Shown here piece by piece: positions 1 to 64,000 of a stretch of 64,000 nt of DNA. The notes under the pieces are model-generated. The model did not search any database. It was not told the DNA's origin and saw nothing but the letters and a program-made list of their open reading frames with translations. Within the stretch, counting starts at the first letter, position 1. Every line of letters starts with the position of its first letter. Both the position numbers and the translations under genes were made by a program. The DNA comes from an uncultured Candidatus Saccharibacteria bacterium (GTDB lineage: Bacteria > Patescibacteriota > Minisyncoccia > UBA6257 > WO2-44-18), in assembly GCA_964373675.1 (NCBI GenBank), contig CAYJVO010000002.1:3054-67053 (forward strand). The letters are read 5' to 3'.

Positions 1-554
1 TCCCAACTCATCAGTCGGTGAGCCGCTTCCTTAATAATATGCTTCTGCAGCGCAGGATCGGACTGATAACACATCGTGCACATCAAATTGCAGGCTAACG
101 CCGATTCCACATAGAGAACCAGCGGAAAATCTTTGAGAGTAAACTCTTTCGGATACATCTTCATCTTGTAGCGATACGCCAGGTACCGCAGCGCATCTTT
201 AGGACTTTTGTCCAAATGATGCAAAGCGACGTCCAGTTCGCTTACCGCCAAAGAAAAACCCAATGTGTCTCTTCCGGCTTCATCCGTATTGGTAAAATCG
301 TAGCTCTGCAGATAAGCCAGCACCGCCAAAAGCGGCACTGCGTCCGAATGAATTGCGGATTCCAATTCTTTCTGAATACAATGGGTTAATTTACCAACGG
401 TTTCTTGATCTACTCGGCTGACATACCGATTTACCCGGTGATGCGCGCCGCCATGTTCTTTTGACCACTCAAAAATTTCTTCCGCACGCTTAGCGTGTTC
501 GGTCAGCGCTGATTCTCGCCTTTCTTTAAGTTTGCGGGTGCTTTCTTCACTCAT
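1..554 (-). CDS. radical SAM domain protein, N-terminal part (gene continues beyond window edge)
   Basis: Minus-strand ORF runs off coordinate 1. The ATG at 552-554 has AGGAG 6 nt upstream on the minus strand. Translation MSEESTRKLKERRES... contains CNLMCTMC, a CxxxCxxC radical-SAM cluster motif. Confidence 0.5.
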   Translation of the reverse strand, partial: MSEESTRKLKERRESALTEHAKRAEEIFEWSKEHGGAHHRVNRYVSRVDQETVGKLTHCIQKELESAIHSDAVPLLAVLAYLQSYDFTNTDEAGRDTLGFSLAVSELDVALHHLDKSPKDALRYLAYRYKMKMYPKEFTLKDFPLVLYVESALACNLMCTMCYQSDPALQKHIIKEAAHRLMSW

Positions 555-690
555 AGACACTCCTGTAAAATTACTACCCAAACAGTACCAAAAAAATGGA
601 CTTTAGGCAAAAACATACTTGAAAAAATGTGGGCTAATGCGCTAATGTAGCTTATAGAATCTTTAACAATGCTTTAGTAAAGGAGGGGCG

Positions 691-2769
691 ATGGATAAAA
701 AAATCGCCTACGTCAGCGATCTTACCCATACCCGACAAACGGTAGCGCTTAACACGATGCCGTTTCCGGTCGGCTGCCTAGTCAGTTACGCCAAAAAGTT
801 TGAACCGCTCAATCAGGCCTACGGATTTAAAATCTTCAAATATCCGGCAAAACTCATTGAGTCGCTACTGGCGCGGCTTCCGGACATCGCCTGCTTCAGC
901 AATTATTGCTGGAATTTTGACCTTGGTTACCAGTTCGCCGAACGGATTAAAAAGAAACGTCCCGAAACCATCATCATCTTTGGCGGGCCGAATTACCCCA
1001 CGGACCAATCGGAACAGCAAAAATTCTTTCTGGAACATCCGGCGATAGATTTTTACACCTATAAGGAAAGCGAAGCTGCCTTTTCCGAGCTCTTATTGAA
1101 ACTGACGGAAAACGAATTTAACGTTGAAGCGGTCAAACGCGTCAAGCCGCGCGGATGCCATTTCCTTATTGACGGCCAAATTGTCGCCGGCGAGCCGGCA
1201 GAACGAATCCGCAACTTGGATGAAATTCCCTCGCCGTATCTTACGGGCTTGATGGATGAATTTTTCGACCCGGTGCTGATTCCAATCATTCAAACCAATC
1301 GCGGCTGTCCTTTTGCCTGTACCTTCTGCGTTGAGGGCTTAACCTACTACAATAAAGTAAACAAACGTTCGGTGGATACGGTTCATCAAGAATTGTGCTA
1401 TATCGCCCAACGGCTCCCGCCAGCAGTTCACGATCTCCACATTACCGATTCCAATTTCGGGATGTATAAAGAAGACGAAGCGATCGGCGAAGCAATCGCC
1501 AAAGTTCAGGAAAAATACGGCTGGCCGCTCTATATCCATGTGGCAACCGGCAAGAATCAAAAAGAGCGCGTTCTTAAAGTGGCGAAAACCATTAATGGCG
1601 CCCTGCGCTTGGCCGGATCCGTGCAATCACTGACCGAAAAAGTTCTGGAAAACATCAAACGGGATAATATTTCCGCTGATGGACTGATGGAGTTAGCTAA
1701 AAAAGCCAATGAGTTAGGTGCCAATTCTTATTCAGAGATTATCACTTGCTTACCAGGAGAAACAAAGGAAAGCCACTTTAAAACTATAGAAACGGTGGTC
1801 AATGCCGGTTTCAAATGGGTGCGCATCTATCAACTGATGATGCTGATGGGCGTAGAAATTTCCGATCTGGCTACTCGTGATAAATTCGCAATGAAAACAA
1901 AATTCCGGGTACTGCCGCGCTGTTTCGGCGATTACGATTTCCAAAACCAAGATCCGATTCTTAGCGGCGAAATAGAAGAAATCTGCGTCGCCACTAATGA
2001 CATCTCTTTTGAAGAATACCTGGAGAGCCGACTCTTTCATCTAACCGTGGAAATTTTCTACAGCGACAGTATTTCCGCGGAACTGGTAGAATTTCTCAAA
2101 CTCAACGGGATTTCCGTCTATCGGTGGCTGAAATTCATCCATGACCATCGCGACGCCTTCCCGGAAGAAATTAAAAAGCTGTATCAGCAGTTTTACCAAG
2201 AAACCAAGAACGAACTTTGGGATTCCAAAGAAGCGCTGGAAAAATTTGTCCGAAACCGCGAGGTAATCCAAAAATATGTCTCCGGCGAATACGGCAGCAA
2301 TCTGATCTTCAAATACAAAGCGCTGGCGATGACCAAACACTTCACCGATATTAATTCGGTTGGCTTTGAAGCGGCCAAGAGTCTGCTTGCCGAAGTCAAA
2401 CCCGAAGCGCTGGAACACTACGCCAAATACCTTGCCAACCTTCAACGCTATACCGATTGCCGAAAAACCGATATCTTCAATGTCCGGCTCAGCTTCACTG
2501 AACGATTTGATTATGATTTTAAGGAATTAGACCGTAGAGGCTTCTTCCTGATGCCAGACGAAGCATACCGACCAGAAGGAGTTCTGCTGCACTTTGCTTG
2601 CACTAGCTGGCAGATGAAGATTGTAGATGACGGTTTCAGGCAATACGGAACAACGACAGTCGGAATCAGCCGAATGCTCAGCAAAGTGTTCGTTGCCAAG
2701 CTCTATCGGGAGGTAAATTACGTGCAACTGACAGAATCAACAAGCGAAACTGCGCCCAAGCCCTCATGA
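691..2769 (+). CDS. B12-binding-domain radical SAM protein
   Basis: 692-aa ORF with a strong SD (AAGGAGG at 679-685). N-terminal B12-binding-like region (IIIFGGPNYP) is followed by TNRGCPFACTFC, the CxxxCxxC radical SAM motif. Confidence 0.8.
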   Translation: MDKKIAYVSDLTHTRQTVALNTMPFPVGCLVSYAKKFEPLNQAYGFKIFKYPAKLIESLLARLPDIACFSNYCWNFDLGYQFAERIKKKRPETIIIFGGPNYPTDQSEQQKFFLEHPAIDFYTYKESEAAFSELLLKLTENEFNVEAVKRVKPRGCHFLIDGQIVAGEPAERIRNLDEIPSPYLTGLMDEFFDPVLIPIIQTNRGCPFACTFCVEGLTYYNKVNKRSVDTVHQELCYIAQRLPPAVHDLHITDSNFGMYKEDEAIGEAIAKVQEKYGWPLYIHVATGKNQKERVLKVAKTINGALRLAGSVQSLTEKVLENIKRDNISADGLMELAKKANELGANSYSEIITCLPGETKESHFKTIETVVNAGFKWVRIYQLMMLMGVEISDLATRDKFAMKTKFRVLPRCFGDYDFQNQDPILSGEIEEICVATNDISFEEYLESRLFHLTVEIFYSDSISAELVEFLKLNGISVYRWLKFIHDHRDAFPEEIKKLYQQFYQETKNELWDSKEALEKFVRNREVIQKYVSGEYGSNLIFKYKALAMTKHFTDINSVGFEAAKSLLAEVKPEALEHYAKYLANLQRYTDCRKTDIFNVRLSFTERFDYDFKELDRRGFFLMPDEAYRPEGVLLHFACTSWQMKIVDDGFRQYGTTTVGISRMLSKVFVAKLYREVNYVQLTESTSETAPKPS

Positions 2770-3768
2770 TGAGGGCTTTTTGTTAACGTTCAGAGACAAA
2801 AAATCGTTAGTATCATAACGAGGAATCAAAAAAGCGGAATCTTTGGGAGTAATGGAACGCCGCTCAATAGTGACCGCGTACCGGAAACCGATCTCATCCA
2901 GAAGATTAGCCGTTTCGGGGGCGTAACGGCCGTGGGGATAAGAAAAAACATCCACCCCCTTCCCCAAAAGTTCCTCCAAAATCTTTTTAGAAGTTTGCAG
3001 ATCGGCGCGCGCCTTTTCTACCGGTAATACCTCAAACGAATTATGACCATGCGAATGACTCCCGATCACCATACCCTCCGCATCAAGCTTGCGCACCTGG
3101 TCGGAGCCCATAAATAAAGCTCGGCATAAAACCTCTTCATCCAAACCGAATTTTTCAAAGTAAAAATGTAAAAACTGCTCCCTGGTAACCGAAGGCAAAG
3201 TAATCATCGCCTCTTTAAAATTATTTGTCAGCCTATCGCCGTGCTTCCGGCGATTATCAATGCTGCGATCTTTCGGAATCACGTAGGCTCCTTGCGACCA
3301 ACTGTTGAAAAGGTCAATCAGTTCGCTCGGCGACGAACGGGAAAAAAGGATGTGAAGCTTATGGGTTAAAGGCAGCTTGCCGCCGAAAATAGAAGTAATG
3401 ACAAAAAAAGTCCCGGTCGCCTTATATTTTTTTAAGATCGGCGCGGCATTTTCGTAGTTATCCCTGAATCCGTCGTCAAAGGTAAACGCGCAAAACTTAC
3501 CGGAACTTCCTTCTCGCGCGGCCTGGTATACCTCGGGCACCGAAACTATGCGGAAACGCTCGACTAACCATTGCACCTGCCGATCAAACTCCTTAATAGA
3601 GCATGGGTGAATCCCGCCCCAAGCCGGATCAGGATCCCGTACGTAGTGATAAGTAACGATGATGTAATTTTCTTTTTCCATAATGATCTTAGACGCCTGT
3701 AATCTGCGCCAAAAAATCCACGCTGCGTTTGTAGGATAATCCGTCGGTATACCGGACATGCGAAGCAA
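2764..3768 (-). CDS. polysaccharide deacetylase (NodB/CE4 family)
   Basis: FTFDDGFRDNYENAAPILKKYKATGTFFV matches the NodB motif. The true start may be the internal Met at 3681 (MEKENYIIV), which would remove the overlap with the upstream gene. Confidence 0.75.
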   Translation of the reverse strand: MLRMSGIPTDYPTNAAWIFWRRLQASKIIMEKENYIIVTYHYVRDPDPAWGGIHPCSIKEFDRQVQWLVERFRIVSVPEVYQAAREGSSGKFCAFTFDDGFRDNYENAAPILKKYKATGTFFVITSIFGGKLPLTHKLHILFSRSSPSELIDLFNSWSQGAYVIPKDRSIDNRRKHGDRLTNNFKEAMITLPSVTREQFLHFYFEKFGLDEEVLCRALFMGSDQVRKLDAEGMVIGSHSHGHNSFEVLPVEKARADLQTSKKILEELLGKGVDVFSYPHGRYAPETANLLDEIGFRYAVTIERRSITPKDSAFLIPRYDTNDFLSLNVNKKPSS

Positions 3769-5104
3769 CGATGCGCCGCCGCGCCTCGCCGTCCAGTTTT
3801 GGATTATCCAGATACAGGTTGATCAATTTCGGCAGATCTTCATCAGTTTTAGCCAAGCGCACTGCACCACTCTCGTAAATCGGTCGGTAATGGTTGAATT
3901 GGTATGCTAAGGCAAAACGATCAATATAGCCGATATTAATAATCGGTTTGTCAAAAATACAGGCCTCAATGGAAATGGTAGAAGCATAATTAATATTCAA
4001 ATCAGTATACTTTAAAGAATATTTCAAATTCAATAAATCGCCGTAATTCATTTCTACTTTCCCGTCGGTATATTTACCAGCCGGATCAATGCAAAGATCC
4101 GAAGTATTTAAAAATTCTTTGTAATGGTCGTAAACATCTAGCGGGTGGATACGAATGAATAAATTAACGTAAGGAATTATTTTATCTTCTCGCAAGCGGA
4201 TAAGATCGCGGATGTATTTTTTTTGAAATGGATACGCTTTAGTAACCGTGGTATGGAAAATTGTTTTATAAGCCGGATTTAGTCCTTTGGATTTTAAAAA
4301 CTCCTCCCTTGAGGGTATGTGATTCGAAATATCCGAATTCCATTCAAATAATTCTAAACCATCTTTGTTTTCGGATAATTCGGATGTATTAGAATTTTTT
4401 GAATCGCTTCTATCAAAGTAAGGATCAAAACGTGGCGTCCCGGAAACAAAAATCTTATCCGGCAGATAACGATGAATCTCAAGAACCTCTTTTTTAATAA
4501 TATCGTTCCAGGCAATCAAATAATCAGTTTTCCGGATATGTTTGGCATTGGTTGTCGGATTATCCCAAGAAGCGTTAATCGCAACAGTTGGAATCTTTAG
4601 CTTTTTAGCCGATAAAATAATTTCTGCCTCCCAGCTATCAAATCCCGGCGTTGCCGTAATCACCAAGGCTGGCTGATATTTCCCCGCTAATTCCAAAAAC
4701 CGCCGCGATCTTGGCAATAAGATTTCCTCCAGCCAAGTAAAAAAATCAGCGGTTAAAAACGGCGAAAAAGGCTTGCCGAAAAACCTCAAAATGCGCCGCT
4801 TCCAATTATTTTTATAATTCGGCCGCTTATACCAATGACGAATAGAGGCTAGATAATCAAACTCATTTACTAAGCTGATCCGTAAAAATTTAAAGAATTC
4901 CCAGAATTTCGGACTAGCCGCCCTCAGCTTTTCGTAAAAAACATTGGATGACTGCAGATAATTGCGCTGTTTCGCGATCTCGGCATCAATCATCGGAGTC
5001 AATACCACCGCACGGTATTTGCTTGAAAGGTATTCAATATATTTTGTCCGCAATAGGTCGCTGGTGGCAATATAATTGGGAAGCGCTAAAAAAACAGTTC
5101 GCAT
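3689..5104 (-). CDS. TagF-like CDP-glycerol glycerophosphotransferase family protein; carries an in-frame 89-bp repeat insertion
   Basis: 471 aa with a GTPRFD motif typical of the TagB/TagF family. An SD (GGAG) is supplied by the R1 repeat immediately upstream. Residues NSNTSELSENKDGLELFEWNSD are encoded by the MITE-like repeat at 4319-4407. Confidence 0.6.
   Translation of the reverse strand: MRTVFLALPNYIATSDLLRTKYIEYLSSKYRAVVLTPMIDAEIAKQRNYLQSSNVFYEKLRAASPKFWEFFKFLRISLVNEFDYLASIRHWYKRPNYKNNWKRRILRFFGKPFSPFLTADFFTWLEEILLPRSRRFLELAGKYQPALVITATPGFDSWEAEIILSAKKLKIPTVAINASWDNPTTNAKHIRKTDYLIAWNDIIKKEVLEIHRYLPDKIFVSGTPRFDPYFDRSDSKNSNTSELSENKDGLELFEWNSDISNHIPSREEFLKSKGLNPAYKTIFHTTVTKAYPFQKKYIRDLIRLREDKIIPYVNLFIRIHPLDVYDHYKEFLNTSDLCIDPAGKYTDGKVEMNYGDLLNLKYSLKYTDLNINYASTISIEACIFDKPIINIGYIDRFALAYQFNHYRPIYESGAVRLAKTDEDLPKLINLYLDNPKLDGEARRRIVASHVRYTDGLSYKRSVDFLAQITGV
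4319..4407. mobile_element. 89-bp MITE-like repeat, copy 1, in-frame inside the TagF-like CDS
   Basis: About 90% nucleotide identity to 10674-10762. The termini are inverted: GTGATTCGAAAT...TTTTTTGAATCGC. Confidence 0.65.
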
Positions 5105-5105
5105 A

Positions 5106-5215
5106 CTAAATTTTATTCTCCTTCGCCGAAAACCCCGGGCGGCCTACTCCGCCGAGTCTGACTCGGCTACGAAGGCTGGATAAGCCCGCGGGATGAAGGC
5201 GAGGAGCTTCATTTT
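5106..5215 (-). repeat. R1 structured repeat copy (supplies SD for the TagF-like gene and extends the dehydrogenase ORF)
   Basis: Reverse complement equals GAAGCTCCTCGCCTTCATCCCGCGGGCTTATCCAGCCTTCGTAGCCGAGTCAGACTCGGCGGAGTAGGCCGCCCGGGGTTTTCGGCGAAGGAGAATAAA, and ends 7 nt before the ATG at 5104. Confidence 0.7.
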
Positions 5216-6179
5216 CTAAATTCTTAATTGCCTTAACCACTAACTCGCTAATATAAACTTGAGTGCGTTCAGTGGCTTCCTCGGTAGAGCCGCCCAAATG
5301 CGGCAAAATGATCAAATTCTGATTTTTCCTGGCGTATTCCACCAACGGATTATTAATCAAATGGGCGCCGTCCGGGGATTCATCTGCCAACGTATCAATT
5401 CCCGCTCCGGCAATCCATCCTTTTTTTAAAGCCTCCAGCAATGCGACCTCATCAGTAATTTCCCCGCGGGCGGTGTTGATAAAAACGGCGGTTGGCTTCA
5501 TGAGTTTAAAATGTTCCTGTTTAAGCATTTTATAAGTAGAATCATTGTAAACAGCGTGAAGAGAAACAACATCGGATAATTTTAAAAGATTAGGCAGATC
5601 CGCCTTAACAGCTCCGTATTTTTTCATCTCGGCGGCGCCGACAAAAGGATCATAAGCCAACGCCCTCATTCCAAAGGCCGCGCTGTAGCCAGCCACCAGC
5701 CGTCCCAGCCGGCCAAAACCAATCAAACCGATAGTTTTTCCAGAAAGTTCCCGGCCGCTGTATTTAGCCCGATCCCATTCGCCTTTCTTAATCGCTTCAA
5801 ACCCCCAAGGAATTTTTCGCAACAGCGCCAAAATTAAAGCCATTGTTTCCTCAGCGGTAGAAGGAGTTTTGTGAAGAGCGGGAGCATCAGCTTTTATATT
5901 AACTATCTTAATGCCGCGCCGCCTGCACTCATCCAAATCCAAATACCTCAACTGGGTGGTGCGGGAACCGATCAGCTTTAATCTGCGCGCCCGATCCAAA
6001 ATAGGCTTATCAAACTTAACCTCCAAACCGGTCACTACCACATCGGCTTTTGACAAATTTCTAAAAAACTCCGCCCGCGATCCAAAATTAATCACCCGGC
6101 CGGATCGAGCAAGAATTTTTTTAGCTTTTGCGCTGAATTCTTTTTCCGCAATTAAAATATTAATTGATTTTTGAGCCAT
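5106..6179 (-). CDS. D-isomer-specific 2-hydroxyacid dehydrogenase (NAD-binding)
   Basis: GLIGFGRLGRLVAGY Rossmann motif and the typical family length. The last ~35 codons (RLHPAGLSSLRSRVRLGGVGRPGFSAKENKI) are read through the R1 repeat at 5106-5215, so the native C-terminus is probably earlier. Confidence 0.75.
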   Translation of the reverse strand: MAQKSINILIAEKEFSAKAKKILARSGRVINFGSRAEFFRNLSKADVVVTGLEVKFDKPILDRARRLKLIGSRTTQLRYLDLDECRRRGIKIVNIKADAPALHKTPSTAEETMALILALLRKIPWGFEAIKKGEWDRAKYSGRELSGKTIGLIGFGRLGRLVAGYSAAFGMRALAYDPFVGAAEMKKYGAVKADLPNLLKLSDVVSLHAVYNDSTYKMLKQEHFKLMKPTAVFINTARGEITDEVALLEALKKGWIAGAGIDTLADESPDGAHLINNPLVEYARKNQNLIILPHLGGSTEEATERTQVYISELVVKAIKNLENEAPRLHPAGLSSLRSRVRLGGVGRPGFSAKENKI

Positions 6180-6885
6180 ATTTTTTTATCAGCACCTCTG
6201 CCACCTCCCAATCAAAAGCGTCATTAATATCGTGAGCGGTCCAAGATTCAATGGGTAAACCAACTCGCTTTCCCACCTCAATCTTTTTTTCTTTTAAAAA
6301 AAGGTCTCTTCTAAAACAATAAACGCTGGCGAAAGCATATCGCTTGGGATCTGACTGTCTGGTTGGATGTTTATAATGAAGCTCCGGATTATCAAATTCC
6401 AAAAACCCATCGGCTGTTAAATGCCGCACGTGGTAGGGGTGAAAAGGTCTCGGCGCTTCAATGATGGTAATGCCCGAATCGGCTTTTTTATCACGGATAA
6501 GTTTAAATAATGCATCAATCTGTTCAGTAAGCACAAACGGCGAAGTAGGCTGGACCATAAAAACATATTCCGGACAATAATTTTCATTTTTTTCCAGCCA
6601 CTCAAGGGCGTGAAAAATAACCGGCGGCATCGGCGTGCCGTCTTCAGCTAATTCCGCCGGCCGCAAAAAAGGCGCTTCAGCGCCGTATCTTTTAGCGATC
6701 TCGGCGATTTTCTGATCGTCAGTGGTAATCACTACTCGGTCTACGAACCGGCTTTTTTTCAATGCTTTAATTGAATAAGCAATCAGCGGCTGGCCATTCA
6801 ATAATCTAATGTTCTTCCCCGGCAGTCCCTTAGAACCTCCTCTGGCAGGGACCAAACCCAAAAAACCAAATTTTTCCGATTGCAT
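6160..6885 (-). CDS. acylneuraminate (CMP-nonulosonic acid/CMP-Kdo) cytidylyltransferase family
   Basis: GLVPARGGSKGLPGKNIRLLNGQPLIAYSI is the N-terminal motif of CMP-NeuAc/Kdo synthetases. The longest ORF extends to 6930 as MCGFTW..., reading through an inverted-repeat cassette arm. Start at the Met at 6885 (MQSEKFG) is preferred. Confidence 0.7.
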   Translation of the reverse strand: MQSEKFGFLGLVPARGGSKGLPGKNIRLLNGQPLIAYSIKALKKSRFVDRVVITTDDQKIAEIAKRYGAEAPFLRPAELAEDGTPMPPVIFHALEWLEKNENYCPEYVFMVQPTSPFVLTEQIDALFKLIRDKKADSGITIIEAPRPFHPYHVRHLTADGFLEFDNPELHYKHPTRQSDPKRYAFASVYCFRRDLFLKEKKIEVGKRVGLPIESWTAHDINDAFDWEVAEVLIKKYGSKIN

Positions 6886-6921
6886 GGTAAAATTAATAAC
6901 ATAAAATAACAGCCAAGTAAA

Positions 6922-7134
6922 CCCGCACATAACTAGGACTGCAACAGCCTCGCTTCTCTGAAAAAAACGCCATCATTCACAATTTTTTATCAGCAAATCT
7001 TCGTAGCAATAGCAGTTTAACGCGTTAAACGCTTTGACGCGTCAAAGCACTATCCCATGGGATAGTGCTAGGAAATAACCCCACACAGCTTTGTCTCAGG
7101 CATTGAAGAAAGCGGAGTCCTAGTTATGTGCGGG
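6922..7134. mobile_element. inverted-repeat cassette, family A copy 1 (TIR CCCGCACATAACTAGGACT / AGTCCTAGTTATGTGCGGG)
   Basis: 19-bp perfect terminal inverted repeats at 6922-6940 and 7116-7134. The interior contains the perfect palindromes GCTTTGACGCGTCAAAGC and AGCACTATCCCATGGGATAGTGCT. The interior plus right arm is repeated at 45014-45174. Confidence 0.6.
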
Positions 7135-7206
7135 GCAAGCCCCGAGAAAATTAATAACTATATTAATAATTCCTAAATTAACTTAATAACCACTCAATAA
7201 CTACCA

Positions 7207-7297
7207 AACTATAACCTGTGCTATAACCTGTGCTATAAACTACATTATAAACTGTGCTATAAACTATACTATGCTATAAACTATACTATAAACTATT
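7207..7297. repeat. iteron-like tandem repeats (CTATAAAC/CTATAACCTGTG units, about 7 copies)
   Basis: Direct reading of 7207-7297 shows the tandem units. The block lies in a 710-bp non-coding region. Confidence 0.7.
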
Positions 7298-7303
7298 AAT
7301 AAA

Positions 7304-7343
7304 TCTTTCCGTTATAACCGCCATGGCGGTTATAACGGAAAGA
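7304..7343. repeat. 40-bp perfect palindrome TCTTTCCGTTATAACCGCC-ATGG-CGGTTATAACGGAAAGA
   Basis: Exact reverse-complement symmetry centred on CCATGG. Confidence 0.85.
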
Positions 7344-7346
7344 TTT

Positions 7347-7404
7347 CCGAAAATCCGAAAAAAATGAATCTCCAAAAAAATGAACCTCCGAAAATGAAAC
7401 TCCC
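7347..7404. repeat. tandem repeats of about 15 nt (AAAAATGAAYCTCC), 3-4 copies
   Basis: Direct reading of 7347-7404 shows the repeated unit. Confidence 0.6.
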
Positions 7405-7424
7405 CGGGCTTACCCTCGGCCTCG

Positions 7425-7608
7425 CTGTAAGCGGAGCCGAGTCTGACTCGGCGGAGCCCCACGCCTTTGGCAGGGCAATGCTCGCCCGTGGCAGGGCGTG
7501 ACGCCCGGGATATTCTTTGAATGAAGCTCCACGGCCTTATCTAGCCTTCGTAGCCGAGTCAGACTCGGCGGAGTAGGCCGCCCGGGGTTTTCGGCGAAGG
7601 AGAATAAA
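7425..7608 (+). repeat. R1 structured repeat family (one partial and one full copy) with GCCGAGTCWGACTCGGC hairpin
   Basis: CTTCGTAGCCGAGTCAGACTCGGCGGAGTAGGCCGCCCGGGGTTTTCGGCGAAGGAGAATAAA at 7546-7608 also occurs at 5106-5170 (reverse complement) and 56953-57024. A partial copy lies at 7425-7460. The local context is GC-rich. Confidence 0.7.
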
Positions 7609-7611
7609 CAA

Positions 7612-7640
7612 TAAAAAAAGCCGCGGTTTGATCGCGGCTG
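7612..7640 (-). terminator. rho-independent terminator of the sqd1-like gene
   Basis: On the minus strand, CAGCCGCG-ATCAAAC-CGCGGCTG is followed by TTTTTTT directly after the TAA stop. Confidence 0.7.
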
Positions 7641-8813
7641 TTATTTTTTCCTGTCCCAAGTAACTCTCGGCTGGATAATAGATATATCAATAAGGTGTTT
7701 GGCCTCCTTAATTTTCAAAAGCATGGAATTCACCAATTCCTCGGACAGCAATATCGGTTTTAACCCCAGTTTCAGCAAACTTTCGTTGGAAGGATTATAA
7801 TAGTGGTTCTCTTTTTCTACTCGGGGATTCTCTAATTTCTTAACAGCCACTGTCACTCCCAATTTGGCAGCTGAAGATTTTACTGTTTCTGCCAGCTGAC
7901 TGACGGAAAAAACTTCCGTAAATTGATTAAACACCCGAAACTCGCCTCTTTTAGCCGGATTTTCCACCGCTAACTGAACGCATTTTAAGGTATCACGAAT
8001 ATTCAGAAAACCCCGCTTCTGGCCGCCTAGACCGTAAACGGTCAGCGGTGTACCGACGACTGCTTGAACGCAAAATCTGTTTAATACTGTTCCAAAAACA
8101 TCGTCGTAATGAAAACTCGTCAAAAGATCGGGGTGAAGTTTGGTGCAATCGGTTTCAATTCCATAAACCACACCCTGATTAAGATCGGTAGCTCTCAACT
8201 TCCAAATACGGCAGGTAAATTCAATGTTGTGGCTGTCGTGAACCTTACTTAAATGATAAAACGAACCAGCACTTTTAGGATAAAGCATGCGGTCGTTACG
8301 TCCTTTATGATTAACATCTAACCAACCTTCTTCAATGTCTATATTGGGAGTGCCGTATTCGCCCATCGTCCCCAACTTCACTAAATGTGCGTCCGGAACA
8401 AATTTTTTCATCGCAAAAAGAACATTCAGGGTGCCGCTTATATTGTTTTCCTGCGTCAAAACGGCATTGCGTCGGCTGAACATTGAATAAGGCGCGGATG
8501 GCTGCTCGGCATAATGCACGATTGTCTGAGGACGAACTTCATCCATTATTTCAAAAAAGCGTCTTTCATTTTTCGCGATATCGGCAATAAAATATGAAAT
8601 TTTACGGCCGGCAACCTGCTCCCAAACATTTATCCGTTTCTGCAATGGAAGTGTAGACCAAAGAGGCATAGAACCAAACTCCGCTTCCCAAACTCTTTTT
8701 GCCATGCTATCAATGATTGCTACTTCGTAGCCAAGCGCGGAAAAATGCATTGCCGTCGGCCAGCCCAAATAGCCATCGCCGCCGAGAACGAGAATTTTAT
8801 GCGCTTCCATCAA
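7641..8813 (-). CDS. sqdB: UDP-sulfoquinovose synthase (SQD1/SqdB/Agl3 family)
   Basis: Near-collinear identity to SQD1 motifs: LGGDGYLGW, HYAEQPSAPYSM, VKLGTMGEYGTPNIDIEEGW, YPKSAGSFYHLSKVHDSHNI, ATDLNQGVVYG, LNRFCVQA and GEFRVFNQFTE. The protein is 390 aa. Confidence 0.85.
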   Translation of the reverse strand: MMEAHKILVLGGDGYLGWPTAMHFSALGYEVAIIDSMAKRVWEAEFGSMPLWSTLPLQKRINVWEQVAGRKISYFIADIAKNERRFFEIMDEVRPQTIVHYAEQPSAPYSMFSRRNAVLTQENNISGTLNVLFAMKKFVPDAHLVKLGTMGEYGTPNIDIEEGWLDVNHKGRNDRMLYPKSAGSFYHLSKVHDSHNIEFTCRIWKLRATDLNQGVVYGIETDCTKLHPDLLTSFHYDDVFGTVLNRFCVQAVVGTPLTVYGLGGQKRGFLNIRDTLKCVQLAVENPAKRGEFRVFNQFTEVFSVSQLAETVKSSAAKLGVTVAVKKLENPRVEKENHYYNPSNESLLKLGLKPILLSEELVNSMLLKIKEAKHLIDISIIQPRVTWDRKK

Positions 8814-8865
8814 CTCTCCTTGTAAGTTTGTTAAAGGACTAAAACCTATTCGTAAAGTTAATTTA

Positions 8866-8894
8866 AAAACAAAGGAGCGTCAATATTGACGCTC
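8866..8894 (-). terminator. rho-independent terminator downstream of the neuC-like gene
   Basis: On the minus strand, GAGCGTCAA-TAT-TGACGCTC is followed by CTTTGTTTTT. Confidence 0.6.
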
Positions 8895-8921
8895 TTTACA
8901 TAATTCATGCCCAGCAAGGGC

Positions 8922-10112
8922 TTAAATTCTAACATCGTTTTGAGAAATCAATTTCTTCCTAAAAAACCTGTCCTTATCTATTATAAAATTCTTCAAGACT
9001 TTAATTATTTTTTCTGATGCGCTTCCATCGCCAAACCCGTAACCGCAGCACGAGAGTTTCTTTTTAAACTGCGGATTTTGTAAAGCGTACTCCAACGCTC
9101 CCTTGATTGATTCAGGGGAAAGATCGGCATCAACAACATTTTCTTCCCGATCGCGTCCCATTTCTCTTTGGCCAATATTAATAGCTGGCAAATGGAAATA
9201 AGGCGCTTCCACAAAGGCACAAGAGGAATTGCCGATAATGGCTTTAGCATCCGCCATTAATCCAAGAAAATCCAAATTTTCAATATTTTTATAGACTGAG
9301 AACTGTTTATCGTTTTGGATTTCCGCAATCGCCTGCCGAATGCCTTCATAACCGGGATCCGAACACGGATAAATCACAATTGATCTGACGTTAGAGGGCC
9401 GGACAACGCTAAAAATATTTTTTGCTGTTTTATAATTTTCTTCCGTAGAGAGGTAAGTATCGGGATGGAAAATAACAATGAAATAATCGCTTTCATTAAG
9501 ACCGTATTTTTCTCTTGCTAATTTCGGATTAGTATACATCTTCTTTACAATCCGGTCTATATAAAGGGAGCCAACCATATAAATTCTCCACTGTTCTTCT
9601 CCAAGACCTATGATTCTTTGGGCTGCTTTTTCCGTCTCCGGAAAATGTATGTGGGCCAACTTTGTTATTGCGTGCCGCTGGATATCATCAATATTGCCGG
9701 AGGTCTCACCACCCTGCGTATGCGCAACAGCGATATTAAAATGAACCGCCGCCAATGCCATAACCAAATGCTCTCCCCTATCGCCGTGCACCATCAAAAT
9801 ATCCGGACGGAGTTTTTCTAAAACGCCGCCAGCCTGCTTAAGACATTCGCCAATATTCTCAACTCGGATTCTAGATGAATCTCCCCGTCCAGCGCCCATA
9901 GAAATTACCTCAATCAAACTATTTGGAAAATAGCTTCGAACCTCTCCTTGAGTCGCTCCAAATTCTTCCGAAGCGTGCATATCGCCCAAGAGAATCTGCA
10001 GTTCTAAATCCGAATCGTCATCAATAAGCCGCATTAAGGGCAAATAAGCGCCGAAGCCCCCCCGCTTACCGGAAAACACGCAGATCTTTCTTTTCGCCAA
10101 TTTTAAATACAC
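8922..10112 (-). CDS. neuC: UDP-N-acetylglucosamine 2-epimerase (hydrolysing), NeuC family
   Basis: HGDRGEHLVMALAAVHFNIAVAHTQGGETSGNIDDIQRHAITKLAH closely matches the NeuC signature HGDRFD...[22 protein letters not shown]. Confidence 0.75.
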   Translation of the reverse strand: MYLKLAKRKICVFSGKRGGFGAYLPLMRLIDDDSDLELQILLGDMHASEEFGATQGEVRSYFPNSLIEVISMGAGRGDSSRIRVENIGECLKQAGGVLEKLRPDILMVHGDRGEHLVMALAAVHFNIAVAHTQGGETSGNIDDIQRHAITKLAHIHFPETEKAAQRIIGLGEEQWRIYMVGSLYIDRIVKKMYTNPKLAREKYGLNESDYFIVIFHPDTYLSTEENYKTAKNIFSVVRPSNVRSIVIYPCSDPGYEGIRQAIAEIQNDKQFSVYKNIENLDFLGLMADAKAIIGNSSCAFVEAPYFHLPAINIGQREMGRDREENVVDADLSPESIKGALEYALQNPQFKKKLSCCGYGFGDGSASEKIIKVLKNFIIDKDRFFRKKLISQNDVRI

Positions 10113-10145
10113 TCAAACTGCTAATCGCAGTTTAGGCAAAAAGGA

Positions 10146-10871
10146 TTATTTTTGCAACACAAAAAAATAGTGATACTTATTCAATACCGGTTTTATTTCG
10201 CGCAAAATACGAAAATGCGAACCTAAAATTCGCCTGACCTTACCTAATCGGTAGTTCCAATAATCAATCTCCCAATAATGCTGACCAGAAACCTTGATGC
10301 CGCCGAACTTCAACGGAATACGCAGGAAAAAATCCAGAAAGGATTTTCTAAAAATAGTGCGTACGCCTGGAAATTTGAAAACCCATTCCCAACCAGTGGA
10401 TTTATAAGGCAAAGAAATCAAGGCGTAGCGCTTAGTCACGCGCCGTAATTCCGCCAGCGCCTTAGAAACCTCTTCAAACGGAATATGCTCTAAAACTTCA
10501 AAAGCCGTAACCACGTCAAATCCGCTTTCTTTAAATGGCAATGAGCGTATGTCTGCCACCACATCCGGATTTAAATTCTTATCAAAATCGCAGGTCGTCA
10601 AATTATAGCCCAGCTTTTTCATATAGTCCGAGAAAAACCCGCTGCCCTTCCCAATCTCCAAAATTTTAAATTTGCGATTCAAAACATCCGAATTCCATTC
10701 GAATGATTCTAAACCATCTTTGTTTTTGGATAATTCTAATGTATTCGAATTTTTTGAATCGCATTCCGCAATCTCTTGCACAAGACTAACTTGATAATAA
10801 TAAGAAATAAACCGCTCGAGGTCATCATACTTACGCCGAAAATAATGTTCTTTTTCAACTTGTGGGTTCAT
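10146..10871 (-). CDS. class I SAM-dependent methyltransferase carrying the in-frame 89-bp repeat
   Basis: ILEIGKGSGFFSDYMKKLGYNLTTCDFD is MTase motif I. Residues DSKNSNTLELSKNKDGLESFEWNSD are encoded by the repeat at 10674-10762. Confidence 0.6.
   Translation of the reverse strand: MNPQVEKEHYFRRKYDDLERFISYYYQVSLVQEIAECDSKNSNTLELSKNKDGLESFEWNSDVLNRKFKILEIGKGSGFFSDYMKKLGYNLTTCDFDKNLNPDVVADIRSLPFKESGFDVVTAFEVLEHIPFEEVSKALAELRRVTKRYALISLPYKSTGWEWVFKFPGVRTIFRKSFLDFFLRIPLKFGGIKVSGQHYWEIDYWNYRLGKVRRILGSHFRILREIKPVLNKYHYFFVLQK
10674..10762. mobile_element. 89-bp MITE-like repeat, copy 2, in-frame inside the methyltransferase CDS
   Basis: 11-bp terminal inverted repeats GCGATTCAAAA / TTTTGAATCGC. 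The host proteins are unrelated, but the repeat translates to nearly the same peptide in both. Confidence 0.65.
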
Positions 10872-10890
10872 GAAACCTATTGGCTAAACC

Positions 10891-11595
10891 CTAGTGGCTA
10901 TTGGCTTTGTGGATTATAAATGAATTCCCATGCCAAGAATATTTGTGGAACTCGGTCGCGCTGAATTGCGGATATTTCTTCAACCACTCTCGAAATGCCA
11001 GCTGCTCGCCGGCATTCGGGTTGCCCCGGAAAAGAAACCAATCATCAAAAACTATAACCGTCCCAGCAACTATATAATCCTTAACAAATTCCAGCACCGG
11101 CACCGTTGACTCATATAAATCGCAATCTACCCAAATCACGGCCGCAGATTTCATCGGCAGCTTTTTCCTGGTGTCCGCGGTTAGCGTTTCGTTAAACCAG
11201 CCGGGAATAATTTCCACTTTGCTAAAATCAACTCCTGCCGCTTTAAGGTTATTCTTGAAAAGACCCAGCGAGGCAGAATATTCGCCTTTAGAAAACTGAG
11301 TAAATTCCGCATCCTTTCCCCGTATATCCGGCAGCCCCTCAAAAGAATCGAAGGCGTAAAACCGCATTTCTTGAAGATGCTTATTTTTCTGCGCCCACCG
11401 GCAAGCCGCGGCAAAAGTCCCGCCTCGGAAAACCCCGAACTCCAAATAATCTCCGGGTAGGCGAGCTTCCGCGACATAGTTCATAATTTTACGCAAAATT
11501 TCCTGCTTATCCCGCTCTTTTGGAGATAAACGTAAAAATTCCAGCCCCGGAAATCGCCTTTCTAACCAATGAAAAATTGCTTTAAAGACGGCCAT
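10891..11595 (-). CDS. TylF/MycF-family (macrocin O-methyltransferase-like) SAM methyltransferase
   Basis: LPGDYLEFGVFRGGTFAAACRW and VIWVDCDLYESTVPVLEFV match the TylF family. Confidence 0.7.
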   Translation of the reverse strand: MAVFKAIFHWLERRFPGLEFLRLSPKERDKQEILRKIMNYVAEARLPGDYLEFGVFRGGTFAAACRWAQKNKHLQEMRFYAFDSFEGLPDIRGKDAEFTQFSKGEYSASLGLFKNNLKAAGVDFSKVEIIPGWFNETLTADTRKKLPMKSAAVIWVDCDLYESTVPVLEFVKDYIVAGTVIVFDDWFLFRGNPNAGEQLAFREWLKKYPQFSATEFHKYSWHGNSFIIHKANSH

Positions 11596-11812
11596 GCTTT
11601 TTTAATAAATTTTTAATGTCGCCGACATTTTTCACCTTCGCCATTTCCTCAATAACAATCTTCAATCCGTATTCCCTTTCCAGCGTCTCCCAAAGCTTTA
11701 ATCCGTTAAACGAATCCCAGCTTGATAAATTATCCGGACTGGTTTGATCCGTAATTTTTTCCGGCTTAACTCCAAAAACTCCCGCTAAAATTTCTTCTAA
11801 AGATTTATGCAT
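11582..11812 (-). CDS. acyl carrier protein
   Basis: 76 aa with LSSWDSFNGLKLWETLEREYGL, a DS phosphopantetheine-attachment motif in a helix II-like context. Confidence 0.65.
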   Translation of the reverse strand: MHKSLEEILAGVFGVKPEKITDQTSPDNLSSWDSFNGLKLWETLEREYGLKIVIEEMAKVKNVGDIKNLLKKHGRL

Positions 11813-11927
11813 CCCGTTAGAAGCAGATCGCGATCTGCGATTGGCTGGATATTATTTTATATAAACAATTTTTCATTTTTATAAGATTTTGGCAGTCTAT
11901 AAAGCGATCGCGGCTTCTAACGGGATC
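11810..11927. mobile_element. inverted-repeat cassette, family B copy 1 (CATCCCGTTAGAAGC...GCTTCTAACGGGATC) with internal promoter facing the ACP gene
   Basis: Arms at 11810-11832 and 11905-11927 are inverted repeats. The terminal CAT of the left arm is the ACP start codon. On the minus strand the interior reads TTATAA-17 nt-TATAAA about 35 nt upstream of the ATG. Confidence 0.6.
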
Positions 11928-11939
11928 TTGTTTCAAGAT

Positions 11940-13613
11940 TTATGATTCGTAATCTGCTGTAGAAAGATCGCCCAGATCGGCGCCAGTCTCCTGGGCCCGA
12001 AGCACTCGGCGCATAATCTTTCCGCTGCGAGTCTTGGGTAATTTACTGACGAACTCAATCTCTCGCGGCACTTCGTGTACTGATAAATGTTTTTTCACAA
12101 ATTGCATCAGCTCACTCTTCAACGCCTCACCGGCTTCCGAACCAGACTTGAGCATCACGAACGCCTTAACGACATTGCCATATAATTCGTGGGGCTTTCC
12201 GATCACGCCGGCCTCCGCCACCGCCGGATGGGCCACCAACGTGCTTTCAATTTCAAAAGGACTAATCCGTTCAGCGGCACTCTTAATCATATCGTCTTCC
12301 CGACCCTGGAACCAAATATATCCCTCCCCATCCTTATAGGCCGTATCGCCAGAAATATACCACCCATCCTCAAAATAGGAATCAAACTTTTTTGGATTGT
12401 TCCAAATTGTTTTCATCAACCCTGGCCATGGAATTTTTACCGCTAAGCGACCAACCTCACCGGGCGGCAGCTCTTTGCCTTGATGATCAATAATCGCAGC
12501 CACGATACCCGGAATTGGTTTTCCCATTGATCCTTTCTTAATAGGCAAACAACGATAGTTATTAATAAGCTGGTGGCCATTCTCCGTCATATACCAAGAA
12601 TCATGTATTGATATTCCTAAACTATCCATCGTCCAGTCAATTAAGCTCGGGTTCAGTGGCTCGCCAGCGCTCACAATATGACGCAACGCCGGATGGTTTT
12701 CTTTATTTATCGGTGTGTTGTAGTAACGGAGCAGACGAAAGGCGGTCGGCGTGCTGTACCAAACGCTGATCCTCATTTTTTCCATGAACTCCGCCCAAGC
12801 CAACGACTGAAATTGGCCTTCATAAATATGCGCCGCCACCCCGCAAAGAAGCGGGGCAAAAAAATTGTAGACCATCCCCGTTACCCACCCAGGATCTCCG
12901 GTATTCCAATACCGATCTTCCGCATGAAGGTCCAATACATATTTAGCAGTGACCAGATGGCCAATCATGGCGCGATTAACCAGCAAGACACCCTTTGGCT
13001 TGGCCGTAGAGCCAGAAGTGTAATGAATAATAAACGGTGTTTCCAGATCGCCAAAGTACAATGCTCTTGGGTCGATTGACGTTTTTACGGCTTCCGAAAT
13101 TTTTTCTGGCGTTAAAATATTTTTCAATGCCGGCAGCTTATTCAAGGGAACATTAGGCCGAAGTTTTTCAGTAGTATAAATCCAAGTGGCTGAACAGTCT
13201 CCTAACCGATCCTCAATAGCGTCGGCGCCAAAAGCCTCAAAAAGCGGCACCGCGATCGCGCCGCACTTAATAGTGGCATGCAATACCGCCACGTATTCTA
13301 TGGAACGCGGCGCGTACAAAGCAAAACGATCACCGGGCCGCAAACCGTTTTGGTAAAAAAAGGACGCCAGCCGATCGGTTTTCTCTGCCAGTTCCTGAAA
13401 AGTAATCTGCTGGGCGACTCCATCAGCGCGCTGGGAAATAATCGCCGGCCGATCGCCGTTTCCTTTAACTGCCTGAACATTCGTAATTTCGTAAGCGTAA
13501 TTTACTTTGCCGTTGGCGTGCCAAGAAAATTCTTGGTGCCAATCCTGCCAAGAAAATCGTTTATATTCCGCTTCGTAATCCTTAAAATTAGGAGCTAGAT
13601 CCATCTTTTGCAT
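11940..13613 (-). CDS. AMP-dependent synthetase/ligase (acetyl/acetoacetyl-CoA synthetase-like)
   Basis: IIHYTSGSTAKPKGV is the AMP-binding motif, and the protein has an Acs-like N-terminus. The long ORF to 13700 overlaps the upstream gene, so start at the Met near 13613 (MQKMDLAPNF) is preferred. Confidence 0.7.
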   Translation of the reverse strand: MQKMDLAPNFKDYEAEYKRFSWQDWHQEFSWHANGKVNYAYEITNVQAVKGNGDRPAIISQRADGVAQQITFQELAEKTDRLASFFYQNGLRPGDRFALYAPRSIEYVAVLHATIKCGAIAVPLFEAFGADAIEDRLGDCSATWIYTTEKLRPNVPLNKLPALKNILTPEKISEAVKTSIDPRALYFGDLETPFIIHYTSGSTAKPKGVLLVNRAMIGHLVTAKYVLDLHAEDRYWNTGDPGWVTGMVYNFFAPLLCGVAAHIYEGQFQSLAWAEFMEKMRISVWYSTPTAFRLLRYYNTPINKENHPALRHIVSAGEPLNPSLIDWTMDSLGISIHDSWYMTENGHQLINNYRCLPIKKGSMGKPIPGIVAAIIDHQGKELPPGEVGRLAVKIPWPGLMKTIWNNPKKFDSYFEDGWYISGDTAYKDGEGYIWFQGREDDMIKSAAERISPFEIESTLVAHPAVAEAGVIGKPHELYGNVVKAFVMLKSGSEAGEALKSELMQFVKKHLSVHEVPREIEFVSKLPKTRSGKIMRRVLRAQETGADLGDLSTADYES

Positions 13614-13659
13614 ATGTGCATATTGTAACGATTTTTTTGTATTTACGCAACAAAAAAGC

Positions 13660-14616
13660 CTACTCTTGAGTAGGCTCATACGAATACTTAATGATGTCAT
13701 AGTGAAGCGCCTTCATTAAGGAATAGAGGGTTTCGTTCACGGGCACACTAAGGCCATGCTTTCTTGCCAATTGGACGACTTTTCCCACAAAGCTTTCGTA
13801 CTCTAATTTTCGTTTCCGCAATCGTACATCTCTTTGGGTAGAGCTGACATATTCATTAAACGACTTCCCTGAATCTAAAACATAATTTACGTCATCCGGT
13901 GTTAAAACCACTCCTTCGGCTCGGCCAACCGCCACTACCTCCGCCATCAGCTTATCCAGCATTACCGCTGACTCGGAACATTCATGAAAACGATTAAAGG
14001 GAAGGTTGCAAACTGCCGTTGGAATATTGATGGTACAATTCCATAAAAATTTTCTCCACATCGCTCTTCGGATATCCGGCGGATTAAATACTGGTATATT
14101 GGCTTTTCTAAATGTGTCATTAATGGCTGAGACGCGTCTTGAAACTTCGCCATTCCATTCGCTAAAATAAATTTCCCCTTTACTGCCATGGTCAACTGTT
14201 CCTTCAGGATGGTTAACGGAAACGCCTACTAAAGTAAAGCCGGGCAAAACCTTTTCCTGGCCAATCACTGCTCCAATTCTCTCTGGATTGTCAATGCCAT
14301 TTTGAATCGTCAGAACCAATGTATCCTTCCCAACCACTGACTTAATCGCCTGCGCGGCTTCATCGGTGTCATGGGACTTAACTGTAAATAAAATAAGGTC
14401 GGCTTCTGGCAATCCATCAAGGGTGTCTCGGAAATTTGCCGGACTAATGTCAAAATTGCCAGTACGGCTGCGTACCCGAATCCCATGCCTGCGGAAATGA
14501 ACCAAATTCTGTCCGCGGGTAATAAAAGTTACATCGTATCCTGCCCGAACTAATAAGGCACCGAAATAAGCTCCGACTGCTCCGGCGCCCATTATATAAA
14601 TCCTGTTCATCAACAC
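13660..14616 (-). CDS. 2-dehydropantoate 2-reductase (PanE/ApbA)-family NAD(P) oxidoreductase
   Basis: MNRIYIMGAGAVGAYFGALLVRAGYDV is an N-terminal Rossmann motif. The 318-aa length matches the ApbA N- plus C-domain. Confidence 0.65.
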   Translation of the reverse strand: MLMNRIYIMGAGAVGAYFGALLVRAGYDVTFITRGQNLVHFRRHGIRVRSRTGNFDISPANFRDTLDGLPEADLILFTVKSHDTDEAAQAIKSVVGKDTLVLTIQNGIDNPERIGAVIGQEKVLPGFTLVGVSVNHPEGTVDHGSKGEIYFSEWNGEVSRRVSAINDTFRKANIPVFNPPDIRRAMWRKFLWNCTINIPTAVCNLPFNRFHECSESAVMLDKLMAEVVAVGRAEGVVLTPDDVNYVLDSGKSFNEYVSSTQRDVRLRKRKLEYESFVGKVVQLARKHGLSVPVNETLYSLMKALHYDIIKYSYEPTQE

Positions 14617-14655
14617 CTCGTATTCAAAGGATGCTCACTTTATCGTATAGAAAAA

Positions 14656-15114
14656 CTATTTCCTTGGCAAATTGATCCTATAAAAATTCGTCTCCGCTCT
14701 GGAAAACCCCATTGCTTGATACATCTTATTCGCCTCAACCCGCTTCGGATTGGTCCGCAAACTGATATGCTTAGCCCCGAATTTTTCCGCCGTTTCAATA
14801 GCGGTTTTCAAAATAGCCGGCCCGATACCAGTCAAACGATAATCGCGATCCGCTACTAAATCCTCCAGCTCGGCGATTAAACCAGTCGGCAATTGTGTAA
14901 AATAAAGAAATCCCATACCAACAATTTGGGGCCCATTTTTAACAACTAGAAGGCGGCCGCTGTCTTGATTCAACAACTTTATAAAATCGGTTTCACTAAG
15001 CGGCTTAGGAGGCACAGCGGTCAACCCTAGCTGACCTATTAAAATGTTTACATCGCGAAGCGCCTCGGCGCTATATTCTTTTAATTGTTCCACTTGCATA
15101 AAGGTTACCTTCAT
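14656..15114 (-). CDS. GNAT-family N-acetyltransferase
   Basis: 152 aa with a GNAT-like acetyl-CoA-binding region (QIVGMGFLY...RLTGIGPAILKTAIE). Confidence 0.6.
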   Translation of the reverse strand: MKVTFMQVEQLKEYSAEALRDVNILIGQLGLTAVPPKPLSETDFIKLLNQDSGRLLVVKNGPQIVGMGFLYFTQLPTGLIAELEDLVADRDYRLTGIGPAILKTAIETAEKFGAKHISLRTNPKRVEANKMYQAMGFSRAETNFYRINLPRK

Positions 15115-15177
15115 ATTCTAATGAATTTTATTCGTAAAATCAATGGAGTTTTCTAAAAATTATGGTAAATTAAGAAC

Positions 15178-15630
15178 ATGAAACTAAAGTTGTTTTTGGC
15201 ATTCTCCGCTCTTTTAGTCGGCTTTCTTTATATCCTGCCCCCGCTTTTTGTTAAAGCTCATCTGGAAAAATCCGGCCAGGTTTTCGCTCTGAATTTTGAT
15301 GTCTATCGCGATGAGCTCTTCTATTTATCCCGCGCTCGGGAAATCTATGACGGCCACTTCCCGCCCAGTGACCTCTACTACAATGGGAAAAAACCAACTG
15401 TTCAGAATCCGCTTCCCTCTTTAATTTTGGCCGGGCTCATCTATCTTTGGAAAGGCAATATAGTCATCGCCTACCTTACCGCTCAGTTCATCTTCACGCC
15501 AATCATCTTCCTGCTTCTGTATATTCTCGGCAAACAACTGTTTCAATCTCCGCTCTGGGCAATCGCTTTTGCCTACATTACAGTACTTACGCCAATGGCG
15601 TTGCGTGTTTTAAATTTCCATGGAGCTTAG
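15178..15630 (+). CDS. polytopic membrane protein, N-terminal segment (possible frameshift with following ORF)
   Basis: Hydrophobic 150-aa ORF that overlaps the next ORF by 11 nt in the +1 frame. Confidence 0.4.
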   Translation: MKLKLFLAFSALLVGFLYILPPLFVKAHLEKSGQVFALNFDVYRDELFYLSRAREIYDGHFPPSDLYYNGKKPTVQNPLPSLILAGLIYLWKGNIVIAYLTAQFIFTPIIFLLLYILGKQLFQSPLWAIAFAYITVLTPMALRVLNFHGA

Positions 15631-17083
15631 CTTCGGTCAAATTTTCACAGACACGAACAATGACGGCTTCCACGAGTCTCTCCGGGAATTTTTTGGCTAT
15701 TTCGTCAAACAATTTATACCGTTGGTCCAAACTCAAATAGAAAAACTTTATTTTGCCAGATTGGACTACCCTCTGCTGGTTTTTCCGTTATACCTCGCGG
15801 CCATCATCGGACTAATAGCTTTTTGGAAAAAACCTTCCTACAAAACCGCTATTCTGGCCGCCATTCCGGCCGGCCTGCTTTTTTATTCTTATTTCCACTA
15901 CTGGGTTTATTGGTGCATCGTGATCGGATTAATTACTCTGTATGCCATCATTTTTGAACGTCGGAATAAAACCCTAATTCGTTCATTGGCTATTCTCCTC
16001 GGCATTCTGGCAATAATTTCTATCCCTTACTTTGTAAATTATTTTTCTTTCAAAAATACCCCCGGAGCGTATGATTTGGCGTTAAGATTTGGTATTGCCT
16101 CAGGACGCTCTCTCGCCTTGGCAACGATGGGGTGGACTTATATTAGTTACGCAATACTGGCAATAGCAATCTACTTTGTATACTTCAGGAAAGGGCATAA
16201 AAATATCGCCGTGCTTTTTTGGATATTTTTAGTTGCCATGGTCACAATTTGGAACGTACAAATCATAATTGGATTTTCACCAACACCCAATAATTGGCGC
16301 AGAACAGTCAGCCCTATTTTATTCATCATCATCATCCATCTTATTTATACGCTTTCGCGGCGGGCAGAATTACGTTGGCCTCGTTTAAAACCAATTATTA
16401 TCGGGGTGTTGATATTAGCAACCTCGGGGGTCGCTCTTAAAAAGATTGTGAACGCCGTGCAAATTGTCCGTCAACCCGAACAACGAATCTTAACCGGCCA
16501 AACTCTGCCAAATGAACTTTTGGCCTCCTGGCAATGGCTGAACGGACAAACAATCCGCGAACCGAGAGTCGCTACAAATTCTTTCATGACTTCGCTTTAT
16601 CTCACCGCTTACACTGACGCGCGGCCAACCCTGCCCCATGCCGTTCTCTCATTACAATCTACTCAAGAACTCGAGAATCATTTTCTTGAAATGAACAAAA
16701 TTTTTGGTGTATCGCCTGAAACCTTGGAACAGGTGCTTTTAAAAACTTACATCCCGCCTTGCCATCCGGCTTGTACGCCTAATAGTGAAGACAACGTTCG
16801 CAAACCTACGTGGCACCTCTATGCGCACTTTTTCCGGACTGGTGACGTCAATGCCTATATCAATAATCCTAAAGATATTGATAGTGCCTATATTAAAAAA
16901 CTGCGGGGCAGATACGAAGCTATGAGAGTTAATCCTGAATCGGTATTAAAAGATGTAAAGTATATTTATTACGGCCCCTGGGAACAAGAACTAGGAGCAA
17001 AATTAACGACGGAGTTGAAAAAACGTTTCGAGCTGGTATATAAAAATAGTCTGGTAGAAATTTATCGCCGTAAAAAAACATGA
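15620..17083 (+). CDS. polytopic membrane protein (GT-C / O-antigen-polymerase-like fold plausible), C-terminal segment
   Basis: 487 aa with more than 8 predicted TM helices followed by a soluble C-terminal domain. Adjacent to glycan genes. Confidence 0.4.
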   Translation: MELSFGQIFTDTNNDGFHESLREFFGYFVKQFIPLVQTQIEKLYFARLDYPLLVFPLYLAAIIGLIAFWKKPSYKTAILAAIPAGLLFYSYFHYWVYWCIVIGLITLYAIIFERRNKTLIRSLAILLGILAIISIPYFVNYFSFKNTPGAYDLALRFGIASGRSLALATMGWTYISYAILAIAIYFVYFRKGHKNIAVLFWIFLVAMVTIWNVQIIIGFSPTPNNWRRTVSPILFIIIIHLIYTLSRRAELRWPRLKPIIIGVLILATSGVALKKIVNAVQIVRQPEQRILTGQTLPNELLASWQWLNGQTIREPRVATNSFMTSLYLTAYTDARPTLPHAVLSLQSTQELENHFLEMNKIFGVSPETLEQVLLKTYIPPCHPACTPNSEDNVRKPTWHLYAHFFRTGDVNAYINNPKDIDSAYIKKLRGRYEAMRVNPESVLKDVKYIYYGPWEQELGAKLTTELKKRFELVYKNSLVEIYRRKKT

Positions 17084-17931
17084 ACTGCGCTATTTGTTCC
17101 GGAACAATCAATCAAAGTTATATTAAAAGAAATGGGGTGACTTTAATGCGCTGCTTGAAGTGTAAATTTGTCTTTATACCACAACAACTATACGATACCA
17201 ATCCTGCCTTGCAATATTTAAATGATACAACTTCACCGTCAGCGTACTATTCGACCACCGCTACGGTTGATAAGAAAAATTTCCAACGTACATTATCTCG
17301 GCTGGAACAATACATCGCTCCTGGAACGATTTTAGATATTGGCGCAAGTGTCGGCACCTTTTTGGATGTTGCTAAAAAACGCGGCTGGCATGGAATCGGC
17401 ATTGAACCAAATCCTAAAGCCGTGGCTATCGCGCGCTCTAAAGGACTGGAAATGCTGCAAGGCTTTTTTAATGATCAATGCCTTAAGGAACTCCAAAAAC
17501 AATTCCCTTCGGGTTTTGACGCAGTCCATATGGGCGATATTATTGAACATGTCTTTGAACCGCTGGAACTCCTTAGATTGGCACGTGCCATCTTAAAACC
17601 CGGTGGCTACCTCGCGATCGTAACGCCGGATATTGATACCCTACTGGCCAAAAAATACCAGATAAAACCCAAAGAACATCTTGTTTACTTTAATCGCAGC
17701 TCAATGGAGGAAGCGCTGAATAATGGTGGATTTAAAAAACAAATCATCAAGCGACAGACCAAGTTTCGCGACATTGCCAATATAGGTAAAGGAACAGTTT
17801 ATTTGGATCCACTATCTCGAATGATTTCACTTATTGCCAAAATCAAACCAATTGGCTTGGTAATAAATTTTATTGTTAGTCTTTTTCCCGAAGAACTACT
17901 CGTTATAGCTAGAAAGCCAGGGCAGAACTAA
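17080..17931 (+). CDS. class I SAM methyltransferase with N-terminal zinc-ribbon
   Basis: CAICSG...CLKCKF zinc ribbon, and ILDIGASVGTFLDVA as motif I. Confidence 0.65.
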   Translation: MNCAICSGTINQSYIKRNGVTLMRCLKCKFVFIPQQLYDTNPALQYLNDTTSPSAYYSTTATVDKKNFQRTLSRLEQYIAPGTILDIGASVGTFLDVAKKRGWHGIGIEPNPKAVAIARSKGLEMLQGFFNDQCLKELQKQFPSGFDAVHMGDIIEHVFEPLELLRLARAILKPGGYLAIVTPDIDTLLAKKYQIKPKEHLVYFNRSSMEEALNNGGFKKQIIKRQTKFRDIANIGKGTVYLDPLSRMISLIAKIKPIGLVINFIVSLFPEELLVIARKPGQN

Positions 17932-19139
17932 TTAGGAAAAATGGCTACATCATCAAAATAAGCAGTCCCCGCAGCAGGATCAAATTCCATCCTCAATTCA
18001 TCAAACTTATCTGCTGTACCATTATTTTGGAAACTCTCTTCCGGCGTAAAAGGACCATTATCAATCCTTACCCGATATTTATCGGTTACTAAATCAAAAG
18101 ATATAAATAGAGTATGCCAGGTATTAGGAAAATATTGACCGGCCAAAGTGCCGCCACCACTCCCAACTTCGCCGGCTGGCCTCATATGCACTGAAGCCTT
18201 AGCAATACCATTTTCCCTTAAAATAGCCACAAATTTTCCGCTGCTACTAGTAGTGCGTCTCATTCTAACGCTTAAAATTCCCTTTCCCGTAATTGGGGTA
18301 AATCTTCTATCAGCGGTTGCGGTGATACCTTGGTTCTCAACGGCTTTTAGGCCCTCAAAAACAACACTGTTTTGAACATTGTATGCGTTTGAACTCCACG
18401 CATTAGTCCACCCCGCGCCACTATTATTTCCATTAAGCGGTCCAATATCATAAATATCAAAATCATCGGACACTAATGGGGTTGGCGGCGGTGGTAATGG
18501 CGGTTCTCCGGTACCGCAATCCACAGATATAGTATTAAGGATGCCAGCAGAATTTACCGTTACTTTATGACAATTAGAGCCGTCGGTATCTTTGAGAATA
18601 ACGTCATTTAAAGTACCGACTTTGGTTATTTTAGTAAAAGGCCCGACTAAAAGATCATCATTGGTAATTGTGTTATCACCGATTGTTCCTCCGGTTCCCC
18701 CATTGACCGCATTAAGAGTTGATAATATTCCCAGTCCTAAAGATAGCCGTCCCGCCACCGCATCCAAATTAGCAGAATCACCATCCCACTGCCTTCTTTC
18801 ATTAAAGGCGGTATCCCAACCAAAAGCTTTGGCGCTCAAATCCAATCCATCTATTAAGCCGGATAATTTTATATCACCGAGAACGGAAAGATTGCCAGCT
18901 ATGTCCACTTTTTCTACCGGGGCATTCGTTCCTATGCCAACTTGATCGGTTTGGGTGGTTAACCTCACAACCGTTCCGCTATCTGTCCATCCCGCTGGAC
19001 CACCTTGAGCCGGAGCGCCAGCAGGGGGCCCCTGGGCCTCGACCAACTGTGTCTCATCGTTGCGTGAAGGAAAATAAATAAACGCCGCCACAATCAAAAC
19101 TACGACAGCGAGAGCTAATAAAAAGGAGTTTTTGGTCAT
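17928..19139 (-). CDS. secreted/membrane-anchored hypothetical protein (N-terminal TM, Gly/Pro-rich linker, beta-rich C-domain)
   Basis: MTKNSFLLALAVVVLIVAAF signal anchor followed by GPPAGAPAQGGPAGW. No catalytic motif recognised. Confidence 0.4.
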   Translation of the reverse strand: MTKNSFLLALAVVVLIVAAFIYFPSRNDETQLVEAQGPPAGAPAQGGPAGWTDSGTVVRLTTQTDQVGIGTNAPVEKVDIAGNLSVLGDIKLSGLIDGLDLSAKAFGWDTAFNERRQWDGDSANLDAVAGRLSLGLGILSTLNAVNGGTGGTIGDNTITNDDLLVGPFTKITKVGTLNDVILKDTDGSNCHKVTVNSAGILNTISVDCGTGEPPLPPPPTPLVSDDFDIYDIGPLNGNNSGAGWTNAWSSNAYNVQNSVVFEGLKAVENQGITATADRRFTPITGKGILSVRMRRTTSSSGKFVAILRENGIAKASVHMRPAGEVGSGGGTLAGQYFPNTWHTLFISFDLVTDKYRVRIDNGPFTPEESFQNNGTADKFDELRMEFDPAAGTAYFDDVAIFPN

Positions 19140-20239
19140 GAATTTAATGATAGCATTTTATTGTAAATAACGTTGTATAGCTGGGCAGTTTTCCCCCAAC
19201 TCATTGAACGCGCAAAAGAAATCGAATTTTTCGACATATCAAACCTCAAATCGGGATTAGATAATATTTTCTCCATAGCGGCTGAAGCGCTCTTTGGGTT
19301 CTGCGGACTTACCAAAATGCCGTTCTTCCCGTCCCTAACCGCGTCTTCCGCGCTAGTTTCTTTAGTAGTAATCACCGGCAATCCGGCGGCCGCCGCCTCC
19401 AAGAAAACCAGTCCAAAACCTTCAATGTCTTTGTTAACATCCTGCGGCATTAATATAAAAAGCTCGGCGTTTTTATAAACCGATATCAATTCTTCCTCCG
19501 ATAAATTTTCTAAAAAAACAACCCGATCTTGATACTTGATACTTGATACTTGCCGCTGAAGCGCTTCGTACTCCGGCCCTTTCCCGACAATCACGTATTT
19601 CAAACCTGGAAACTTCTTGGCTACTTCCGCGAATGCCGCGATTGAATATTCGTATCCTTTTCGTTGCTTTAATGTTCCAACGCTTAATATATAAGGTTTC
19701 AATTTCTGGACTTCCGATGTCCCAATATTGACGTCAATGGTTTGGACATCGGAAGTCCCTGATATTGATTCGAATTTTGTAAAATCAACGCCGTGATTAA
19801 TAACAGAGATTTCCAAATCCGGCAAAAATTTCTGGATTTCTCTTTTGGTATTATTACTAACCGCTATTACCCTAAACGCTCTTTTATACGCCCATTTCAT
19901 AATCGGCCGTCTCCACCAGCTGTAAAACGGCTTAACCGCCCCGGTGCCAATGCCGGTTATAATTAGTTTTTTTCTTGATCCTAAAGATACTATGGCCGCA
20001 ATCACGCCATATGGCCAGCCATCCAAGGCATGAATAATATCGCAATATTTAAAGGCTCGACGAATACAGAAATAGAAAAAAGGTAATTGCCAACATTTTT
20101 TCGGCAAACCGCTATCATGAGTTAAAACTTCATATTGAAAATCTGGAACAATCTTTTCAAGAGCGCTGATTAGCGAATGATAAAACCGCCCGGCGCCAGT
20201 TTTATCGCTTAAATCATGATTAAGATAACAAATTTTCAT
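19136..20239 (-). CDS. GT4-family glycosyltransferase
   Basis: YVIVGKGPEYEAL...FGLVFLEAAAAGLPVITT is the GT4 C-domain signature. A heptamer-repeat-encoded loop (QVSSIKYQ) is present. Confidence 0.8.
   Translation of the reverse strand: MKICYLNHDLSDKTGAGRFYHSLISALEKIVPDFQYEVLTHDSGLPKKCWQLPFFYFCIRRAFKYCDIIHALDGWPYGVIAAIVSLGSRKKLIITGIGTGAVKPFYSWWRRPIMKWAYKRAFRVIAVSNNTKREIQKFLPDLEISVINHGVDFTKFESISGTSDVQTIDVNIGTSEVQKLKPYILSVGTLKQRKGYEYSIAAFAEVAKKFPGLKYVIVGKGPEYEALQRQVSSIKYQDRVVFLENLSEEELISVYKNAELFILMPQDVNKDIEGFGLVFLEAAAAGLPVITTKETSAEDAVRDGKNGILVSPQNPKSASAAMEKILSNPDLRFDMSKNSISFARSMSWGKTAQLYNVIYNKMLSLNS
19528..19552. repeat. heptamer tandem array (CTTGATA x3.5) inside GT4 CDS
   Basis: CTTGATACTTGATACTTGATACTTG. 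It is in-frame and encodes QVSSIKYQ. Confidence 0.8.
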
Positions 20240-20518
20240 CCCGTTAGAGACAGGGAGCGTTTTAATCGATTTTTGATATATCGCTTTCCCATGCCTGATT
20301 TTAAATATAGTTCCCTCGACTTTGCGTCTTGTTCATTTTCGCATGCTTCAAAATATATTAATTCCCAAGGTCCACGATTTTTAGTGAAGCCATGTAAATC
20401 ACTGTTGCGTTATTTAAAACGCTTCCGTAAATCTGCCGTATATCCTGTATACCATTGTCTATTCTTTTTGCTTTGTAAAACATAAACATAATAAAACATT
20501 ATTGTCTCTAACGGGATC
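20237..20518. mobile_element. inverted-repeat cassette, family B copy 2 (CATCCCGTTAGAGACAG ... TTGTCTCTAACGGGATC)
   Basis: Arms at 20237-20253 and 20502-20518. The left-arm CAT is the start codon of the GT4 gene. The right arm abuts the stop codon of the next methyltransferase gene. The interior is 248 bp and AT-rich. Confidence 0.6.
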
Positions 20519-21242
20519 ATCGTTGTAAAATATAAATAATCTTTGCCCCCCAGCGGTTTTCTAAATAATTCCTCAATGGTCTGCTGAAAGAGACCAATCG
20601 GTAAACCAATTTCCGCAATCGTCCTCTAAGCCCGTCAAAAATCCGTGGAGTGATAAAATACTCTCTGTCCACTAATTGAAAATATTTAAGAACTGTCTTT
20701 TTAAAAATTGCCGGGGTTAAAATCGTAATATGATTATTACGTTCATGATAAGCGGGAAACTCGCCATGCTGTAAAAAATATTGGCGATTTACGGGAGAAG
20801 CCACATTGATAGAGGACATTATCAGCAAACCGCCGGGCTTGAGAACCCGCCGCGCTTCGCGGATAAAATTATGAGGATTTTCCAAATGCGGGATCAAACA
20901 CCAGCCAGTAACCACATCAAAAAATTTATCCGGCCAAGGAATAGATTGAAAGCTTAAATCAGCAGTTTTAAATTCTTTTAAAAAACTAACTCTTTCCGGA
21001 TTGAGATAATTACCGATATCCACGCCATAAATATTTCGGTAACCAGCTCCATGAACAGCCGAGATGAATCCGCCGCTCGCCGCGCCGCAATCCAAAACCG
21101 CGGCTCCATAGAGAGGGCCGACATATTTTTGAAAAACCTCTAAGCCCCTGCCGCGGCGAATGGTCGGCCCGGTAAATTTACTTAGCCGTTCTTTAACTGT
21201 TTCATGATGCTTTTTAAGTTCTTCAGGAGATAGGTACTGCAT
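20517..21242 (-). CDS. class I SAM-dependent methyltransferase
   Basis: VLDCGAASGGF is motif I. It is paralogous to the next gene. Confidence 0.7.
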   Translation of the reverse strand: MQYLSPEELKKHHETVKERLSKFTGPTIRRGRGLEVFQKYVGPLYGAAVLDCGAASGGFISAVHGAGYRNIYGVDIGNYLNPERVSFLKEFKTADLSFQSIPWPDKFFDVVTGWCLIPHLENPHNFIREARRVLKPGGLLIMSSINVASPVNRQYFLQHGEFPAYHERNNHITILTPAIFKKTVLKYFQLVDREYFITPRIFDGLRGRLRKLVYRLVSFSRPLRNYLENRWGAKIIYILQR

Positions 21243-21252
21243 AGATTCTAAA

Positions 21253-21933
21253 TTACTTCTTTCTTAACACATAATAAATATAGCGGCCAAACCATTGATT
21301 TGCCGGAAGGATTTTTTTAAGCAGTTTATTCAAAAATAAAAATTTAAATTCTGATTTTGAATATTCGGTTGTCACTAAATCAAAATACTTCAAAAAAGTC
21401 TTTTTAAAAATTGCGCGGGTAAAAAATGTAATGTGATTATCGCCTTCCAAAAAATGATAAATATCGCCGCGCCAGAAAAAGAGCAGCCGATTCAAAATAT
21501 GAAATGGGTTTGGAGTGGAAATAATAAATATCCCGCCCGATTTTAAAACCCGAAACACTTCCCGTCCGAAAAAATAAGGATTCTCTAGGTGCTCAACCAG
21601 TTGGGAAGCTATTACTCCGTCAAAATGACTATCCGGCCACGGCAATTTATCCAAGCATAAATCAGCTTTAGAAAATTCGAATTTCTTGGCCGGCTCAGAA
21701 CGATAATCATCAATGTCCGCGCCAGTCAAATTCTGATAACCGGCTTCCGAAAACTGCGAAAGCAGGGAGCCATCGGCTGATCCGCAGTCTAAAATCGGCC
21801 GCGAACGATCGGGCAAATATTTTTCCGCTAAACCTAAAATCTTGCCGCTGCGAATATCCCAACTGGAACGCTGCTGCAGATGCAATAGCTCATTTTGTCT
21901 ATTTTTTATTTCATCTGGATCAAGGTATTTCAT
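21253..21933 (-). CDS. class I SAM-dependent methyltransferase (paralog of 20517-21242)
   Basis: ILDCGSADGSLL is motif I. The conserved C-terminal block (LENP...GG...I.S, NHIT...AIFKKT.LKYF.LV..EY) is shared with the neighbour. The longest ORF starts MCGM... inside the cassette arm, so the Met at 21933 is preferred. Confidence 0.7.
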   Translation of the reverse strand: MKYLDPDEIKNRQNELLHLQQRSSWDIRSGKILGLAEKYLPDRSRPILDCGSADGSLLSQFSEAGYQNLTGADIDDYRSEPAKKFEFSKADLCLDKLPWPDSHFDGVIASQLVEHLENPYFFGREVFRVLKSGGIFIISTPNPFHILNRLLFFWRGDIYHFLEGDNHITFFTRAIFKKTFLKYFDLVTTEYSKSEFKFLFLNKLLKKILPANQWFGRYIYYVLRKK

Positions 21934-22042
21934 CCCGCACATAACTAAGACTGCAGCAACGCTGCAATCCTATTTTAACTTTTTAACTTTTTTCACCATA
22001 ATATATCTAATTTTTAAAATAGTCTTAGTTATGTATGGGATG
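21931..22042. mobile_element. inverted-repeat cassette, family A copy 2 (CATCCCGCACATAACTAAGACT ... AGTCTTAGTTATGTATGGGATG)
   Basis: 22-bp terminal inverted repeats with a 68-bp AT-rich interior that has promoter-like hexamers. Both termini present an outward ATG. The left one is the MTase start codon. Confidence 0.65.
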
Positions 22043-23383
22043 CAATATAAGATTGGCCAAGCGTTCTCCTGATTTGCCATCCAACCATACACAGGCATTT
22101 TTAGCAATTGCACTATTTCCTTCTCTGCCAATAGAAGGATTGGCTAAATAATATCTTGCCAACTCAACTAATTCCTGCGGACTGCGGGCAATTTTAAGCG
22201 AGCCCTGATTAATAACTGCTTGCTGATGTTCATATTCATAATACCGTCTTAAACTGTCCCAAAAGGGCTTTGGTTTTTCTCCGTCAAGGCCAATTAGCAC
22301 GATGGGTTTATTGAAAATCGCGGCGTCCAAAACAATGCTTGAGGGGCTTGTGACTGCCACATCGCTATGGTAGATCAGATCGGCCAGATGTTCATCATCG
22401 CCGCGGCGTAGTAAGGATTCTTCCAATCGGGCCGCGCTTTTAGGAATGTCAAAAACCATATACGGCGGCGGAGTAAAATCGCTTATTTCCGCTCCTCCAA
22501 AAATCGGAAAGCGCACCACTACCTGTTCTCCAACGCCGGCTAAAATCTTCAATAAATATTTATTAAAAGAAGTGTCGCCGGTCCAAATATCACTCGGCGG
22601 AGTCACAAAAATCAATTTCCGATTCGGATCTAATTTCAGTTTTTCAAAAAATTCTTTGCGAGGCGTTCGTTTTCCTAAAATGTAATGATCGTAGTGAGGA
22701 TACCCCACCACTGCTGTCACATCAGCAGGCACACTGTGATATTTAACAGCCCAATCTTTAATCTGATTATTCTGCACCGCTAAGATATCTGGTAAGGTAC
22801 GCAGCAATCCCTTAGTTGTCATGGCGTCCCAAGAACGACTCATCGCAATGCTTTTAATACCTTTTCTTCTAGATTCTCTGACTAAATAAGTGTCACTGTA
22901 CTCCTGAACTCGCAAATCCTGAATGTCAGTAGCAAAAACTAACTGCGGCTGGTATTTGGCAAACAGGGCGTCATAGCCGCCAGCCGGTACTAACCAATAA
23001 TCAAGCCAGCGAAAAAATTTTCTGACTAATCCAAAACTGCCCAACCAGCTCAGAAAAGAAGTGAACCAATAGCGCAAATAATTGCGATCTTTCCCTAACT
23101 GCACCAGCTTATGAATTTTTTTGCTGCGATTATGCAGTAAATTCCACGATAAAACGTGAAATAAGAGATTGATTTTAGAGAGAGGACGAAACGGCACTTC
23201 CTCCACAATTATATTGCCTCCCCCAAACTCTTTTTGAAAAAATTCTCCCTTTTTCTCTGGTACTAAAAGTACAATTCTAAGATTTGGCTGACTTTTTAAC
23301 AAAGCAAAGGCGTCGGTCTCCAGTATATTACGGACAACCAGATTGAAAAAACCGGTAAAGAAAATTGTTTTGGGAGGATTCAT
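22025..23383 (-). CDS. TagF-like/capsule-biosynthesis glycerophospho- or glycosyl-transferase family protein
   Basis: 452 aa, paralogous in architecture to 3689-5104 (FNKPIVLIG vs FDKPIINIG C-terminal block). Confidence 0.5.
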   Translation of the reverse strand: MNPPKTIFFTGFFNLVVRNILETDAFALLKSQPNLRIVLLVPEKKGEFFQKEFGGGNIIVEEVPFRPLSKINLLFHVLSWNLLHNRSKKIHKLVQLGKDRNYLRYWFTSFLSWLGSFGLVRKFFRWLDYWLVPAGGYDALFAKYQPQLVFATDIQDLRVQEYSDTYLVRESRRKGIKSIAMSRSWDAMTTKGLLRTLPDILAVQNNQIKDWAVKYHSVPADVTAVVGYPHYDHYILGKRTPRKEFFEKLKLDPNRKLIFVTPPSDIWTGDTSFNKYLLKILAGVGEQVVVRFPIFGGAEISDFTPPPYMVFDIPKSAARLEESLLRRGDDEHLADLIYHSDVAVTSPSSIVLDAAIFNKPIVLIGLDGEKPKPFWDSLRRYYEYEHQQAVINQGSLKIARSPQELVELARYYLANPSIGREGNSAIAKNACVWLDGKSGERLANLILHPIHN

Positions 23384-24765
23384 TTGCCTATAAATAACTT
23401 CTTACCGATGCGCCAAAAATTTAATAAAAACTCCTTATCTTTATGCCCAAAAACAAACAGATTTTTAGCTTTAAAACGGAACTCCGGGTATTTTTTAATC
23501 AATTCCGAATAAAAAAAGACAGTGCGCTCCAAATAAGTTGCGGCATAAACTAAGCCGGATCCCACAACCCCAAAAATAGGCAAGAAAATAACAGACCCGA
23601 CGGGAATAACCAGCACCTCGTTGATAAACCGCATCGCCAGCACCCGGTGTTCACGAAGGACGCTAAGCAACATTTTTAGAATTTTATATACGCCAAACAA
23701 AGGCAAAGCAAAAAGCATAACGCGGAAAATTGGAATCGCGGGCGCGTATTGTGGAAAAACCCATACCACTAAAGGAGGAACGGCTACTACGCCGATGATC
23801 AAAAAACTAATACCGAGCCAAACAGCGTACTTGGCTGACTGTTTAAAAATGTAGCTTAACTCATCGCGACGATCGGCTTTAAGCGCCACGATAGGCGCAA
23901 GCCCATCCAAAGGCATCAAACCCTCCATAAAGGCTACTAGATTTACGGCCAGCGAGTAAAAAGCGACCGCCTCGGTGTTAATAAAGACTTTTACGAACCA
24001 AGGCATGGTATTTTTTGTTACTCGGGAAAACGCGTAGCGGAGCATCGCCCATTTGCCGTAAGTCTTCATCAGGGGGCCTATAATGCCCTGAGAATAAATT
24101 TTCACCGAACTGAAAGCGGCGCGATATCTCTTTATAAATGCCGAAAAGAAAAGCACCGTAAACGCCGCCGCTTCTCCGATTACATGGATCGCAATTACTT
24201 CCACAATGGTAAACTGATACCAGAAAATGGCGGCGATAATTAAAATTAGTTTGGCCGCTTCGCGAACAGCCGGCACGCTCTGATACGAGAAAGAAATTAC
24301 TGATTTTAAAAAAGTAGCGGTGACGCCTTCCAGCGCCCTGATAAGAATTAGGGCGCTCACAATCTTTACAAAAAGGGCAATATCTTGATCGTACCAATGC
24401 GCAATTATTTCCGAGCCGAAAAATACCGCAACGGTCATCAAGGCCGCAAAACCAACCTTAAAAATTACCAATTCCCCAAAAAGACGCTTTGCCCGATCCG
24501 GCTGCTCCGTGTTGAAATAACGCCGAATGTCCACCCCCACCACCGAATCAATAAACTGAAAAATATTCACGCTCTGAAGAATAGCAACGAACGAAAGCAA
24601 CAGCTGATAAAGGCCAAATTGGAAAATACTTAAGGACTTAATGATAAAAAATGAATTTAATAATCCGGCTGCTGTCGCGGCAGTACCATAAAACCGTTTC
24701 AGTGTTTCACCTTTAAGAAAATAATGCGAAAGCGGCTTTTTTTGATCTTTGGGATTAATAATCAT
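23380..24765 (-). CDS. polysaccharide flippase (Wzx-like, MOP superfamily)
   Basis: 461 aa with about 12-14 predicted TM helices. Sits among GT genes. Confidence 0.6.
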   Translation of the reverse strand: MIINPKDQKKPLSHYFLKGETLKRFYGTAATAAGLLNSFFIIKSLSIFQFGLYQLLLSFVAILQSVNIFQFIDSVVGVDIRRYFNTEQPDRAKRLFGELVIFKVGFAALMTVAVFFGSEIIAHWYDQDIALFVKIVSALILIRALEGVTATFLKSVISFSYQSVPAVREAAKLILIIAAIFWYQFTIVEVIAIHVIGEAAAFTVLFFSAFIKRYRAAFSSVKIYSQGIIGPLMKTYGKWAMLRYAFSRVTKNTMPWFVKVFINTEAVAFYSLAVNLVAFMEGLMPLDGLAPIVALKADRRDELSYIFKQSAKYAVWLGISFLIIGVVAVPPLVVWVFPQYAPAIPIFRVMLFALPLFGVYKILKMLLSVLREHRVLAMRFINEVLVIPVGSVIFLPIFGVVGSGLVYAATYLERTVFFYSELIKKYPEFRFKAKNLFVFGHKDKEFLLNFWRIGKKLFIGK

Positions 24766-25836
24766 TTATACGAAAACTTTTATTAGTTTTTCTATGAGGG
24801 TGGGTAAATTATGCCTCTCAATGATTAAGGTCCTCAGGCGTTTACCTATTTGTTTACGCTCTTCTTCGTTCAATATTATTAAATTTAAAATTTTATGCGC
24901 TAAATCAATCGGGTCCTGCGACTTAAACATTAATAAACGATCAAGATCGTGCGGGAAAATTTCTTTAAACGTCTCATTAGTTACTAATACCGGCAATTCG
25001 CAAGCCATCGCCTCTAAAGTAGTCTTATCAAAACTGCCAGTGCGCGTCAGGTTTACAAAAAGGTCGTGTTCATTGTAGATAATAACAGTCTGATAATTGG
25101 GGACCTTCGGACGAAATTCCACTAATGCCGGGAGATTCAATTCTTGTATTAAATTTTTAATTTTTTCATAATATTCTTTTTCATCCGGTTTGCCCGGCGT
25201 CGGCTCGCCAACGATCGTCAAACTAACATCTGACTTTGACTGTTGAATTATTGCCAGAGCGCGCAATAAAGTCTCTAAATCCTTTACCGGCGCAATCCTC
25301 CCTAAAAAAAGAACTTTGAACTTTGAACTTTGAACTTTGAACTTGAGCGGCTCAAACCGCTCTGTGTCTATTCCCTGCTGCAAAATCGTTAATTTTTTAC
25401 TTCTCAGCGGATAAGCCAGCCGAGTTGAGGTAACGATTTGATCTGCGAGCCAAGCGGCAAGCCGTAGTTTTAAATTAGCAAGATAATGCGCATACCACAG
25501 AATTATTTTTTTACCCCACAACTTCCAGAAAACTCCGCCTAAAATAATATATTCTGGATTCATATGCACAAAAACAGCGTCGTAATCATTCCTCAATCGC
25601 CAAATATATTTATAAAATCTCAAAATATAAATTAACCGTCGCATCCAATTCCTAATTCCTTCTTTACCCAACGAATACACCTTTACACTCTCCGGTAATT
25701 CCGCTCGGCCACGATAAAGACAAATCACCGAGATTTGTTTAACTCGCTGTGCCAATTCCTCAATCCAACGGTGATAGATGCCTAAAACATCATCATCTTT
25801 GTCTACTTTTTGGGTGATGAATAACAATCTTGCCAT
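24766..25836 (-). CDS. GT4-family glycosyltransferase
   Basis: FLGRIAPVKDLETL...NLPALVEFRPKV. A heptamer-encoded loop (KFKVQSSKFK) is present. Confidence 0.75.
   Translation of the reverse strand: MARLLFITQKVDKDDDVLGIYHRWIEELAQRVKQISVICLYRGRAELPESVKVYSLGKEGIRNWMRRLIYILRFYKYIWRLRNDYDAVFVHMNPEYIILGGVFWKLWGKKIILWYAHYLANLKLRLAAWLADQIVTSTRLAYPLRSKKLTILQQGIDTERFEPLKFKVQSSKFKVLFLGRIAPVKDLETLLRALAIIQQSKSDVSLTIVGEPTPGKPDEKEYYEKIKNLIQELNLPALVEFRPKVPNYQTVIIYNEHDLFVNLTRTGSFDKTTLEAMACELPVLVTNETFKEIFPHDLDRLLMFKSQDPIDLAHKILNLIILNEEERKQIGKRLRTLIIERHNLPTLIEKLIKVFV
25311..25346. repeat. heptamer tandem array (GAACTTT x5) inside GT4 CDS
   Basis: GAACTTTGAACTTTGAACTTTGAACTTTGAACTTGA. It is in-frame. Confidence 0.85.
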
Positions 25837-26975
25837 GATTTTTTAATTGCATCTAAATACTGCTGCTTAGTTGGCCAATTTTTTAAAAGGTTATTCTGCC
25901 CATCAATAACTCTCCTTCGTTCCGCGGGATTGGCTATTAACTCTTCTAAAACCTCGATGAGCCGCTTTTTGTCGCCTACCGGCACCACTCGGCCAATAGC
26001 CGCACCGACATCGGTCATAACCACCGGCAGACCGGCCGCCGCCGCCTCAACCGCCGCCAGACCGTAACCTTCGTAGTTGGAGGTCAATAAAAATAAATCC
26101 GCGGTCTTGTAATAAGAAATCAGATCATCCGTCCAGGGCTCAATAATTGCGTTATTTTGCAATTTTAAATTTTCAATTTTAAATTTTAAATTTTGGCGTT
26201 CCGGACCATCGCCAACGATCAATAACAAAGGATTTCCGACGCTTGATGCCTGACGCTTGACGCGATTAAACGCCTCGATTGCTAATCCGATATTTTTCTC
26301 TCGCGACAATCGAGAGGCCACGAGAATAATAAAATTGTGGCTCGGATATTTTCTGTGAAGATCGATCTTGATTGGAGATTTTTTTATTTTTTTAACGTCA
26401 ACAAAAATTGGCCGCACTTCAATTTTGGACTCGGGATAATCAATTTGCGAAATAACGGATTTTTTAATCCGATCACTAACTACCCGCAGGCGGTCGGCCT
26501 TTTTAATTAAAAACTTCGCCAGCAAAACCCGGATTTTATTCTTTAATGACTCCTTCGCGAAATACGGGCTTAAAAAATCCGTATGCGCTTGAAGCTCTAA
26601 CGGAATTTTGAATTTCTTTTTCAGAGGATAGCCCACTAAGCCGGTCTCAAAAGGATCCTGCGCCGTTACTAGATAATCCGAATGCTTCAAGCTTTTATCC
26701 GAATTATCCGAACTCAAAATATATTTGGCGATTTTGTAGGCATCCCAAAAATAAAAAGGCTTGAGGCGCGTATTGGTGGAATAAATCCAAGCGTTCGCAG
26801 TTATTGCTTTTTTGTTCGGGGCATTCGGATAGCGGTTCGTATTATTCGGATTATCTTTTGTGTAAACTATGATGTGCAGCTCCTCGACAAGTTGAGCGTA
26901 CTCAATCATCCTCTGCCGAACAGCCGAGTTTTCTTTAAAAATATTTGAATCTGCTGATAACATTAAAAGCCGCAT
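25803..26975 (-). CDS. GT4-family glycosyltransferase
   Basis: LLLIVGDGPERQNL...GYGLAAVEAAAAGLPVVMTDVGA is the GT4 signature. Confidence 0.75.
   Translation of the reverse strand: MRLLMLSADSNIFKENSAVRQRMIEYAQLVEELHIIVYTKDNPNNTNRYPNAPNKKAITANAWIYSTNTRLKPFYFWDAYKIAKYILSSDNSDKSLKHSDYLVTAQDPFETGLVGYPLKKKFKIPLELQAHTDFLSPYFAKESLKNKIRVLLAKFLIKKADRLRVVSDRIKKSVISQIDYPESKIEVRPIFVDVKKIKKSPIKIDLHRKYPSHNFIILVASRLSREKNIGLAIEAFNRVKRQASSVGNPLLLIVGDGPERQNLKFKIENLKLQNNAIIEPWTDDLISYYKTADLFLLTSNYEGYGLAAVEAAAAGLPVVMTDVGAAIGRVVPVGDKKRLIEVLEELIANPAERRRVIDGQNNLLKNWPTKQQYLDAIKKSWQDCYSSPKK
26161..26194. repeat. heptamer tandem array (AATTTTA x5) inside GT4 CDS
   Basis: AATTTTAAATTTTCAATTTTAAATTTTAAATTTTG. It encodes LKFKIENLKLQN. 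Confidence 0.85.
26240..26264. repeat. degenerate heptamer array (GCTTGAT/GCCTGAC/GCTTGAC) inside GT4 CDS
   Basis: GCTTGATGCCTGACGCTTGACGCG. Confidence 0.6.
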
Positions 26976-26981
26976 ATTTAA

Positions 26982-27003
26982 AAGCCTAGCAATTGCTAGG
27001 CTT
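26982..27003 (-). terminator. hairpin terminator downstream of 27028-28128 gene
   Basis: AAGCCTAGCAATTGCTAGGCTT is followed by TTTAAAT on the minus strand. Confidence 0.5.
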
Positions 27004-27027
27004 AATTGATTCTAGCCTATTTTAAGA

Positions 27028-28128
27028 CTATTTCACAATCTTAACAGAATCTTTACCTTCGAAAGAAAGATTATTCAACGTTTTTCCCTTAACAATACCT
27101 TCTGTATCTCCGGGCCGCAAATTAGTTCTCCGTGTATCAAAGTGGCAAATCAAATCCAAAAAGCCATCATTATTTATATCCTCTCCATTTTTATTACAAA
27201 ACACCAAGCTTTTTTCTTCACCTGTTTTACCAAACGTTAAGGAAATTGTATCCACAACACGAGGTGCATCAAAATTACCATCCGATAATAGAGCTATGGG
27301 AATCATACCATGGCTTTTACTATTAATTGCATTAGGATCGCTACCGGGTTTGATGTCTATATTAATTTGCTTTATAAGCGGATCACCTAAAAATCTAAAA
27401 GCTAAGTCGTTAAGAGCTCCAATAAACTGCCATTGCCCTTGTTTAAAATACATTAAATGGCCGTTTGGATAAATGTCTATGAAATCCGGGGGGTCCCAGG
27501 CACGAATCAAAGTGTTGTCACTCTCAATCACCATGGCGTAGGGAACATTTGCCGCCAGAACAAGGGGGGCTGTGGTAATATCTAGTACTGTAACAAATGA
27601 AGTAAGATCGCACGGGACGCCAGAAATTGTATATGAAGCCAGCGAAGCGCCGAAAGGAAAATCTGGGAAAGTGCTGATGGTGTCAATCTGATAAAAATGG
27701 ATGTTGAATAAAGAACCGCAAACGGGCATTTGAATCTTCGACACCCGGCCTCCTTTTTTACCCTTAACGCCTTTAAATTTAACATCAACATCTTTTGGTT
27801 CGGGCATCCCTTCCCAAGAATCAAAAAGCCAAATATCTCTATTTCTGGCGACCCTTGCTATAATCCCAGCGCTTCCTCCATTCCAAACACCACACTCCAC
27901 AAAACTGCCCTCAATACCATTCTTTTCTAGATTAAGAGCTTGCTCGTAGAGATTAGAAAGTCTTCGATAAGAGAGCAATGTATACGGTTTAACTTTTAAA
28001 ATAAGTATTATTTTTTTGAGCTGGAATAAGTCACTGGGCTTAATTCCAGCAAAAAATTTTCTTGTGGCTTTTATCTTCAGATACAGCCATTGAGTCAAAG
28101 CATTGCTTTTTAATAATTTTTTGATCAT
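27028..28128 (-). CDS. TylF-like SAM methyltransferase domain fused to a C-terminal domain of unknown function
   Basis: SFVECGVWNGGSAGIIARVA...IWLFDSWEGMPEP matches the TylF family. The C-terminal ~200 aa show no recognised motif. Confidence 0.5.
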   Translation of the reverse strand: MIKKLLKSNALTQWLYLKIKATRKFFAGIKPSDLFQLKKIILILKVKPYTLLSYRRLSNLYEQALNLEKNGIEGSFVECGVWNGGSAGIIARVARNRDIWLFDSWEGMPEPKDVDVKFKGVKGKKGGRVSKIQMPVCGSLFNIHFYQIDTISTFPDFPFGASLASYTISGVPCDLTSFVTVLDITTAPLVLAANVPYAMVIESDNTLIRAWDPPDFIDIYPNGHLMYFKQGQWQFIGALNDLAFRFLGDPLIKQINIDIKPGSDPNAINSKSHGMIPIALLSDGNFDAPRVVDTISLTFGKTGEEKSLVFCNKNGEDINNDGFLDLICHFDTRRTNLRPGDTEGIVKGKTLNNLSFEGKDSVKIVK

Positions 28129-28179
28129 AGACTTTTTATTATACAGTTTAAGGTTTTTTTCTCAACTTGTTGTTGCCTT

Positions 28180-30477
28180 TCAATAATTGAGTGTGTTTAA
28201 AATTTCTACTAGCTTTGTCATACAATTTCCTATTGAAAATTGTTTGGCCTTTTCTTTGGCATTTCTTACTATCTTTTCTCTAAAATTCTTATCACTGCCA
28301 ATTTTTCTAATAGCGGCCAGAATTTGTTCTTTGCGGTTGGGCTCAACCAAAATCCCTTCTTTGCCGTCATCAATGATTTCGGCTAAATTGCCGATCTTGG
28401 TAGTTATAACCGGCAGGCCGGCATTCATTGCTTCCACCACCTGAAATGAAAAACTCTCAAAAGAAGTATTTAAGACAAAAACCGTCACGCTATGCAATAA
28501 TTCCAATAATTTTTCTCGTGGAACGGCATCCAAGAAATCAACTTTATTTTTGACACCTGACACCTGACACTTGACACCGAGCGCTTCACGCTCTGGCCCG
28601 TCTCCCACAATCACCAATTTCCAGTCCGGCAAATCCCGCATTAAGTCAATCAAAACATCGAACCCCTTCCACGGCACCAGACGGCCAGCCGATAGAATGG
28701 TTTTGAGTTGATGAGTTGATGAGTTGATGAGTTTTTTGGATGGCGGATTATCTAGCTGTATGCCGTTGTAGATGACTTTCACTTTTTCCGGATTTTTTAT
28801 CCAGCCGCCGACTAGTTTTTGGAAGTACTGGCTGGGAGTGATAATTATCTTGGCCTGATTGGCAACAAACTTTTGCACGCTGCGCAATAATTCTGTTCGC
28901 AATCCATATCTTTTTTGCTGAAACTCATCAATAGAATCTTTAACCCCAAAACGCTGGGCCGCCTGCTCCCAAGCATAATCGCCGGCAACTCTCATAATAA
29001 AGGGCTTTCTCAAAACCTTGGCTGCCAGCATTGCCGGCAATCCTACGCTGACTGGATCCTGCGAATAAACAATGTCATTCCTCCGCGCCCTTAACAGACA
29101 TTTGAAAAAATAAATCAAATGGCGAATGCCAATCGGCCAGCGCCTGACAACCCGAAAGGGCAGAACCGCGATGCTCATTCCGTGCTTCGGCAATTCTTTT
29201 TCCAAAAGAGCGGTGTAAGTTGCCGGACCGCCGATCTCCGGAGGATAAATTCCGGTAGCTACTAAAAGTCGTGTAATTGGTAATTTGTAATTGGTAATTA
29301 GAGCTTGGAAAATATTTTTAATTTTTGATGCAATTTTGTCCCAGGAATAATTTTCTAAAACTAGCTTTCTTCCATTTTCAGCTATTTTGTTTCTTAGAAT
29401 ATCATTTTCCATCAAACCTTTTATCTTTCCAGCCACATCCTTAAAGTCATCAACTTGACAAAAAAGGCCCGTCTCGCCATCCTTTAAGAAATCAGAAATT
29501 CCCCCAACTGGAGTTCCGATAATTGGCAAGCCGGCCGCCATGGCTTCCAAAAAAGAATTGCCTAATCCTTCGGAACGAGATGGTCTTACAAAAATATCTG
29601 CCCCAGCCAAATAATTCGGTATCTTGTCCGGATCAACGTGGCCCAGAAACTCAATTTTGTCGGCTACTCCTAAATCCGAGGCTAGCTTTTTTAACTTTTC
29701 TTCATCTGGTCCAGAACCTAAAACCTGACACCTGATACTTGACACCTGATACTTCTTTAATTCTGCTACAGTTCGAATTAACGTATCAATGCCATTTTTA
29801 TGAACTAACCGCGAAGTTGTTATAAGGGTATAGGGTTTAGCGTTTAGGGTTTTAGATTTTTCACTATACGCCATACGCTTAACGCTAAACGCTTCAACAT
29901 TCACGCCATTCGGCACTACTTCAATCGGACACCTGGCTCCGTGCCGTCGCGCAAAATCCATCAGATAATTGCTGATTACTTGAATATAATCGGCCTTTTT
30001 GAATAAAAACCGCCACAAAGGATAAAAAATCCCCACCCGCCTCAAAATATGCGATTCGCTATCCCCCTCCTGCAGCGTAAGAAGAAGCGGGATGGACGGA
30101 TGCCGCAACTTGAAAAAAAGCGCGGCCATGCCGCCATAAGAAGCCATTATTGCCCAAATTAACTTAAAGGACTTTTTTTTGTGTTCTTGCTCTGCCGTTC
30201 GCCAAGCGCGAAAAGCGTACAAAATTTTTTTAAAAAAGTGGCCGTAATAATCGTGCTGGTTGAGGCCGCCGCTCCCGATCCTAATTACCTCAACATTGCT
30301 TATCTTTTCCCGCGAAAGCCAATGCCGGTCAAATTTGTAGGTAAAACAAAAAAAATTATCATCCGGCAGCCGATCAGTAATTTCTTTAACTGCCACTTCC
30401 GCGCCTCCCACGAAAGGAAAATAAGCGGTGCTGAAAATAACGATTTTAGGACTCATAAATCTTTTCTGTTTCTTCAA
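28180..30477 (-). CDS. tandem double GT4 glycosyltransferase (two GT-B units, 765 aa)
   Basis: Two GT4 signatures: VLGSGPDEEKL...GLGNSFLEAMAAGLPIIGT and VIVGDGPEREAL...SFQVVEAMNAGLPVITT. The gene contains five heptamer/octamer arrays in loop positions. Confidence 0.75.
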   Translation of the reverse strand: MKKQKRFMSPKIVIFSTAYFPFVGGAEVAVKEITDRLPDDNFFCFTYKFDRHWLSREKISNVEVIRIGSGGLNQHDYYGHFFKKILYAFRAWRTAEQEHKKKSFKLIWAIMASYGGMAALFFKLRHPSIPLLLTLQEGDSESHILRRVGIFYPLWRFLFKKADYIQVISNYLMDFARRHGARCPIEVVPNGVNVEAFSVKRMAYSEKSKTLNAKPYTLITTSRLVHKNGIDTLIRTVAELKKYQVSSIRCQVLGSGPDEEKLKKLASDLGVADKIEFLGHVDPDKIPNYLAGADIFVRPSRSEGLGNSFLEAMAAGLPIIGTPVGGISDFLKDGETGLFCQVDDFKDVAGKIKGLMENDILRNKIAENGRKLVLENYSWDKIASKIKNIFQALITNYKLPITRLLVATGIYPPEIGGPATYTALLEKELPKHGMSIAVLPFRVVRRWPIGIRHLIYFFKCLLRARRNDIVYSQDPVSVGLPAMLAAKVLRKPFIMRVAGDYAWEQAAQRFGVKDSIDEFQQKRYGLRTELLRSVQKFVANQAKIIITPSQYFQKLVGGWIKNPEKVKVIYNGIQLDNPPSKKLINSSTHQLKTILSAGRLVPWKGFDVLIDLMRDLPDWKLVIVGDGPEREALGVKCQVSGVKNKVDFLDAVPREKLLELLHSVTVFVLNTSFESFSFQVVEAMNAGLPVITTKIGNLAEIIDDGKEGILVEPNRKEQILAAIRKIGSDKNFREKIVRNAKEKAKQFSIGNCMTKLVEILNTLNY
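28551..28578. repeat. heptamer tandem array (TGACACC x4) inside double-GT4 CDS
   Basis: TGACACCTGACACCTGACACTTGACACC. It encodes GVKCQVSGVK. Confidence 0.85.
28704..28733. repeat. octamer tandem array (TGAGTTGA x3.5) inside double-GT4 CDS
   Basis: TGAGTTGATGAGTTGATGAGTTGATGAGTT. It encodes LINSSTHQLK. Confidence 0.8.
29274..29301. repeat. heptamer tandem array (TAATTGG x4) inside double-GT4 CDS
   Basis: TAATTGGTAATTTGTAATTGGTAATTAG. Confidence 0.8.
29724..29754. repeat. heptamer tandem array (CCTGAYA x4.4) inside double-GT4 CDS
   Basis: CCTGACACCTGATACTTGACACCTGATACTT. It encodes KYQVSSIRCQV. Confidence 0.85.
29832..29858. repeat. heptamer tandem array (AGGGTTT x4) inside double-GT4 CDS
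   Basis: AGGGTTTAGCGTTTAGGGTTTTAGATT. Confidence 0.7.
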
Positions 30478-31537
30478 CCATGTTATCCAAATTCAGTTTC
30501 GTTTTTCTAAAATTACTTGCTTCCAGCGAAAATTTTTGAGCTTCTTTTGGATTGTCTAAAAGAAATTTAATCGCCCTCGCCAGTTCCGCCGGTTCTCTCG
30601 GCGGCATCACCAAACCGCGTCCGCTTATAATTTCCGTCATGCCGCCGATTCTGGTAACAACTATCGGCAGCTGAGCCGCCATTGCTTCAATCATTGTATA
30701 AGGCAGACCTTCCTTTATTGAAGAAAGCACAAAAACATCAAAAGCTTTTAAATAGTGTGCGGCCGGAGCAATGTCTTGAATAATAAAGACCCGATTGTCC
30801 AATCCTAACTTTTTGATTTTTGATTCCAGATTTTTTCTTTGATACCCAGAACCCAAAATAATAAAATGCGTCTCGGGTACCAAGGCGGCCGTCTCAACTA
30901 GAGTGCGGTAATCCTTTTCCGCAACCAAACGGCCAATTGACCCTATCCAGACTGCTTCGGCGTCTAGTAATTTGCCGCTAATGGTTTTAATTGCTTTGCG
31001 GGCATCTTTTTTGCTCAAAAAAGAAAGTTCGGAAATCCCATTATGAATGGTCGTTAGCTTTTCCGGCGGAGCGATACGGCATTTCATTGCCAACTGACGG
31101 TCATATTCGGAAACATTAATGATTTTGTCCTGAAATAGAGCGGCTAATTTGTGAAGTAAAATATAAAACCGGCGGCGCCAAAAGCTAAAATCGTTATCAG
31201 GATTAAACACCCAGCCGTGAGCGGTAAAAATTACTCTTGGCACCCCAGCTAATTTGGCGGCGATTGCTCCGATAACTCCGGCTTTGGAACTGTTTAAATG
31301 AATGATTTCCGGTTTTTCCTTACGAAGTTTAAAGATAAGTTCCAACAAAGCCGCAATGTCATTAACAAAAAGCAAATGCGGCCAAAAAACGTTGGACAAG
31401 AATCGGACTCCGCCTTTTCCACCGGTAAGAATCTTAATTTCAAACTTTTTCGGATCCAAGCTCTCAACAAGATCCTTTACATACTTTTGAGCTCCGCCAA
31501 CATCGTCTTTGGTAATGACGAATAATATTTTAGTCAT
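30446..31537 (-). CDS. GT4-family glycosyltransferase
   Basis: IILGSGYQRKNL...EGLPYTMIEAMAAQLPIVVTRIGG is the GT4 signature. Confidence 0.75.
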   Translation of the reverse strand: MTKILFVITKDDVGGAQKYVKDLVESLDPKKFEIKILTGGKGGVRFLSNVFWPHLLFVNDIAALLELIFKLRKEKPEIIHLNSSKAGVIGAIAAKLAGVPRVIFTAHGWVFNPDNDFSFWRRRFYILLHKLAALFQDKIINVSEYDRQLAMKCRIAPPEKLTTIHNGISELSFLSKKDARKAIKTISGKLLDAEAVWIGSIGRLVAEKDYRTLVETAALVPETHFIILGSGYQRKNLESKIKKLGLDNRVFIIQDIAPAAHYLKAFDVFVLSSIKEGLPYTMIEAMAAQLPIVVTRIGGMTEIISGRGLVMPPREPAELARAIKFLLDNPKEAQKFSLEASNFRKTKLNLDNMVEETEKIYES

Positions 31538-32219
31538 TAAGTCGCGGGATTTCTGTTTTCACAGCTGTATCATTCGGATTAAATTCCAATACTTTTTTAT
31601 AATACTCAATCGCCTTTTCTTTGAATCCAAAATCGCGATAAAAATTGGCCAGCGTATAATAGGAACCGTAGATATTATTAAAGTCTCGCTGAACAGCGGC
31701 CAAATAATTAGCTTCCGCTTTTTTAAAATCGTTCAAATAATAGCCGTATAAATTAGCTAAGTTTAAATAAGGCAAAACCGGCTCCGGAGAAAGCAATTTC
31801 GCGTATTCCCAGGCATCGCGAGCGCCTTGGTAATTATTAAAAAACTTTTTGTGGATACCTACTGCCATCCAGCTTTCAAAATCTCCCGGTTTATTTTTTA
31901 AAATTTCGGCTAAATCGGCTAAATACTGTTTTTGTTTTTTCAGAGCCGACTGCGGCAGTTGAGAAATGATCGGATCGCTGCCAATAAAATTAATTGGTTC
32001 TCCGGCATAAACCGGCAATTTACTTGCCGGATTCTCTTGCGCAACTTTTTTTTCTTCTGCCGTCTCTAAATTTTGAGCTACCGGCGTAAACTCTGTATCT
32101 TTTCCTTTTATTAAAAGGTGGCTTGCGGCTACTATTGATAAAGCCAAAAGAGGAATTCCAACAAAGAAAATCAGCTTTCTCATATCAGCTAACTTATCAA
32201 ATTTAACTGATAAAAACAA
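31530..32219 (-). CDS. TPR-repeat protein with N-terminal membrane anchor
   Basis: N-terminal TM helix and TPR-like motifs (WEYAKLL, AIEYYKKVLEFNPND). Confidence 0.55.
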   Translation of the reverse strand: MFLSVKFDKLADMRKLIFFVGIPLLALSIVAASHLLIKGKDTEFTPVAQNLETAEEKKVAQENPASKLPVYAGEPINFIGSDPIISQLPQSALKKQKQYLADLAEILKNKPGDFESWMAVGIHKKFFNNYQGARDAWEYAKLLSPEPVLPYLNLANLYGYYLNDFKKAEANYLAAVQRDFNNIYGSYYTLANFYRDFGFKEKAIEYYKKVLEFNPNDTAVKTEIPRLND

Positions 32220-32300
32220 TCCCGCCCTCGCTGGTGCGAGGGCGGGACGCTAACTAATTAAGATCTCAAGCTCGTCCGCCTTTGGCGGAGATTACCCTAA

Positions 32301-35300
32301 TTAGAAGCTAAGCACTTCGGATGACATAGATACGGTTGGCAAGCCAGACAACAGGAATCCGGTGAACCAATCATCAGAAGCAATGGATTGCGTGGTGTTG
32401 GTAGCGTTATCTGACCAGATGAAGTCTTCATCAGCTTCAACCAAGGCGTCAATCAATGAAGCCGTAGCAGCAAATCTGCCAGCCGCGCTTGAAGCAGCAG
32501 CAGTTTGCGAGTAATCGCAAGCGCTGACAACGTTTTCAGTCGCCGCCGCATCGCACTGTACTGCGTTCCAAGCCGCATCACCCAATAGTTTAGTTGTAAT
32601 CGTTGGCGTGCTGGAAGCGCCAGTCACGTCAGCTTTCAACTCAAACCATCGAGTTTCGCCAGCCGGAATTCTGATTGCCGCAGCAGTTGCGCCGCTGGTA
32701 TCAGTCGGGTTAAAGAGCACTGGCACATCAACATCTGAATCAGCATCGGTTACTGTGCCGTCGCCGCCGCTAGCGTCAAAATCTCTGTTAGCTTCATTGC
32801 CATCAGCAATTGCCAAACCAAATTGGTTCAACAATCCGCTGGAGCTGCCGCAAGAACCCAAGCTAAATCCAGAATCGGAGTAGCAAAAAGCTCTGAGGTT
32901 AGTTACAGCGAATACCGCAGTGTCAGAAGGCTGAGTTACTGACGTAGTATTCGTTGAAAGATTAAAGGTGAACTTGTACAAGCTAACACCATTAGTGCCA
33001 GCCGGCGCTTCAACCTTGAAGCGGTACAAGATCTGATCAGAGGTATTGCTGAACTTACCGGAAGTAGCCAGTTTGGTAAGCGTTGGAATCGCTTTCACGA
33101 TTCTTCCGCCACTAGAGTTGGTGTCAGCATCAACGGCATCATCATCAGCGCCGTTGTAGATCGTGCTGCCAGAAGAGATACCAGTGGCTTTAAGGCCTTG
33201 TTCGCCTTCAGCCGCGTCATCATCTGGAGCATCGCCCCAACCGCCATCCCAGTTAATTGTTAGCAAATGACCGGGAACGGCTTGGGAAAGATTAACGCCA
33301 ATCGGAGCGATATCGGCTTTAACCGTCAAGAGCTTCTGAGTATCCTTCGGAACCGTAAAGCCAGTCAAAGTGGCGGTGGCATAATCGCTGGAAAAGATTG
33401 CTTCACCAACTTTGGTTGCGCCATCCCACAAGGTCACTTTGGTTAGATCAGAAGGAGAATTGGAAGCGTTAGCTTGACCGTTATCAGACGAGGAGCTTGC
33501 GATTTGAAGACCTATCTGATCCAAACGAATATCCTCATAAATCGCATCAAGTCTGAAGACTGCTAAGGTTTGATCAACCGTGCCTGCCTGTACGAGTTTC
33601 AGACCCGGACTAGCTGAATCAAGAGAAAGCGTTAAGGTTCCGGAAGTTTGCGGTATAATCGTTCGGCCGTTATCCGCGGTAATGGTCTCTGAAAGAGAAG
33701 TACCGGAAGTAACGCCGGTAGAAACTATCGTACTAGCTGCATTAATCAGACCCCAACCGACAAACTCGCTAGTGCCGCCGGCAGTCAAGTTACACTTAAG
33801 AGTTAAAATCTTAGAGGTGCCTTTCGGAATCACTAAGCCAGTATCAAGAGTGAAGGTCTTGTCTGCGCCAGCTGCGTCGTCATTGGTCGGATTAACGGTA
33901 TTTGATCCGCTAGTAATTACAGTAGCGCCATCAAACAGCTGACAATTAGATAATTCATCAGCCGTGTTGGCCGGATATGATGTCGTCAAATCCAGCACCA
34001 TTTGCGTTACCTTGACATCCTCTCCGGATTCGGTGGCGTCTAACACATATTTAGCAAACGAATAAGCGTTAGTGCCCCGAACCACATTTTGGTCAGGAGA
34101 TGTCGTAGCCGTGTCCGTTGAAATGGTAACCCTCAAATCAGCGGTCTTCATTGTCATTGCGCTCATCGTTACCGTGCCGCCGCCTGGAGTAATGGTCTGG
34201 GCCGTGCTTAGACCCCGAACCGTTGTCCAGTCGCCATTCGCTGTGGTAGAAGCCTGGATCTGATCGTTCTGGCTGAAGTCAGTGCCAAGTTTACCAACAA
34301 GTTTGTAAACATGGCGGCCGACTTTCAGAGTAACAGTGTCAGTAAAGCGGATGGCATTATTGTAGCCAGCCTGGCCGTCAACTGGACCAGCAATGACATT
34401 ACCGTTTTCATCAAGCAGTTTGATGTTAGTAATATCGTTGGTATCAATGGAACCGCCGGTGCCGGCCGCTTCAGTCAAAGCAACATCAAAGTTCATGGCC
34501 GCAGTCGTAATATCTTCGCCCTTAACATCAGCCAAGAAGCCGCCTAACGGCTGGTCTCCTAGGTTTTCTGCAATATTTTGAGAGACAACTGCGGTGGCTT
34601 TTTCCACTGTCAGAGTGCCAGCGCCGATAGTAGCCTGCGAAGCATCGTATCGTGGATTATTGGTCTGGAAATCGTTATCATCGTCAGTGCTATCAGCAGC
34701 TGCCTCGCCGCTGCCGATTGGCAAAATGTCATAGCCGTAAGTCAAACCAGTAACTTTAACGTCTGCGAGACGATAAAGATCAAAGTCAATGGTTCGGTTA
34801 GAACCGCTGAGAATATCTCCTTTGATATAGACCTCCTTGTTAAGACCTTTTTCAATCTTAACGCCGCTGCCGAATTTAGCGGTGTAATACTTACCGTCAG
34901 AGCTGATCTCAACATCGTAGGCAACGCCGTCAAGATAAATCTTTGTATTACCCAAATCGGAGGTTGCCGCCGAACCGGATTGGTTTAATCTAACAGACTT
35001 AACCAAAACGTCTTCATTAGAACCGGCAGTCATTTTCAAGGCCGTAAAGATATAACCTTTTGTGCCGATTTCTTTGGTAACGTTGTTGCGCGGATCCAAT
35101 GGACCGACATCCAATGTTACGCTGCCGATTGTCAGAGTGCTGTTAACGGTCATTACGTTTCCCGTCAACGGAAAAGTGGCATTCACAGCCGCTCCATTAG
35201 TCTCTACTCCAACCAAGGTCAAAGTAATTAATTGGCCGTTATAGTCGTTCTGGTCGCTATCAGAATCACCGGCTAAGGTAATCGTCCGAGTCTGACCAGC

Positions 35301-36083
35301 TTTAACTACAAAAGAATCGGTGAGTTTTAGACGGTGGTCGGATCCAAAGGTTTTGGCATCGCCAATGCGAACGCCGTCTTCATCCAAATGAACTACTCCG
35401 CTAAAAGCGGCATCATTACCCTGACCAGTCCTCTCAACTGTCAAAGACTTAACGGTAACATCGCCATCAGCCGATGCAGTTAATAATAATTTAGTAAATG
35501 GTCGGCTGGCGAATGATTCGCCGAATAGTCCTGAAACTGGTTGATCAGGAGCCAAAGTAACAGTCAAACCAGTACCCGTACCCGGCGTTGGAGCCGGAGC
35601 TGGGGCTGGAGCCGGAGCTGGGGCTGGAGCCGCTGCCAGCGAAGCATACTTAGCCCGAGATTTAGAACCAAAGTATCCTGCCGCTGGAGAAACGGCGCTA
35701 GCCGCCTGCCACTTGGCAACAGCAGATTGAGACAACGAACCAAAATAGGTCGTCTCATTGCCGGACGAACCAGAGCCGCTTGACGCTACCGGATATCCGG
35801 ATGCGTTAAGATATTGCTGCAAGCATTTCACGTCATCCCCTCTTACACCCACGGTGAGGTCGCGAGTGAAATTGCAAGAAACAGAAACGCCTGCGCCGGC
35901 CTGAGCCGTGGCTAATTTTGCCTGCAATTGCTGAATCTGAGCTAACAAGGCATTAATTTGAACTTGCAGCTCAGACACGCTCTGCGCGTGAGCTATTGGA
36001 ATCAGCATCGCTGATCCAGATAGCCAAATCGCCGTTGTCGCTGAAAGGACAACAGACGAAATTTTCTTAGTTAAATTACTCAT
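32301..36083 (-). CDS. large cell-surface protein (signal anchor, coiled-coil, peptidoglycan-binding domain, (PA)n linker, long Thr/Ser/Gly/Asp-rich beta domains)
   Basis: 1260 aa with an N-terminal hydrophobic anchor and a coiled-coil segment (LQVQINALLAQIQQLQAKLATAQAG). A PG-binding-like segment follows (GDDVKCLQQYLNASGYPV...FGSLSQSAVAKWQAA), then PAPAPAPAPAPAP. The remainder is low-complexity and beta-rich. Confidence 0.7.
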   Translation of the reverse strand: MSNLTKKISSVVLSATTAIWLSGSAMLIPIAHAQSVSELQVQINALLAQIQQLQAKLATAQAGAGVSVSCNFTRDLTVGVRGDDVKCLQQYLNASGYPVASSGSGSSGNETTYFGSLSQSAVAKWQAASAVSPAAGYFGSKSRAKYASLAAAPAPAPAPAPAPAPTPGTGTGLTVTLAPDQPVSGLFGESFASRPFTKLLLTASADGDVTVKSLTVERTGQGNDAAFSGVVHLDEDGVRIGDAKTFGSDHRLKLTDSFVVKAGQTRTITLAGDSDSDQNDYNGQLITLTLVGVETNGAAVNATFPLTGNVMTVNSTLTIGSVTLDVGPLDPRNNVTKEIGTKGYIFTALKMTAGSNEDVLVKSVRLNQSGSAATSDLGNTKIYLDGVAYDVEISSDGKYYTAKFGSGVKIEKGLNKEVYIKGDILSGSNRTIDFDLYRLADVKVTGLTYGYDILPIGSGEAAADSTDDDNDFQTNNPRYDASQATIGAGTLTVEKATAVVSQNIAENLGDQPLGGFLADVKGEDITTAAMNFDVALTEAAGTGGSIDTNDITNIKLLDENGNVIAGPVDGQAGYNNAIRFTDTVTLKVGRHVYKLVGKLGTDFSQNDQIQASTTANGDWTTVRGLSTAQTITPGGGTVTMSAMTMKTADLRVTISTDTATTSPDQNVVRGTNAYSFAKYVLDATESGEDVKVTQMVLDLTTSYPANTADELSNCQLFDGATVITSGSNTVNPTNDDAAGADKTFTLDTGLVIPKGTSKILTLKCNLTAGGTSEFVGWGLINAASTIVSTGVTSGTSLSETITADNGRTIIPQTSGTLTLSLDSASPGLKLVQAGTVDQTLAVFRLDAIYEDIRLDQIGLQIASSSSDNGQANASNSPSDLTKVTLWDGATKVGEAIFSSDYATATLTGFTVPKDTQKLLTVKADIAPIGVNLSQAVPGHLLTINWDGGWGDAPDDDAAEGEQGLKATGISSGSTIYNGADDDAVDADTNSSGGRIVKAIPTLTKLATSGKFSNTSDQILYRFKVEAPAGTNGVSLYKFTFNLSTNTTSVTQPSDTAVFAVTNLRAFCYSDSGFSLGSCGSSSGLLNQFGLAIADGNEANRDFDASGGDGTVTDADSDVDVPVLFNPTDTSGATAAAIRIPAGETRWFELKADVTGASSTPTITTKLLGDAAWNAVQCDAAATENVVSACDYSQTAAASSAAGRFAATASLIDALVEADEDFIWSDNATNTTQSIASDDWFTGFLLSGLPTVSMSSEVLSF

Positions 36084-36261
36084 TTTTGTTTAATTAATTT
36101 TTCGACTTTATGTTTATTTAATTTTTATGCTATCGACCAGTATATTTTTAATTTAATTTAGGATTACCTCCCCTTGTCGTCGACCTTGCCGCTAATCATT
36201 CAGTGAGGATGATGACTTTAAGCGGAAGCACAAGAGTATAATCTTTCTGGTTGCCTGTTAA

Positions 36262-36292
36262 AGTAAAAAATTCAGCCGTAATGAGGCTGAAA
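36262..36292 (-). terminator. rho-independent terminator (downstream of regulator gene, upstream of surface-protein gene)
   Basis: On the minus strand, TCAGCC-TCATTAC-GGCTGA is followed by ATTTTTTAC. Confidence 0.6.
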
Positions 36293-36467
36293 ATAATGCA
36301 CATCGATATCTCAAAAATATCGATCATATCATGCGGTTCAGCCTCACACTGAACCTCCCTGCCATCAGCAGAGAAACTTATTCAGTTTTCTGTAAAATAT
36401 AACGAATATCTCGGCTTTTCATTACGGCAATTTTAATTGCCGAATTAGTGAGGAAATCCGGCAAAAA

Positions 36468-37070
36468 TCATAAGTTCGCCTTTGCCGTATAATAAGTAGC
36501 TGGTCCGCCATTACCAATTCGCTCAGCTAATCCCTGATTGCATAGTTTTTGAAGGTCATATCTTATGGTTCTCTCACTTACCTCTGGAAATTCGGCAATA
36601 ATGTCTTTTAAAGCAATTTTGCCTGATTGCCGAATCTTTTCAATAATGGCACTTTGCCGAATTGCCATATTAATTGCCGAATTGCCGTTTCCATTGCCGT
36701 TGCCATTATTACTATCAATTTGGTTATCCTGACTTTTTATTACTTCAGGAACTTTAGAAAACTCGTTTTCTAAATTCGGTGATTGCTCTAATCCGGTAAC
36801 TTGCCTGATTGCCGAATCTAAGATCCCTAATTGATGAATAATAATAGTTGCATTTGCCGGATCAATCTCATAAATATTCTTGGCAAGCTCTACCACTCCA
36901 GTTAATACTGCGATGAATCCTGCCGCTTGTTCATATTGACGGCTAAGCACTTCTTCTAAAAGCTGAAAAGATAATTTCTCCAATCGGTTCTTTAATTCCG
37001 GCCGGCGGACGTAGGCCGCAATTTTGACAATCGCCGAACTAATTTCTTTTACTTTCTGATTTACAAACAT
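36468..37070 (-). CDS. transcriptional regulator with C-terminal DeoR-type HTH; contains (NG)n low-complexity insert
   Basis: C-terminal IALKDIIAEFPEVSERTIRYDLQKLCNQGLAERIG is a DeoR-like HTH. NGNGNGNGNS is encoded by GGCAAY hexamer repeats. Confidence 0.5.
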   Translation of the reverse strand: MFVNQKVKEISSAIVKIAAYVRRPELKNRLEKLSFQLLEEVLSRQYEQAAGFIAVLTGVVELAKNIYEIDPANATIIIHQLGILDSAIRQVTGLEQSPNLENEFSKVPEVIKSQDNQIDSNNGNGNGNGNSAINMAIRQSAIIEKIRQSGKIALKDIIAEFPEVSERTIRYDLQKLCNQGLAERIGNGGPATYYTAKANL

Positions 37071-37083
37071 TAGTAATAAGTTT

Positions 37084-37165
37084 ATCCGTATCAGGTATCA
37101 AGTGTCAAGAATTGAAATTTGCTAATGTTATAAAAAAATGTAAACCTGATACTTGAAACATGAAA
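37084..37165. promoter_or_regulatory. divergent intergenic region: inverted heptamer arrays (GTATCAGGTATCAAGTGTCAAG / CCTGATACTTGAAACATGAAACC) flanking a 33-bp AT-rich core
   Basis: The two arrays are in opposite orientation around AATTGAAATTTGCTAATGTTATAAAAAAATGTA, which carries TTGAAA and TATAAA hexamers, between the regulator and galU. Confidence 0.5.
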
Positions 37166-37984
37166 CCCGCAACTAAAGTATCAACTGCCGTTCTACCGGT
37201 TGCCGGACTGGGAACCAGATTAATGCCTTTAACACTCCACCAGCCAAAAGCCATGGTCGGTATTATTGATCGGCCGGTTATTCATTATGTAATTGACGAG
37301 GTGTTGACTGCTGGCATCAAAAACATTGTTATCGTGATCGGGCCCAAACAAAAAGAATTTAAAAAATATATTCAATATCTCAAAAAATGCGATCCGGAAT
37401 GGCAAAAATTGAAAATTCATTTTGATTTTGCAATCCAAAAGATGCCCCGCGGAAACGGAGAGGCGATTTTATGCGCAGAAAGATTTATTAAAAAACAACC
37501 CTTCTTGCTTTGTTTCGGCGATGAGATTTTAGCAGCTAAAGAATCGCCGCTCAAAACCATGCTTCAATTATTTTATAAAACCAATCTCCCCGCCCTAATC
37601 GTGGAACCGGTTCCTAAAAAACTGATTCCTCAATACGGGATAGTGAAAATCAAAGATGGCGAAATTTTAGACATTGTGGAGAAGCCAAAAATTAAAGAAG
37701 CTCCCTCAAATCTGGCCATTATCGGTCGTTATATCATTACGCCGGAAATCCTGCCTTTTATCAAAAAATTGGCTGCTCAAACGCCGCTAGACCAAGAAAT
37801 ATATTTAGCAGACGCCCTTCGGCTCTATTTAAAAAATAGTGGGCGAATTCTTGGCTGGAGATTTACCGGACAAAGATTTGACGCTGGTTCCAAGCTCGGC
37901 ATCCTTAAAGCGCAAGCTTATTTTGGTATCCATCATAAAAAGCTTGGCAAAGAATTTAGAAAATTTCTTAAACGGAGTTTATGA
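37160..37984 (+). CDS. galU: UTP--glucose-1-phosphate uridylyltransferase
   Basis: LPVAGLGTRLMPLT...PKAMVGIIDRPVIHYVIDE is the GalU N-terminal signature. 274 aa. Confidence 0.8.
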   Translation: MKPATKVSTAVLPVAGLGTRLMPLTLHQPKAMVGIIDRPVIHYVIDEVLTAGIKNIVIVIGPKQKEFKKYIQYLKKCDPEWQKLKIHFDFAIQKMPRGNGEAILCAERFIKKQPFLLCFGDEILAAKESPLKTMLQLFYKTNLPALIVEPVPKKLIPQYGIVKIKDGEILDIVEKPKIKEAPSNLAIIGRYIITPEILPFIKKLAAQTPLDQEIYLADALRLYLKNSGRILGWRFTGQRFDAGSKLGILKAQAYFGIHHKKLGKEFRKFLKRSL

Positions 37985-38004
37985 GATCGGATTTCATAAT
38001 GACA

Positions 38005-38718
38005 CTAAATACTCCACTGCGAAGTTAAAAAGATGACTATGCTTAATAAAATAAAAACTGTCAGATCCTGGAAAACGACTTTCGGATTTAAAACTTTTTG
38101 ACGGTATTTAAAAATTAAATCACTCAGCAGCCAGGCGATTAAAAAGGCGAGGTTGGTTTGTTGTAAAAATCCAATCGGCAAAAAAGCGATGGCTGCCGCG
38201 CTCTGAGTTAATAAAAATGACGGAACCCAACTCCAAATCGGGCTTCCTTTTAAAATGCCGTTAAACAAAAATAATGAAACGACAAAAAATCCTAGCAGAT
38301 TAAAAATAAACCGATCGCTCGGCGTCGCCAATACAAAGAAAACCAATAAGGTCAGATAAAACAGCCCTAAATAAAAAAGCCAGCCTGCGCGCTGGCGGTC
38401 AACAAAAACCAAATTTTTAATTCCCAGCAACAGATAAAAAAGCGCGGCAGAAGCTAAAATCGCTAACGGCGCAAATCTAGAAAGCTCCCAATTCAACAAC
38501 AAGCTTACCAACAACAAAACTATGAGCTGGCTGCCGTAATGAAAAGTCTGAAAAATCGGCCGCAAATATAAAATCAGCGCTGCCGCCAGAAAAACTGCCG
38601 TTGGCAGCAAGGCAAAATTGCTGAATTTTACCAAAGCCAAAAGTCCGCCGAAAATCAACGCCTTAAACGCTAATCGCGATTGCGGATTCTTTAAGACTAA
38701 CCTTAACTTTATCGCCAT
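38005..38718 (-). CDS. polytopic membrane protein, hypothetical
   Basis: 237 aa with about 7 hydrophobic segments and no catalytic motif. Confidence 0.35.
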   Translation of the reverse strand: MAIKLRLVLKNPQSRLAFKALIFGGLLALVKFSNFALLPTAVFLAAALILYLRPIFQTFHYGSQLIVLLLVSLLLNWELSRFAPLAILASAALFYLLLGIKNLVFVDRQRAGWLFYLGLFYLTLLVFFVLATPSDRFIFNLLGFFVVSLFLFNGILKGSPIWSWVPSFLLTQSAAAIAFLPIGFLQQTNLAFLIAWLLSDLIFKYRQKVLNPKVVFQDLTVFILLSIVIFLTSQWSI

Positions 38719-41353
38719 CTTTAATTTGTCCCTTAATCATCCAGTCAGCCAGCTGATCAAGAACAGCTTTTTGGATCAAGCGCTTAATCGGCCGCGCGCC
38801 GTAATCGGGATCAAATCCGTTTTTTATAATGTACTTTTTCGCCGCTTCGTCAACAGCGATTTTAATGTTACGCTCGGCTAATTTTCTTCTCACCAAATCC
38901 AATTGAATATCCACGATTTTTCCAATATCCTCCGGTTTCAATGAATTAAACACAATTATCTCATCCAGCCGGTTCAAAAATTCCGGTTTAAAGGTCTGTT
39001 TTAATGAAGTCAACGCCCGTTCTTTAAAATCGGCTTCCTTATTAAGAAATTCGTTCTGGTCGCCATTGCCAAAACCCATTTGCGCCATCTCCTTAAAATA
39101 CTGACTGCCGACATTGGAGGTCAAAATAATAATAGTATTTTTAAAATTCACCGTTCGTCCTTTGGCGTCAGTCAACCGGCCGTTATCCAAAATCTGAAGC
39201 AGAATGTTAAAAACCTCCGGATGAGCTTTTTCAATCTCATCAAACAAAATCAAACTGTACGGCCGGTGGCGAATAGCTTCCGTTAATTGTCCGCCCTCTT
39301 CAAAACCAACGTATCCGGGTGGGGAACCAATCAACCTTGCTACGGCGTGCTTTTCCATGTACTCCGACATGTCAATTCTCACCAGCGCTTTTTCATTGTT
39401 AAACATAAATTCCGCCAATGCTCTGGCTAATTCGGTTTTGCCGACACCGGTCGGCCCCAGAAACATAAAGGAGCCGAGGGGGCGATTTTCATCCGCTAAT
39501 CCGGCGCGGGCTCGCCGCAAAGCGTTGGCAACAGCGCCCAGCGCTTCTTTTTGACCAACCACGCGATCAGATAAAACTTCTTCAATTTTGGAAAGTTTTT
39601 CGCTTTCCGTCTCTAACATTTTTGTTATTGGAATGCCGGTCCAACGCGAAACCACTGCCGCAATATCCTCTTCATCCACCGCTTCTTTAATAAATCCTTC
39701 TCCACCTCCGGTTCGGTACGGGGCATGCTTTTGACCCCGCACCAGAACCTCCGGTTCGGTACGGAGCATACTTTTGGTAAAGTGTTTCTTCTCAAACACT
39801 TTATAATCTTTCTCTGCCGCCGGCAGTTTGCCATAAATAATCTGCGCCACTCGTTCCAAATCGCCTCCCCTTTCTGCCAACTCTGCCTCGCGCCGCAAAT
39901 CTTCAATTTTTTTGCGCAAATTATGCAAATTTTCAAAAGCTAATTTTTCCGAATGCCAAACTGCCGAAAGTTCGTCATTCTTTTCTTTTAATTTCGCTGC
40001 CTCCTTGTCAATCGTTTTAATCCGCTCTTTGCTTTTAGCTAATGATTCTTTGTTTAAGGCCGACCGTTCCACCTCCAATCGGGTAATATCACGCCTGATT
40101 TTATCTATCTCCGCCGGCAGGCTTTCGGTCTCCAGTCTTCGAGCGGCCGCCGCCTCGTCAATCAAATCCACTGCCTTATCCGGCAAAAAGCGATCCGAAA
40201 TGTACCGGGCAGAGAGATTAACTGCGGCCATTAAAGCTTCTTCGCTGATCCGCAAGCCGTGATGAATTTCGTATTTTTCTTTCAAGCCGCGCAAAATCGC
40301 CAGCGCATCTTCAATGCTTGGTTCCTCTACCATAACCGGCTGGAAACGCCGCTCCAACGCCGGGTCCTTTTCAATATGACGCTGGTATTCTCTGATGGTG
40401 GTAGCGCCAATGCAATGAAGTTCTCCCCGCGCTAGCGGCGGTTTTAAAATATTGGAAGCATCCACCGCTCCCTCGGCAGCTCCGGCGCCGACGATCATAT
40501 GAATCTCGTCAATAAACAAAATCAATCGGCCGGCTGAATTCTGAATTTCCTTAATAAACGCCTTTAAACGATCTTCAAATTCACCGCGGAATTTCGTGCC
40601 GGCGATCAAAGAGCCGAGATCCAGCATGACAATCTCCCTGTCTTTTAAAGTCTCTGGAACATCGCCGCTAACAATCCGCTGAGCTAATCCTTCAACAATT
40701 GCCGTTTTGCCAACGCCCGACTCGCCGATTAAGACCGGGTTATTTTTAGTGCGCCGAGACAACACCTGGATTAAACGACGCAATTCGTCTTCACGGCCGA
40801 TTACCGGATCCAATTTGCCTTCTTTAGCCTTGTCAGTAAGATTAACGGCATATTTATCCAAAACCTGAAATTTGCTTTCCGGCATCTCGTCGGTTATATG
40901 CATAGAACCCCGAAGTTGTGCCAGCGTCCTAAACGCCGATTCCCGGTGTAAACCGAACTTATCCAAAATCCGCTTTGCGCTGGAAACCACTTCCATAATG
41001 CCCACCAACAAATGCTCGCAGGAAATATACTCATCTTTTTGAGATAAAGCGATTTTGCCGGACCGGTCTAAAATCTGCATCAGCTCTTGAGAAAGGTACA
41101 ACTGTCCGACAGCTGAATGTGCCGACAAAATCTTCGGCATTTTTCGCATCTCCTCCTCAATTTCCGCATCCAAAGCTTCCAAATTAATCCCGGATTTAAT
41201 CAAAATCGGGCGAACCAGCGACTGTTCGTCAGTAATTAAAGCGGAAAGTAAATGGACGGCCTTGAATTCGCCGTGGTTTTTCCGAGCGGCCAAATCTTGA
41301 GCATTTTGCAATGCTTCTTGGGCCTTAATGGTAAAACGATTAAAATTTCTCAT
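38663..41353 (-). CDS. clpB: ATP-dependent chaperone ClpB
   Basis: 896 aa with Clp N-domain, two AAA+ modules (GESGVGKT; [15 protein letters not shown]) and a coiled-coil middle domain. Confidence 0.9.
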
Positions 41354-41464
41354 GCTAACGCAAATAATGCTAACCTACGAATTTACACGAATGCCACGAA
41401 TTATTTGCGTATTCGCATATATTCGCATTGTTTGCATTATTTAATTTAGTTTAATAATAACAAA

Positions 41465-41491
41465 TTAGCACTCCCATTGCAAGAGTGCTAA
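41465..41491. promoter_or_regulatory. CIRCE operator (HrcA-binding inverted repeat) upstream of clpB
   Basis: TTAGCACTC-CCATTGCAA-GAGTGCTAA is a perfect match to the CIRCE consensus TTAGCACTC-N9-GAGTGCTAA. It lies about 115 nt upstream of the clpB start and overlaps the stop of the cysteine desulfurase gene. Confidence 0.8.
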
Positions 41492-42822
41492 CAAGATTTT
41501 TCGCCAACTATTTTTTCTAATATTTTCACAAAATAATCAATTTCCTTTTTAATTGTCTGCCGTCCAAAAGTAATCCGCAAACTTCCCAGAGCTCGCTCAT
41601 CCAAAAATCCCATTGCCTTCAGCACCGGCGATGGCTGAACAACTCGTGCTGAACAGGCGACGCCGGAAGAAACCGCAATGCCGACCAGGTCCAATTTTAT
41701 AACCAATTCATGCGCCTTTTGGCCGGGAAAATAAATATTCAAATTATTGGGAACGCGTTTCTCTAAAAAACCGTTAAGCTGGACCGCTGGGGCTTTTTTT
41801 AACTTTTTCCAGCAATAATCCCGTAATGTCCGAACTCGCTTTGCTTCTCTATTTCTTAGCGCTCTAGAAATCTCTACGGCTTTACCAAAACCGACTATTG
41901 AAGGCGTATTTGGCGTTCCGGACCACAAACCGCCCGGCTCCTGTCCCCCGCCGGTAACTATAGGCAAAATGGGTAATGTAAAATGCGACCTGGAATTTTT
42001 ATTCTGTTCTTGTCGCTTGTCGCTTGTCTCATTAAACATTTTCCCAACATACAACGCTCCAATTCCCTTAGGACCGTAAATCTTGTGCGCCGACAAAGTC
42101 ATTAAATCAACGCCCAGCTGATCAACATTGCAGTTTAAATACTGAAAGGCCTGAACGGCGTCGGTGTGGAGAAGGGGGTAGAATGTAGAATTTTGAATAT
42201 TGAATTTAGGATTTTTATTTTTCCAATATTCTATATTCTGTATTCTATATTCTTGAATCGCTTCGGCGATTTCCGCAATTGGCTGAATGGTCCCCACCTC
42301 ATTATTCACATACATCACTGAAACCAAAACCGTCCGCTCGTTGAGGGCGGTTTCTAATTTTTTCAAATCAACGAAGCCATCGCGCGAAACCGGAATATAA
42401 ACCACTTCCACGCCTTCTTTTTCCAAATCTTTCGCCGTTTCCAAAACCGACGCGTGTTCAAAAGCTGAAATGATAAGGCGAGGAGTTAGAATATGGGATT
42501 TAGAATCTAGGGATTTTTTATTTTTAGAAAGAGCCCCGTTCCTCAATCCTATATTCTGAATTCTAAATTCTTTTATTGCTCCCCGCAGCGCCAAATTATT
42601 CGCTTCCGTCGCCGACCCCGTAAAAATTATTTCATCGTATTTAGCGCCAATCGCTTCGGCAATTGTCTTGCGGGCCTTAAAAATAGCGGCCGACGCCTCT
42701 TGTCCAAGTTGGTGTACTGATCCTGCGTTCCCATAAACTTCGCTAAAATACGGGTTCATGGCCGCTTTAACATGTTTATCCACCGGTGCTGACGCCGCGT
42801 AATCTAAATACATACGTTTCAT
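41488..42822 (-). CDS. cysteine desulfurase (IscS/NifS family) with three low-complexity insertions
   Basis: Class V aminotransferase fold with SAHKIYGPKGIGALYV (PLP-Lys region) and the C-terminal SSGVACS active-site Cys loop. Three insertions are encoded by heptamer arrays at 41993-42030, 42178-42258 and 42486-42573. Confidence 0.8.
   Translation of the reverse strand: MKRMYLDYAASAPVDKHVKAAMNPYFSEVYGNAGSVHQLGQEASAAIFKARKTIAEAIGAKYDEIIFTGSATEANNLALRGAIKEFRIQNIGLRNGALSKNKKSLDSKSHILTPRLIISAFEHASVLETAKDLEKEGVEVVYIPVSRDGFVDLKKLETALNERTVLVSVMYVNNEVGTIQPIAEIAEAIQEYRIQNIEYWKNKNPKFNIQNSTFYPLLHTDAVQAFQYLNCNVDQLGVDLMTLSAHKIYGPKGIGALYVGKMFNETSDKRQEQNKNSRSHFTLPILPIVTGGGQEPGGLWSGTPNTPSIVGFGKAVEISRALRNREAKRVRTLRDYCWKKLKKAPAVQLNGFLEKRVPNNLNIYFPGQKAHELVIKLDLVGIAVSSGVACSARVVQPSPVLKAMGFLDERALGSLRITFGRQTIKKEIDYFVKILEKIVGEKSC
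42178..42258. repeat. palindromic pair of heptamer arrays (GTAGAAT... / ...ATATTCT) inside cysteine desulfurase CDS
   Basis: GTAGAATGTAGAATTTTGAATATTGAAT ... AATATTCTATATTCTGTATTCTATATTCT around a TTTTATTTTTCC centre. It is in-frame. Confidence 0.8.
42486..42573. repeat. second palindromic heptamer-array pair (TAGAATA/TGGGATT ... ATTCTGA/ATTCTAA) inside cysteine desulfurase CDS
   Basis: TAGAATATGGGATTTAGAATCTAGGGATT TTTTATTTTTAG ... AATCCTATATTCTGAATTCTAAATTC. It is in-frame. Confidence 0.8.
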
Positions 42823-42888
42823 ACAAGTATCTTATTATCTTTGACAAGCATTACAAAATAGTATAATTTATCTGTAAAATCAATTCTT

Positions 42889-43371
42889 ATGCAATTATTG
42901 TTTAACAATTCCCTTGGCGCCAAACTAACCCCTGATGATGTCATCGGCGAAATAATCAAATTCATGAACGCTGATCCTCATCGCTGTTATAAAGTCATCA
43001 TCGGAACTGATTCGGAGCGTTCCGCTGACAACACCGCCGATTTTGTAACGGCAATTGTCATTCACCGCTTAGGAAATGGCGGGCGATACTTTTGGCGACG
43101 GATTGAACCAAAAACCAAATATCACACCTTAAGGGGCCGCATCACTGGAGAAGTTTTGATGTCTTTGGACATTGCCCGGGAATTACTTCAGGCTATGAAA
43201 AATTACCAAGTTCCGAAATTTGATTTTGAAATTCATGTGGATGTTGGGGAAAACGGCGCGACTAAAACAATGATTCAGGAACTAGTCGGCATGATTCGGG
43301 CTAATAATTTTGAAGCCAAAACCAAACCCGAAAGCTACGCCGCCAGCAAAGTCGCGGACCGCCATATTTAG
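42889..43371 (+). CDS. RNase H-like fold protein (YkuK/DUF458-like)
   Basis: 160 aa. The KVIIGTDSE strand with a catalytic-type Asp resembles the DUF458 family. Assignment is from memory of the family motif. Confidence 0.35.
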   Translation: MQLLFNNSLGAKLTPDDVIGEIIKFMNADPHRCYKVIIGTDSERSADNTADFVTAIVIHRLGNGGRYFWRRIEPKTKYHTLRGRITGEVLMSLDIARELLQAMKNYQVPKFDFEIHVDVGENGATKTMIQELVGMIRANNFEAKTKPESYAASKVADRHI

Positions 43372-43398
43372 TTTCAAGTTTCAGGTGTCAGGTATCAA
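43369..43398. repeat. heptamer array (reverse orientation; AGTTTCAGGTGTCAGGTATCAAG) 5' of four-helix-bundle gene
   Basis: Reverse complement is CTTGATACCTGACACCTGAAACT. Confidence 0.75.
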
Positions 43399-43402
43399 GT
43401 AA

Positions 43403-43759
43403 ATGGAAAAGGGTTATAAAAAATTGATGGCCTACCGCGAAGGTCACAAATTAGTTCTGCAAACTTATCTTGCAACTAGTAAGTTTCCTAAGTCAGAATT
43501 ATTCGGACTTGTTTCTCAAATGCGTAGGGCGGCGGTGTCTGTGGTGGCAAACATCTTAGAAGGCCAGGCCAGAATAAGTAAAAAGGAATTTAAAAATTTC
43601 ATCTCTATCACTAATGGATCCCTTGTTGAATTGGAATATTATCTTGAACTATCACGAGAATTGAATTACATTAACAGGAACGATTATGAGGAAGTAGAAA
43701 AGCAAAGAGCTCTTACTGGCTCTTTATTGGGTGGATTACTTCGTTACCTTAAATCTTAA
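43403..43759 (+). CDS. four-helix-bundle protein (23S rRNA intervening-sequence protein family; Avd-like)
   Basis: 118 aa. YREGHKLVLQTY...LVSQMRRAAVSVVANILEG...NGSLVELEYYLELS matches the TIGR02436-type four-helix-bundle family. Confidence 0.7.
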   Translation: MEKGYKKLMAYREGHKLVLQTYLATSKFPKSELFGLVSQMRRAAVSVVANILEGQARISKKEFKNFISITNGSLVELEYYLELSRELNYINRNDYEEVEKQRALTGSLLGGLLRYLKS

Positions 43760-43830
43760 CTTGACACCTGACACCTGATACCTGATACCTGACACATAAC
43801 ACCTGACACCTGATACATGATACATGACAC
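43759..43830. repeat. heptamer array, about 10 units (CTTGACA CCTGACA CCTGATA ... CATGACA), 3' of four-helix-bundle gene and overlapping start of next ORF
   Basis: Direct reading of 43759-43830. This is the longest array in the window, in the opposite orientation to 43369-43398. Confidence 0.85.
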
Positions 43831-44386
43831 TTTAGTAATTGATATTGAAACCAAAAATACCTTCGCCGAAGTCGGCGGTCAAGAAAATGTCAAAAAGTTA
43901 GATGCCTCTTTTGTGGGCGTCTATTCGTATAATCAAAACAAGTACCTGTCATTTTTTGAAAATCAATTTGGCGAACTTAACAAGTTTTTAAAAACTGCCG
44001 GATTAATAATTGGCTTTAGTATTAACCGCTTTGACATTCCGGTTTTAGAAAAATATTTAGACTTTAATATTTGGTCCATTCCCCGTCTAGATCTTTTAGA
44101 AGAAATTGAAATTGGTTTTGGCAATCGGATTAGTTTGGATGTGCTGGCGAAAACTAATTTAGGCATCGGCAAAACCCACCACGGCCTAGAAGCGATCAAA
44201 TTTTATAAAGAGCGAAATTGGAAAGAGCTGGAAAGCTACTGCCTTAATGACGTGAAAATCACCAAGGAACTTTACGAACTCGCCAAAAAACAAAAGCACC
44301 TCTCCATCCCCGACCGCACCACCGGCGTTTTAACAAAGGTGAACTTTAACTTTCCCGAAATCATCTTCCCGCAAACGCTTTTATAA
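43817..44386 (+). CDS. DEDDy-type 3'-5' exonuclease domain protein
   Basis: LVIDIETKN is Exo I (D-x-E), and YCLNDVKITKELYE is the Exo III Y-x3-D. 189 aa. Confidence 0.5.
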   Translation: MIHDTLVIDIETKNTFAEVGGQENVKKLDASFVGVYSYNQNKYLSFFENQFGELNKFLKTAGLIIGFSINRFDIPVLEKYLDFNIWSIPRLDLLEEIEIGFGNRISLDVLAKTNLGIGKTHHGLEAIKFYKERNWKELESYCLNDVKITKELYELAKKQKHLSIPDRTTGVLTKVNFNFPEIIFPQTLL

Positions 44387-44411
44387 AAAACCCCAACCGG
44401 GCTAGTTGGGG
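44384..44411. terminator. bidirectional hairpin terminator
   Basis: AAAAAA-CCCCAAC-CGGGCTA-GTTGGGG. On the minus strand the hairpin is followed by TTTTTTAT. Confidence 0.6.
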
Positions 44412-44607
44412 TAGATGAGAATGAGGTTTTGGTCTCCGTTTTTTATTTGTTCGGCTGTTCCGCTTATGAAAGTTTGGCGGGCTACCGTTTTTTTTTGAAT
44501 TTTGGCCTTACTAAACAGAGACCGGGCTCTTAAAGAGAAACTATCAAGGGACTAAATTAATAATATAAAAACCTGCCAGAATCACCAGGTGGGGGATGTG
44601 GATAATT

Positions 44608-44937
44608 CTAATCGTCGCAGTGATGGTTGCCGTGCCCATGGCAATGTCCGCAATGATTACATGGCGTATGCTGATGAGTCTGGCTCTGATTCTGGTTTTG
44701 ATTTTGACTCTGAGACTGCTTAACGCTAACACTGTTTCTTACTTCCACGCGTGTCTGATTAATGACGGGCGGCGGCACATAAACATTGCTATTAGTAAGA
44801 CCCAATGCAATTCCCACATTCCAGCCCACATTCCCGTCCTGATCGCCATTAACGCCGGCATAAGGCGTCATTCCGTAATGCCAACCCTGACAGCCAATAG
44901 TCGCTGCCAGCAAAACCGCGACTGGCACAAATCTCAT
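44608..44937 (-). CDS. small secreted His/Cys-rich (metal-binding?) lipoprotein-like protein
   Basis: Good SD (AGGAGA 6 nt upstream). N-terminal signal with LAATIGC lipobox-like sequence, a QSQSQNQNQNQSQ linker and C-terminal CNHCGHCHGHGNHHC. The fully overlapping plus-strand ORF lacks these features. Confidence 0.5.
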   Translation of the reverse strand: MRFVPVAVLLAATIGCQGWHYGMTPYAGVNGDQDGNVGWNVGIALGLTNSNVYVPPPVINQTRVEVRNSVSVKQSQSQNQNQNQSQTHQHTPCNHCGHCHGHGNHHCDD

Positions 44938-45013
44938 GATTTTCTCCTGTAAAAAGCCGGCTGGTATAATATCACATCTACAAAATAATGCAAGCCCCCA
45001 CGCCTAATAAGCG

Positions 45014-45174
45014 CTTCCACAATTTTTTATCAGCAAATCTTCGTAGCAATAGCAGTTTAACGCGTTAAACGCTTTGACGCGTCAAAGCACTATCCCATGG
45101 AATAGTGTTAGGAAATAACCCCACACAGCTTTGTCTCGGGCATTAAAGAAAACAAAGTCTTAGTTATGTGCGGG
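45014..45174. mobile_element. partial copy of family A cassette (interior plus right arm AGTCTTAGTTATGTGCGGG)
   Basis: About 95% identical to 6975-7134. It is flanked by a 23-bp direct repeat GCAAGCCCCCACGCCTAATAAGC (44989-45011 and 45175-45197) and followed by a 16-bp-stem hairpin. Confidence 0.6.
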
Positions 45175-45226
45175 GCAAGCCCCCACGCCTAATAAGCACC
45201 TCTTTTATTAGGTGTGGGGGCAAGCC

Positions 45227-46162
45227 TTATCCGGAGATTAATTTTTTAAATTCTTTCAGTTTGGCTAAAAAGGTTTTTTTATCCTTAGCTTCTAAGTTCA
45301 GGCGCAGGAGGTCTTCGGTCTGTGATGGCCGCACATTAAACCACCAGGCCCCAAATTCCATTTTCAGACCATCTAGATGAGAAAGTCTTTGGGCTTCTTT
45401 TTTATATTTCTGTTCAATCTTTGTTAAAATTTTTTCTTTGTCGCTGACTCTAAAATTTATCTCTCCGGAACGATGATATTTTGGTAAGCCATCAATCCAC
45501 TCACCCAAACTCAAGCCTTGATACCTGATACCTGATATCTGATTCATAAAATAAATCGCCGTCAAAATTCCTGAATCCCAAACCGCGCTGAATTCCTTAA
45601 ACTTAAAGTAGTAATGCCCGGAAGTTTCGGCAGCAAAATCAATTTTCTTTTTATTCATCAGTTTTTTAATAAAGTAATGGCCAACTCGCGAATTAATAAT
45701 TTTTTTGCCATCGGCTGAAATCAATTCTCTGGCTAAATAGCCGGCGCGAACATCTAAAATCAAGGGTCCTTTAAAACTTCTACTTATCAACACTGCCACC
45801 GCATCCGGCGCCACCGGCTGGCCACGATCGTCTAAGAAAAATACCCGATCACCATCCGCGTCAAAAATAATGCCGAGGTCGGCTTTATGTTTACGCACTG
45901 CTGTCCGCAAATCATTAAACGCATCTCTCCTCCATGGATCCGGCCCATGCGCCGGAAAACGACCATCAGGTCTATCATTAATTAAAATAGGCTTAACTCT
46001 TGATACTTGACGCTTGACACTTGATACTCGGAAAAGTTCTTTAAGAACTTTTCCGGTGGTTCCATTAGAGCAATCAAAAACAACTTTTAAAGCTCTTTCT
46101 AGCTTTAAAAACTTTTTCAAAAAATTTATGTATAACTCCAAATAATCCATGTCGCATTTCAC
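45227..46162 (-). CDS. phosphoglucomutase/phosphomannomutase, C-terminal domains II-IV (split from N-terminal ORF; GTG start)
   Basis: 311 aa starting at a GTG that overlaps the stop of the upstream ORF (AAAATGTGAAATGC). Contains in-frame heptamer arrays at 45527-45546 and 45999-46028. Confidence 0.65.
   Translation of the reverse strand: MKCDMDYLELYINFLKKFLKLERALKVVFDCSNGTTGKVLKELFRVSSVKRQVSRVKPILINDRPDGRFPAHGPDPWRRDAFNDLRTAVRKHKADLGIIFDADGDRVFFLDDRGQPVAPDAVAVLISRSFKGPLILDVRAGYLARELISADGKKIINSRVGHYFIKKLMNKKKIDFAAETSGHYYFKFKEFSAVWDSGILTAIYFMNQISGIRYQGLSLGEWIDGLPKYHRSGEINFRVSDKEKILTKIEQKYKKEAQRLSHLDGLKMEFGAWWFNVRPSQTEDLLRLNLEAKDKKTFLAKLKEFKKLISG
45527..45546. repeat. heptamer array (CCTGATA x3) inside PMM CDS
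   Basis: CTTGATACCTGATACCTGATATCTGATT. It encodes QISGIRYQG. Confidence 0.75.
45999..46028. repeat. heptamer array (CTTGAYR x4) inside PMM CDS
   Basis: CTTGATACTTGACGCTTGACACTTGATACT. It encodes VSSVKRQVSRVK. Confidence 0.75.
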
Positions 46163-46614
46163 ATTTTGCCTTTTACCATCGATAAAATTTCCTTGCCGCT
46201 GATTGGCGCTGCTTTCGGCCCAACAATTTTTAACCCGTTGTATTCTTTTGGGTTATGGGAAGCCGTGATTATAATCCCGCCAATTGCCTTAAAATGGTTT
46301 ACCAAAAAATAAAGCATTGGCGTGGTGATCATTCCCGCTTCCACAATCTTGACACCTGATACCTGACACATGACACGCACCATCGTTTCATACAACGCCG
46401 GCGAGCTCAATCTCGCGTCGTGTCCCACCATTACAACTTTTGACTTTTGACCTTCCCTCGACCTGAGCTCGGGACGAAGGTTGGCTTTTGACTTGAAAAA
46501 ATAGCGACCCAACGCGTAGGCAATTCTAGCCGCTATTTTTTCATTTATCTCCTCCGGATACCGACCGCGGATGTCGTATGCTTTGAATATTGCTTTATTT
46601 ATCATTAGTTTCAT
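46159..46614 (-). CDS. phosphoglucomutase/phosphomannomutase, N-terminal domain I (contains active-site TASHNP)
   Basis: GGIIITASHNPKEYNGLKIVG is the PGM/PMM phosphoserine loop. 151 aa, ending 4 nt into the next ORF. Confidence 0.7.
   Translation of the reverse strand: MKLMINKAIFKAYDIRGRYPEEINEKIAARIAYALGRYFFKSKANLRPELRSREGQKSKVVMVGHDARLSSPALYETMVRVMCQVSGVKIVEAGMITTPMLYFLVNHFKAIGGIIITASHNPKEYNGLKIVGPKAAPISGKEILSMVKGKM
46339..46368. repeat. heptamer array (CTTGACA CCTGATA CCTGACA CATGACA) inside PMM N-domain CDS
   Basis: It encodes VMCQVSGVKI. Confidence 0.8.
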
Positions 46615-46629
46615 TTTATTATAAAAGCG

Positions 46630-48735
46630 ATGTCCAGGTCCAAAAAAAATATTGACGACTCAAAAAAACCTAAAATCCGTCCGGAAACCAAAAACAGTAT
46701 TGTTGCTATCTCCCTTATCGGTCTGGCGGTCATATTATTGCTGGCCAGCTTTGAAAAAGCCGGACCGGCTGGTCAGCTTATTTATTTACTTTTTAACAAA
46801 GCTTTTGGCGCCGGTTATTACATTTTGCCGGCGATCTCCCTTATTATTGCTTTCGCCTTTATTTTTTCTTCTCAGAAAAAATTTTTTGGGGTCACTTTTA
46901 TCGGGGCGACTGTTTTCCTAATCTTCGGTTTGGGGCTATTAGACATTTTGTTGCCGAAGCAAGCCGGCCTTGTCGGATCATCAGTCGGGGCCATTGAGTT
47001 AATACTCGGCTATCCGGCCTCTCTAGTTCTTACCGCTACTTTTATTATCGCTGGCCTTCTATTGACGCTCAATGCCTCAATCCGATTCGCAATCAGAAAG
47101 AAAAAAGAGGGGGAATCCTCCTTTGCTAAAGCTACGGCGGGCGAAGAAAAACCACTAGTCATAAAAACTCCGGAACCGATTGTCGCTCAACCGACCGCTG
47201 CCGCGGAGACCAAACCGGCTAAATCGGAATCCTCCTTTGCTAAAGCTTCGGAGGACGAGGAAAAACCGGATTTTGATCTGCCGATGCCGAAAGGTAGAAT
47301 AAAATCTTTTAACGCCAAAAATTATGTCGCCCCGCCGCTTTCGCTTTTAAAATCTTCTACGGAAAAACCGACTGCCGGCGATCTTCGCGCTAATGCCAAC
47401 ATCATTAAAAGAACCTTGGACAGTTTTGGCATTCCGGTGGAAATGGGAGAAATCAACATCGGACCAAAAGTCACCCGCTACACCCTCAAGCCGGCGGAGG
47501 GCGTAAAGCTCTCACGCATTGTCGCCCTGAACTCGGATCTGGCGTTGGCGCTCGCCGCCCATCCGATCCGTATTGAGGCGCCAATCCCCGGCAAATCATT
47601 GGTTGGCATTGAAGTTCCCAACAAATCCGCTGCTCTAGTCCGGTTAGGAAGTCTAATGGCTTATCAAGATTTTCAAAATGCCGGACCGCTCGCTTTTATC
47701 GTCGGCCGCGATGTAACTGGCGAACCAATTATTGCCGATGTTGAAAAAATGCCTCATCTTCTGGTTGCCGGCGCCACCGGATCGGGAAAATCAGTAATGA
47801 TCCACTCAATGATCGTTTCGCTTCTTTATAAAAACTCGCCCGACATCCTCAAATTAGTACTCATTGACCCCAAAAGAGTTGAATTGACCGCTTATGATGG
47901 CGTGCCTCACTTGATTACTAAAGTGATTACTGACGGCAAAAAAACCATTAGCGTATTTAGATGGGTGATTCAGGAAATGGAACGCCGCTACGAACTTCTT
48001 CAAAATGCCGGCTCGCGCGACATCCACAGTTTCAACAAAATGGCTGACCAGCCAATGTCTTATATATTAATAGTAGTTGACGAACTGGCTGACTTAATGG
48101 CAGCTTATGGCCGAGAAATAGAAAGCTCCGTTGTCCGTCTGGCGCAAATGGCCCGCGCCACTGGAATTCATTTGGTGGTCTCTACTCAACGACCGTCAGT
48201 AGAAGTGATTACCGGCCTTATCAAAGCAAACATCACCAGCCGCGTTGCTCTTCAAGTCGCCAGCCAAGTAGACTCGCGAACTATTTTGGATTCTGCCGGA
48301 GCGGAAAAACTTCTGGGCGGAGGCGATCTTTTATTTATCTCTTCAGAATTCTCCAAGCCCAAACGGATCCAAGGCGCCTACATTTCCGAAGAAGAAATCA
48401 ATAAAGTCGCCGATTTCATCAAGGATAATAACGGATTCGCCGGCGAATCCGAGATAACCGTAATGCCCGGCTCCCCTGCTTTGCCAAATGATTGGTCTGC
48501 TGACGAAGAAGATGAACTCTTTGATGAAGCTATTCAGGTGGTCAAAGAAGCGAAAAAAGCATCGGCCTCGCTGCTCCAGCGCCGCCTTAAAGTCGGCTAT
48601 GCTCGGGCCGCCCGACTACTAGACTTGATGGAGGCCAAAAATTTAATTGGGCCGGGCGAAGGAGCCAAACCAAGGGAAATTCTTATGGATCTAGGCGATG
48701 ACAGCATAGACAACAAAGATGGTGATGCTATATAA
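46630..48735 (+). CDS. ftsK: DNA translocase FtsK/SpoIIIE
   Basis: N-terminal TM segments, a linker, a motor domain (LLVAGATGSGKSV Walker A; VVDELADL Walker B) and a C-terminal gamma wHTH. Confidence 0.9.
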   Translation: MSRSKKNIDDSKKPKIRPETKNSIVAISLIGLAVILLLASFEKAGPAGQLIYLLFNKAFGAGYYILPAISLIIAFAFIFSSQKKFFGVTFIGATVFLIFGLGLLDILLPKQAGLVGSSVGAIELILGYPASLVLTATFIIAGLLLTLNASIRFAIRKKKEGESSFAKATAGEEKPLVIKTPEPIVAQPTAAAETKPAKSESSFAKASEDEEKPDFDLPMPKGRIKSFNAKNYVAPPLSLLKSSTEKPTAGDLRANANIIKRTLDSFGIPVEMGEINIGPKVTRYTLKPAEGVKLSRIVALNSDLALALAAHPIRIEAPIPGKSLVGIEVPNKSAALVRLGSLMAYQDFQNAGPLAFIVGRDVTGEPIIADVEKMPHLLVAGATGSGKSVMIHSMIVSLLYKNSPDILKLVLIDPKRVELTAYDGVPHLITKVITDGKKTISVFRWVIQEMERRYELLQNAGSRDIHSFNKMADQPMSYILIVVDELADLMAAYGREIESSVVRLAQMARATGIHLVVSTQRPSVEVITGLIKANITSRVALQVASQVDSRTILDSAGAEKLLGGGDLLFISSEFSKPKRIQGAYISEEEINKVADFIKDNNGFAGESEITVMPGSPALPNDWSADEEDELFDEAIQVVKEAKKASASLLQRRLKVGYARAARLLDLMEAKNLIGPGEGAKPREILMDLGDDSIDNKDGDAI

Positions 48736-48744
48736 TCTTTCAAA

Positions 48745-49392
48745 ATGGAAAAGTCTCTAAAAGAACTCCTTAAAGAACAGCTAGAACTAAAAGGAATCTC
48801 CATGCAACGGCTGCATCAGTTAACCAGCGTCCCGGAAAGATATCTTGCCGGCATTTTAGAAATTGACCCGCGCAACATTCCTGCCTTGCCATATGTAAGG
48901 GGTTATTTAATAAAAATCGGGGAGATATTGGGTTTAGACGGCGAAGAGCTTTGGAAAAAATACAAAAAAGAAACGGAGATTAAAAGCTCAGGAGAAAAAG
49001 ATTGTCTGCCAGAGAATCGCTACGCCATTAAAACAATAAACAGGCGCTGGACGATTCTGGTCGTCATTGTGGTGTTGGCGATTGGCTATGCCACTCTGAA
49101 TGCCGGCAGAATTCTTGGAAGACCGGAATTAACAATCCATTCACCAATCCAAGACCAAACTATAACGGCGAATACGATTTACAATCTCTCTGGGAAAATT
49201 AATCCCCGGGACACTCTTAAAATTAACGGTGAGGAAGTTGTGGTAGAAACTGACGGACAATTTGATAAATTCTACAGTCTCCAGCCCGGCTTAAACACTT
49301 TTGTATTTAGCGTCAAACGGCTTTTAGGAAAAGAGGCCCGAGTCGTAAAACAACTGATTTACCAACCACAACAACAAGTTGGCAATAAATAA
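48745..49392 (+). CDS. RodZ-like protein (N-terminal XRE-type HTH, single TM, C-terminal domain)
   Basis: [22 protein letters not shown] is HTH-like, followed by TM helix [17 protein letters not shown]. Confidence 0.45.
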
Positions 49393-50386
49393 CATGGCTA
49401 AAAAAGAGCTGGAACCAAAAAACGATCTGAATCGGCTTCTGGAAACCCTGCAGGAAAAGTACGGCGAGGGTGCCATTATGAAGCTGGGTGAAACTAAAAA
49501 AGCCAGCGTGGAGGTGGTTCCTACCGGTTCTTTCTCGCTGGATCTTGCTTTGGGAGTCGGCGGACTGCCAAGGGGTAGAATCGTGGAAATTTTTGGACCC
49601 GAAAGCAGCGGAAAAACTACTTTAGCGCTTAATGTCATTGCCCAGTCCCAAAAACGGGATGGGAAGGCCGCATTTATTGACGCGGAGCATGCCTTGGACC
49701 CTGACTATGCCACGAAGTTAGGGGTAAAAATCAAAGAACTGCTTATTTCTCAGCCGGACAACGGCGAAGAGGCCCTGAATATCCTTGAAAGTCTTGTGCG
49801 CTCCGGAATGATTGATGTTGTAGTGGTAGATTCGGTAGCGGCTTTGACGCCCAAAGCGGAAATTGAGGGAGAAATGGGAGCCCAATTCATCGGCTTGCAA
49901 GCCCGACTAATGTCCCAAGCATTAAGAAAACTGACTGCTATTGCCGCCAAATCCAACACTCTCATCGTTTTTATCAATCAGCTTAGAGAAAAAATCGGAA
50001 TAATGTTCGGCAATCCCGAAACCACCCCCGGCGGCCGAGCTTTAAAATTTTATTCCTCGGTACGCATTGATATCCGGCGAATAGCTCAGTTGAAAAAAGG
50101 CGATCAGGTAACCGGCAATCGCGTAAGAGCTAAAGTGGTGAAAAACAAAGTGGCGGCACCGTTTAGACTTGCTGAATTTGACATCTATTATAATGAAGGT
50201 ATTTCTTATGAAGCTGATGTGATCAATGCTGCGCTAAAATATGGCGTTATCACAAAAAGCGGCGCCAGCTACAGTTTTAACGGTGAAAAATTAGGCATTG
50301 GCATTGAAAATGTAAAAAATAAATTAACCGAAGATAAAAAACTTTTAAAAGAGATTGAGAAAAAAATCTTGGAGATAACTAAATAA
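49379..50386 (+). CDS. recA: recombinase RecA
   Basis: [19 protein letters not shown] is Walker A; also [14 protein letters not shown]. 335 aa. Confidence 0.95.
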
Positions 50387-50910
50387 TGGTTTTTTTGCTG
50401 AAAACTGCCGTTCTTTTATCTTTATTGACTGGTTTCTATGGCTGGCTTACTAATCAGCCGGCGATTGCGGTTCCCTACGGCATTATTAATCCGCTGATCC
50501 TTCTTGCCATCTCTTGGTTGGCTCAAAAAACCTCTCATCGCCAAAGCGTTGAAACTTTGGCGGCGGCTATTTTATTAATTAACATTCCCGGTAGCGTTTA
50601 TCTCCACAAAATTGGGATCCAATATGATGTCCCGCTCCATTTTTTGGTGTCTTTTTGGAGTTTTGAAATTTTGGCTTTATTTCTAAAAGATTTTTTTCCC
50701 AATAGCCGGTTCGTTTATTCAACTGCTTTTGCTTTAATAATAGTGGGCGGTTTAGGATTTGAGGGATTACAGAAAAGTTCTGATTTAATTTTCAACACCC
50801 AACTATTTTTTGACGCAGCGCAACCGATATCGCTGGATTTTACCGTTGATTTGATAATGGATACGCTTGGAGGGCTGGCGGGCTGGCTGAAAATCAAATC
50901 AACATTTTAA
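50386..50910 (+). CDS. small polytopic membrane protein, hypothetical
   Basis: 174 aa with 4-5 hydrophobic segments. Confidence 0.3.
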   Translation: MVFLLKTAVLLSLLTGFYGWLTNQPAIAVPYGIINPLILLAISWLAQKTSHRQSVETLAAAILLINIPGSVYLHKIGIQYDVPLHFLVSFWSFEILALFLKDFFPNSRFVYSTAFALIIVGGLGFEGLQKSSDLIFNTQLFFDAAQPISLDFTVDLIMDTLGGLAGWLKIKSTF

Positions 50911-51859
50911 CTGTTTTAGCCAGCTTTTCGGAATCGTGACGAATCAAACCGGAAGTTCTAATAAGATTTGCTGTAATCGGGGTGGGGCCTTTGGGAAAAT
51001 TTTCTAGATCCGGCTCTACAAATTCCGATTTTTCCCGAATATAAGGTTTAAAGCGCATAGCGCTCGGCTTGGTTTTGTTCACTGCCACAAAATCAATGGC
51101 GCTTTTGCCAAGATAATATTCCATTACCTCAACAAAGTCCGAAGCGCGAAAGCCGGAAGTTTCGCCCTGTTTGGTCATTAAATTAACAAAATAAATCACT
51201 TTGCCCCGAGCTTGTCTAACGGCTTCTTTTAATCCCCCTACCAGCAGATTAGGAATCAAACTTGTATAAAGATCGCCTGGTCCGATAATAATGGCGTCCG
51301 CTTCTAAAATTGCCTTTCTGGCTTCCGGGTTAACTGACACATTGGGCTTAAGCCAAACCCGACGGATTTTTTTAACACCATCATGTTTAGGAATATCAAT
51401 GTTCGTTTCGCCTTTTATAATCTTCCCATCCTCCAGCTCGGCCATTAAATAAGTAGTTTTTAGGGTAACTGGCAGCACTCTTCCTTTAACCGATAAGATT
51501 TTAGAAACTTCCCCAATAGCCTTGCTGAAACCGCCGGTAATTCTTTCCAGAGCGATGATCATTAAATTTCCAAAGCTGTGGCCAGAAAGCCCGCTACCTT
51601 CAATAAAACGGTAATTAAAAAGCTGGGACAAGATCTTATTATCCGAATCGGATAACGCAATCAGAGCGCGGCGGATATCTCCGGGCGGCAGAATCCCGAA
51701 TTCTTCCCGCAAAATTCCGGTTGATCCGCCGTCATCCGACATCGTCACAATCGCAGTTAAATCATTAAAATAATGCTTCAAACCCGAAAGTACCGTAAAA
51801 ACGCCCGTCCCTCCGCCGATAACAACTATTTTTTTATTGATTTTCTTTGATGGATTCAT
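50894..51859 (-). CDS. YvcK-like gluconeogenesis factor (UPF0052/CofD-like family)
   Basis: KIVVIGGGTGVFTVLSGLK...LTAIVTMSDDGGSTG is the family signature. Confidence 0.8.
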   Translation of the reverse strand: MNPSKKINKKIVVIGGGTGVFTVLSGLKHYFNDLTAIVTMSDDGGSTGILREEFGILPPGDIRRALIALSDSDNKILSQLFNYRFIEGSGLSGHSFGNLMIIALERITGGFSKAIGEVSKILSVKGRVLPVTLKTTYLMAELEDGKIIKGETNIDIPKHDGVKKIRRVWLKPNVSVNPEARKAILEADAIIIGPGDLYTSLIPNLLVGGLKEAVRQARGKVIYFVNLMTKQGETSGFRASDFVEVMEYYLGKSAIDFVAVNKTKPSAMRFKPYIREKSEFVEPDLENFPKGPTPITANLIRTSGLIRHDSEKLAKTVKMLI

Positions 51860-51861
51860 TT

Positions 51862-53355
51862 TTATGCTCCTCTTTGCTCCGGCTGTCCACCGCGAATCTG
51901 ACGATACTGCTCTTTGTACTTTTCAATCATTTTTTCGACTTCCTCATGGGGAATTTCAACTCTTAAAAGATCAATCGCATTGATTGTATCATAAATATCA
52001 AATTTATTTTTCAACTTATAAATTGCGTCGCGCCAAAGAATTGCTTTTTCATATTCGCCTTTTTTGACTGCCTTTTTTTCCAGCTTTCCCATTATATCAA
52101 GAAAAGCGTAATAAACTCCTTTTTCGGCGCCGCCCCGGCCAATGGTCCGGTCTTTGAAAGGAATGCGCAGAATCGCTTTTTGCTCACGCATCATTTGCCT
52201 AACCTTGCCTGCCCGCTGCCACTGAAATCCTGTTGAGATGATATTCTCATACCAGGTCCGGGCTTTTTCCAGTTTTTCTTTGTCTAAATTAGGAATCGCC
52301 CGCATAAAATCCAGCAAGCGGTAAGCGCCGTCTTCAATCATTTCCAAACTCCACCACGGCTTGGCCGAAGCCCACCAAATGTGATCGCTGGCCAGCGCTA
52401 TATCCATCTTCTTCCGGACCAAGGAATAAGCGGGGTGATTTTTATCAAGAGCGTAAACTTCGTTCAACGCGAACTTAACAAACTCCCACTGCCAGTGATG
52501 AATCATATTTTCCGGATCAGACCAGGAAAGAAACTGAATTTCTTTATTAATATCCTCCTGACTGGAGGCCCAGGTGGATTTAAGCGGCATTGCCTCTTCA
52601 ATTTCTTGGTAATACTCCGGGATTTCTGATACTTTTATTAATTCAAATTCGGGCGCCTCAAAAATCTCAAATAGCATTTTTTCAAGGCCCGGCCGGTGAT
52701 GACCGAAGGTCTCGCCATCCATTGCCGTTACCAAATATCGCCCGCTTTTTAAGTCATCTTTCATTGCCTCAACCAACGTTTCGCGCGATCTGACCACCGC
52801 GCTCATTATCAAATTACTCAATCTTCTTTCCCTGAAAAAAATTTTTAGATTTGTGCCTTTAATCCGATAAATTTTTTTGTAATCAACACTGCCAACCCGG
52901 CCATTTAAGGCAATTTCATCTAGGATTATCCATTTAAAACCGAGGTCGTTAATAATCGGCGCTAATTTCTCATGATAAGCCATCTCCGGCGGAAAAAATC
53001 CCTCGGGATTATAAGCGTCGCCCAGAAAAAATCGGCAAGTTTCGTCGTTGATTTTAATCTGCCGGACAATTTCCTGTTCTTCCAAAAATGGCAAAAAAGC
53101 ATGGTACTTGGCCGAACTAGTGTATTCAACCCGTCCTTCTTTGCCTAATTCCCGCAAAATATCAATGAGTCCTTGATATTTATATTTATCAAAAACTTCC
53201 AAAAGCGCCCCACTTACATTAAAAGTAAGACGAACCCGCTTATGCTTCTTAATGCCCTCCAGAATCGGCCGGTAACTTTGGGCGACAATCGCTTCCAAAA
53301 TATCCGGCTGCTGCTCGGCCGGCTGATAGATGTGTAAAAAATTAGCCCAGTACAT
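51862..53355 (-). CDS. glycoside hydrolase family 57 protein (alpha-glucan branching/amylopullulanase-like)
   Basis: The N-terminus MYWANFLHIYQP matches the GH57 HxHQP start. 497 aa. Confidence 0.75.
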   Translation of the reverse strand: MYWANFLHIYQPAEQQPDILEAIVAQSYRPILEGIKKHKRVRLTFNVSGALLEVFDKYKYQGLIDILRELGKEGRVEYTSSAKYHAFLPFLEEQEIVRQIKINDETCRFFLGDAYNPEGFFPPEMAYHEKLAPIINDLGFKWIILDEIALNGRVGSVDYKKIYRIKGTNLKIFFRERRLSNLIMSAVVRSRETLVEAMKDDLKSGRYLVTAMDGETFGHHRPGLEKMLFEIFEAPEFELIKVSEIPEYYQEIEEAMPLKSTWASSQEDINKEIQFLSWSDPENMIHHWQWEFVKFALNEVYALDKNHPAYSLVRKKMDIALASDHIWWASAKPWWSLEMIEDGAYRLLDFMRAIPNLDKEKLEKARTWYENIISTGFQWQRAGKVRQMMREQKAILRIPFKDRTIGRGGAEKGVYYAFLDIMGKLEKKAVKKGEYEKAILWRDAIYKLKNKFDIYDTINAIDLLRVEIPHEEVEKMIEKYKEQYRQIRGGQPEQRGA

Positions 53356-54868
53356 TTCTTGTCAATGCTTTGGCCGCTTCAAATATCTTTAAATAATCGG
53401 CAGCTGAACGCTTCCAGGAAAAATCTTTTGCCATGGCCCTTTTTTTAATTTCCTGCCAGGTTTTCAAATCACGATAAACTTCAAACGCTCGGGAAACGGC
53501 AACCACTAAAGACATCGGGTCAAAGGCCTCAAAAACAAAACCAGTCCCGCTCTCGTTAACTGGATCGTAGTCTTCTACCGTATCAGCTAAACCGCCGGTT
53601 TTACGAACAATGGGAATCGCTCCGTAACGCATTGCTTCCATCTGTATTAAGCCCGATGGTTCAAACTTGGAAGGAATCAAAATCGCATCCGCGCCGGCAT
53701 AAACCAAATGCGGCAAATCTTTGTCAAAACTCAAATGAGCAGCCGCCTGTCCTTTAAACCGACTTTCCAAATCCTGAAAAAAAGACATGTACTTTGATTC
53801 TCCGGTTCCTAAAATAACTAGCTGAAATTTCAATTCCTTCAAGAGCTGGTCAACGACCGGAAACAACAAATCAAACCCTTTTTGTTCCATTAAACGGGAA
53901 ACGATTCCTACTAAAAATACTTTCTCATCTTGAGGCAAACCGAAGCGCGACTGCAAATGAAGTTTATTTTTAACTCTTTTATCCAAACTATCAAGATTGT
54001 AACGCTCGGCTAAATTAGGATTGGTTTCCGGATTAAAAATTTTGTAATCAATCGCATTCAGTATGCCGTAAAGCCGCGAACGGCGCTCCCTTAGCAAACC
54101 ATCCAACCCCTCGCCAAATTCCGGCGTAGTGATCTCTCTAGCGTAATTCTGGGAAACGGTGGTAATGATGTCCGCATACAAAATGCCGCGGCGCATGCCA
54201 TTAATTTTTAAAAGCCGCGGATTGAAAAATGACGGGATTGAGGACTGACCGTCATCATAATCCAATTCGGAAATAAAACGGTGATCAAACATTCCCTGAT
54301 AATACAAATTATGAATAGTGAAAACGACGGCAATTTTGTTCAGTTTACCGTCGTTTTTATAGACGGTTTTTAAATAATTCGGCAGAAACCCGGTCTGCCA
54401 ATCGGAGGCCACGATTATATCCGGCTGCCATTTAGATACCCGAAGCCATTCCAAGGCGCCGCGGCACAAAAGCGTCCAGCGAACTGCGTCGTCGGCATAA
54501 CCGTAGACATTCGCCCGCTGCTCATAATATTCCATGTTTTCCAAAAAATAAGTCGTTGCCGGTGACCGCGGCACAGTTCCTTCTGTAAATTTTTTGACAT
54601 TGCAGGTCAAATATTTCGGTTCTGTATCCCCTTCAGCGTCAGTCGGCACCTGCAAACCCTCTAGTTCCATTTCCAATTTGAATTGCTGAAGATCAATGCC
54701 GGCATAACGCGGCACCAATACTCGCGCGTCATGGCCGATTTTCTTTAAGGCCCGGGGCAAAGAAAACATCACCTCTCCCAGCCCTCCCACCTTCATAAAT
54801 GGAGAACACTCCGGCGTAACAAAAAGAATTTTCAGCGGCGGTTTTTTGACAAAAAATGGAAATGCCAT
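53342..54868 (-). CDS. glgA: glycogen synthase (GT5, GlgA-like)
   Basis: KILFVTPECSPFMKVGGLGEV is the GlgA N-terminal ADP-glucose-binding motif. Confidence 0.85.
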   Translation of the reverse strand: MAFPFFVKKPPLKILFVTPECSPFMKVGGLGEVMFSLPRALKKIGHDARVLVPRYAGIDLQQFKLEMELEGLQVPTDAEGDTEPKYLTCNVKKFTEGTVPRSPATTYFLENMEYYEQRANVYGYADDAVRWTLLCRGALEWLRVSKWQPDIIVASDWQTGFLPNYLKTVYKNDGKLNKIAVVFTIHNLYYQGMFDHRFISELDYDDGQSSIPSFFNPRLLKINGMRRGILYADIITTVSQNYAREITTPEFGEGLDGLLRERRSRLYGILNAIDYKIFNPETNPNLAERYNLDSLDKRVKNKLHLQSRFGLPQDEKVFLVGIVSRLMEQKGFDLLFPVVDQLLKELKFQLVILGTGESKYMSFFQDLESRFKGQAAAHLSFDKDLPHLVYAGADAILIPSKFEPSGLIQMEAMRYGAIPIVRKTGGLADTVEDYDPVNESGTGFVFEAFDPMSLVVAVSRAFEVYRDLKTWQEIKKRAMAKDFSWKRSAADYLKIFEAAKALTRNVLG

Positions 54869-54923
54869 ATCAAAAATTATAACATCTTAAAACCTATCTC
54901 AATAATATCTCAATAGGTTCTAT

Positions 54924-55529
54924 TTAGATATTATTATTGAGATGAGTTCCGATTTTCTTAGAAAAAATTTTCTTTAAAAGATACTCTCCGCCGATAAATA
55001 ATACCAGCGATCCGATGATAACCCACTCCATTTTACGGACAAGCCAACGCGCGCCCTCCGGGCCAACAAAATAGCCGGCGGTAAAAGTTAAAATTCCCAT
55101 AACCGCTACCCACAGACAGCCGGCGAAAAAATGAATTTTAAAAAACTTCTTGAATGCCAATCCCTGCCAGCCGGCAATTAAAGGGGTGAGGCGGTTAATG
55201 TAGTACATAAATTTGGCAAAAAAGGCCATTCTGGAATACCGGCTCATAAAATTTTTATCCAGCCACTCGTGATAAGTGCTGAAACGAACGGTTAAAAGAA
55301 AACCCAGTTTAGTGCTTCGCACATATTTCCCCAGCGAATACCACAAAATATCGCCTAAAACTGCGCCTCCTAAAATTACTCCTAGAATGATTGACCAATT
55401 CAACTGTCCCTGCCAGGCAAAAATTGCTGCCAGCAGAAAAATCAAATCCCCCTCAATAAACATTCCGCCAAAAATGATCGCGTAAGCCCAGAAAGGGTTA
55501 TTCGCAACAAAACTTTCCAAACCAGTCAT
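54924..55529 (-). CDS. DedA-family membrane protein
   Basis: 201 aa with a DedA/SNARE-associated topology and motif (GxxxVxxGRxxP-like region FFAKFMYYINRLTPLIAG). Confidence 0.65.
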   Translation of the reverse strand: MTGLESFVANNPFWAYAIIFGGMFIEGDLIFLLAAIFAWQGQLNWSIILGVILGGAVLGDILWYSLGKYVRSTKLGFLLTVRFSTYHEWLDKNFMSRYSRMAFFAKFMYYINRLTPLIAGWQGLAFKKFFKIHFFAGCLWVAVMGILTFTAGYFVGPEGARWLVRKMEWVIIGSLVLFIGGEYLLKKIFSKKIGTHLNNNI

Positions 55530-55544
55530 TCTTTTATTTTAACA

Positions 55545-55581
55545 TCTTATTAATAAAACAACCCCGCAAGGCGAGGTTGTT
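55545..55581 (-). terminator. rho-independent terminator
   Basis: On the minus strand, AACAACC-TCGCCTTGCGG-GGTTGTT is followed by TTATTAATAA. Confidence 0.5.
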
Positions 55582-55589
55582 TTATCGGG

Positions 55590-55790
55590 CTATAGATTCT
55601 GCAAATCAACGTCTATATCAGAGAATTCCTTGTCCACCTCTCCCAAATCTAATCCGCTCAATTCTGATTCTATGGCTTGTTCTGCCGTATTAGCCGGCGG
55701 AGAAACTTGGCCACCTTGTCTTAAATAGTACCAGCCTAATAAGGCAATAATGATAATGCCGATAATAATCCAAATGAGATTTTTAGTCAT
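55590..55790 (-). CDS. small membrane protein, hypothetical
   Basis: 66 aa with a single TM (LIWIIIGIIIIALLGWYYL). Confidence 0.3.
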   Translation of the reverse strand: MTKNLIWIIIGIIIIALLGWYYLRQGGQVSPPANTAEQAIESELSGLDLGEVDKEFSDIDVDLQNL

Positions 55791-55795
55791 GTTAT

Positions 55796-56614
55796 TTATT
55801 GAGTTGAATTAGTTGCTGGCTCCGACTCTTCCGGCTTTTCCGGCCTAGGAACCGCTTTTAACGCCTTCAACGCATCCCTTACGGCTTCGCGAGCCGCATG
55901 AATTTTCTCCCGAACCGCCTTCAAGTCGTTATTTAAAGCTCTTCGCGCCGCCGATACCGCTTCACCTAACTTAGTCTCATCGGTAAAAGTAATGGTATAA
56001 GTCTTGGCTAATTGAGCTTCAATAGCTGATCGCGCCTCGGTAATCAATTTCCGGGCAGCATCAATAGCTGTTCTAACGGAACCGACTTCTACGCCTTCCG
56101 CCGCAAGCTTATTGACACGATCCTCAACCTTATTCAAAGCTTCTTCAATTCGTCTCAAAACTTCTCCCCAATGCTTAGTTAGCTTCTCATTGATTTCATC
56201 AAAACGTTTATCCAAGCGCTCAACGATCTGCTTTTTACGTTCGTCGCGAACCTTCGCCAACCGCTCTTTGAGCTCTTCGCGCTTCTTTTCCGTGTCTTCT
56301 TTCATCTTGACGCGAGCCGCTTCTACTCTTTGCTTAAACTGTTCTTGCGCAGCGCGGATCGCTTCGCGCTTCTGGTCCGACGCTTTACGAATCGCTTCTT
56401 TCTGCTCATCGGTTAAAGCGCGGGTCGCCTCTCGTTTTTGTTCAGCGACCTTTTGAATCGCTTCTCTTTTTTCTTCCGCCGTTTGGCGAACTTCTTCCCC
56501 CACTCGCTCGCGAGTAGGCGTCGGAGAAGTAGTCTGCGCGACCGTCACTAGGCCATTACTCAAGATCAGGCCTAGCACCAAAGAAATATGGGTTAATTTT
56601 ATGTTGACCTTCAT
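55796..56614 (-). CDS. secreted coiled-coil repeat protein, hypothetical
   Basis: Signal peptide and repeated EQKREAIRKA/EQKREATRAL motifs. Confidence 0.45.
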   Translation of the reverse strand: MKVNIKLTHISLVLGLILSNGLVTVAQTTSPTPTRERVGEEVRQTAEEKREAIQKVAEQKREATRALTDEQKEAIRKASDQKREAIRAAQEQFKQRVEAARVKMKEDTEKKREELKERLAKVRDERKKQIVERLDKRFDEINEKLTKHWGEVLRRIEEALNKVEDRVNKLAAEGVEVGSVRTAIDAARKLITEARSAIEAQLAKTYTITFTDETKLGEAVSAARRALNNDLKAVREKIHAAREAVRDALKALKAVPRPEKPEESEPATNSTQ

Positions 56615-56655
56615 GGTATTAATTATACGAAAAGTAAAAATTCAATCAAGTACGG

Positions 56656-56727
56656 GGTGCCCACCGGGAATCGGACCCGGGCCACTCCGGCCACAGCGGA
56701 GAGCTCTACCACTAAGCTATGGGCACC
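56656..56727 (-). tRNA. tRNA-His (GUG) with encoded G-1
   Basis: Reverse complement G-GTGCCCATAGCTTAGTGGTAGAGCTCTCCGCTGTGGCCGGAGTGGCCCGGGTTCGATTCCCGGTGGGCACC folds as a cloverleaf. The anticodon loop is CTGTGGC and the G-1:C73 pair is present. Confidence 0.85.
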
Positions 56728-56924
56728 ATATAAATTAAAATCTAAATTACAAAATCCAAATAACAAAACTAGTAATCACTTCTGCCGGATTTCCACCTAT
56801 ACAATACAACTGTTCAATGCGACTCGCAACATTAACACATTCCGCATCGCGTTCAGTTCATGTCATTCGGGTTGTATATTTAATGTTCGTATCATTCGGA
56901 TATAAGTTCCCGTTATTCGGATTA

Positions 56925-57025
56925 TCTATGTGCAGGGTTCATCCCGCGGGCTTATCCAGCCTTCGTAGCTGAAGCTACTTCGGCGGAGTAGGCCGCCCGG
57001 GGTTTTCGGCGAAGGAGAATAAAAG
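56925..57025 (+). repeat. R1 structured repeat copy (variant hairpin GTAGCTGAAGCTAC)
   Basis: ATCCCGCGGGCTTATCCAGCCTTCGTAGC...GGCGGAGTAGGCCGCCCGGGGTTTTCGGCGAAGGAGAATAAA is shared with 5106-5215 and 7535-7608. Confidence 0.7.
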
Positions 57026-57420
57026 TGCCCCGCAAGGCGATCCCTTGCGGGGCGAGAAATAGGAGAATGCGCCCCCCCTCTGGCGGCGATCCCGCCAGCA
57101 GGAAGCTTGGCTATCCGCCAAATCCGAGGATTCTCCGAACAATGAAATCCTTCAGCGCCCGGAGTGCGGACCTGATCCTCCTCAAGAAAGACGGCTTCGG
57201 TTCGCGAATGTCACCCACCGCTCCGAATCCAGCCGCCTCCTCAAGAGAAATAGGCGGCGCGTAGGTCCTGGCGACAAACCAGGATGGCGCCTTCTTGGAA
57301 CGCAGAAAGCGCCGCGCGCCCCGATTCCAATGAAATCTGGCATGAGAGTTAAGAAACCTTTGGCCCACGGACTTTTCACACCGAATGCAGAACGCCATGG
57401 CTCCTCCTTTCAAATCCTGG
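57025..57420. other. GC-rich (~60%) island of unknown nature adjoining an R1 repeat; contains a basic 94-100-aa ORF on the minus strand with a strong SD
   Basis: GC is about 20 points above the flanks. Minus-strand ORF 57111-57413 (MAFCIRCEKSVGQRF..., Arg-rich) is preceded by GAAAGGAGGAGCC. No RNA-family consensus could be matched by eye. Confidence 0.3.
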
Positions 57421-57449
57421 AAATTTTGAACTAATAAAAAGATATCATA

Positions 57450-58133
57450 CTATTGATCTTTTGTCAATAGCAGCCATTTGAGATCTTCCGAAGCCTCAAT
57501 TTCCAACTCCCCCGGCACCCGCAGCACCACTAAGTCGTCCCAGCTTGCCACCACCCAGCGCCGGCCGCGATAATTCTTGTTTTCCATGAAGTACCGAAGC
57601 GGCACTTCTTCTATTCCGCGTTTCTGGGTGGCGTGAATAACCGAACCTCTGCTGCCTTCTGCTTCAATGACTAAACCAACGTGACCGACGGTCAAATCAG
57701 GATCGTCAAAATAATAATTTACCCTCCCTTTTTTAAAAATCAGATCGCCGACCTGAAAATCGCCTCCCTCAATTCCCGAACTGTTAGCAAAACCAAATTG
57801 GGCAATAGAACGGCGGGGCAACCAGATGCCAATCCGGCCATACAGCCACTTAGTTAAACCAGAACAATCAAAATATTCCGGCGCCTCGCTCATTTGCGCC
57901 CGCCGCTTGTATTTTGATTTTCCCGCCAGCTGCCGGGCATAAAACCGAAGCAATTCTTGAGGCGTTAAGGGCATTATTTCAATTCCTAAATTCCTGATAG
58001 CTTTTTTAGTTTCCTCAACGGAAAGTCCGGACACCGATGATAAACTCAATGCCAATCTATCGCCTACCAATCTATACATGCTTGCTTTCCAAAAAACTTC
58101 CGGTATTCTACAATAAAAGTCTATGAAAATCAA
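57450..58133 (-). CDS. NlpC/P60-family cell-wall peptidase
   Basis: DCSGLTKWLYGRIGIWLPRRS is the catalytic Cys motif of the C40 family. Confidence 0.7.
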   Translation of the reverse strand: MIFIDFYCRIPEVFWKASMYRLVGDRLALSLSSVSGLSVEETKKAIRNLGIEIMPLTPQELLRFYARQLAGKSKYKRRAQMSEAPEYFDCSGLTKWLYGRIGIWLPRRSIAQFGFANSSGIEGGDFQVGDLIFKKGRVNYYFDDPDLTVGHVGLVIEAEGSRGSVIHATQKRGIEEVPLRYFMENKNYRGRRWVVASWDDLVVLRVPGELEIEASEDLKWLLLTKDQ

Positions 58134-58980
58134 AACTATAATTCTATTAGCGTCCCTTACCGGCCTAATCCTCGCCGCCGGTTATTATATCGGCGGGCAA
58201 AACGGACTTTGGACGGCTTTGATAATCGCCGCGATAATGAATTTCGGCTCTTACTGGCTTTCCGACAAAATTGTTCTCGCGATGTACCGCGCGAAACCGG
58301 TTTCAGAAAACGAGAGCCCGCGGTTCCATCAAATTGTCCGACGCTTGGCGGAAAAATCCGGTCTCCCCCAGCCGCGGCTTTATATTGTAAACCTGCCAAT
58401 TCCGAACGCTTTTGCCACTGGCCGAAATCCCAAGCATGCCGCCGTGGCTGTAACGCCCGCATTAATGGAAATATTAGACGATGAAGAACTGGAAGGCGTT
58501 CTTGCCCATGAACTTTCTCACGTCAAAAACCGAGATATTTTAATTTCCAGCATCGCCGCCACTCTAGCCGGAGCGATTTCTATGCTCGCCCAAATGGCTT
58601 ATTTCGCCGCAATGTTTGGCGGACGGCGCGATAACAGAAACGGCGGGAGTCCGTTTGGTATGCTCGCGCTGGTAATTCTAACCCCGCTTATTGCTACCCT
58701 GCTTCATCTTGCCATTTCCCGTTCGCGTGAATTTCTTGCCGATGAAACCGGCGCCAAAAATTCCGGCAAACCGGCGGCGCTTGCCCGAGCTTTAGAAAAA
58801 ATCCATGCCGCTTCTTTGCGCCGACCATTAATTGCCGAACCGCGTTACGAAGCCACCGCCCATCTTTTTATCTCTAATCCTTTCCGTCCGTCGCTTTTAA
58901 TGAAGCTTTTCTCTACCCACCCGCCAGTAGAGGAACGGGTAAAACGCTTAAGTAAAATGAATATAGAAAAAAGCGGCTAA
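58123..58980 (+). CDS. htpX: protease HtpX (M48 zinc metalloprotease)
   Basis: HELSHVKNRD is the HExxH motif, and there are N-terminal TM helices. 285 aa. Confidence 0.9.
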   Translation: MKIKTIILLASLTGLILAAGYYIGGQNGLWTALIIAAIMNFGSYWLSDKIVLAMYRAKPVSENESPRFHQIVRRLAEKSGLPQPRLYIVNLPIPNAFATGRNPKHAAVAVTPALMEILDDEELEGVLAHELSHVKNRDILISSIAATLAGAISMLAQMAYFAAMFGGRRDNRNGGSPFGMLALVILTPLIATLLHLAISRSREFLADETGAKNSGKPAALARALEKIHAASLRRPLIAEPRYEATAHLFISNPFRPSLLMKLFSTHPPVEERVKRLSKMNIEKSG

Positions 58981-59270
58981 GTGCCGCTTTTTGATTTTAA
59001 CTGGTTGAATTTTTTAATTTCGGCAACTCTTGCTTCGTCAAGATCGTGCCAACTACCGCAAGCGCAAGCACCATCTATAACATCACAGCGAATGCCGCCA
59101 TTACTTCCCAAATCAACATATTTGCTGTGGGCGTCTAATAACCCGGAGTCAATCGCTCCGTTTATCATAGAACAAGCCATCAGTGCATCCATGTTATGAA
59201 TGTGGTTTTCGGGATGGTCTTTAATATCTTCCAAAACTACCGCGTAAATCCGCTCCATAACAACAACCAT
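58977..59270 (-). CDS. hypothetical protein
   Basis: 97-aa ORF with a CDVIDGACACGSWHD cluster and no recognised family. Confidence 0.3.
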   Translation of the reverse strand: MVVVMERIYAVVLEDIKDHPENHIHNMDALMACSMINGAIDSGLLDAHSKYVDLGSNGGIRCDVIDGACACGSWHDLDEARVAEIKKFNQLKSKSGT

Positions 59271-59417
59271 TAAAAAACTAATACTAGTTTATCAAAAAAG
59301 ATATTAATTTACAAATTTGTGCAGTGGTACATTCAACTCTGAAGTTGCAACACCCGTTAACTCATAACAAAAACGAAGAGCCGACCTCTTATAGAGCGTC
59401 GGCTTTGAGCTATTAAG

Positions 59418-59489
59418 TGTCCCCATGTGGAATCGAACCACAATCTCATCCTTCGCAGGGATACGCTCTATCCATTGAGCTATGGGGAC
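59418..59489 (-). tRNA. tRNA-Arg (anticodon GCG)
   Basis: Reverse complement GTCCCCATAGCTCAATGGATAGAGCGTATCCCTGCGAAGGATGAGATTGTGGTTCGATTCCACATGGGGACA folds as a cloverleaf with anticodon loop CTGCGAA. The D-arm is Arg-like. Confidence 0.75.
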
Positions 59490-59640
59490 AACGCCTATCA
59501 AAGTTTAAGCTTAATATAGCCGTCTTTGATCATCTTCTCAATATAATCTTTACGTTTTAAATCCTTAATCTTTCTTTCAATCCTACGAGCCTCGGGTAGA
59601 GCGTCGGCTTTGAGCTATGGGCGCGTTATTCGCGTGTTCT

Positions 59641-60090
59641 CTAAAATCTCAAAATTCTTGCCAGATGATCAATTAAGGATTCTTCGTATTCAATCTCTGC
59701 CAGATGGTTGCTTAAAAAACTTTTGATTCTTCCAATATCTGATTCGCTCGCCAGTATTTTTAAATACGGGGTTAAACGACGCTTTTGCTTAAAAATCACT
59801 TCGCTGTCGCGGACAGCAAAACCGGAAAAATCTTCGTAAGGATAAAATTTTTTGTCCTCCATGGCAAGCCCTTTTTCATCCAGTTTAAACTCCAGCTCCC
59901 GAGGCAATTGGCGCGCCCAAAATATCACTACCAGTTCGGCAATTACGACAAACAAAGCGAATAAAAAATTCCCGAACCACAAAGCGACTGCCACTACCAA
60001 AATTGCAATGATCGCTGTCAGCCAATACCAAGAAACGCCTTTTGTCCGATATTCAAACTCCGGCGCGCGCCACCGAACCTCTTTTAACAT
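59641..60090 (-). CDS. membrane protein with N-terminal TM pair, hypothetical
   Basis: 149 aa with hydrophobic segment WYWLTAIIAILVVAVALWFGNFLFALFVVIAELVVIFWA. Confidence 0.3.
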   Translation of the reverse strand: MLKEVRWRAPEFEYRTKGVSWYWLTAIIAILVVAVALWFGNFLFALFVVIAELVVIFWARQLPRELEFKLDEKGLAMEDKKFYPYEDFSGFAVRDSEVIFKQKRRLTPYLKILASESDIGRIKSFLSNHLAEIEYEESLIDHLARILRF

Positions 60091-60102
60091 AACTAAATTA
60101 TA

Positions 60103-61005
60103 CTATAGGGCCGTTTCAATTATATAATCTAAAAGTTTCTGAAAACTTATCCCAACTGCTTTCGCCCCCTGCGGCAACAAACTCATCTCTGTCATTCCCG
60201 GCAAGGTATTAATCTCCAAAACGTATAAATTACTGTTCTCTATACTCTTTCCTCTATCCTCTAAAATAAAGTCTGTCCGTGAATATCCCTTCGCCCCAAT
60301 CGCTTTATGGGCCTTCAGTGCCGCCTGCTGGATTTTTTTAATCATCGGCGGCGGCAATTTCGGCGGCGTAATTTCCCGCGACGCGCCTTTTACGTATTTC
60401 GCTTTATAATCAAAAAACTTTGATTTAGAAATAATCTCCGTTGGCAAAAGCGGCCTCAACTGGCCGCCGACTTCCAGCACTCCGCAAGTCAGCTCACGGC
60501 CGGCAATATATTCCTGTGCCATGATTTTCCTGGAATGACCCGCGGCATTTTTCACTGCCATTTCCAATTCTTTAAAATTTCTGGCGATATTCACGCCGAC
60601 GCTGGATCCCCGATCCGCCGGTTTTATTACTATAGGAAAACCATTTGGCCGACCGGGCACCAGCAATCCGACTTTTTTAAAAACTGCTTCGGAGGCCAAC
60701 TTATCCATCCCTAACTCACTGGCCTGACTGCCGGATCCCGTAAAAGGAATTTCCAGTTTTTCCAAAATCCGCTGAACCGTCCCATCTTCACCATATTCTC
60801 CGTGCATAGCGATAAAAACCACATCAAAATTTTTCTTAAGCTGATCAAAGGTAATTGGCCACTTGCAGGATTTAGAAACCCTTATCGGTCTGGCATCATA
60901 CTTGGCGTGATCTAAAAATTTCAGCACCATTTGGCCACTCTTTAAAGAAATAGCGTGCTCTGCCGACGGCCCGCCCATTAAAACGGCGACGCGAATTTTC
61001 TTCAT
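60103..61005 (-). CDS. ddl: D-alanine--D-alanine ligase
   Basis: MKKIRVAVLMGGPSAEHAISLKSG at the N-terminus, an ATP-grasp core, and LEINTLPGMT at the C-terminus. Confidence 0.9.
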   Translation of the reverse strand: MKKIRVAVLMGGPSAEHAISLKSGQMVLKFLDHAKYDARPIRVSKSCKWPITFDQLKKNFDVVFIAMHGEYGEDGTVQRILEKLEIPFTGSGSQASELGMDKLASEAVFKKVGLLVPGRPNGFPIVIKPADRGSSVGVNIARNFKELEMAVKNAAGHSRKIMAQEYIAGRELTCGVLEVGGQLRPLLPTEIISKSKFFDYKAKYVKGASREITPPKLPPPMIKKIQQAALKAHKAIGAKGYSRTDFILEDRGKSIENSNLYVLEINTLPGMTEMSLLPQGAKAVGISFQKLLDYIIETAL

Positions 61006-62123
61006 AATTTCTTCTCAATAAGCCGCCTTACTACTTTATTCCATTTTCTCAACGGCTCATTAATAAACAAAGCTACGGCTTTTTCTCTTGAGTAGCCGAA
61101 TTCCTCCAATGTTTTAATTGCGCCAACCGCGTCATGTATCAACTGTTCGTACTCAGATTTTAAAACATTTTCAGCGGCCTCTTTTACTAAGCCGGGGAAA
61201 GATTTTTCCAACCGCTTTTCCAAAAATGGAATCTCCCGCTCTCTGATCTCCCGGAAATAATCATACCTGCCTTCGCCCGGCTTTAGCCGCAATAAAATTC
61301 TTCTCGGCTCCTCGCCTGTGGAAAAATAAGCTAAAATTTCATCCTTGGCGCGCGATTCCGCCCATTCTCGCTGTTCCCTCAAATAACGCTCGGCCAAATT
61401 CTTTGCTTCGCTTCTGGTCTGCGCCGGTTTTTCATTTAATAAAATAGTGCGATCTCTTTCTTCTTTAAATAAATGATTAATGGCGTGCTGTTCTTCGTGG
61501 ATTAGTGTCTGCGGCTTTTCGTTTTCTGGAACTTTTGCCGCGTTTTCAGCAATAATTGTTCCTTCAAGCTCGGGTATTAAAGATTTACGAATGTGAGCTC
61601 CTCTACTGACCTCGGCTGCTGCCAAATCGCGTTCTGTTAAAACCCGCTTTTCCGCAAAGGCCTGACTGCGTATTAAAGCATAATCTCTCAAATCATAGCA
61701 TCTAAAATACACAGTCATCGGTCCTTGAACCACCTCTACTTTGCCTTTTGGCGCTTGCCCGAATACTGCCTTAAAAAGGTCAGAGGGGTCAGGAATTCCT
61801 TCTGCCGCCTTTTTCACTGCCTCATGTTTAAGTCTATAACGGGCCAAAATAGTTCTAGTGATCAGTTTTTGTTCTTCTGTAAGACCGAATCTTTCCCCCA
61901 TTTCCTCAATAATGCTGTTTAACTCTTGAGGACCTATATCAGGATTGGCCCTGATGTTTGCTATAAGTTTTAATTCCAAATCAGCGATTCCTTCTTTTTG
62001 CGCCGCCAGCTTTTCTTTAAATTCTTCTAACTTGACTCGTTTCTCCTCTTTTGGGGCCTTTCTAACTTTTTCCAATTCCTCTTTAGACGAAAACTGTTCT
62101 GAAAACTCCAGCTTCTCTTTCAT
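61002..62123 (-). CDS. hypothetical protein
   Basis: About 373 aa and charged/helical. The longest ORF begins MCGM inside a cassette arm, so the Met at 62123 (MKEKLEF) is preferred. Confidence 0.4.
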   Translation of the reverse strand: MKEKLEFSEQFSSKEELEKVRKAPKEEKRVKLEEFKEKLAAQKEGIADLELKLIANIRANPDIGPQELNSIIEEMGERFGLTEEQKLITRTILARYRLKHEAVKKAAEGIPDPSDLFKAVFGQAPKGKVEVVQGPMTVYFRCYDLRDYALIRSQAFAEKRVLTERDLAAAEVSRGAHIRKSLIPELEGTIIAENAAKVPENEKPQTLIHEEQHAINHLFKEERDRTILLNEKPAQTRSEAKNLAERYLREQREWAESRAKDEILAYFSTGEEPRRILLRLKPGEGRYDYFREIREREIPFLEKRLEKSFPGLVKEAAENVLKSEYEQLIHDAVGAIKTLEEFGYSREKAVALFINEPLRKWNKVVRRLIEKKL

Positions 62124-62195
62124 CCCACACATAACTAAGACTGCAGCAACGCTGCAATCCTAATACTAGTCTGACCTTTTAACTTTTTAACTTGT
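62121..62195. mobile_element. partial family A cassette (left arm CATCCCACACATAACTAAGACT plus about 50 bp shared with copy 2; no right arm)
   Basis: CATCCCACACATAACTAAGACTGCAGCAACGCTGCAATCC...TTTTAACTTTTTAACTT matches 21931-21995. The arm CAT is the start codon. Confidence 0.55.
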
Positions 62196-62250
62196 TTCAT
62201 CTTTCCCAATTTAACAAAAAACCGAGCGGATAACCAGTTAAATGCTCGGT

Positions 62251-63075
62251 TTATAATGAAATGCTGCTGGTGAAAAGCTCGTCTCTTTTGACTTCTTTAA
62301 TACCCAATAACCTCAGCCATCGCCAGCAAACAGCGCAAGGAGCAGTGTGGCCGCTGAAAATTAACCGGGCGCCGCAAAGCGTCTTTCTTTCTTTCGAAGT
62401 GAACAGCTCACGGATTAGCTTCGCTGTTGGCTTGGTTGGATTAAAACATTTTGCGAAATCCGCCGGATCACGGTTGGGACGCACATTCAGCAAAGCGTCA
62501 ACTGCGTCGTGGATCGTACCGCAAAGTTCCTGCTGAACGCCGCTTGGCAAATCGCGCCGCCGGCAACCTTCCAGAGTCTCCATCGCCGCGCAATGGTTTG
62601 CCCCGCGGCTGATGATTCTTCCATACCGATCAACCAGCACCGCGCCAACAGAAGCCCGCTCGCAGCTGGCCAACGCGCGGCACTTCCTAGCTTCCTGAAG
62701 TAAATTCTTTTCGTGAATCTTTAAAAGCCAATTTTCTAATTGACCTTCCGTCCGTCTAAGCTGCTCCGGATTAATAATCTCAATGGGTTTTCTTAATAGC
62801 TTCCACATGGCAAACCATATTCCCAGATTAAAAATTGATGTCGTGGTTGTTCCAGACCAACAAACAGCGACTCTATCGCATTCTCTCATGACAGAAAATG
62901 TTCTACTTAGAAAATTAAAATCCCAATAATTTATTAGCGACAAATCTTCCCAGAGCCAATAAACCTTGTTGCCTTTCGCCTCTTCGGACTTGATATATTG
63001 CGCGCAGAGCTTGTGGAAACTGCTGCCCTCCAAAAGATCTTCTGTTAACGGCAATAAAAAAATCTTTGTCATCAA
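62251..63075 (-). CDS. protein with C-terminal cytidine/deoxycytidylate-deaminase-like zinc motif
   Basis: NHCAAME...SGHTAPCAVCW resembles the H(A/C)E...PCxxC deaminase zinc site. The N-terminal ~130 aa are unassigned. Confidence 0.35.
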   Translation of the reverse strand: MMTKIFLLPLTEDLLEGSSFHKLCAQYIKSEEAKGNKVYWLWEDLSLINYWDFNFLSRTFSVMRECDRVAVCWSGTTTTSIFNLGIWFAMWKLLRKPIEIINPEQLRRTEGQLENWLLKIHEKNLLQEARKCRALASCERASVGAVLVDRYGRIISRGANHCAAMETLEGCRRRDLPSGVQQELCGTIHDAVDALLNVRPNRDPADFAKCFNPTKPTAKLIRELFTSKERKTLCGARLIFSGHTAPCAVCWRWLRLLGIKEVKRDELFTSSISL

Positions 63076-63420
63076 CTATTCCATTAAATTCTCATATTCC
63101 AGCGGCCCCCGAGGATAGGGTTCGGCCGGAGGGCTGGTACGCTGATAAACCGGCTGAAAATAATCATCAGTCTTAAAGAATTGCCGGCATTTATTGCAAT
63201 GAACTTGCATCAGAACGCCATTTTGCCAAGTGCAGGCCGCTACTTGATGGCAGGCTCGGCAAACTGCGTAAGTACCGCACGCTTCTTCATTCGGTCGGTC
63301 TTTTGAATAAGCTGAGCCGTTGAATTCAGAAAACGGAGCAAAACGCAAAAGCTTGCCGCGATTTTTAAAATAAGCTGTCGCTGCCTTAAGCTGATCATTA
63401 GTTAATCTCAAATCCGCCAT
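63076..63420 (-). CDS. Cys-rich zinc-finger-like hypothetical protein
   Basis: CGTYAVCRACHQVAAC...HCNKCRQFF. Confidence 0.3.
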   Translation of the reverse strand: MADLRLTNDQLKAATAYFKNRGKLLRFAPFSEFNGSAYSKDRPNEEACGTYAVCRACHQVAACTWQNGVLMQVHCNKCRQFFKTDDYFQPVYQRTSPPAEPYPRGPLEYENLME

Positions 63421-63490
63421 ATTCTTCTCTAAAAAAGCTGCCTCTAAATTAACATAAATATAGGAAAAAATGAAGCCCCGTGGAGCGGGG

Positions 63491-63928
63491 TCATTTATTT
63501 AATTCTTTCTCAAAGTCCTCGCGGTAGACGATCCAGCTATTATCATTTTGAAAATCGTAATTATGCATCGCATCTAGTGGCGGAGCGTAAACATGAATAG
63601 ATTTAGCAGGTTTCTTGTTTGAAACATTGCCCATCTGGTGAATAATGTCCGGCGTTTCCAAAATCACATCGCCTGCCTTATAAGTCTTGTGGAACAGAAA
63701 TTTTTTAGTTTTCTTATCATAAACTTTCTGAAAAATTTTTCCTTCCAGCACCATAATCATTCCGCACGAAATACCATGGTCGTGAAATTCACTTTTCGCT
63801 CCCGGCGGCCAAGTTACTTCTAGAACTTCGTACTTTCCTTTATCCAAGAGCAGCTGCCTGCGATTGTACGATCCAAGCCTCATCTCATTCGCCAATCTTT
63901 TCAAAATACTGTTCAGATTATAACGCAA
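63491..63928 (-). CDS. cupin-domain protein (cysteine-dioxygenase-like)
   Basis: EFHDHGISCGMIMVLEGKI...HVYAPPL has cupin His motifs. Confidence 0.5.
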   Translation of the reverse strand: MRYNLNSILKRLANEMRLGSYNRRQLLLDKGKYEVLEVTWPPGAKSEFHDHGISCGMIMVLEGKIFQKVYDKKTKKFLFHKTYKAGDVILETPDIIHQMGNVSNKKPAKSIHVYAPPLDAMHNYDFQNDNSWIVYREDFEKELNK

Positions 63929-64000
63929 GTTGAGAAAATAAAAAAATAGGGCGGGAGAGTAGTGCCTTTTTGTAAACCTCTAAATTTTCAAAATCAAACA

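Follow-up and report, generated by a model that had tools for sequence, protein, structure and literature searches.

A cysteine desulfurase gene with three in-frame inserts

The window (the whole stretch of 64 kb of DNA that was analysed) comes from a bacterium of the Paceibacterota (candidate phyla radiation) and carries at 41488-42822, on the minus strand, an intact ORF of 444 aa encoding a cysteine desulfurase of the IscS/NifS type (class I); we found no other desulfurase gene in the 64-kb window. The DNA is not an assembly artefact, as an independent Logan assembly (L003) was 100% identical to it over 4474 nt.

The protein has the aminotransferase class V fold (Pfam PF00266, 5e-68), and in the PDB its sequence matched Archaeoglobus fulgidus IscS2 (4r5f, 382 aa; E-value 4e-79). 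In the AF2 model (pLDDT 81.5) the core superposes on IscS: Foldseek gave a target TM of 0.90 against Escherichia coli IscS (3lvj) and, for the set 3lvj/4eb5/1p3w, values of 0.87-0.91. Residues H123 and D221 of the PLP site, K247 (the PLP lysine, in SAHKIYGPKG) and the catalytic C390 (in SSGVACS) are present and were invariant in 30 orthologues. An earlier note on this DNA had taken the gene for an essential, housekeeping IscS. Its catalytic residues and fold are indeed intact, but the NCBIfam equivalog scores do not bear this name out, with 321 bits against a cut-off of 643 for IscS (TIGR02006) and 338 against 531 for NifS (TIGR03402); ‘cysteine desulfurase family protein’ is the more fitting name for the product.

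Canonical enzymes are ~372-382 aa long. The excess over A. fulgidus IscS2 lies at exactly three places (about +21, +23 and +20 aa), and alignment with IscS structures located the extra residues where the earlier note had quoted insert peptides, i.e. at aa 84-107, 191-214 and 264-281 of the translation. Its view that these segments, missing from canonical IscS/NifS, are encoded in-frame by heptamers was borne out as well: there is period-7 DNA at each of them, Tandem Repeats Finder reporting arrays with a period of 7 at 42009-42028, at 42226-42253 and at 42545-42571, along with one of period 14 at 42482-42516. Given the open frame, the insert segments would be translated as part of the desulfurase.

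Two of the inserts are palindromic, as had been claimed, one imperfectly and one strongly. The site-1 insert (42486-42573, minus strand; aa about 84-112, beginning with RIQNIGLRNGALSKNKKSLDSKSH) is an imperfect palindrome of AGAATNN heptamers whose loop is A-rich in the sense direction. Its arms flank TTTTTTATTTTT asymmetrically, with an indel between the arms, and ~20 extra bases (AGAAAGAGCCCCGTTCCTC) separate the centre from the right arm; folding of the mRNA strand gave a z-score of only -0.85, and folding of the plus strand one of -2.9. The site-2 insert (42177-42256, minus strand; aa about 190-215, YRIQNIEYWKNKNPKFNIQNSTFY) is a strong AGAATAT/ATATTCT palindrome with 32-nt arms, 78% complementary, around the centre ATTTTTATTTTT; its sense-strand loop is AAAAATAAAAAT, and the fold z-scores were -5.4 for the mRNA strand and -4.7 for the opposite one. 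The site-3 insert (41993-42046, minus strand; aa about 263-282, NETSDKRQEQNKNSRSHF) contains three units of GACAAGC in the sense direction (CTTGTCG at 42009-42028, period 7, 100% matches in Tandem Repeats Finder). This array had been recognized before, whereas the weak inverted repeat that encloses it (I3; 27 nt, 74% complementary, z -2.3) had been missed.

In the AF2 model pLDDT drops below 50 within all inserts (aa 96-108 at site 1, 207-212 at site 2 and 263-280 at site 3). The inserts are placed at helix/strand boundaries, and their left arms prolong the predicted helices 71-100 and 182-203.

Heptamer arrays across the window

We observed 17 period-7 arrays in the window against 0.33 ± 0.54 (maximum 2) expected from dinucleotide-preserving shuffles of the window, a 50-fold excess that is not due to chance; periods 4-6 and 8-12 were not enriched in the window against the same shuffles. 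Such a significant excess of head-to-tail 7-nt arrays is the mark of heptamer microsatellites. In-frame arrays were present in the window in the genes for the cysteine desulfurase, a glycosyltransferase, phosphoglucomutase (PGM) and Ddl.

A palindrome of the ACGAAT/ATTCGT type (41354-41437, minus strand; z -4.8) lies in the intergenic space between the desulfurase stop and the clpB start; it is an 84-nt indel specific to the window. Another intergenic heptamer palindrome, of the GGTATCA/TGATACC type (37087-37167), is largely window-specific in comparison with the sister contig L001 (see below). An AGCGTTT/AAACGCT palindrome at 29824-29896 (minus strand; EAFSVKRMAYSEKSKTLNAKPYTL) is in-frame in a GT4 glycosyltransferase gene; in an unrelated GT4 gene of metagenomic origin (L149), the loop that holds it is filled by an AGAATAG array instead. 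Single in-frame arrays without palindromic structure are exemplified by 19525-19557 (minus strand), which includes a perfect array at 19528-19552; further single in-frame arrays are located at 25308-25347, 26156-26197, 26241-26264, 28548-28579, 29271-29302, 29713-29745, 45514-45545, 45998-46030, 46348-46377 and 60238-60265.

Inside genes, the coding strand of TGAYAYY-type arrays was the TGA-free strand in seven cases out of seven, and sense loops were A-rich in all 10 in-ORF palindromes found by an automated scan. Of 16 in-ORF elements, all but one folded better as antisense than as mRNA strand (mean difference 7 kcal/mol), and an mRNA hairpin was rejected as the selected feature on this ground. 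A known RNA family was likewise rejected as the identity of the inserts, since Rfam at gathering thresholds returned for the window two tRNAs only; the loop motif AAAAATAAAAAT was not enriched window-wide (9 matches versus 7.4 expected). The repeats are not one sequence family, but a class of families (AGAATAT, AGGGTTT, ACGAATA, GGTGTCA and others) with a common 7-nt periodicity.

Presence and turnover of inserts in relatives

The sister contig L001, the closest syntenic relative (74% nt identity in the core), lacks insert 1, insert 2, the intergenic palindrome of 84 nt and also the IVP unit described in the next section. Relative to the window, 62-63 nt are missing at site 1 and 42 nt at site 2, with no other change to the desulfurase gene; site 3 holds an insert of equal length with a diverged second half. 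Within another species, the sole difference between the protein P0024 and ten proteins at least 98% identical to it was the replacement of the whole site-3 insert. Conservation of length and sequence across distant relatives had been named beforehand as the finding that would speak against recent repeat insertion; the idea withstood this test, as presence or absence, length and sequence of the inserts all differ between relatives.

Most of the 120 closest orthologues have inserts at one shared set of three or four loops, which are therefore long-standing hot spots with turnover; in Paceibacterota orthologues these inserts are built from different heptamer families. The distribution of insert lengths at the four sites in these 120 orthologues was bimodal, empty versus filled, with ~10-15 aa between the modes; lengths in multiples of 7 aa (21 nt) were rejected, there being no modulo-7 pattern. 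We observed AGGGTTT palindromes at sites 1-3 of the desulfurase genes in L084 and L208, palindromes of ACGAATA units in L087 (sites 1, 2 and 4), the AGAATAT family in L085 and L086, and an AGAATAT palindrome at site 3 in L006. A scan of genome contigs with the orthologue alignment yielded mostly distant homologues of canonical length, used only as outgroup and density controls.

Inserts of one family were better conserved than the genes that carry them. The site-1 insert and its counterpart in L086 are 85% identical at the nucleotide level, with 65% in the gene core; for the site-2 insert and L085 the identity is 83% (85% at third codon positions) against 65% (43%) in the core. In general, third codon positions were 85-91% identical in inserts versus 43-48% in the core. 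The desulfurase gene of L208 has three ~84-nt copies that are 93-95% identical, loop included, and the site-2 copies of L208 and L084 are ~96% identical in host genes with 70% identity (48% at third positions). L208 and L084 had no fewer than seven copies of the AGGGTTT family, with 93-96% identity among some of them; further members of it lie in the PGM gene and in genes for pili. Some compensatory pair changes were seen among insert copies. As heptamer arrays of the same family are necessarily ~80% identical, which counts against the explanation favoured below, high identity alone is no proof of orthology or recent transfer.

The repeat class, represented by several heptamer families, is found across Patescibacteria and, in the lineage of this bacterium, within many housekeeping genes. 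Array density was 0.1-1.1 per kb in Patescibacteria loci and from 0 to ~0.2 per kb elsewhere, with zero in most comparison loci, a few Patescibacteria loci among them. The earlier note had proposed that the repeats invade core genes. Occupation of core genes is confirmed, by the desulfurase, PGM and Ddl in the window and, outside it, by in-frame AGAATNN arrays in ORFs for LeuRS, ValRS, GluRS, a GatA-type amidase and IspH (as well as GT4); a simple recent invasion does not agree with the filling of the same loops in most orthologues. At the nucleotide level the inserts are discrete units, subject to copying, loss and replacement at a small number of permissive loops of the protein.

S23p/IVP genes between inverted heptamer arms

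An IVS-like element at 43369-43834 (plus strand) consists of an S23p/23S_rRNA_IVP gene (43403-43759; Pfam PF05635 at 2.8e-32, also TIGR02436) between inverted GGTGTCA/TGACACC arrays (43369-43402 and 43757-43834). These arms pair at -38.8 kcal/mol with a z-score of -8.8; z-scores in L209 and L228 were -10.1 and -8.0. The same IVS architecture, an IVP gene with inverted heptamer arms, was observed in L209, L219, L228, L232 and L208. In addition, L208 has an internally deleted IVP remnant between AGCGTTT/AAACGCT arms. Seven of the eight IVP genes examined, at four distinct loci, were situated between inverted heptamer arrays (z from -2.5 to -10). Inverted heptamer arms of the type seen in the inserts also enclose S23p/IVP genes.

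Arms of the mini-elements align with arms of IVP elements from the same contig. The mini-element loop was rejected as a remnant of IVP coding sequence, because its local alignment was no better than that of shuffles (p about 0.8) and the arms alone aligned. The arms of IVP units co-vary between lineages (GGTGTCA/TGACACC versus GGCGTCA/TGACGCC).

In five of six cases the IVP arms showed the same strand-folding bias as the in-ORF elements; this asymmetry is therefore not specific to a coding context.

The closest IVP homologues reside in the same RNaseH_like/RNase_H_2 spacer in three lineages. A recent insertion of the IVP unit at this place was rejected for this reason; the absence of the unit from L001 may therefore be a loss, and the shared locus would fit vertical inheritance as well as mobility. 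Of the features of an IVS, the element at 43369-43834 has the terminal stem and the S23p ORF but not the site in 23S rRNA helix 25/45 (Rfam detected no rRNA in the window). The three desulfurase inserts have no ORF of their own and hence lack an S23p ORF.

Comparison with known repeat systems

The inserts had been called MITE-like. The name suits their shape: terminal inverted repeats and a length of 50-500 bp characterize sites 1 and 2 as well as the palindromes at 41354-41437, 37087-37167 and 29824-29896. It does not suit them in other respects. We saw no direct repeat that would be a target-site duplication at filled sites in comparison with the empty sites of L001, the insert borders being ambiguous, and no transposase adjoining the elements examined; where a related element does contain an ORF, it is an S23p/IVP gene, which codes for a four-helix bundle. 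No reverse transcriptase was found with the elements. As to copy number, the window has two related AGAATNN copies, both in the desulfurase gene, and L208 and L084 have the AGGGTTT copies mentioned above. Bacterial MITEs, e.g. Correia and Nezha (PMC10969869), are similarly small and multicopy, have inverted arms, are occasionally in-frame and show an apparent internal-deletion link to an ORF-bearing form. The elements described here differ from them, in addition to having neither a target-site duplication nor a transposase-encoding parent, by arms that are tandem arrays and not unique terminal inverted repeats.

Rickettsia palindromic elements (RPEs), defined Rickettsiales families (RPE-1..8) of about 100-150 bp, give rise to additional peptides on the protein surface and vary in presence among relatives; they are not known to be built from heptamer arrays or to be linked to S23p/IVP genes. 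Ogata et al. reportedly described them in 2000 as short palindromic repeats in-frame in genes, housekeeping genes included. RPEs are mentioned in PMC10969869 and PMC1779305. The elements considered here are like RPEs in being in-frame palindromic repeats within ORFs, variably present among relatives, but they occur in Patescibacteria, are 45-90 nt long and have 7-nt periodic arms and A-rich loops, which sets them apart from RPEs as described. The best reading is that the inserts resemble RPEs yet form a distinct class.

IVS-type hairpin elements are so far known only as 23S rRNA inserts excised by RNase III. The S23p-bearing 23S rRNA IVSs of Coxiella, Leptospira and Salmonella (PMC4990558) have, as here, an inverted-repeat stem around a decay-prone S23p ORF and tandem heptamers of variable copy number in a stem arm; in the Coxiella IVS these are GACAGAT heptamers in the arm upstream of S23p (PMC4990558). 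Classical IVSs are located in helices 25/45 of 23S rRNA and excised by RNase III, whereas the units that we observed lie between protein-coding genes, and the forms without an ORF are embedded in ORFs, with which they would have to be translated.

The 7-nt unit and the many loci per genome are shared with cyanobacterial STRR and with TAACTGA repeats of Beggiatoaceae, Cyanobacteria and Bacteroidetes (PMC4679880). Stop codons constrain the orientation of TAACTGA-type repeats too, one orientation being translatable, and TCAGTTA is one base away from the TCAGGTA units seen here. In BOGUAY 169 direct sets were found versus one inverted set, and the repeats are mainly intergenic (PMC4679880), whereas the repeats described here often form inverted pairs, often lie within ORFs and comprise many different unit sequences. 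Borg tandem repeats (PMC9879509) are also fast-evolving nucleotide repeats in ORFs that add low-complexity or disordered peptide; their in-ORF units are divisible by three and form direct arrays, while here the arrays are palindromic and the unit has 7 nt, and the frame is therefore kept only through the total length of the insert. No description of heptamer palindromes in Patescibacteria was found in the full-text literature searched, and this class of hairpin repeats is apparently new to the literature.

Origin of the inserts

We consider it likely that the desulfurase inserts are dispersed palindromic heptamer repeats tolerated in-frame. Each insert is made of arrays of a 7-nt unit, usually two that are inverted around an A-rich loop, with about 45-90 nt in total. 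The inserts could be ORF-less miniature relatives of IVS-type hairpin elements; a link specifically to IVS/S23p elements is an almost evenly balanced question, in which we lean slightly to the negative. Persistence in the desulfurase would be favoured by the position in surface loops, the retained frame, the lack of stop codons and the hydrophilic Lys/Asn-rich character of the loop, and the effect on the enzyme would be limited to a helix extension and a disordered loop. Spread and exchange of the repeats may come about through copying that depends on hairpins or on repeats, candidates for which are template switching, gene conversion between copies or a trans-acting factor, possibly the IVP protein. 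The inserts are probably neutral or slightly deleterious passengers and no functional part of the enzyme.

Several observations speak against this explanation. The AGAATNN family was not found outside the desulfurase gene in the 64-kb window, which therefore gives no dispersal of AGAATNN in this genome; the lack of a transposase, a reverse transcriptase or a target-site duplication, the ambiguous insert borders, the dissimilarity of mini-element loops to the IVP interior and the shared locus of the closest IVP homologues count against it too; for the mRNA strand, folding at site 1 was not significant; and, with sites filled in most orthologues, much of the pattern could be due to old inserts evolving in place.

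The last point also suits a local origin, by heptamer slippage in lineage-specific surface loops and subsequent quasi-palindrome template switching, with no movement between sites. Site 3 is a plain array of three units, the heptamers differ between loci of the window, most orthologues are filled at the same loops, and perfect arrays (e.g. 25311-25344) resemble fresh products of slippage, a process to which the excess of heptamer microsatellites in other bacteria has been ascribed (literature summarised in PMC4679880). Slippage in place is hard to reconcile with ~84-nt near-identical copies, non-repetitive loops included, at three sites within a single gene as well as in further genes, with the conservation of one family and its loop across genomes beyond that of the host gene, with the swap of an entire cassette between strains and with arms around IVP genes built of the same families; we regard it as rather unlikely. 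An adaptive RNA or DNA structure is another possibility: the hairpins might regulate the host gene (through RNase III processing, mRNA stability or pauses in translation from one folding unit to the next) or serve as binding sites for a nucleoid protein or one of the IVP type. One could cite in its favour that nucleotides are better conserved than amino acids, that a few compensatory changes exist, that stems of IVP genes resemble the RNase III substrates of rRNA IVSs and that inserts are at helix/strand boundaries. Still, a sister genome does without the inserts in an otherwise unchanged gene, the mRNA strand is the one that folds worse (at site 1 not significantly at all), orthologues differ in sequence family and an Rfam match is absent, all of which makes this reading improbable.

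The peptides themselves could have been selected for a role in the enzyme, such as partner binding at the site-3 loop, which may correspond to the basic patch with which E. coli IscS makes contact to CyaY, IscX and TusA. The insert sites do recur, and left arms are predicted to extend helices; on the other hand, it is the DNA within a family that is conserved and not the peptides between orthologues, pLDDT is low, presence is variable, cassettes are swapped at the strain level and the same DNA occurs in unrelated proteins. We give functional loops hardly any credence.

Dispersed palindromic heptamer repeats thus being the preferred reading, a more general and rather doubtful proposal would be that IVS-type hairpins are a general class of selfish elements with heptamer stems. 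In Patescibacteria they would exist as S23p/IVP-bearing intergenic units and as ORF-less in-frame miniatures in protein-coding genes, copied and swapped as cassettes in permissive loops by a dedicated mechanism, possibly dependent on an IVP pentamer.

Implications

Bacteria of the candidate phyla radiation are known for unexplained insertions in their proteins and rRNAs. Our data point to palindromic heptamer-array repeats as a concrete nucleotide-level source for such insertions, with copying into surface loops of core enzymes, swapping there and loss from them; if the selfish-element reading is true, they would be a major source of insertions and disordered segments in proteins of this radiation. 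The inserts lower profile-HMM scores, as exemplified by the desulfurase falling below equivalog cut-offs, and heterogeneity of insert length can mislead alignments and phylogenies; the inserts are also usable as strain-level markers.

The origin and mobility of the S23p (‘four-helix-bundle’) genes of rRNA intervening sequences have been under question since 1990. The data connect these genes with heptamer microsatellites, the two having hitherto been treated apart. If the link to IVSs holds, the function of S23p/IVP and the spread of IVSs would become testable in a lineage rich in such elements.

Insertions in the cysteine desulfurase

The cysteine desulfurase ORF (41488-42822, minus strand) encodes 444 aa, falls into aminotransferase class V (PF00266 at 5e-68) and holds all three peptides quoted in the earlier note, which took them for in-frame, repeat-encoded additions to the IscS/NifS fold. 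This was borne out: the top matches among solved structures are IscS/NifS enzymes 382-406 aa long (4r5f at 4e-79; 1p3w at 2e-71), HMMER alignments leave ~21, 23 and 20 query residues without a match at aa ~83-112, 190-216 and 263-282 (inserts 1-3, in loops designated sites 1-3), and Tandem Repeats Finder detected period-7 arrays in all three. The protein has H123, D221, the PLP lysine K247 and the catalytic C390, none of which varies across 30 orthologues. The AlphaFold2 model (pLDDT 81.5) has a target-normalised TM of 0.87-0.91 against IscS of E. coli, human and A. fulgidus; its low-confidence parts are the three inserts (pLDDT <50 at aa 96-108, 207-212 and 263-280); in inserts 1 and 2, the first half lengthens the helix before it. 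As the protein missed the NCBIfam equivalog cut-offs for both IscS and NifS, the designation 'housekeeping IscS' is only plausible; no second desulfurase was found within the 64-kb window. An independent Logan assembly agrees at 100% identity over 4.5 kb, which shows the assembly to be sound.

Two inserts had been described as palindromic, which holds clearly for site 2 and imperfectly for site 1. The site-2 insert (42177-42256, minus strand) reads, on the coding strand, AGAATAY x4, the loop AAAAATAAAAAT and four complementary-type units; its 32-nt arms are 78% complementary, with fold z of -5.4 on the mRNA strand and -4.7 on the other. The site-1 insert (42486-42573, minus strand) has the AGAATNN family and the loop motif in common with site 2, but differs in ~20 additional bases and in an indel between its arms; its hairpin falls short of significance on the mRNA strand (z -0.85; plus strand, z -2.9). 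At site 3 three perfect units, which read GACAAGC on the coding strand, form an array inside a weak 27-nt inverted repeat (z -2.3).

Turnover of inserts among orthologues

The best 120 desulfurase homologues are 384-513 aa long, all named ones being from Patescibacteria/Parcubacteria. Their length variation is centred on the three insert loops and a fourth (NG...LPN; site 4); length distributions at the insert sites are bimodal, and sites 1-3 are filled in most of the 120. The sites are thus long-standing hot spots, not the places of recent invasion that the earlier note had proposed.

The nearest orthologue, P0002 (68% aa identity), is on a syntenic sister contig, L001. Over ~15 kb of common gene order, window-only indels of 62-63 nt at site 1 and 42 nt at site 2 were found; also specific to the window are the 84-nt palindromic pair in the spacer between desulfurase and clpB (41354-41437), most of the palindromic pair in the spacer at 37087-37167, and an entire unit consisting of an S23p/IVP gene and its flanking arrays. 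Site 3 is filled in both, with the first half in common (GACAAGCGAC) and, in L001, a 21-nt tandem duplication instead of the second half. Such differences, together with the site-3 swap described next, support the view that the inserts are dynamic.

The most telling comparison comes from the GW2011_GWA2_47_8b species group, where eleven proteins at least 98% identical occur in two forms whose sole difference is site 3: between P0024 and P0015-P0030 the entire insert is swapped for an unrelated one, which is cassette-like turnover at strain level. The common form has nearly the same peptide at sites 1 and 3 (AIQKIQIHSNNSNGNSDI). Inserts 1-3 of the desulfurase gene on contig L208 are ~84-nt copies 93-95% identical, the non-repetitive loop included. 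Between L208 and L084 the site-2 copies are ~96% identical, the host genes 70% (third codon positions 48%); between the window and L085, insert 2 is 83% identical (third positions 85%) and the core 65% (third positions 43%); insert 1 of the window and L086 share 85% (third positions 91%). Arrays of one heptamer family look alike anyway, yet loops and array boundaries are in common as well. Alignment of seven AGGGTTT copies gave a consensus hairpin with a few compensatory changes. Judged by these sequences, the inserts behave as discrete nucleotide elements.

DNA was recovered for seven insert-bearing orthologues, with further ones from a genome scan. Many of their inserts are period-7 and mostly palindromic, and the unit family changes from genome to genome: AGGGTTT at sites 1-3 in L084 and L208, ACGAATA at sites 1, 2 and 4 and AGAAATT at site 3 in L087, AGAATAT in L085 and L086, and an AGAATAT palindrome in L006 at site 3 rather than site 2. 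Some of these families recur elsewhere in the window (AGGGTTT in a GT4 gene, ACGAAT in the clpB spacer). In place of the single repeat family of the earlier note, we therefore see a class of heptamer families with units differing between loci and genomes.

A desulfurase homologue with 38% identity on the metagenome contig L134 has a perfect AGAATGC x4 array (AECRMQNAE) within a conserved helix upstream of the LRDYFW motif, with no apparent added length; several Parcubacteria orthologues have ..SNSRELENKRI.. at this position. Arrays may, from this sequence, overwrite existing sequence besides inserting.

Heptamer arrays in other genes

Strict period-7 arrays number 17 in the window against 0.33 expected (maximum 2) in dinucleotide-preserving shuffles; by the same comparison periods 4-6 and 8-12 show no enrichment. 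Chance is ruled out as their source, and they are not limited to the desulfurase gene: 14 of the 17 are inside ORFs, namely five GT4 glycosyltransferases, two phosphoglucomutase ORFs, D-Ala-D-Ala ligase and the desulfurase. The unit varies by locus (GGTGTCA/GGTATCA, AGGGTTT, AGCGTTT, GAACTTT, AATTTTA, GTAATTG, AGAATAT and others), and all seven in-gene TGAYAYY-type arrays have the stop-free strand as the coding strand. Array density at Patescibacteria loci is 0.1-1.1 per kb, but 0 in a few; at ~60 loci of other phyla it mostly equals zero and does not exceed ~0.2 per kb.

When metagenomes were scanned for runs of four AGAATNN units, at least 120 loci matched; among the matches listed, 25 loci had the array inside an ORF of at least 250 aa. 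With a Pfam scan covering nine of the ten largest host ORFs among these matches, hosts included LeuRS, ValRS, GluRS, a GatA-type amidase, IspH/LytB, a GTPase, SpoIID, a radical-SAM enzyme and a GT4 glycosyltransferase, whose array occupies the same loop as an in-ORF palindromic pair in a window GT4 gene (29824-29896). The presence of repeats in core genes, as the earlier note had it, is thereby upheld.

Several local observations accompany these arrays. A 765-aa ORF (28180-30477, minus strand) consists of two complete GT4 modules fused; a GTAATTG array (29271-29302) encodes the linker (..QALITNYKLPITRLLVATGIYPPEIGGP..) at the exact place of the separate genes' stop and start, which suggests that heptamer arrays can fuse adjacent genes. 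Phosphoglucomutase is split into 151 aa (46159-46614, minus strand; domain I) and 311 aa (45227-46162, minus strand; domains II-IV) with a 4-nt overlap, as it is in L084, and is a single 470-aa gene in L209; arrays at 45998-46030 and 46348-46377 are near the junction. Two arrays within GT4 genes are perfect (100% matches), CTTGATA x3.6 at 19528-19552 and GAACTTT x4.9 at 25311-25344; as the frame would shift whenever a single unit is added or dropped, they could be phase-variation switches for surface glycans. Outside the heptamer class are an intergenic 12-mer array (CTATAAACTGTG, ~7 copies, 7208-7296) and an 18-nt repeat (TGGAGCCGGAGCTGGGGC) x2.4 at 35589-35632 in the gene for a 1260-aa PG_binding-like protein. 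A 109-aa ORF (44608-44937, minus strand) with a hydrophobic N-terminus, a (QS/QN)n tract and a Cys/His-rich tail (..CNHCGHCHGHGNHHCDD) sits where alignment to L001 is poor.

Origin of the inserts

We propose to regard the inserts as palindromic repeats of a selfish or neutral kind, which would be copied from site to site in a process that depends on hairpins or repeats; candidate routes are template switching and gene conversion between copies, neither of which needs a dedicated enzyme. Within genes, copies would be filtered by selection for surface-loop position and for a total length divisible by three, by stop-removing point variants (e.g. AGAATAC for AGAATAT, which would otherwise make TAG) and by the orientation placing the A-rich loop, with its Lys/Asn codons, on the sense strand. 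The A-rich loop is on that strand in 10 of 10 in-ORF palindromes found by an automated scan. Translated, an insert would form a helix extension and a disordered loop. Any part played in copying by a nucleic-acid-binding, Avd-like IVP pentamer is speculative.

Pure local slippage with quasi-palindrome correction would account for site 3 and the perfect arrays; as the maker of the inserts it is improbable, leaving unexplained the near-identical loops at different sites, the families common to genes and genomes, and the cassette swap. We give still less credence to an adaptive RNA or DNA structure. Folding was predicted for 16 in-ORF palindromes from the window, L006, L084-L087 and L208; because the mRNA strand is less stably folded than the antisense strand in 15 of them (mean 7 kcal/mol), the hairpins probably do not act on host mRNA. 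The same bias was seen in IVP arms (five of six cases). Selection on the protein loops is unlikely too, since peptides diverge whereas the DNA within a heptamer family does not.

Relation to known elements and to S23p genes

Among known systems, the Rickettsia palindromic element comes closest in function: it is a palindromic repeat that sits in-frame in core genes, is translated and varies in presence. In structure, the S23p-bearing rRNA intervening sequence (IVS) comes closest. The label 'MITE-like' is apt for the shape of the inserts, but strict MITE membership fails: filled sites compared with the empty ones of L001 showed no target-site duplication, and no transposase parent was seen beside the elements examined. 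The observation made in the earlier note is confirmed, and in substance its interpretation (repeat-encoded, in-frame, in core genes, dynamic) is right. Cyanobacterial STRR and Beggiatoa TAACTGA repeats have the heptamer unit in common with our elements and are mostly direct and intergenic (PMC4679880). The searched literature, with subscription journals outside it, has no description of such elements in Patescibacteria; an earlier description is possible.

The window IVP gene (43403-43759; 118 aa; PF05635/TIGR02436) is enclosed by inverted GGTGTCA/TGACACC arrays, the arms pairing with fold z -8.8. The right array supplies the start and first five codons (ATGATACATGACACT; 43817-43834) of an RNase_H_2-like gene, whose N-terminus is MDKLVIDIETKN in L001 and MIHDTLVIDIETKN in the window. 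Eight IVP genes were examined (seven intact ORFs and one internally deleted remnant): inverted heptamer arrays are on both sides of seven and on one side of the eighth. Four array-flanked loci are the RNaseH_like/RNase_H_2 spacer, downstream of PNPase, between gatA and gatB, and between pilin genes. Units include GTGTCAG, GCGTCAG, CATGTAA, AGGGTTT and AGCGTTT, and arms co-vary by lineage (GGTGTCA/TGACACC versus GGCGTCA/TGACGCC). The nearest IVP homologues are at one same locus in three lineages, which fits vertical descent with loss equally well as homing.

In L208 a full IVP ORF is between AGGGTTT/AAACCCT arms, the family of the three desulfurase inserts on that contig; its arms and those of the ORF-less palindromes (minis) are alignable over 35 + 23 nt. 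Adjoining it is an internally deleted IVP (N-terminal 31 aa and C-terminus) between AGCGTTT/AAACGCT arms. In the orthologous spacer of L084 an ORF-less heptamer palindrome, of non-significant folding energy, takes the place of the IVP unit. No similarity was detectable between mini loop and IVP sequence. In the type IV pilus cluster of L208 (1600-4660) several pilin-like genes have leader peptides encoded by AAACCCT arrays (e.g. MLNKNLNPKPSTLNSQR|GFTLIEILIV), and both full and truncated IVP ORFs continue in-frame into downstream pilins.

In the Coxiella 23S rRNA IVS, terminal inverted repeats make up a 28-bp stem around the S23p ORF, three or four tandem GACAGAT heptamers (number strain-variable) precede the ORF, and RNase III cuts at the first of them (PMC4990558). 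From this stem and the IVP arms in Patescibacteria, a heptamer-array stem with S23p in the loop is therefore common to both. The desulfurase inserts look like an ORF-less miniature form of this element, and that they are probably related to IVS/S23p elements is the result of greatest interest.

Follow-up and report, generated by a model that had tools for sequence, protein, structure and literature searches.

The S23p or 23S-rRNA-IVS proteins make up a very large family whose structure is solved and whose function is still uncharacterised (PMC4990558, PMC3936711). Its members are encoded in the loop of rRNA intervening sequences (IVSs) of Coxiella burnetii, Leptospira and others, which lie in helix 25 or 45 of 23S rRNA. 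In the Coxiella IVS, which is co-transcribed with its host gene, three to four tandem GACAGAT units precede the ATG of the S23p gene, RNase III cuts a 28-bp terminal stem, and the ORF has been described as decaying (PMC4990558). Two solved relatives, Xcc0516 (PDB 2GSC) and BT_0352 (2RLD), are uncharacterised homopentameric four-helix-bundle (4HB) proteins, and the RxxxSxxxNxxE motif of the PF05635/TIGR02436 family is already published (PMC3936711). Four GGGAATC units in an array overlap the start codon of XCC0516 (Rehm et al. supplement), whose protein is the one solved as 2GSC. Among periodic DNA repeats, tandem heptamers rank first in abundance between the genes of prokaryotes, and there is 'no clear clue' to what they do (10.1101/309039; PMC4692102); among the described heptamer SSRs are the cyanobacterial STRR, Xanthomonas GGGAATC and Geobacter GGGACCG elements (PMC4692102, PMC2700814, 10.1101/309039). 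These are tandem 7-nt units, typically in 4-5 copies and often in convergent inverted pairs, found both between and within genes, and the papers on them discuss G-quadruplex, phase-variation or regulator sites with no link to 4HB proteins. In the open-access literature, we came across no paper that connects PF05635/S23p with heptamer arrays in this way, the note on the Coxiella IVS being the only related one; an earlier description is possible. Among other systems with related features are Avd, which in DGRs forms a pentamer binding RNA and an enzyme partner, and REPIN/RAYT systems (for REPINs, PMC3116915), MITEs and Rickettsia palindromic elements, in which short palindromic non-coding copies are dispersed and have a protein-coding partner.

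We analyzed a window of 64,000 nt from an uncultured Candidatus Saccharibacteria bacterium. Three small plus-strand genes at 42889-44386 have minus-strand genes on either side, as the initial annotation had described and as the ORF listing of the window confirms. ORF1 (42889-43371, plus strand, 160 aa) encodes a YkuK-type RNase H-like protein (DUF458; PF04308 RNaseH_like, E = 1.9e-46). It has about 2000 homologues, the best 120 of which are 64-82% identical to it; the few source-named members among these 120 are Patescibacteria/Paceibacterota MAGs. ORF3 (43817-44386, plus strand, 189 aa) encodes a DEDD (Y-x3-D) 3'-5' exonuclease-like protein (PF13482 RNase_H_2, E = 1.9e-7 in the profile search), and the exonuclease motifs readable in its sequence (VIDIET, NRFD and the Y-x3-D motif YCLND) fit a DEDDy label. 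Between the two lies the gene of a 118-aa S23p 4HB protein with a pI of 9.4 (43403-43759, plus strand). The identical arrangement is present in two independent assemblies from other samples (L001 and L002).

The 118-aa protein matched PF05635 23S_rRNA_IVP (E = 2.8e-32, 111.5 bits against a cut-off of 33.8), TIGR02436 (104.7 bits against a cut-off of 24) and Xcc0516 (E = 6.5e-19, 37% identity). Its AF2 monomer model (pLDDT 96.6) has four long helices in an up-down bundle as in Xcc0516 (TM 0.96 and rmsd 1.1 Å to 2GSC). The proposed placement in the 23S-rRNA-IVS/4HB family is borne out by these matches and this fold, and all the profile families named in the initial annotation (PF05635/TIGR02436, the DUF458-type PF04308 and the DEDD-type PF13482) were recovered. 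The suggested relationship to Avd holds at the level of the fold (TM 0.79 to 4DWL and about 0.8 to 8UB7, at 10% sequence identity), and the basic character is also common to both. Helix 2 carries the RxxxSxxxNxxE motif in common with Xcc0516 and BT_0352; across 26 sequences R42, S46 and N50 are invariant and E53 is nearly so. The solved relatives 2GSC and 2RLD have five chains each, and the window protein, basic and Avd-like, is probably pentameric. With a dN/dS of 0.14 between two close relatives, the protein is under purifying selection, and its ORF is intact and conserved, unlike the decaying Coxiella ORF. Profile searches of this cargo gave no match to a catalytic family.

Two heptamer arrays, detected with Tandem Repeats Finder (TRF), bracket the 4HB gene. 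The 5' arm (43370-43401, plus strand) reads AGTTTCA AGTTTCA GGTGTCA GGTATCA AGT and was reported by TRF at 43370-43400 with period 7 and 4.4 copies; the TAG stop codon of ORF1 adjoins its first unit, and it stops 1 nt upstream of the 4HB ATG. The 3' arm (43759-43830, plus strand) consists of about 10 CYTGAYA/CATGAYA units and obtained the top period-7 score of the window (TRF, 43762-43830, 9.9 copies); it can alternatively be described as a duplicated 35-nt block of five units (1.9 copies at 93% identity). This arm begins at the 4HB stop codon and provides the ATG of ORF3, whose first codons (MIHDT) consist of repeat units; where no cassette is present the protein begins with MDKL, and an M[IT]xDT start is common to all cassette-bearing relatives. 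The two arms are reverse complements of each other, matching at 28 of 33 positions, which together with the TRF results confirms the inverted arrays of the initial annotation. Their unit is CYTGAYA (RGTRTCA in the orientation of the 5' arm), as against GGGAATC at XCC0516. Terminal inverted repeats with a stem of about 28-30 bp and tandem heptamers directly upstream of the ATG are features that the locus shares with rRNA IVSs. In contrast to them, it lies between two protein-coding genes (an Rfam search found no rRNA in the window), and its arms of 4 and 10 units are longer arrays than IVS arms. Relatives at the same ORF1/ORF3 junction have a 3' arm of only 2.5-3 units.

In the MFE fold, the ORF is enclosed by a pairing between the 5' arm and the initial ~30 nt of the 3' arm. 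The fold of the whole cassette showed no extra stability over shuffled sequences (z = -1.24, not significant). Mismatches between arms were unbiased, with 79 sense G-U-type vs 96 A-C-type cases and transversions just as common (167); because of this lack of bias, no covariation support is claimed for the RNA structure, and nothing in the arm sequences points to selection on the stem at the RNA level. Unit variants are common to both arms, in shuffled order. Neither a convincing target-site duplication nor a direct repeat was seen around the arms. The promoter scan listed no plus-strand sigma-70-like promoter within or upstream of the cassette; TTGACA-15 nt-TATAAT is readable at 42841-42867, with a spacer outside the range of the scan. 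The idea that a pentamer corresponds to five heptamers was discarded, the commonest arm length being four units (range 2-14); in this regard the 35-nt duplication of the window is suggestive only.

By comparing the junction between ORF1 and ORF3 across genomes, we found the two genes adjacent in all relatives examined. In the closest relative found (L083; ORF1 80% and ORF3 78% identical to the window) the site is empty: the ORF1 stop overlaps ATGGATAAA, a stop/start overlap with nothing between the genes. Two more of the closest relatives (L086 and L087) have only heptamer mini-hairpins of other units at the junction (61 and 107 nt), and another genome (L084) has a decayed GxxExxY cassette there (TIGR04256, 56 bits). 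Judged by the closest relatives found, ORF1 and ORF3 form a conserved adjacent pair of host genes, and the 4HB gene with its arms is an insertion at their junction. The islet proposed as a unit in the initial annotation does not hold together as one system: in L083, L086 and L087 the 4HB cassette is absent and the ORF1-ORF3 pair is still there. Conserved synteny without repeats, which that annotation would have counted against itself, was found by half: the order of all three genes is seen again in four distant relatives (L089/L090, L092 and L096), and the repeats are always present. That four distant lineages have the cassette at this junction and nearer ones do not could also reflect old inheritance followed by losses, instead of mobility.

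To describe the family beyond this locus, we used a set of 75 4HB loci from species-representative genomes of many phyla, with 223 other ORFs of the same loci as a control. A flanking inverted repeat (score of at least 24) is present at 80% of the 4HB loci vs 5% of the control ORFs, and a period-7 array on at least one side at 71% vs 16%. The consensus of the 5' arm is the reverse complement of that of the 3' arm, with two mismatches at most, in 45 of 48 loci, and the 5' arm unit is purine-rich in 69 of 94. Median spacing is 6 nt from the end of the 5' arm to the ATG and 5 nt from the stop codon to the 3' arm. The 4HB gene is co-oriented with both neighbours in 87% of cases (gaps of 45 and 39 nt), and the arms fill the spacers where cassettes lie co-oriented in gene strings. 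These genes are found between diverse neighbours, including gatC/gatA, rfb, nrd and cas6/cas4. About 20-30% of family members have no detectable arrays, and at least one cassette, in Pseudanabaena, has direct rather than inverted arrays. The 4HB copies on cyanobacterial plasmids are also flanked by heptamer arrays. No cassette inside rRNA was found among ~160 related loci (no rRNA motifs or non-coding flanks), and no 4HB homologue was found in phage genomes. The gene and its inverted heptamer arms are a conserved unit across phyla.

The heptamer follows the protein. All nine loci whose proteins are 66-78% identical to that of the window (L089-L096 and L110, several of them near-duplicate pairs) have RGTRTCA/CYTGAYA arms, and these loci occupy at least four genomic sites. 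Protein identity and heptamer distance are correlated (Spearman -0.26, below all 999 permutations), and the unit is shared by 67-93% of protein pairs with at least 65% identity vs 2-6% of pairs below 55%. Where extra 4HB paralogues occur in single loci within a few kb, each has its own unit. These comparisons indicate that each 4HB lineage has a heptamer of its own, which changes along with the protein and is common to close relatives at different sites; co-inheritance alone could explain the co-variation. Of the arrays lying outside the cassette, 28% agree with its unit, as against 3.5% in the null.

The window itself contains 16 period-7 arrays of at least six different units, where none is expected and periods 4-6 and 8-10 give at most two, and the cassette's own unit occurs in tandem at 10 places vs 0.15 expected in the pattern search. 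The period-7 excess is confirmed by TRF, and the other units of the window are GAATRTT/TAGAATA, AGGGTTT/ACGCTTA, GAACTTT, AATTTTA, GTAATTG and CTTGTCG, for which further 4HB cassettes with matching arms are predicted elsewhere in the genome. Given these excesses, the arrays are not due to chance, and as tandem 7-nt units far above expectation they are heptamer SSRs of the STRR-like kind. Unlike in the published cases, arrays here stand on either side of a 4HB gene and have their lineage in common with it; in contrast to an rRNA IVS, the cassette is accompanied by dispersed solo arrays of its unit. An ORF-less hairpin of the cassette's heptamer family at 37089-37157 (plus strand; GTATCAG GTATCAA GTGTCAA ... 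CCTGATA CTTGAAAC; -14.9 kcal/mol), matched by the same pattern search, adjoins the ATG of the gene at 37160. Among the solo arrays are CTTGATA x3.6 within a minus-strand GT4 glycosyltransferase gene (19528-19552, plus-strand reading, as for the others), and two within one 765-aa double-GT4 ORF, YYTGACA x4 (28549-28577) and CCTGACA CCTGATA CTTGACA CCTGATA (29715-29751). Three further arrays of the cassette's unit lie in phosphoglucomutase-like sequences: two in variable loops of the minus-strand gene (45517-45543, IRYQGLS; 45999-46028, SSVKRQVSRVK) and one in an N-terminal fragment (46348-46376, QVSGVK). The solo arrays of this unit appear as in-frame insertions in protein loops, in which they resemble Rickettsia palindromic elements. 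In contrast to REPIN/RAYT elements and MITEs, the cassette has a cargo without a transposase or catalytic domain, shows no target-site duplication, and has variable-length tandem arrays rather than a fixed sequence as its arms.

We consider it likely that the 4HB gene and its two arms (43370-43830) form one self-contained cassette of the IVS type, placed co-oriented and exactly between the stop of the ykuK-like gene and the start of the DEDD exonuclease gene. An inverted-repeat-bounded cassette was already part of the initial annotation and stands, and a mobile cassette is the option in it that the evidence favours. With no obvious promoter of its own, the cassette would be transcribed together with its host genes, as rRNA IVSs are, and its arms would form a ~30-bp stem in the transcript. 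By analogy with the Coxiella IVS, for which cleavage has been demonstrated by experiment, RNase III would cut this stem and release the 4HB message. The basic, probably pentameric protein may bind its cognate heptamer arrays, as RNA or DNA, and such binding would underlie the spread and upkeep of arrays and cassette. Against mobility stand the lack of a catalytic domain and of a visible target-site duplication. More speculatively, and with clear doubt on our part, PF05635 4HB proteins and their cognate arrays might represent an unrecognised cross-phylum class of self-propagating repeat elements, in which an Avd-like pentamer would recognise a single heptamer family specifically and, with no transposase involved, bring about the formation, spread or homing of arrays; within such a class the 4HB cassette would be autonomous, whereas solo arrays and hairpins lacking an ORF would be non-autonomous.

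The 4HB protein might instead be a domesticated host regulator whose arrays are operator or RNA sites of a regulon, with autoregulation through the arms and nothing mobile. Cognate arrays are indeed often located right at start codons, as at 37089-37157 and XCC0516, the 5' arm unit tends to be purine-rich, the protein is under purifying selection, and in the Geobacter genome paper a role as sites for global regulators was suggested for heptamer arrays (PMC2700814). We nevertheless regard this explanation as unlikely, as many cognate arrays are lineage-specific in-frame insertions in variable loops of coding regions, presence is patchy among close relatives, neighbouring paralogues have private units, different elements occupy the same junction in different lineages, and the family is also found in rRNA intervening sequences. 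An origin of the arrays as simple repeats of the ordinary slippage-prone and possibly phase-variable kind, with the 4HB gene between two of them by chance, would agree with the many arrays and units of the window and with the overlap of the 3' array with the exonuclease start. It is highly improbable in view of the 16-fold higher frequency of flanking inverted arrays at 4HB genes relative to the control genes in their loci, of the one unit common to both arms, and of the tracking of protein lineage by the unit across sites and genomes. The spacing between the 4HB gene and ORF3 is also equal in three independent assemblies, with no array-length variation apparent.

The two remaining explanations take up options of the initial annotation. 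It had treated the islet as one set, possibly an uncharacterised nuclease system, for which adjacency was the sole support. A single nucleic-acid-processing or defence system of RNase H-like protein, 4HB adaptor and DEDDy exonuclease would account for three co-oriented, tightly packed genes, for their recurrent order in the four distant relatives, and for a fold that is that of Avd, an adaptor for an enzyme. It is very unlikely, however, since in the closest relatives found no 4HB gene separates the two enzyme genes, in one case with a stop/start overlap, close relatives of the 4HB gene occur in three or more further, unrelated genomic contexts, and the family as a whole is inserted between many other genes. 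A degraded DGR, in which the islet gene would be an orphan avd whose RT and TR/VR pair have been lost, appears extremely improbable. The fold is Avd-like and there are weak matches to PF22296 bAvd (30.4 bits) and the Avd equivalog NF033474 (37.2 bits), yet both lie below their cut-offs (40 and 80), and the protein is far nearer to Xcc0516, its best structural match, than to Avd. The reported lack of an RT or TR/VR pair is upheld by a profile search without an RVT domain in the 30 larger ORFs of the window (256-1260 aa) and by self-BLAST, in which the sole long repeat is a 166-nt pair with eight differences, all transitions, both copies lying between larger ORFs. No RT was found in the neighbouring genes of relatives either, including those at the same junction, and heptamer arms are not a feature of DGRs.

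The S23p/4HB family and heptamer arrays travel together, with the gene between inverted lineage-specific arrays and the same heptamer scattered nearby, including inside genes. The recurring unit of gene and arrays hints at where the heptamer repeats that bacterial genomes have in unexplained excess may come from, and the link explains the occurrence of such genes inside cas operons and rRNA genes. If the 4HB elements are indeed self-propagating, this would account for heptamers as the most over-represented long simple repeat of prokaryotic genomes and would provide the protein family with the function it has lacked since 1993. Two puzzles merge here into one testable hypothesis, namely that a 4HB pentamer binds heptamer arrays in a sequence-specific manner. 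For annotators, many short insertions in Patescibacteria proteins are repeat-derived. Culturable carriers of the family exist, among them Xanthomonas (XCC0516) and Nostoc.

Three plus-strand ORFs at this locus are flanked on both sides by minus-strand genes, as the initial annotation had described. ORF1 (42889-43371) belongs to the RNaseH_like/YkuK family (PF04308, E = 1.9e-46), and ORF3 (43817-44386) matches RNase_H_2 (PF13482, E = 1.9e-7), with DIET, NRFD and Y-x3-D readable in its sequence. The middle gene (43403-43759, plus strand), previously proposed to encode a four-helix-bundle (4HB) protein of 118 aa, was assigned by HMM search to the 23S_rRNA_IVP family (PF05635, E = 2.8e-32; TIGR02436, 104.7 bits). 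It is bracketed by two arrays with a period of 7 nt. The 5' array (43370-43401, 4.4 units) begins at the TAG of ORF1 and stops 1 nt before the 4HB ATG, and the 3' array (43759-43830, 9.9 units) begins at the 4HB TAA and includes the ORF3 ATG. The two arms are reverse-complementary at 28 of 33 positions, which confirms the suggested bracketing by inverted heptamer arrays. The window contains 16 period-7 arrays versus 0 expected, with other periods close to background. An identical arrangement of the locus was found in two assemblies from other samples. Judging by the homologues that carry names, the organism belongs to the Patescibacteria (Parcubacteria/Paceibacteria-like).

By scanning species-representative genomes with the family alignment, we identified 80 loci, of which 75 include both flanks. 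These loci span many phyla, including Patescibacteria, Omnitrophota, Planctomycetota, Acidobacteriota, Bacteroidota, Desulfobacterota, Gammaproteobacteria, Nitrospirota and Chloroflexota. Of the 75 loci, 80% have an inverted repeat spanning the gene with a score of at least 24, and 71% carry a period-7 array on one or both sides; among 223 further ORFs of these loci, which served as controls, the figures are 5% and 16%. In 45 of the 48 cases with an array in each arm, the two consensus units are reverse complements when up to 2 mismatches are allowed. The arms have a median length of 33 nt, most commonly 4 units, and at the median they end 6 nt upstream of the ATG and start 5 nt downstream of the stop. 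Purines predominate on the sense strand of the 5' arm unit in 69 of 94 loci (p = 6e-6). The 4HB gene and its arms behave as a single inherited unit. Cassettes are placed co-oriented within gene strings: 87% point in the same direction as both neighbouring genes, and the gaps of 45 and 39 nt equal the arm length.

The heptamer follows the protein lineage. The nine loci whose 4HB proteins share 66-78% identity with that of the window all have RGTRTCA (5') and CYTGAYA (3') arms; these loci occupy at least four different genomic sites, and several are near-duplicate pairs. The next 4HB clade (~50% identity) possesses GTCACAA-type arms. Among 90 distinct proteins, identity and heptamer distance correlate with a Spearman coefficient of -0.26, below all 999 permutations, and a heptamer unit is common to 67-93% of pairs with at least 65% identity versus 2-6% of pairs below 55%. 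Additional 4HB paralogues met by chance in the fetched loci each lie between their own, different inverted arrays.

Among solved structures, Xcc0516 (2GSC, five chains; E = 6.5e-19) is nearest to the 4HB protein, and BT_0352 (2RLD) comes next. The AlphaFold model is a four-helix bundle (pLDDT 96.6) with a TM-score of 0.96 to 2GSC and ~0.8 to 2RLD. The previously reported RxxxSxxxNxxE motif (PMC3936711) is conserved, and with a pI of 9.4 the protein is basic. The dN/dS between two close relatives is 0.14, and a clear Shine-Dalgarno sequence separates the 5' arm from the ATG in many relatives. The gene encodes an expressed, constrained protein and is not a decaying ORF.

The model also resembles Avd, the accessory protein of diversity-generating retroelements (DGRs), with a TM-score of ~0.8 (4DWL; DGR ribonucleoprotein 8UB7) at 10% sequence identity. 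However, the window protein falls under the cut-offs of the Avd-specific models, and no RVT domain was detected in the 30 window ORFs searched. The only long dispersed repeat in the window, a palindrome-rich 166-nt sequence in two 95% identical copies (45013-45185 and 6978-7143), differs by transitions only, and both copies lie between larger ORFs. On this evidence from the window, the element is not a DGR, and the degraded-DGR reading of the initial annotation is not supported.

The junction between ORF1 and ORF3 was compared with loci fetched from other genomes (L-numbers). ORF1 is highly conserved, with ~2000 homologues, the best 120 being 64-82% identical, and in the relatives examined an ORF3 homologue always follows the ORF1 homologue, with variable content between them. 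In L083 (ORF1 80% and ORF3 78% identical to the window) there is no insert, and the stop of ORF1 and the start of ORF3 overlap (TAAATG). The junction contains a 61-nt insert with AGCTTYT heptamers in L086, a 107-nt hairpin of CTAGGGT units in L087, and in L084/L085 a 382-nt insert (L084 4487-4868) with a decayed GxxExxY gene flanked by GAATATG and ATATTCG repeats. The GxxExxY protein scores 56.4 bits with TIGR04256 after removal of an internal stop, making this a second small-protein family in a repeat-flanked cassette. Since ORF3 starts with MDKL in all cassette-less relatives versus a repeat-encoded MIHDT in the window, its original start was replaced by the array. The 4HB cassette is therefore an insertion into a host gene pair. 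The proposal of a mobile cassette holds for the middle gene, which is missing in L083, but not for ORF1 and ORF3, a conserved pair still present there; a nuclease system of three genes is likewise not supported.

Four more distant relatives (L089/L090, L092, L096; ORF1 55-65%, ORF3 41-49% and 4HB protein 67-72% identical) also carry the 4HB cassette at this junction, with the heptamer family of the window and an array-derived M[IT]xDT start of ORF3. Because the cassette is present in distant lineages but absent or replaced in nearer ones, either it entered one permissive junction repeatedly or it was inherited from an old ancestor with loss and replacement. The 10-unit array of the window, which contains a duplicated 35-nt block, contrasts with 2.5-3 units at this junction in relatives; array length also differs between close relatives at one site (e.g. 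L093 versus L095).

Cognate arrays are dispersed around the cassettes. Arrays within a few kb outside the cassette match its unit in 28% of cases versus 3.5% for mismatched pairings, and 22 of 45 loci have at least one. Tandem [YA][YA]TGAYA occurs at 10 places in the window versus 0.15 expected: three are cassette arms, one is an ORF-less hairpin and six are solo arrays in minus-strand genes. CCTGAYA contains TGA and a 7-nt period traverses all three frames, so only the complementary orientation is readable through a gene, hence the single orientation of the solo arrays. The hairpin (37089-37157), made of units of the cassette's heptamer family, directly precedes the ATG of an NTP-transferase gene (37160) and resembles a copy of the element without its cargo. 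In both the IscS-like gene and the phosphoglucomutase-like gene, orthologue alignments identified the arrays as lineage-specific in-frame insertions in variable loops, where other lineages carry other heptamer-derived insertions. The IscS-like cysteine desulfurase (41488-42822) has three of them (arrays 42009-42028, 42178-42253, 42482-42571), two being inverted-array hairpins of TAGAATA-type units; its L086 orthologue has none, and that of L084 has different ones at two sites and none at the first. Five heptamer arrays lie in a 765-aa ORF (28180-30477) that comprises two complete GT4 glycosyltransferase units; the arrays may have fused two adjacent genes.

The cassette is an IVS-type S23p element outside rRNA. 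In the Coxiella 23S rRNA intervening sequence (IVS), a terminal stem of 28 bp has an S23p ORF in its loop, three to four tandem GACAGAT units stand directly before the ATG, and RNase III cuts at the first repeat (PMC4990558). The window cassette has the same anatomy, an ORF in a repeat stem with heptamers before the ATG, but lies outside rRNA. By analogy, it would be transcribed together with the host genes, the arms could form a ~30-bp duplex of the kind cut by RNase III in rRNA IVSs, and cleavage would release the 4HB message from the polycistronic transcript. The protein, basic and Avd-like, may bind its cognate arrays. The mismatch spectrum of the arms gives no sign of selection on RNA pairing, and thus a DNA-level role is equally possible, for example with protein-bound arrays serving as recombination or replication-slippage sites. 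The cassette encodes no catalytic domain, and target-site duplications are absent.

Other members of the family, described as functionally uncharacterised, have been found between cas genes and within rRNA insertions of CPR bacteria. Heptamers were reported as the commonest periodic repeats of prokaryotic intergenic DNA, without a clue to what they do (10.1101/309039); they were described as convergent inverted pairs in Xanthomonas (PMC4692102) and as 4-5-unit elements within and between genes in Geobacter (PMC2700814). None of these three papers mentions the 4HB family, and no published link between it and heptamer arrays was found in the literature searched; the interest of the element lies in this cross-phylum coupling to lineage-specific arrays. 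The Xanthomonas supplement lists a 4-unit GGGAATC array 6 nt from bccP that overlaps the start codon of XCC0516 (PMC4692102), the protein crystallised as 2GSC. Plasmids of cultured cyanobacteria carry annotated "four helix bundle" genes flanked by heptamer arrays, and in Nostoc edaphicum the gene lies between nrd genes with 8 x GTAGGGA and 4.5 x TCCCTAC. The XCC0516 array and the plasmid copies, two independent data sets, both fit the link. On a plasmid of Pseudanabaena galeata (NZ_CP112875.1), a 4HB gene between cas6 and cas4 (46268-46627) departs from the inverted arrangement, its long arrays being direct (14 x AAAGCTA upstream, 10 x AAAGCCA downstream).

Several other features were observed in the window. 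Two overlapping ORFs (45227-46162 and 46159-46614) make up the phosphoglucomutase-like gene, a split shared with L083, L084 and L087; the gene is intact in L086, and L083 has a ParE-toxin gene at the split point. The 166-nt repeat copy near the cassette has a 12-nt direct repeat, CGCCTAATAAGC, on both sides (45001-45012, 45186-45197); the repeat matches no Rfam family and resembles a small mobile element or structured RNA. Three copies of a ~85-nt repeat, 88-96% identical, lie at 5111-5197 (inverted relative to the other two), 7529-7608 and 56938-57024; this repeat is no tRNA, and Rfam has no match for it. Finally, an intergenic 12/24-nt tandem repeat (7208-7296) consists of ~7 copies of CTATAAACTGTG.
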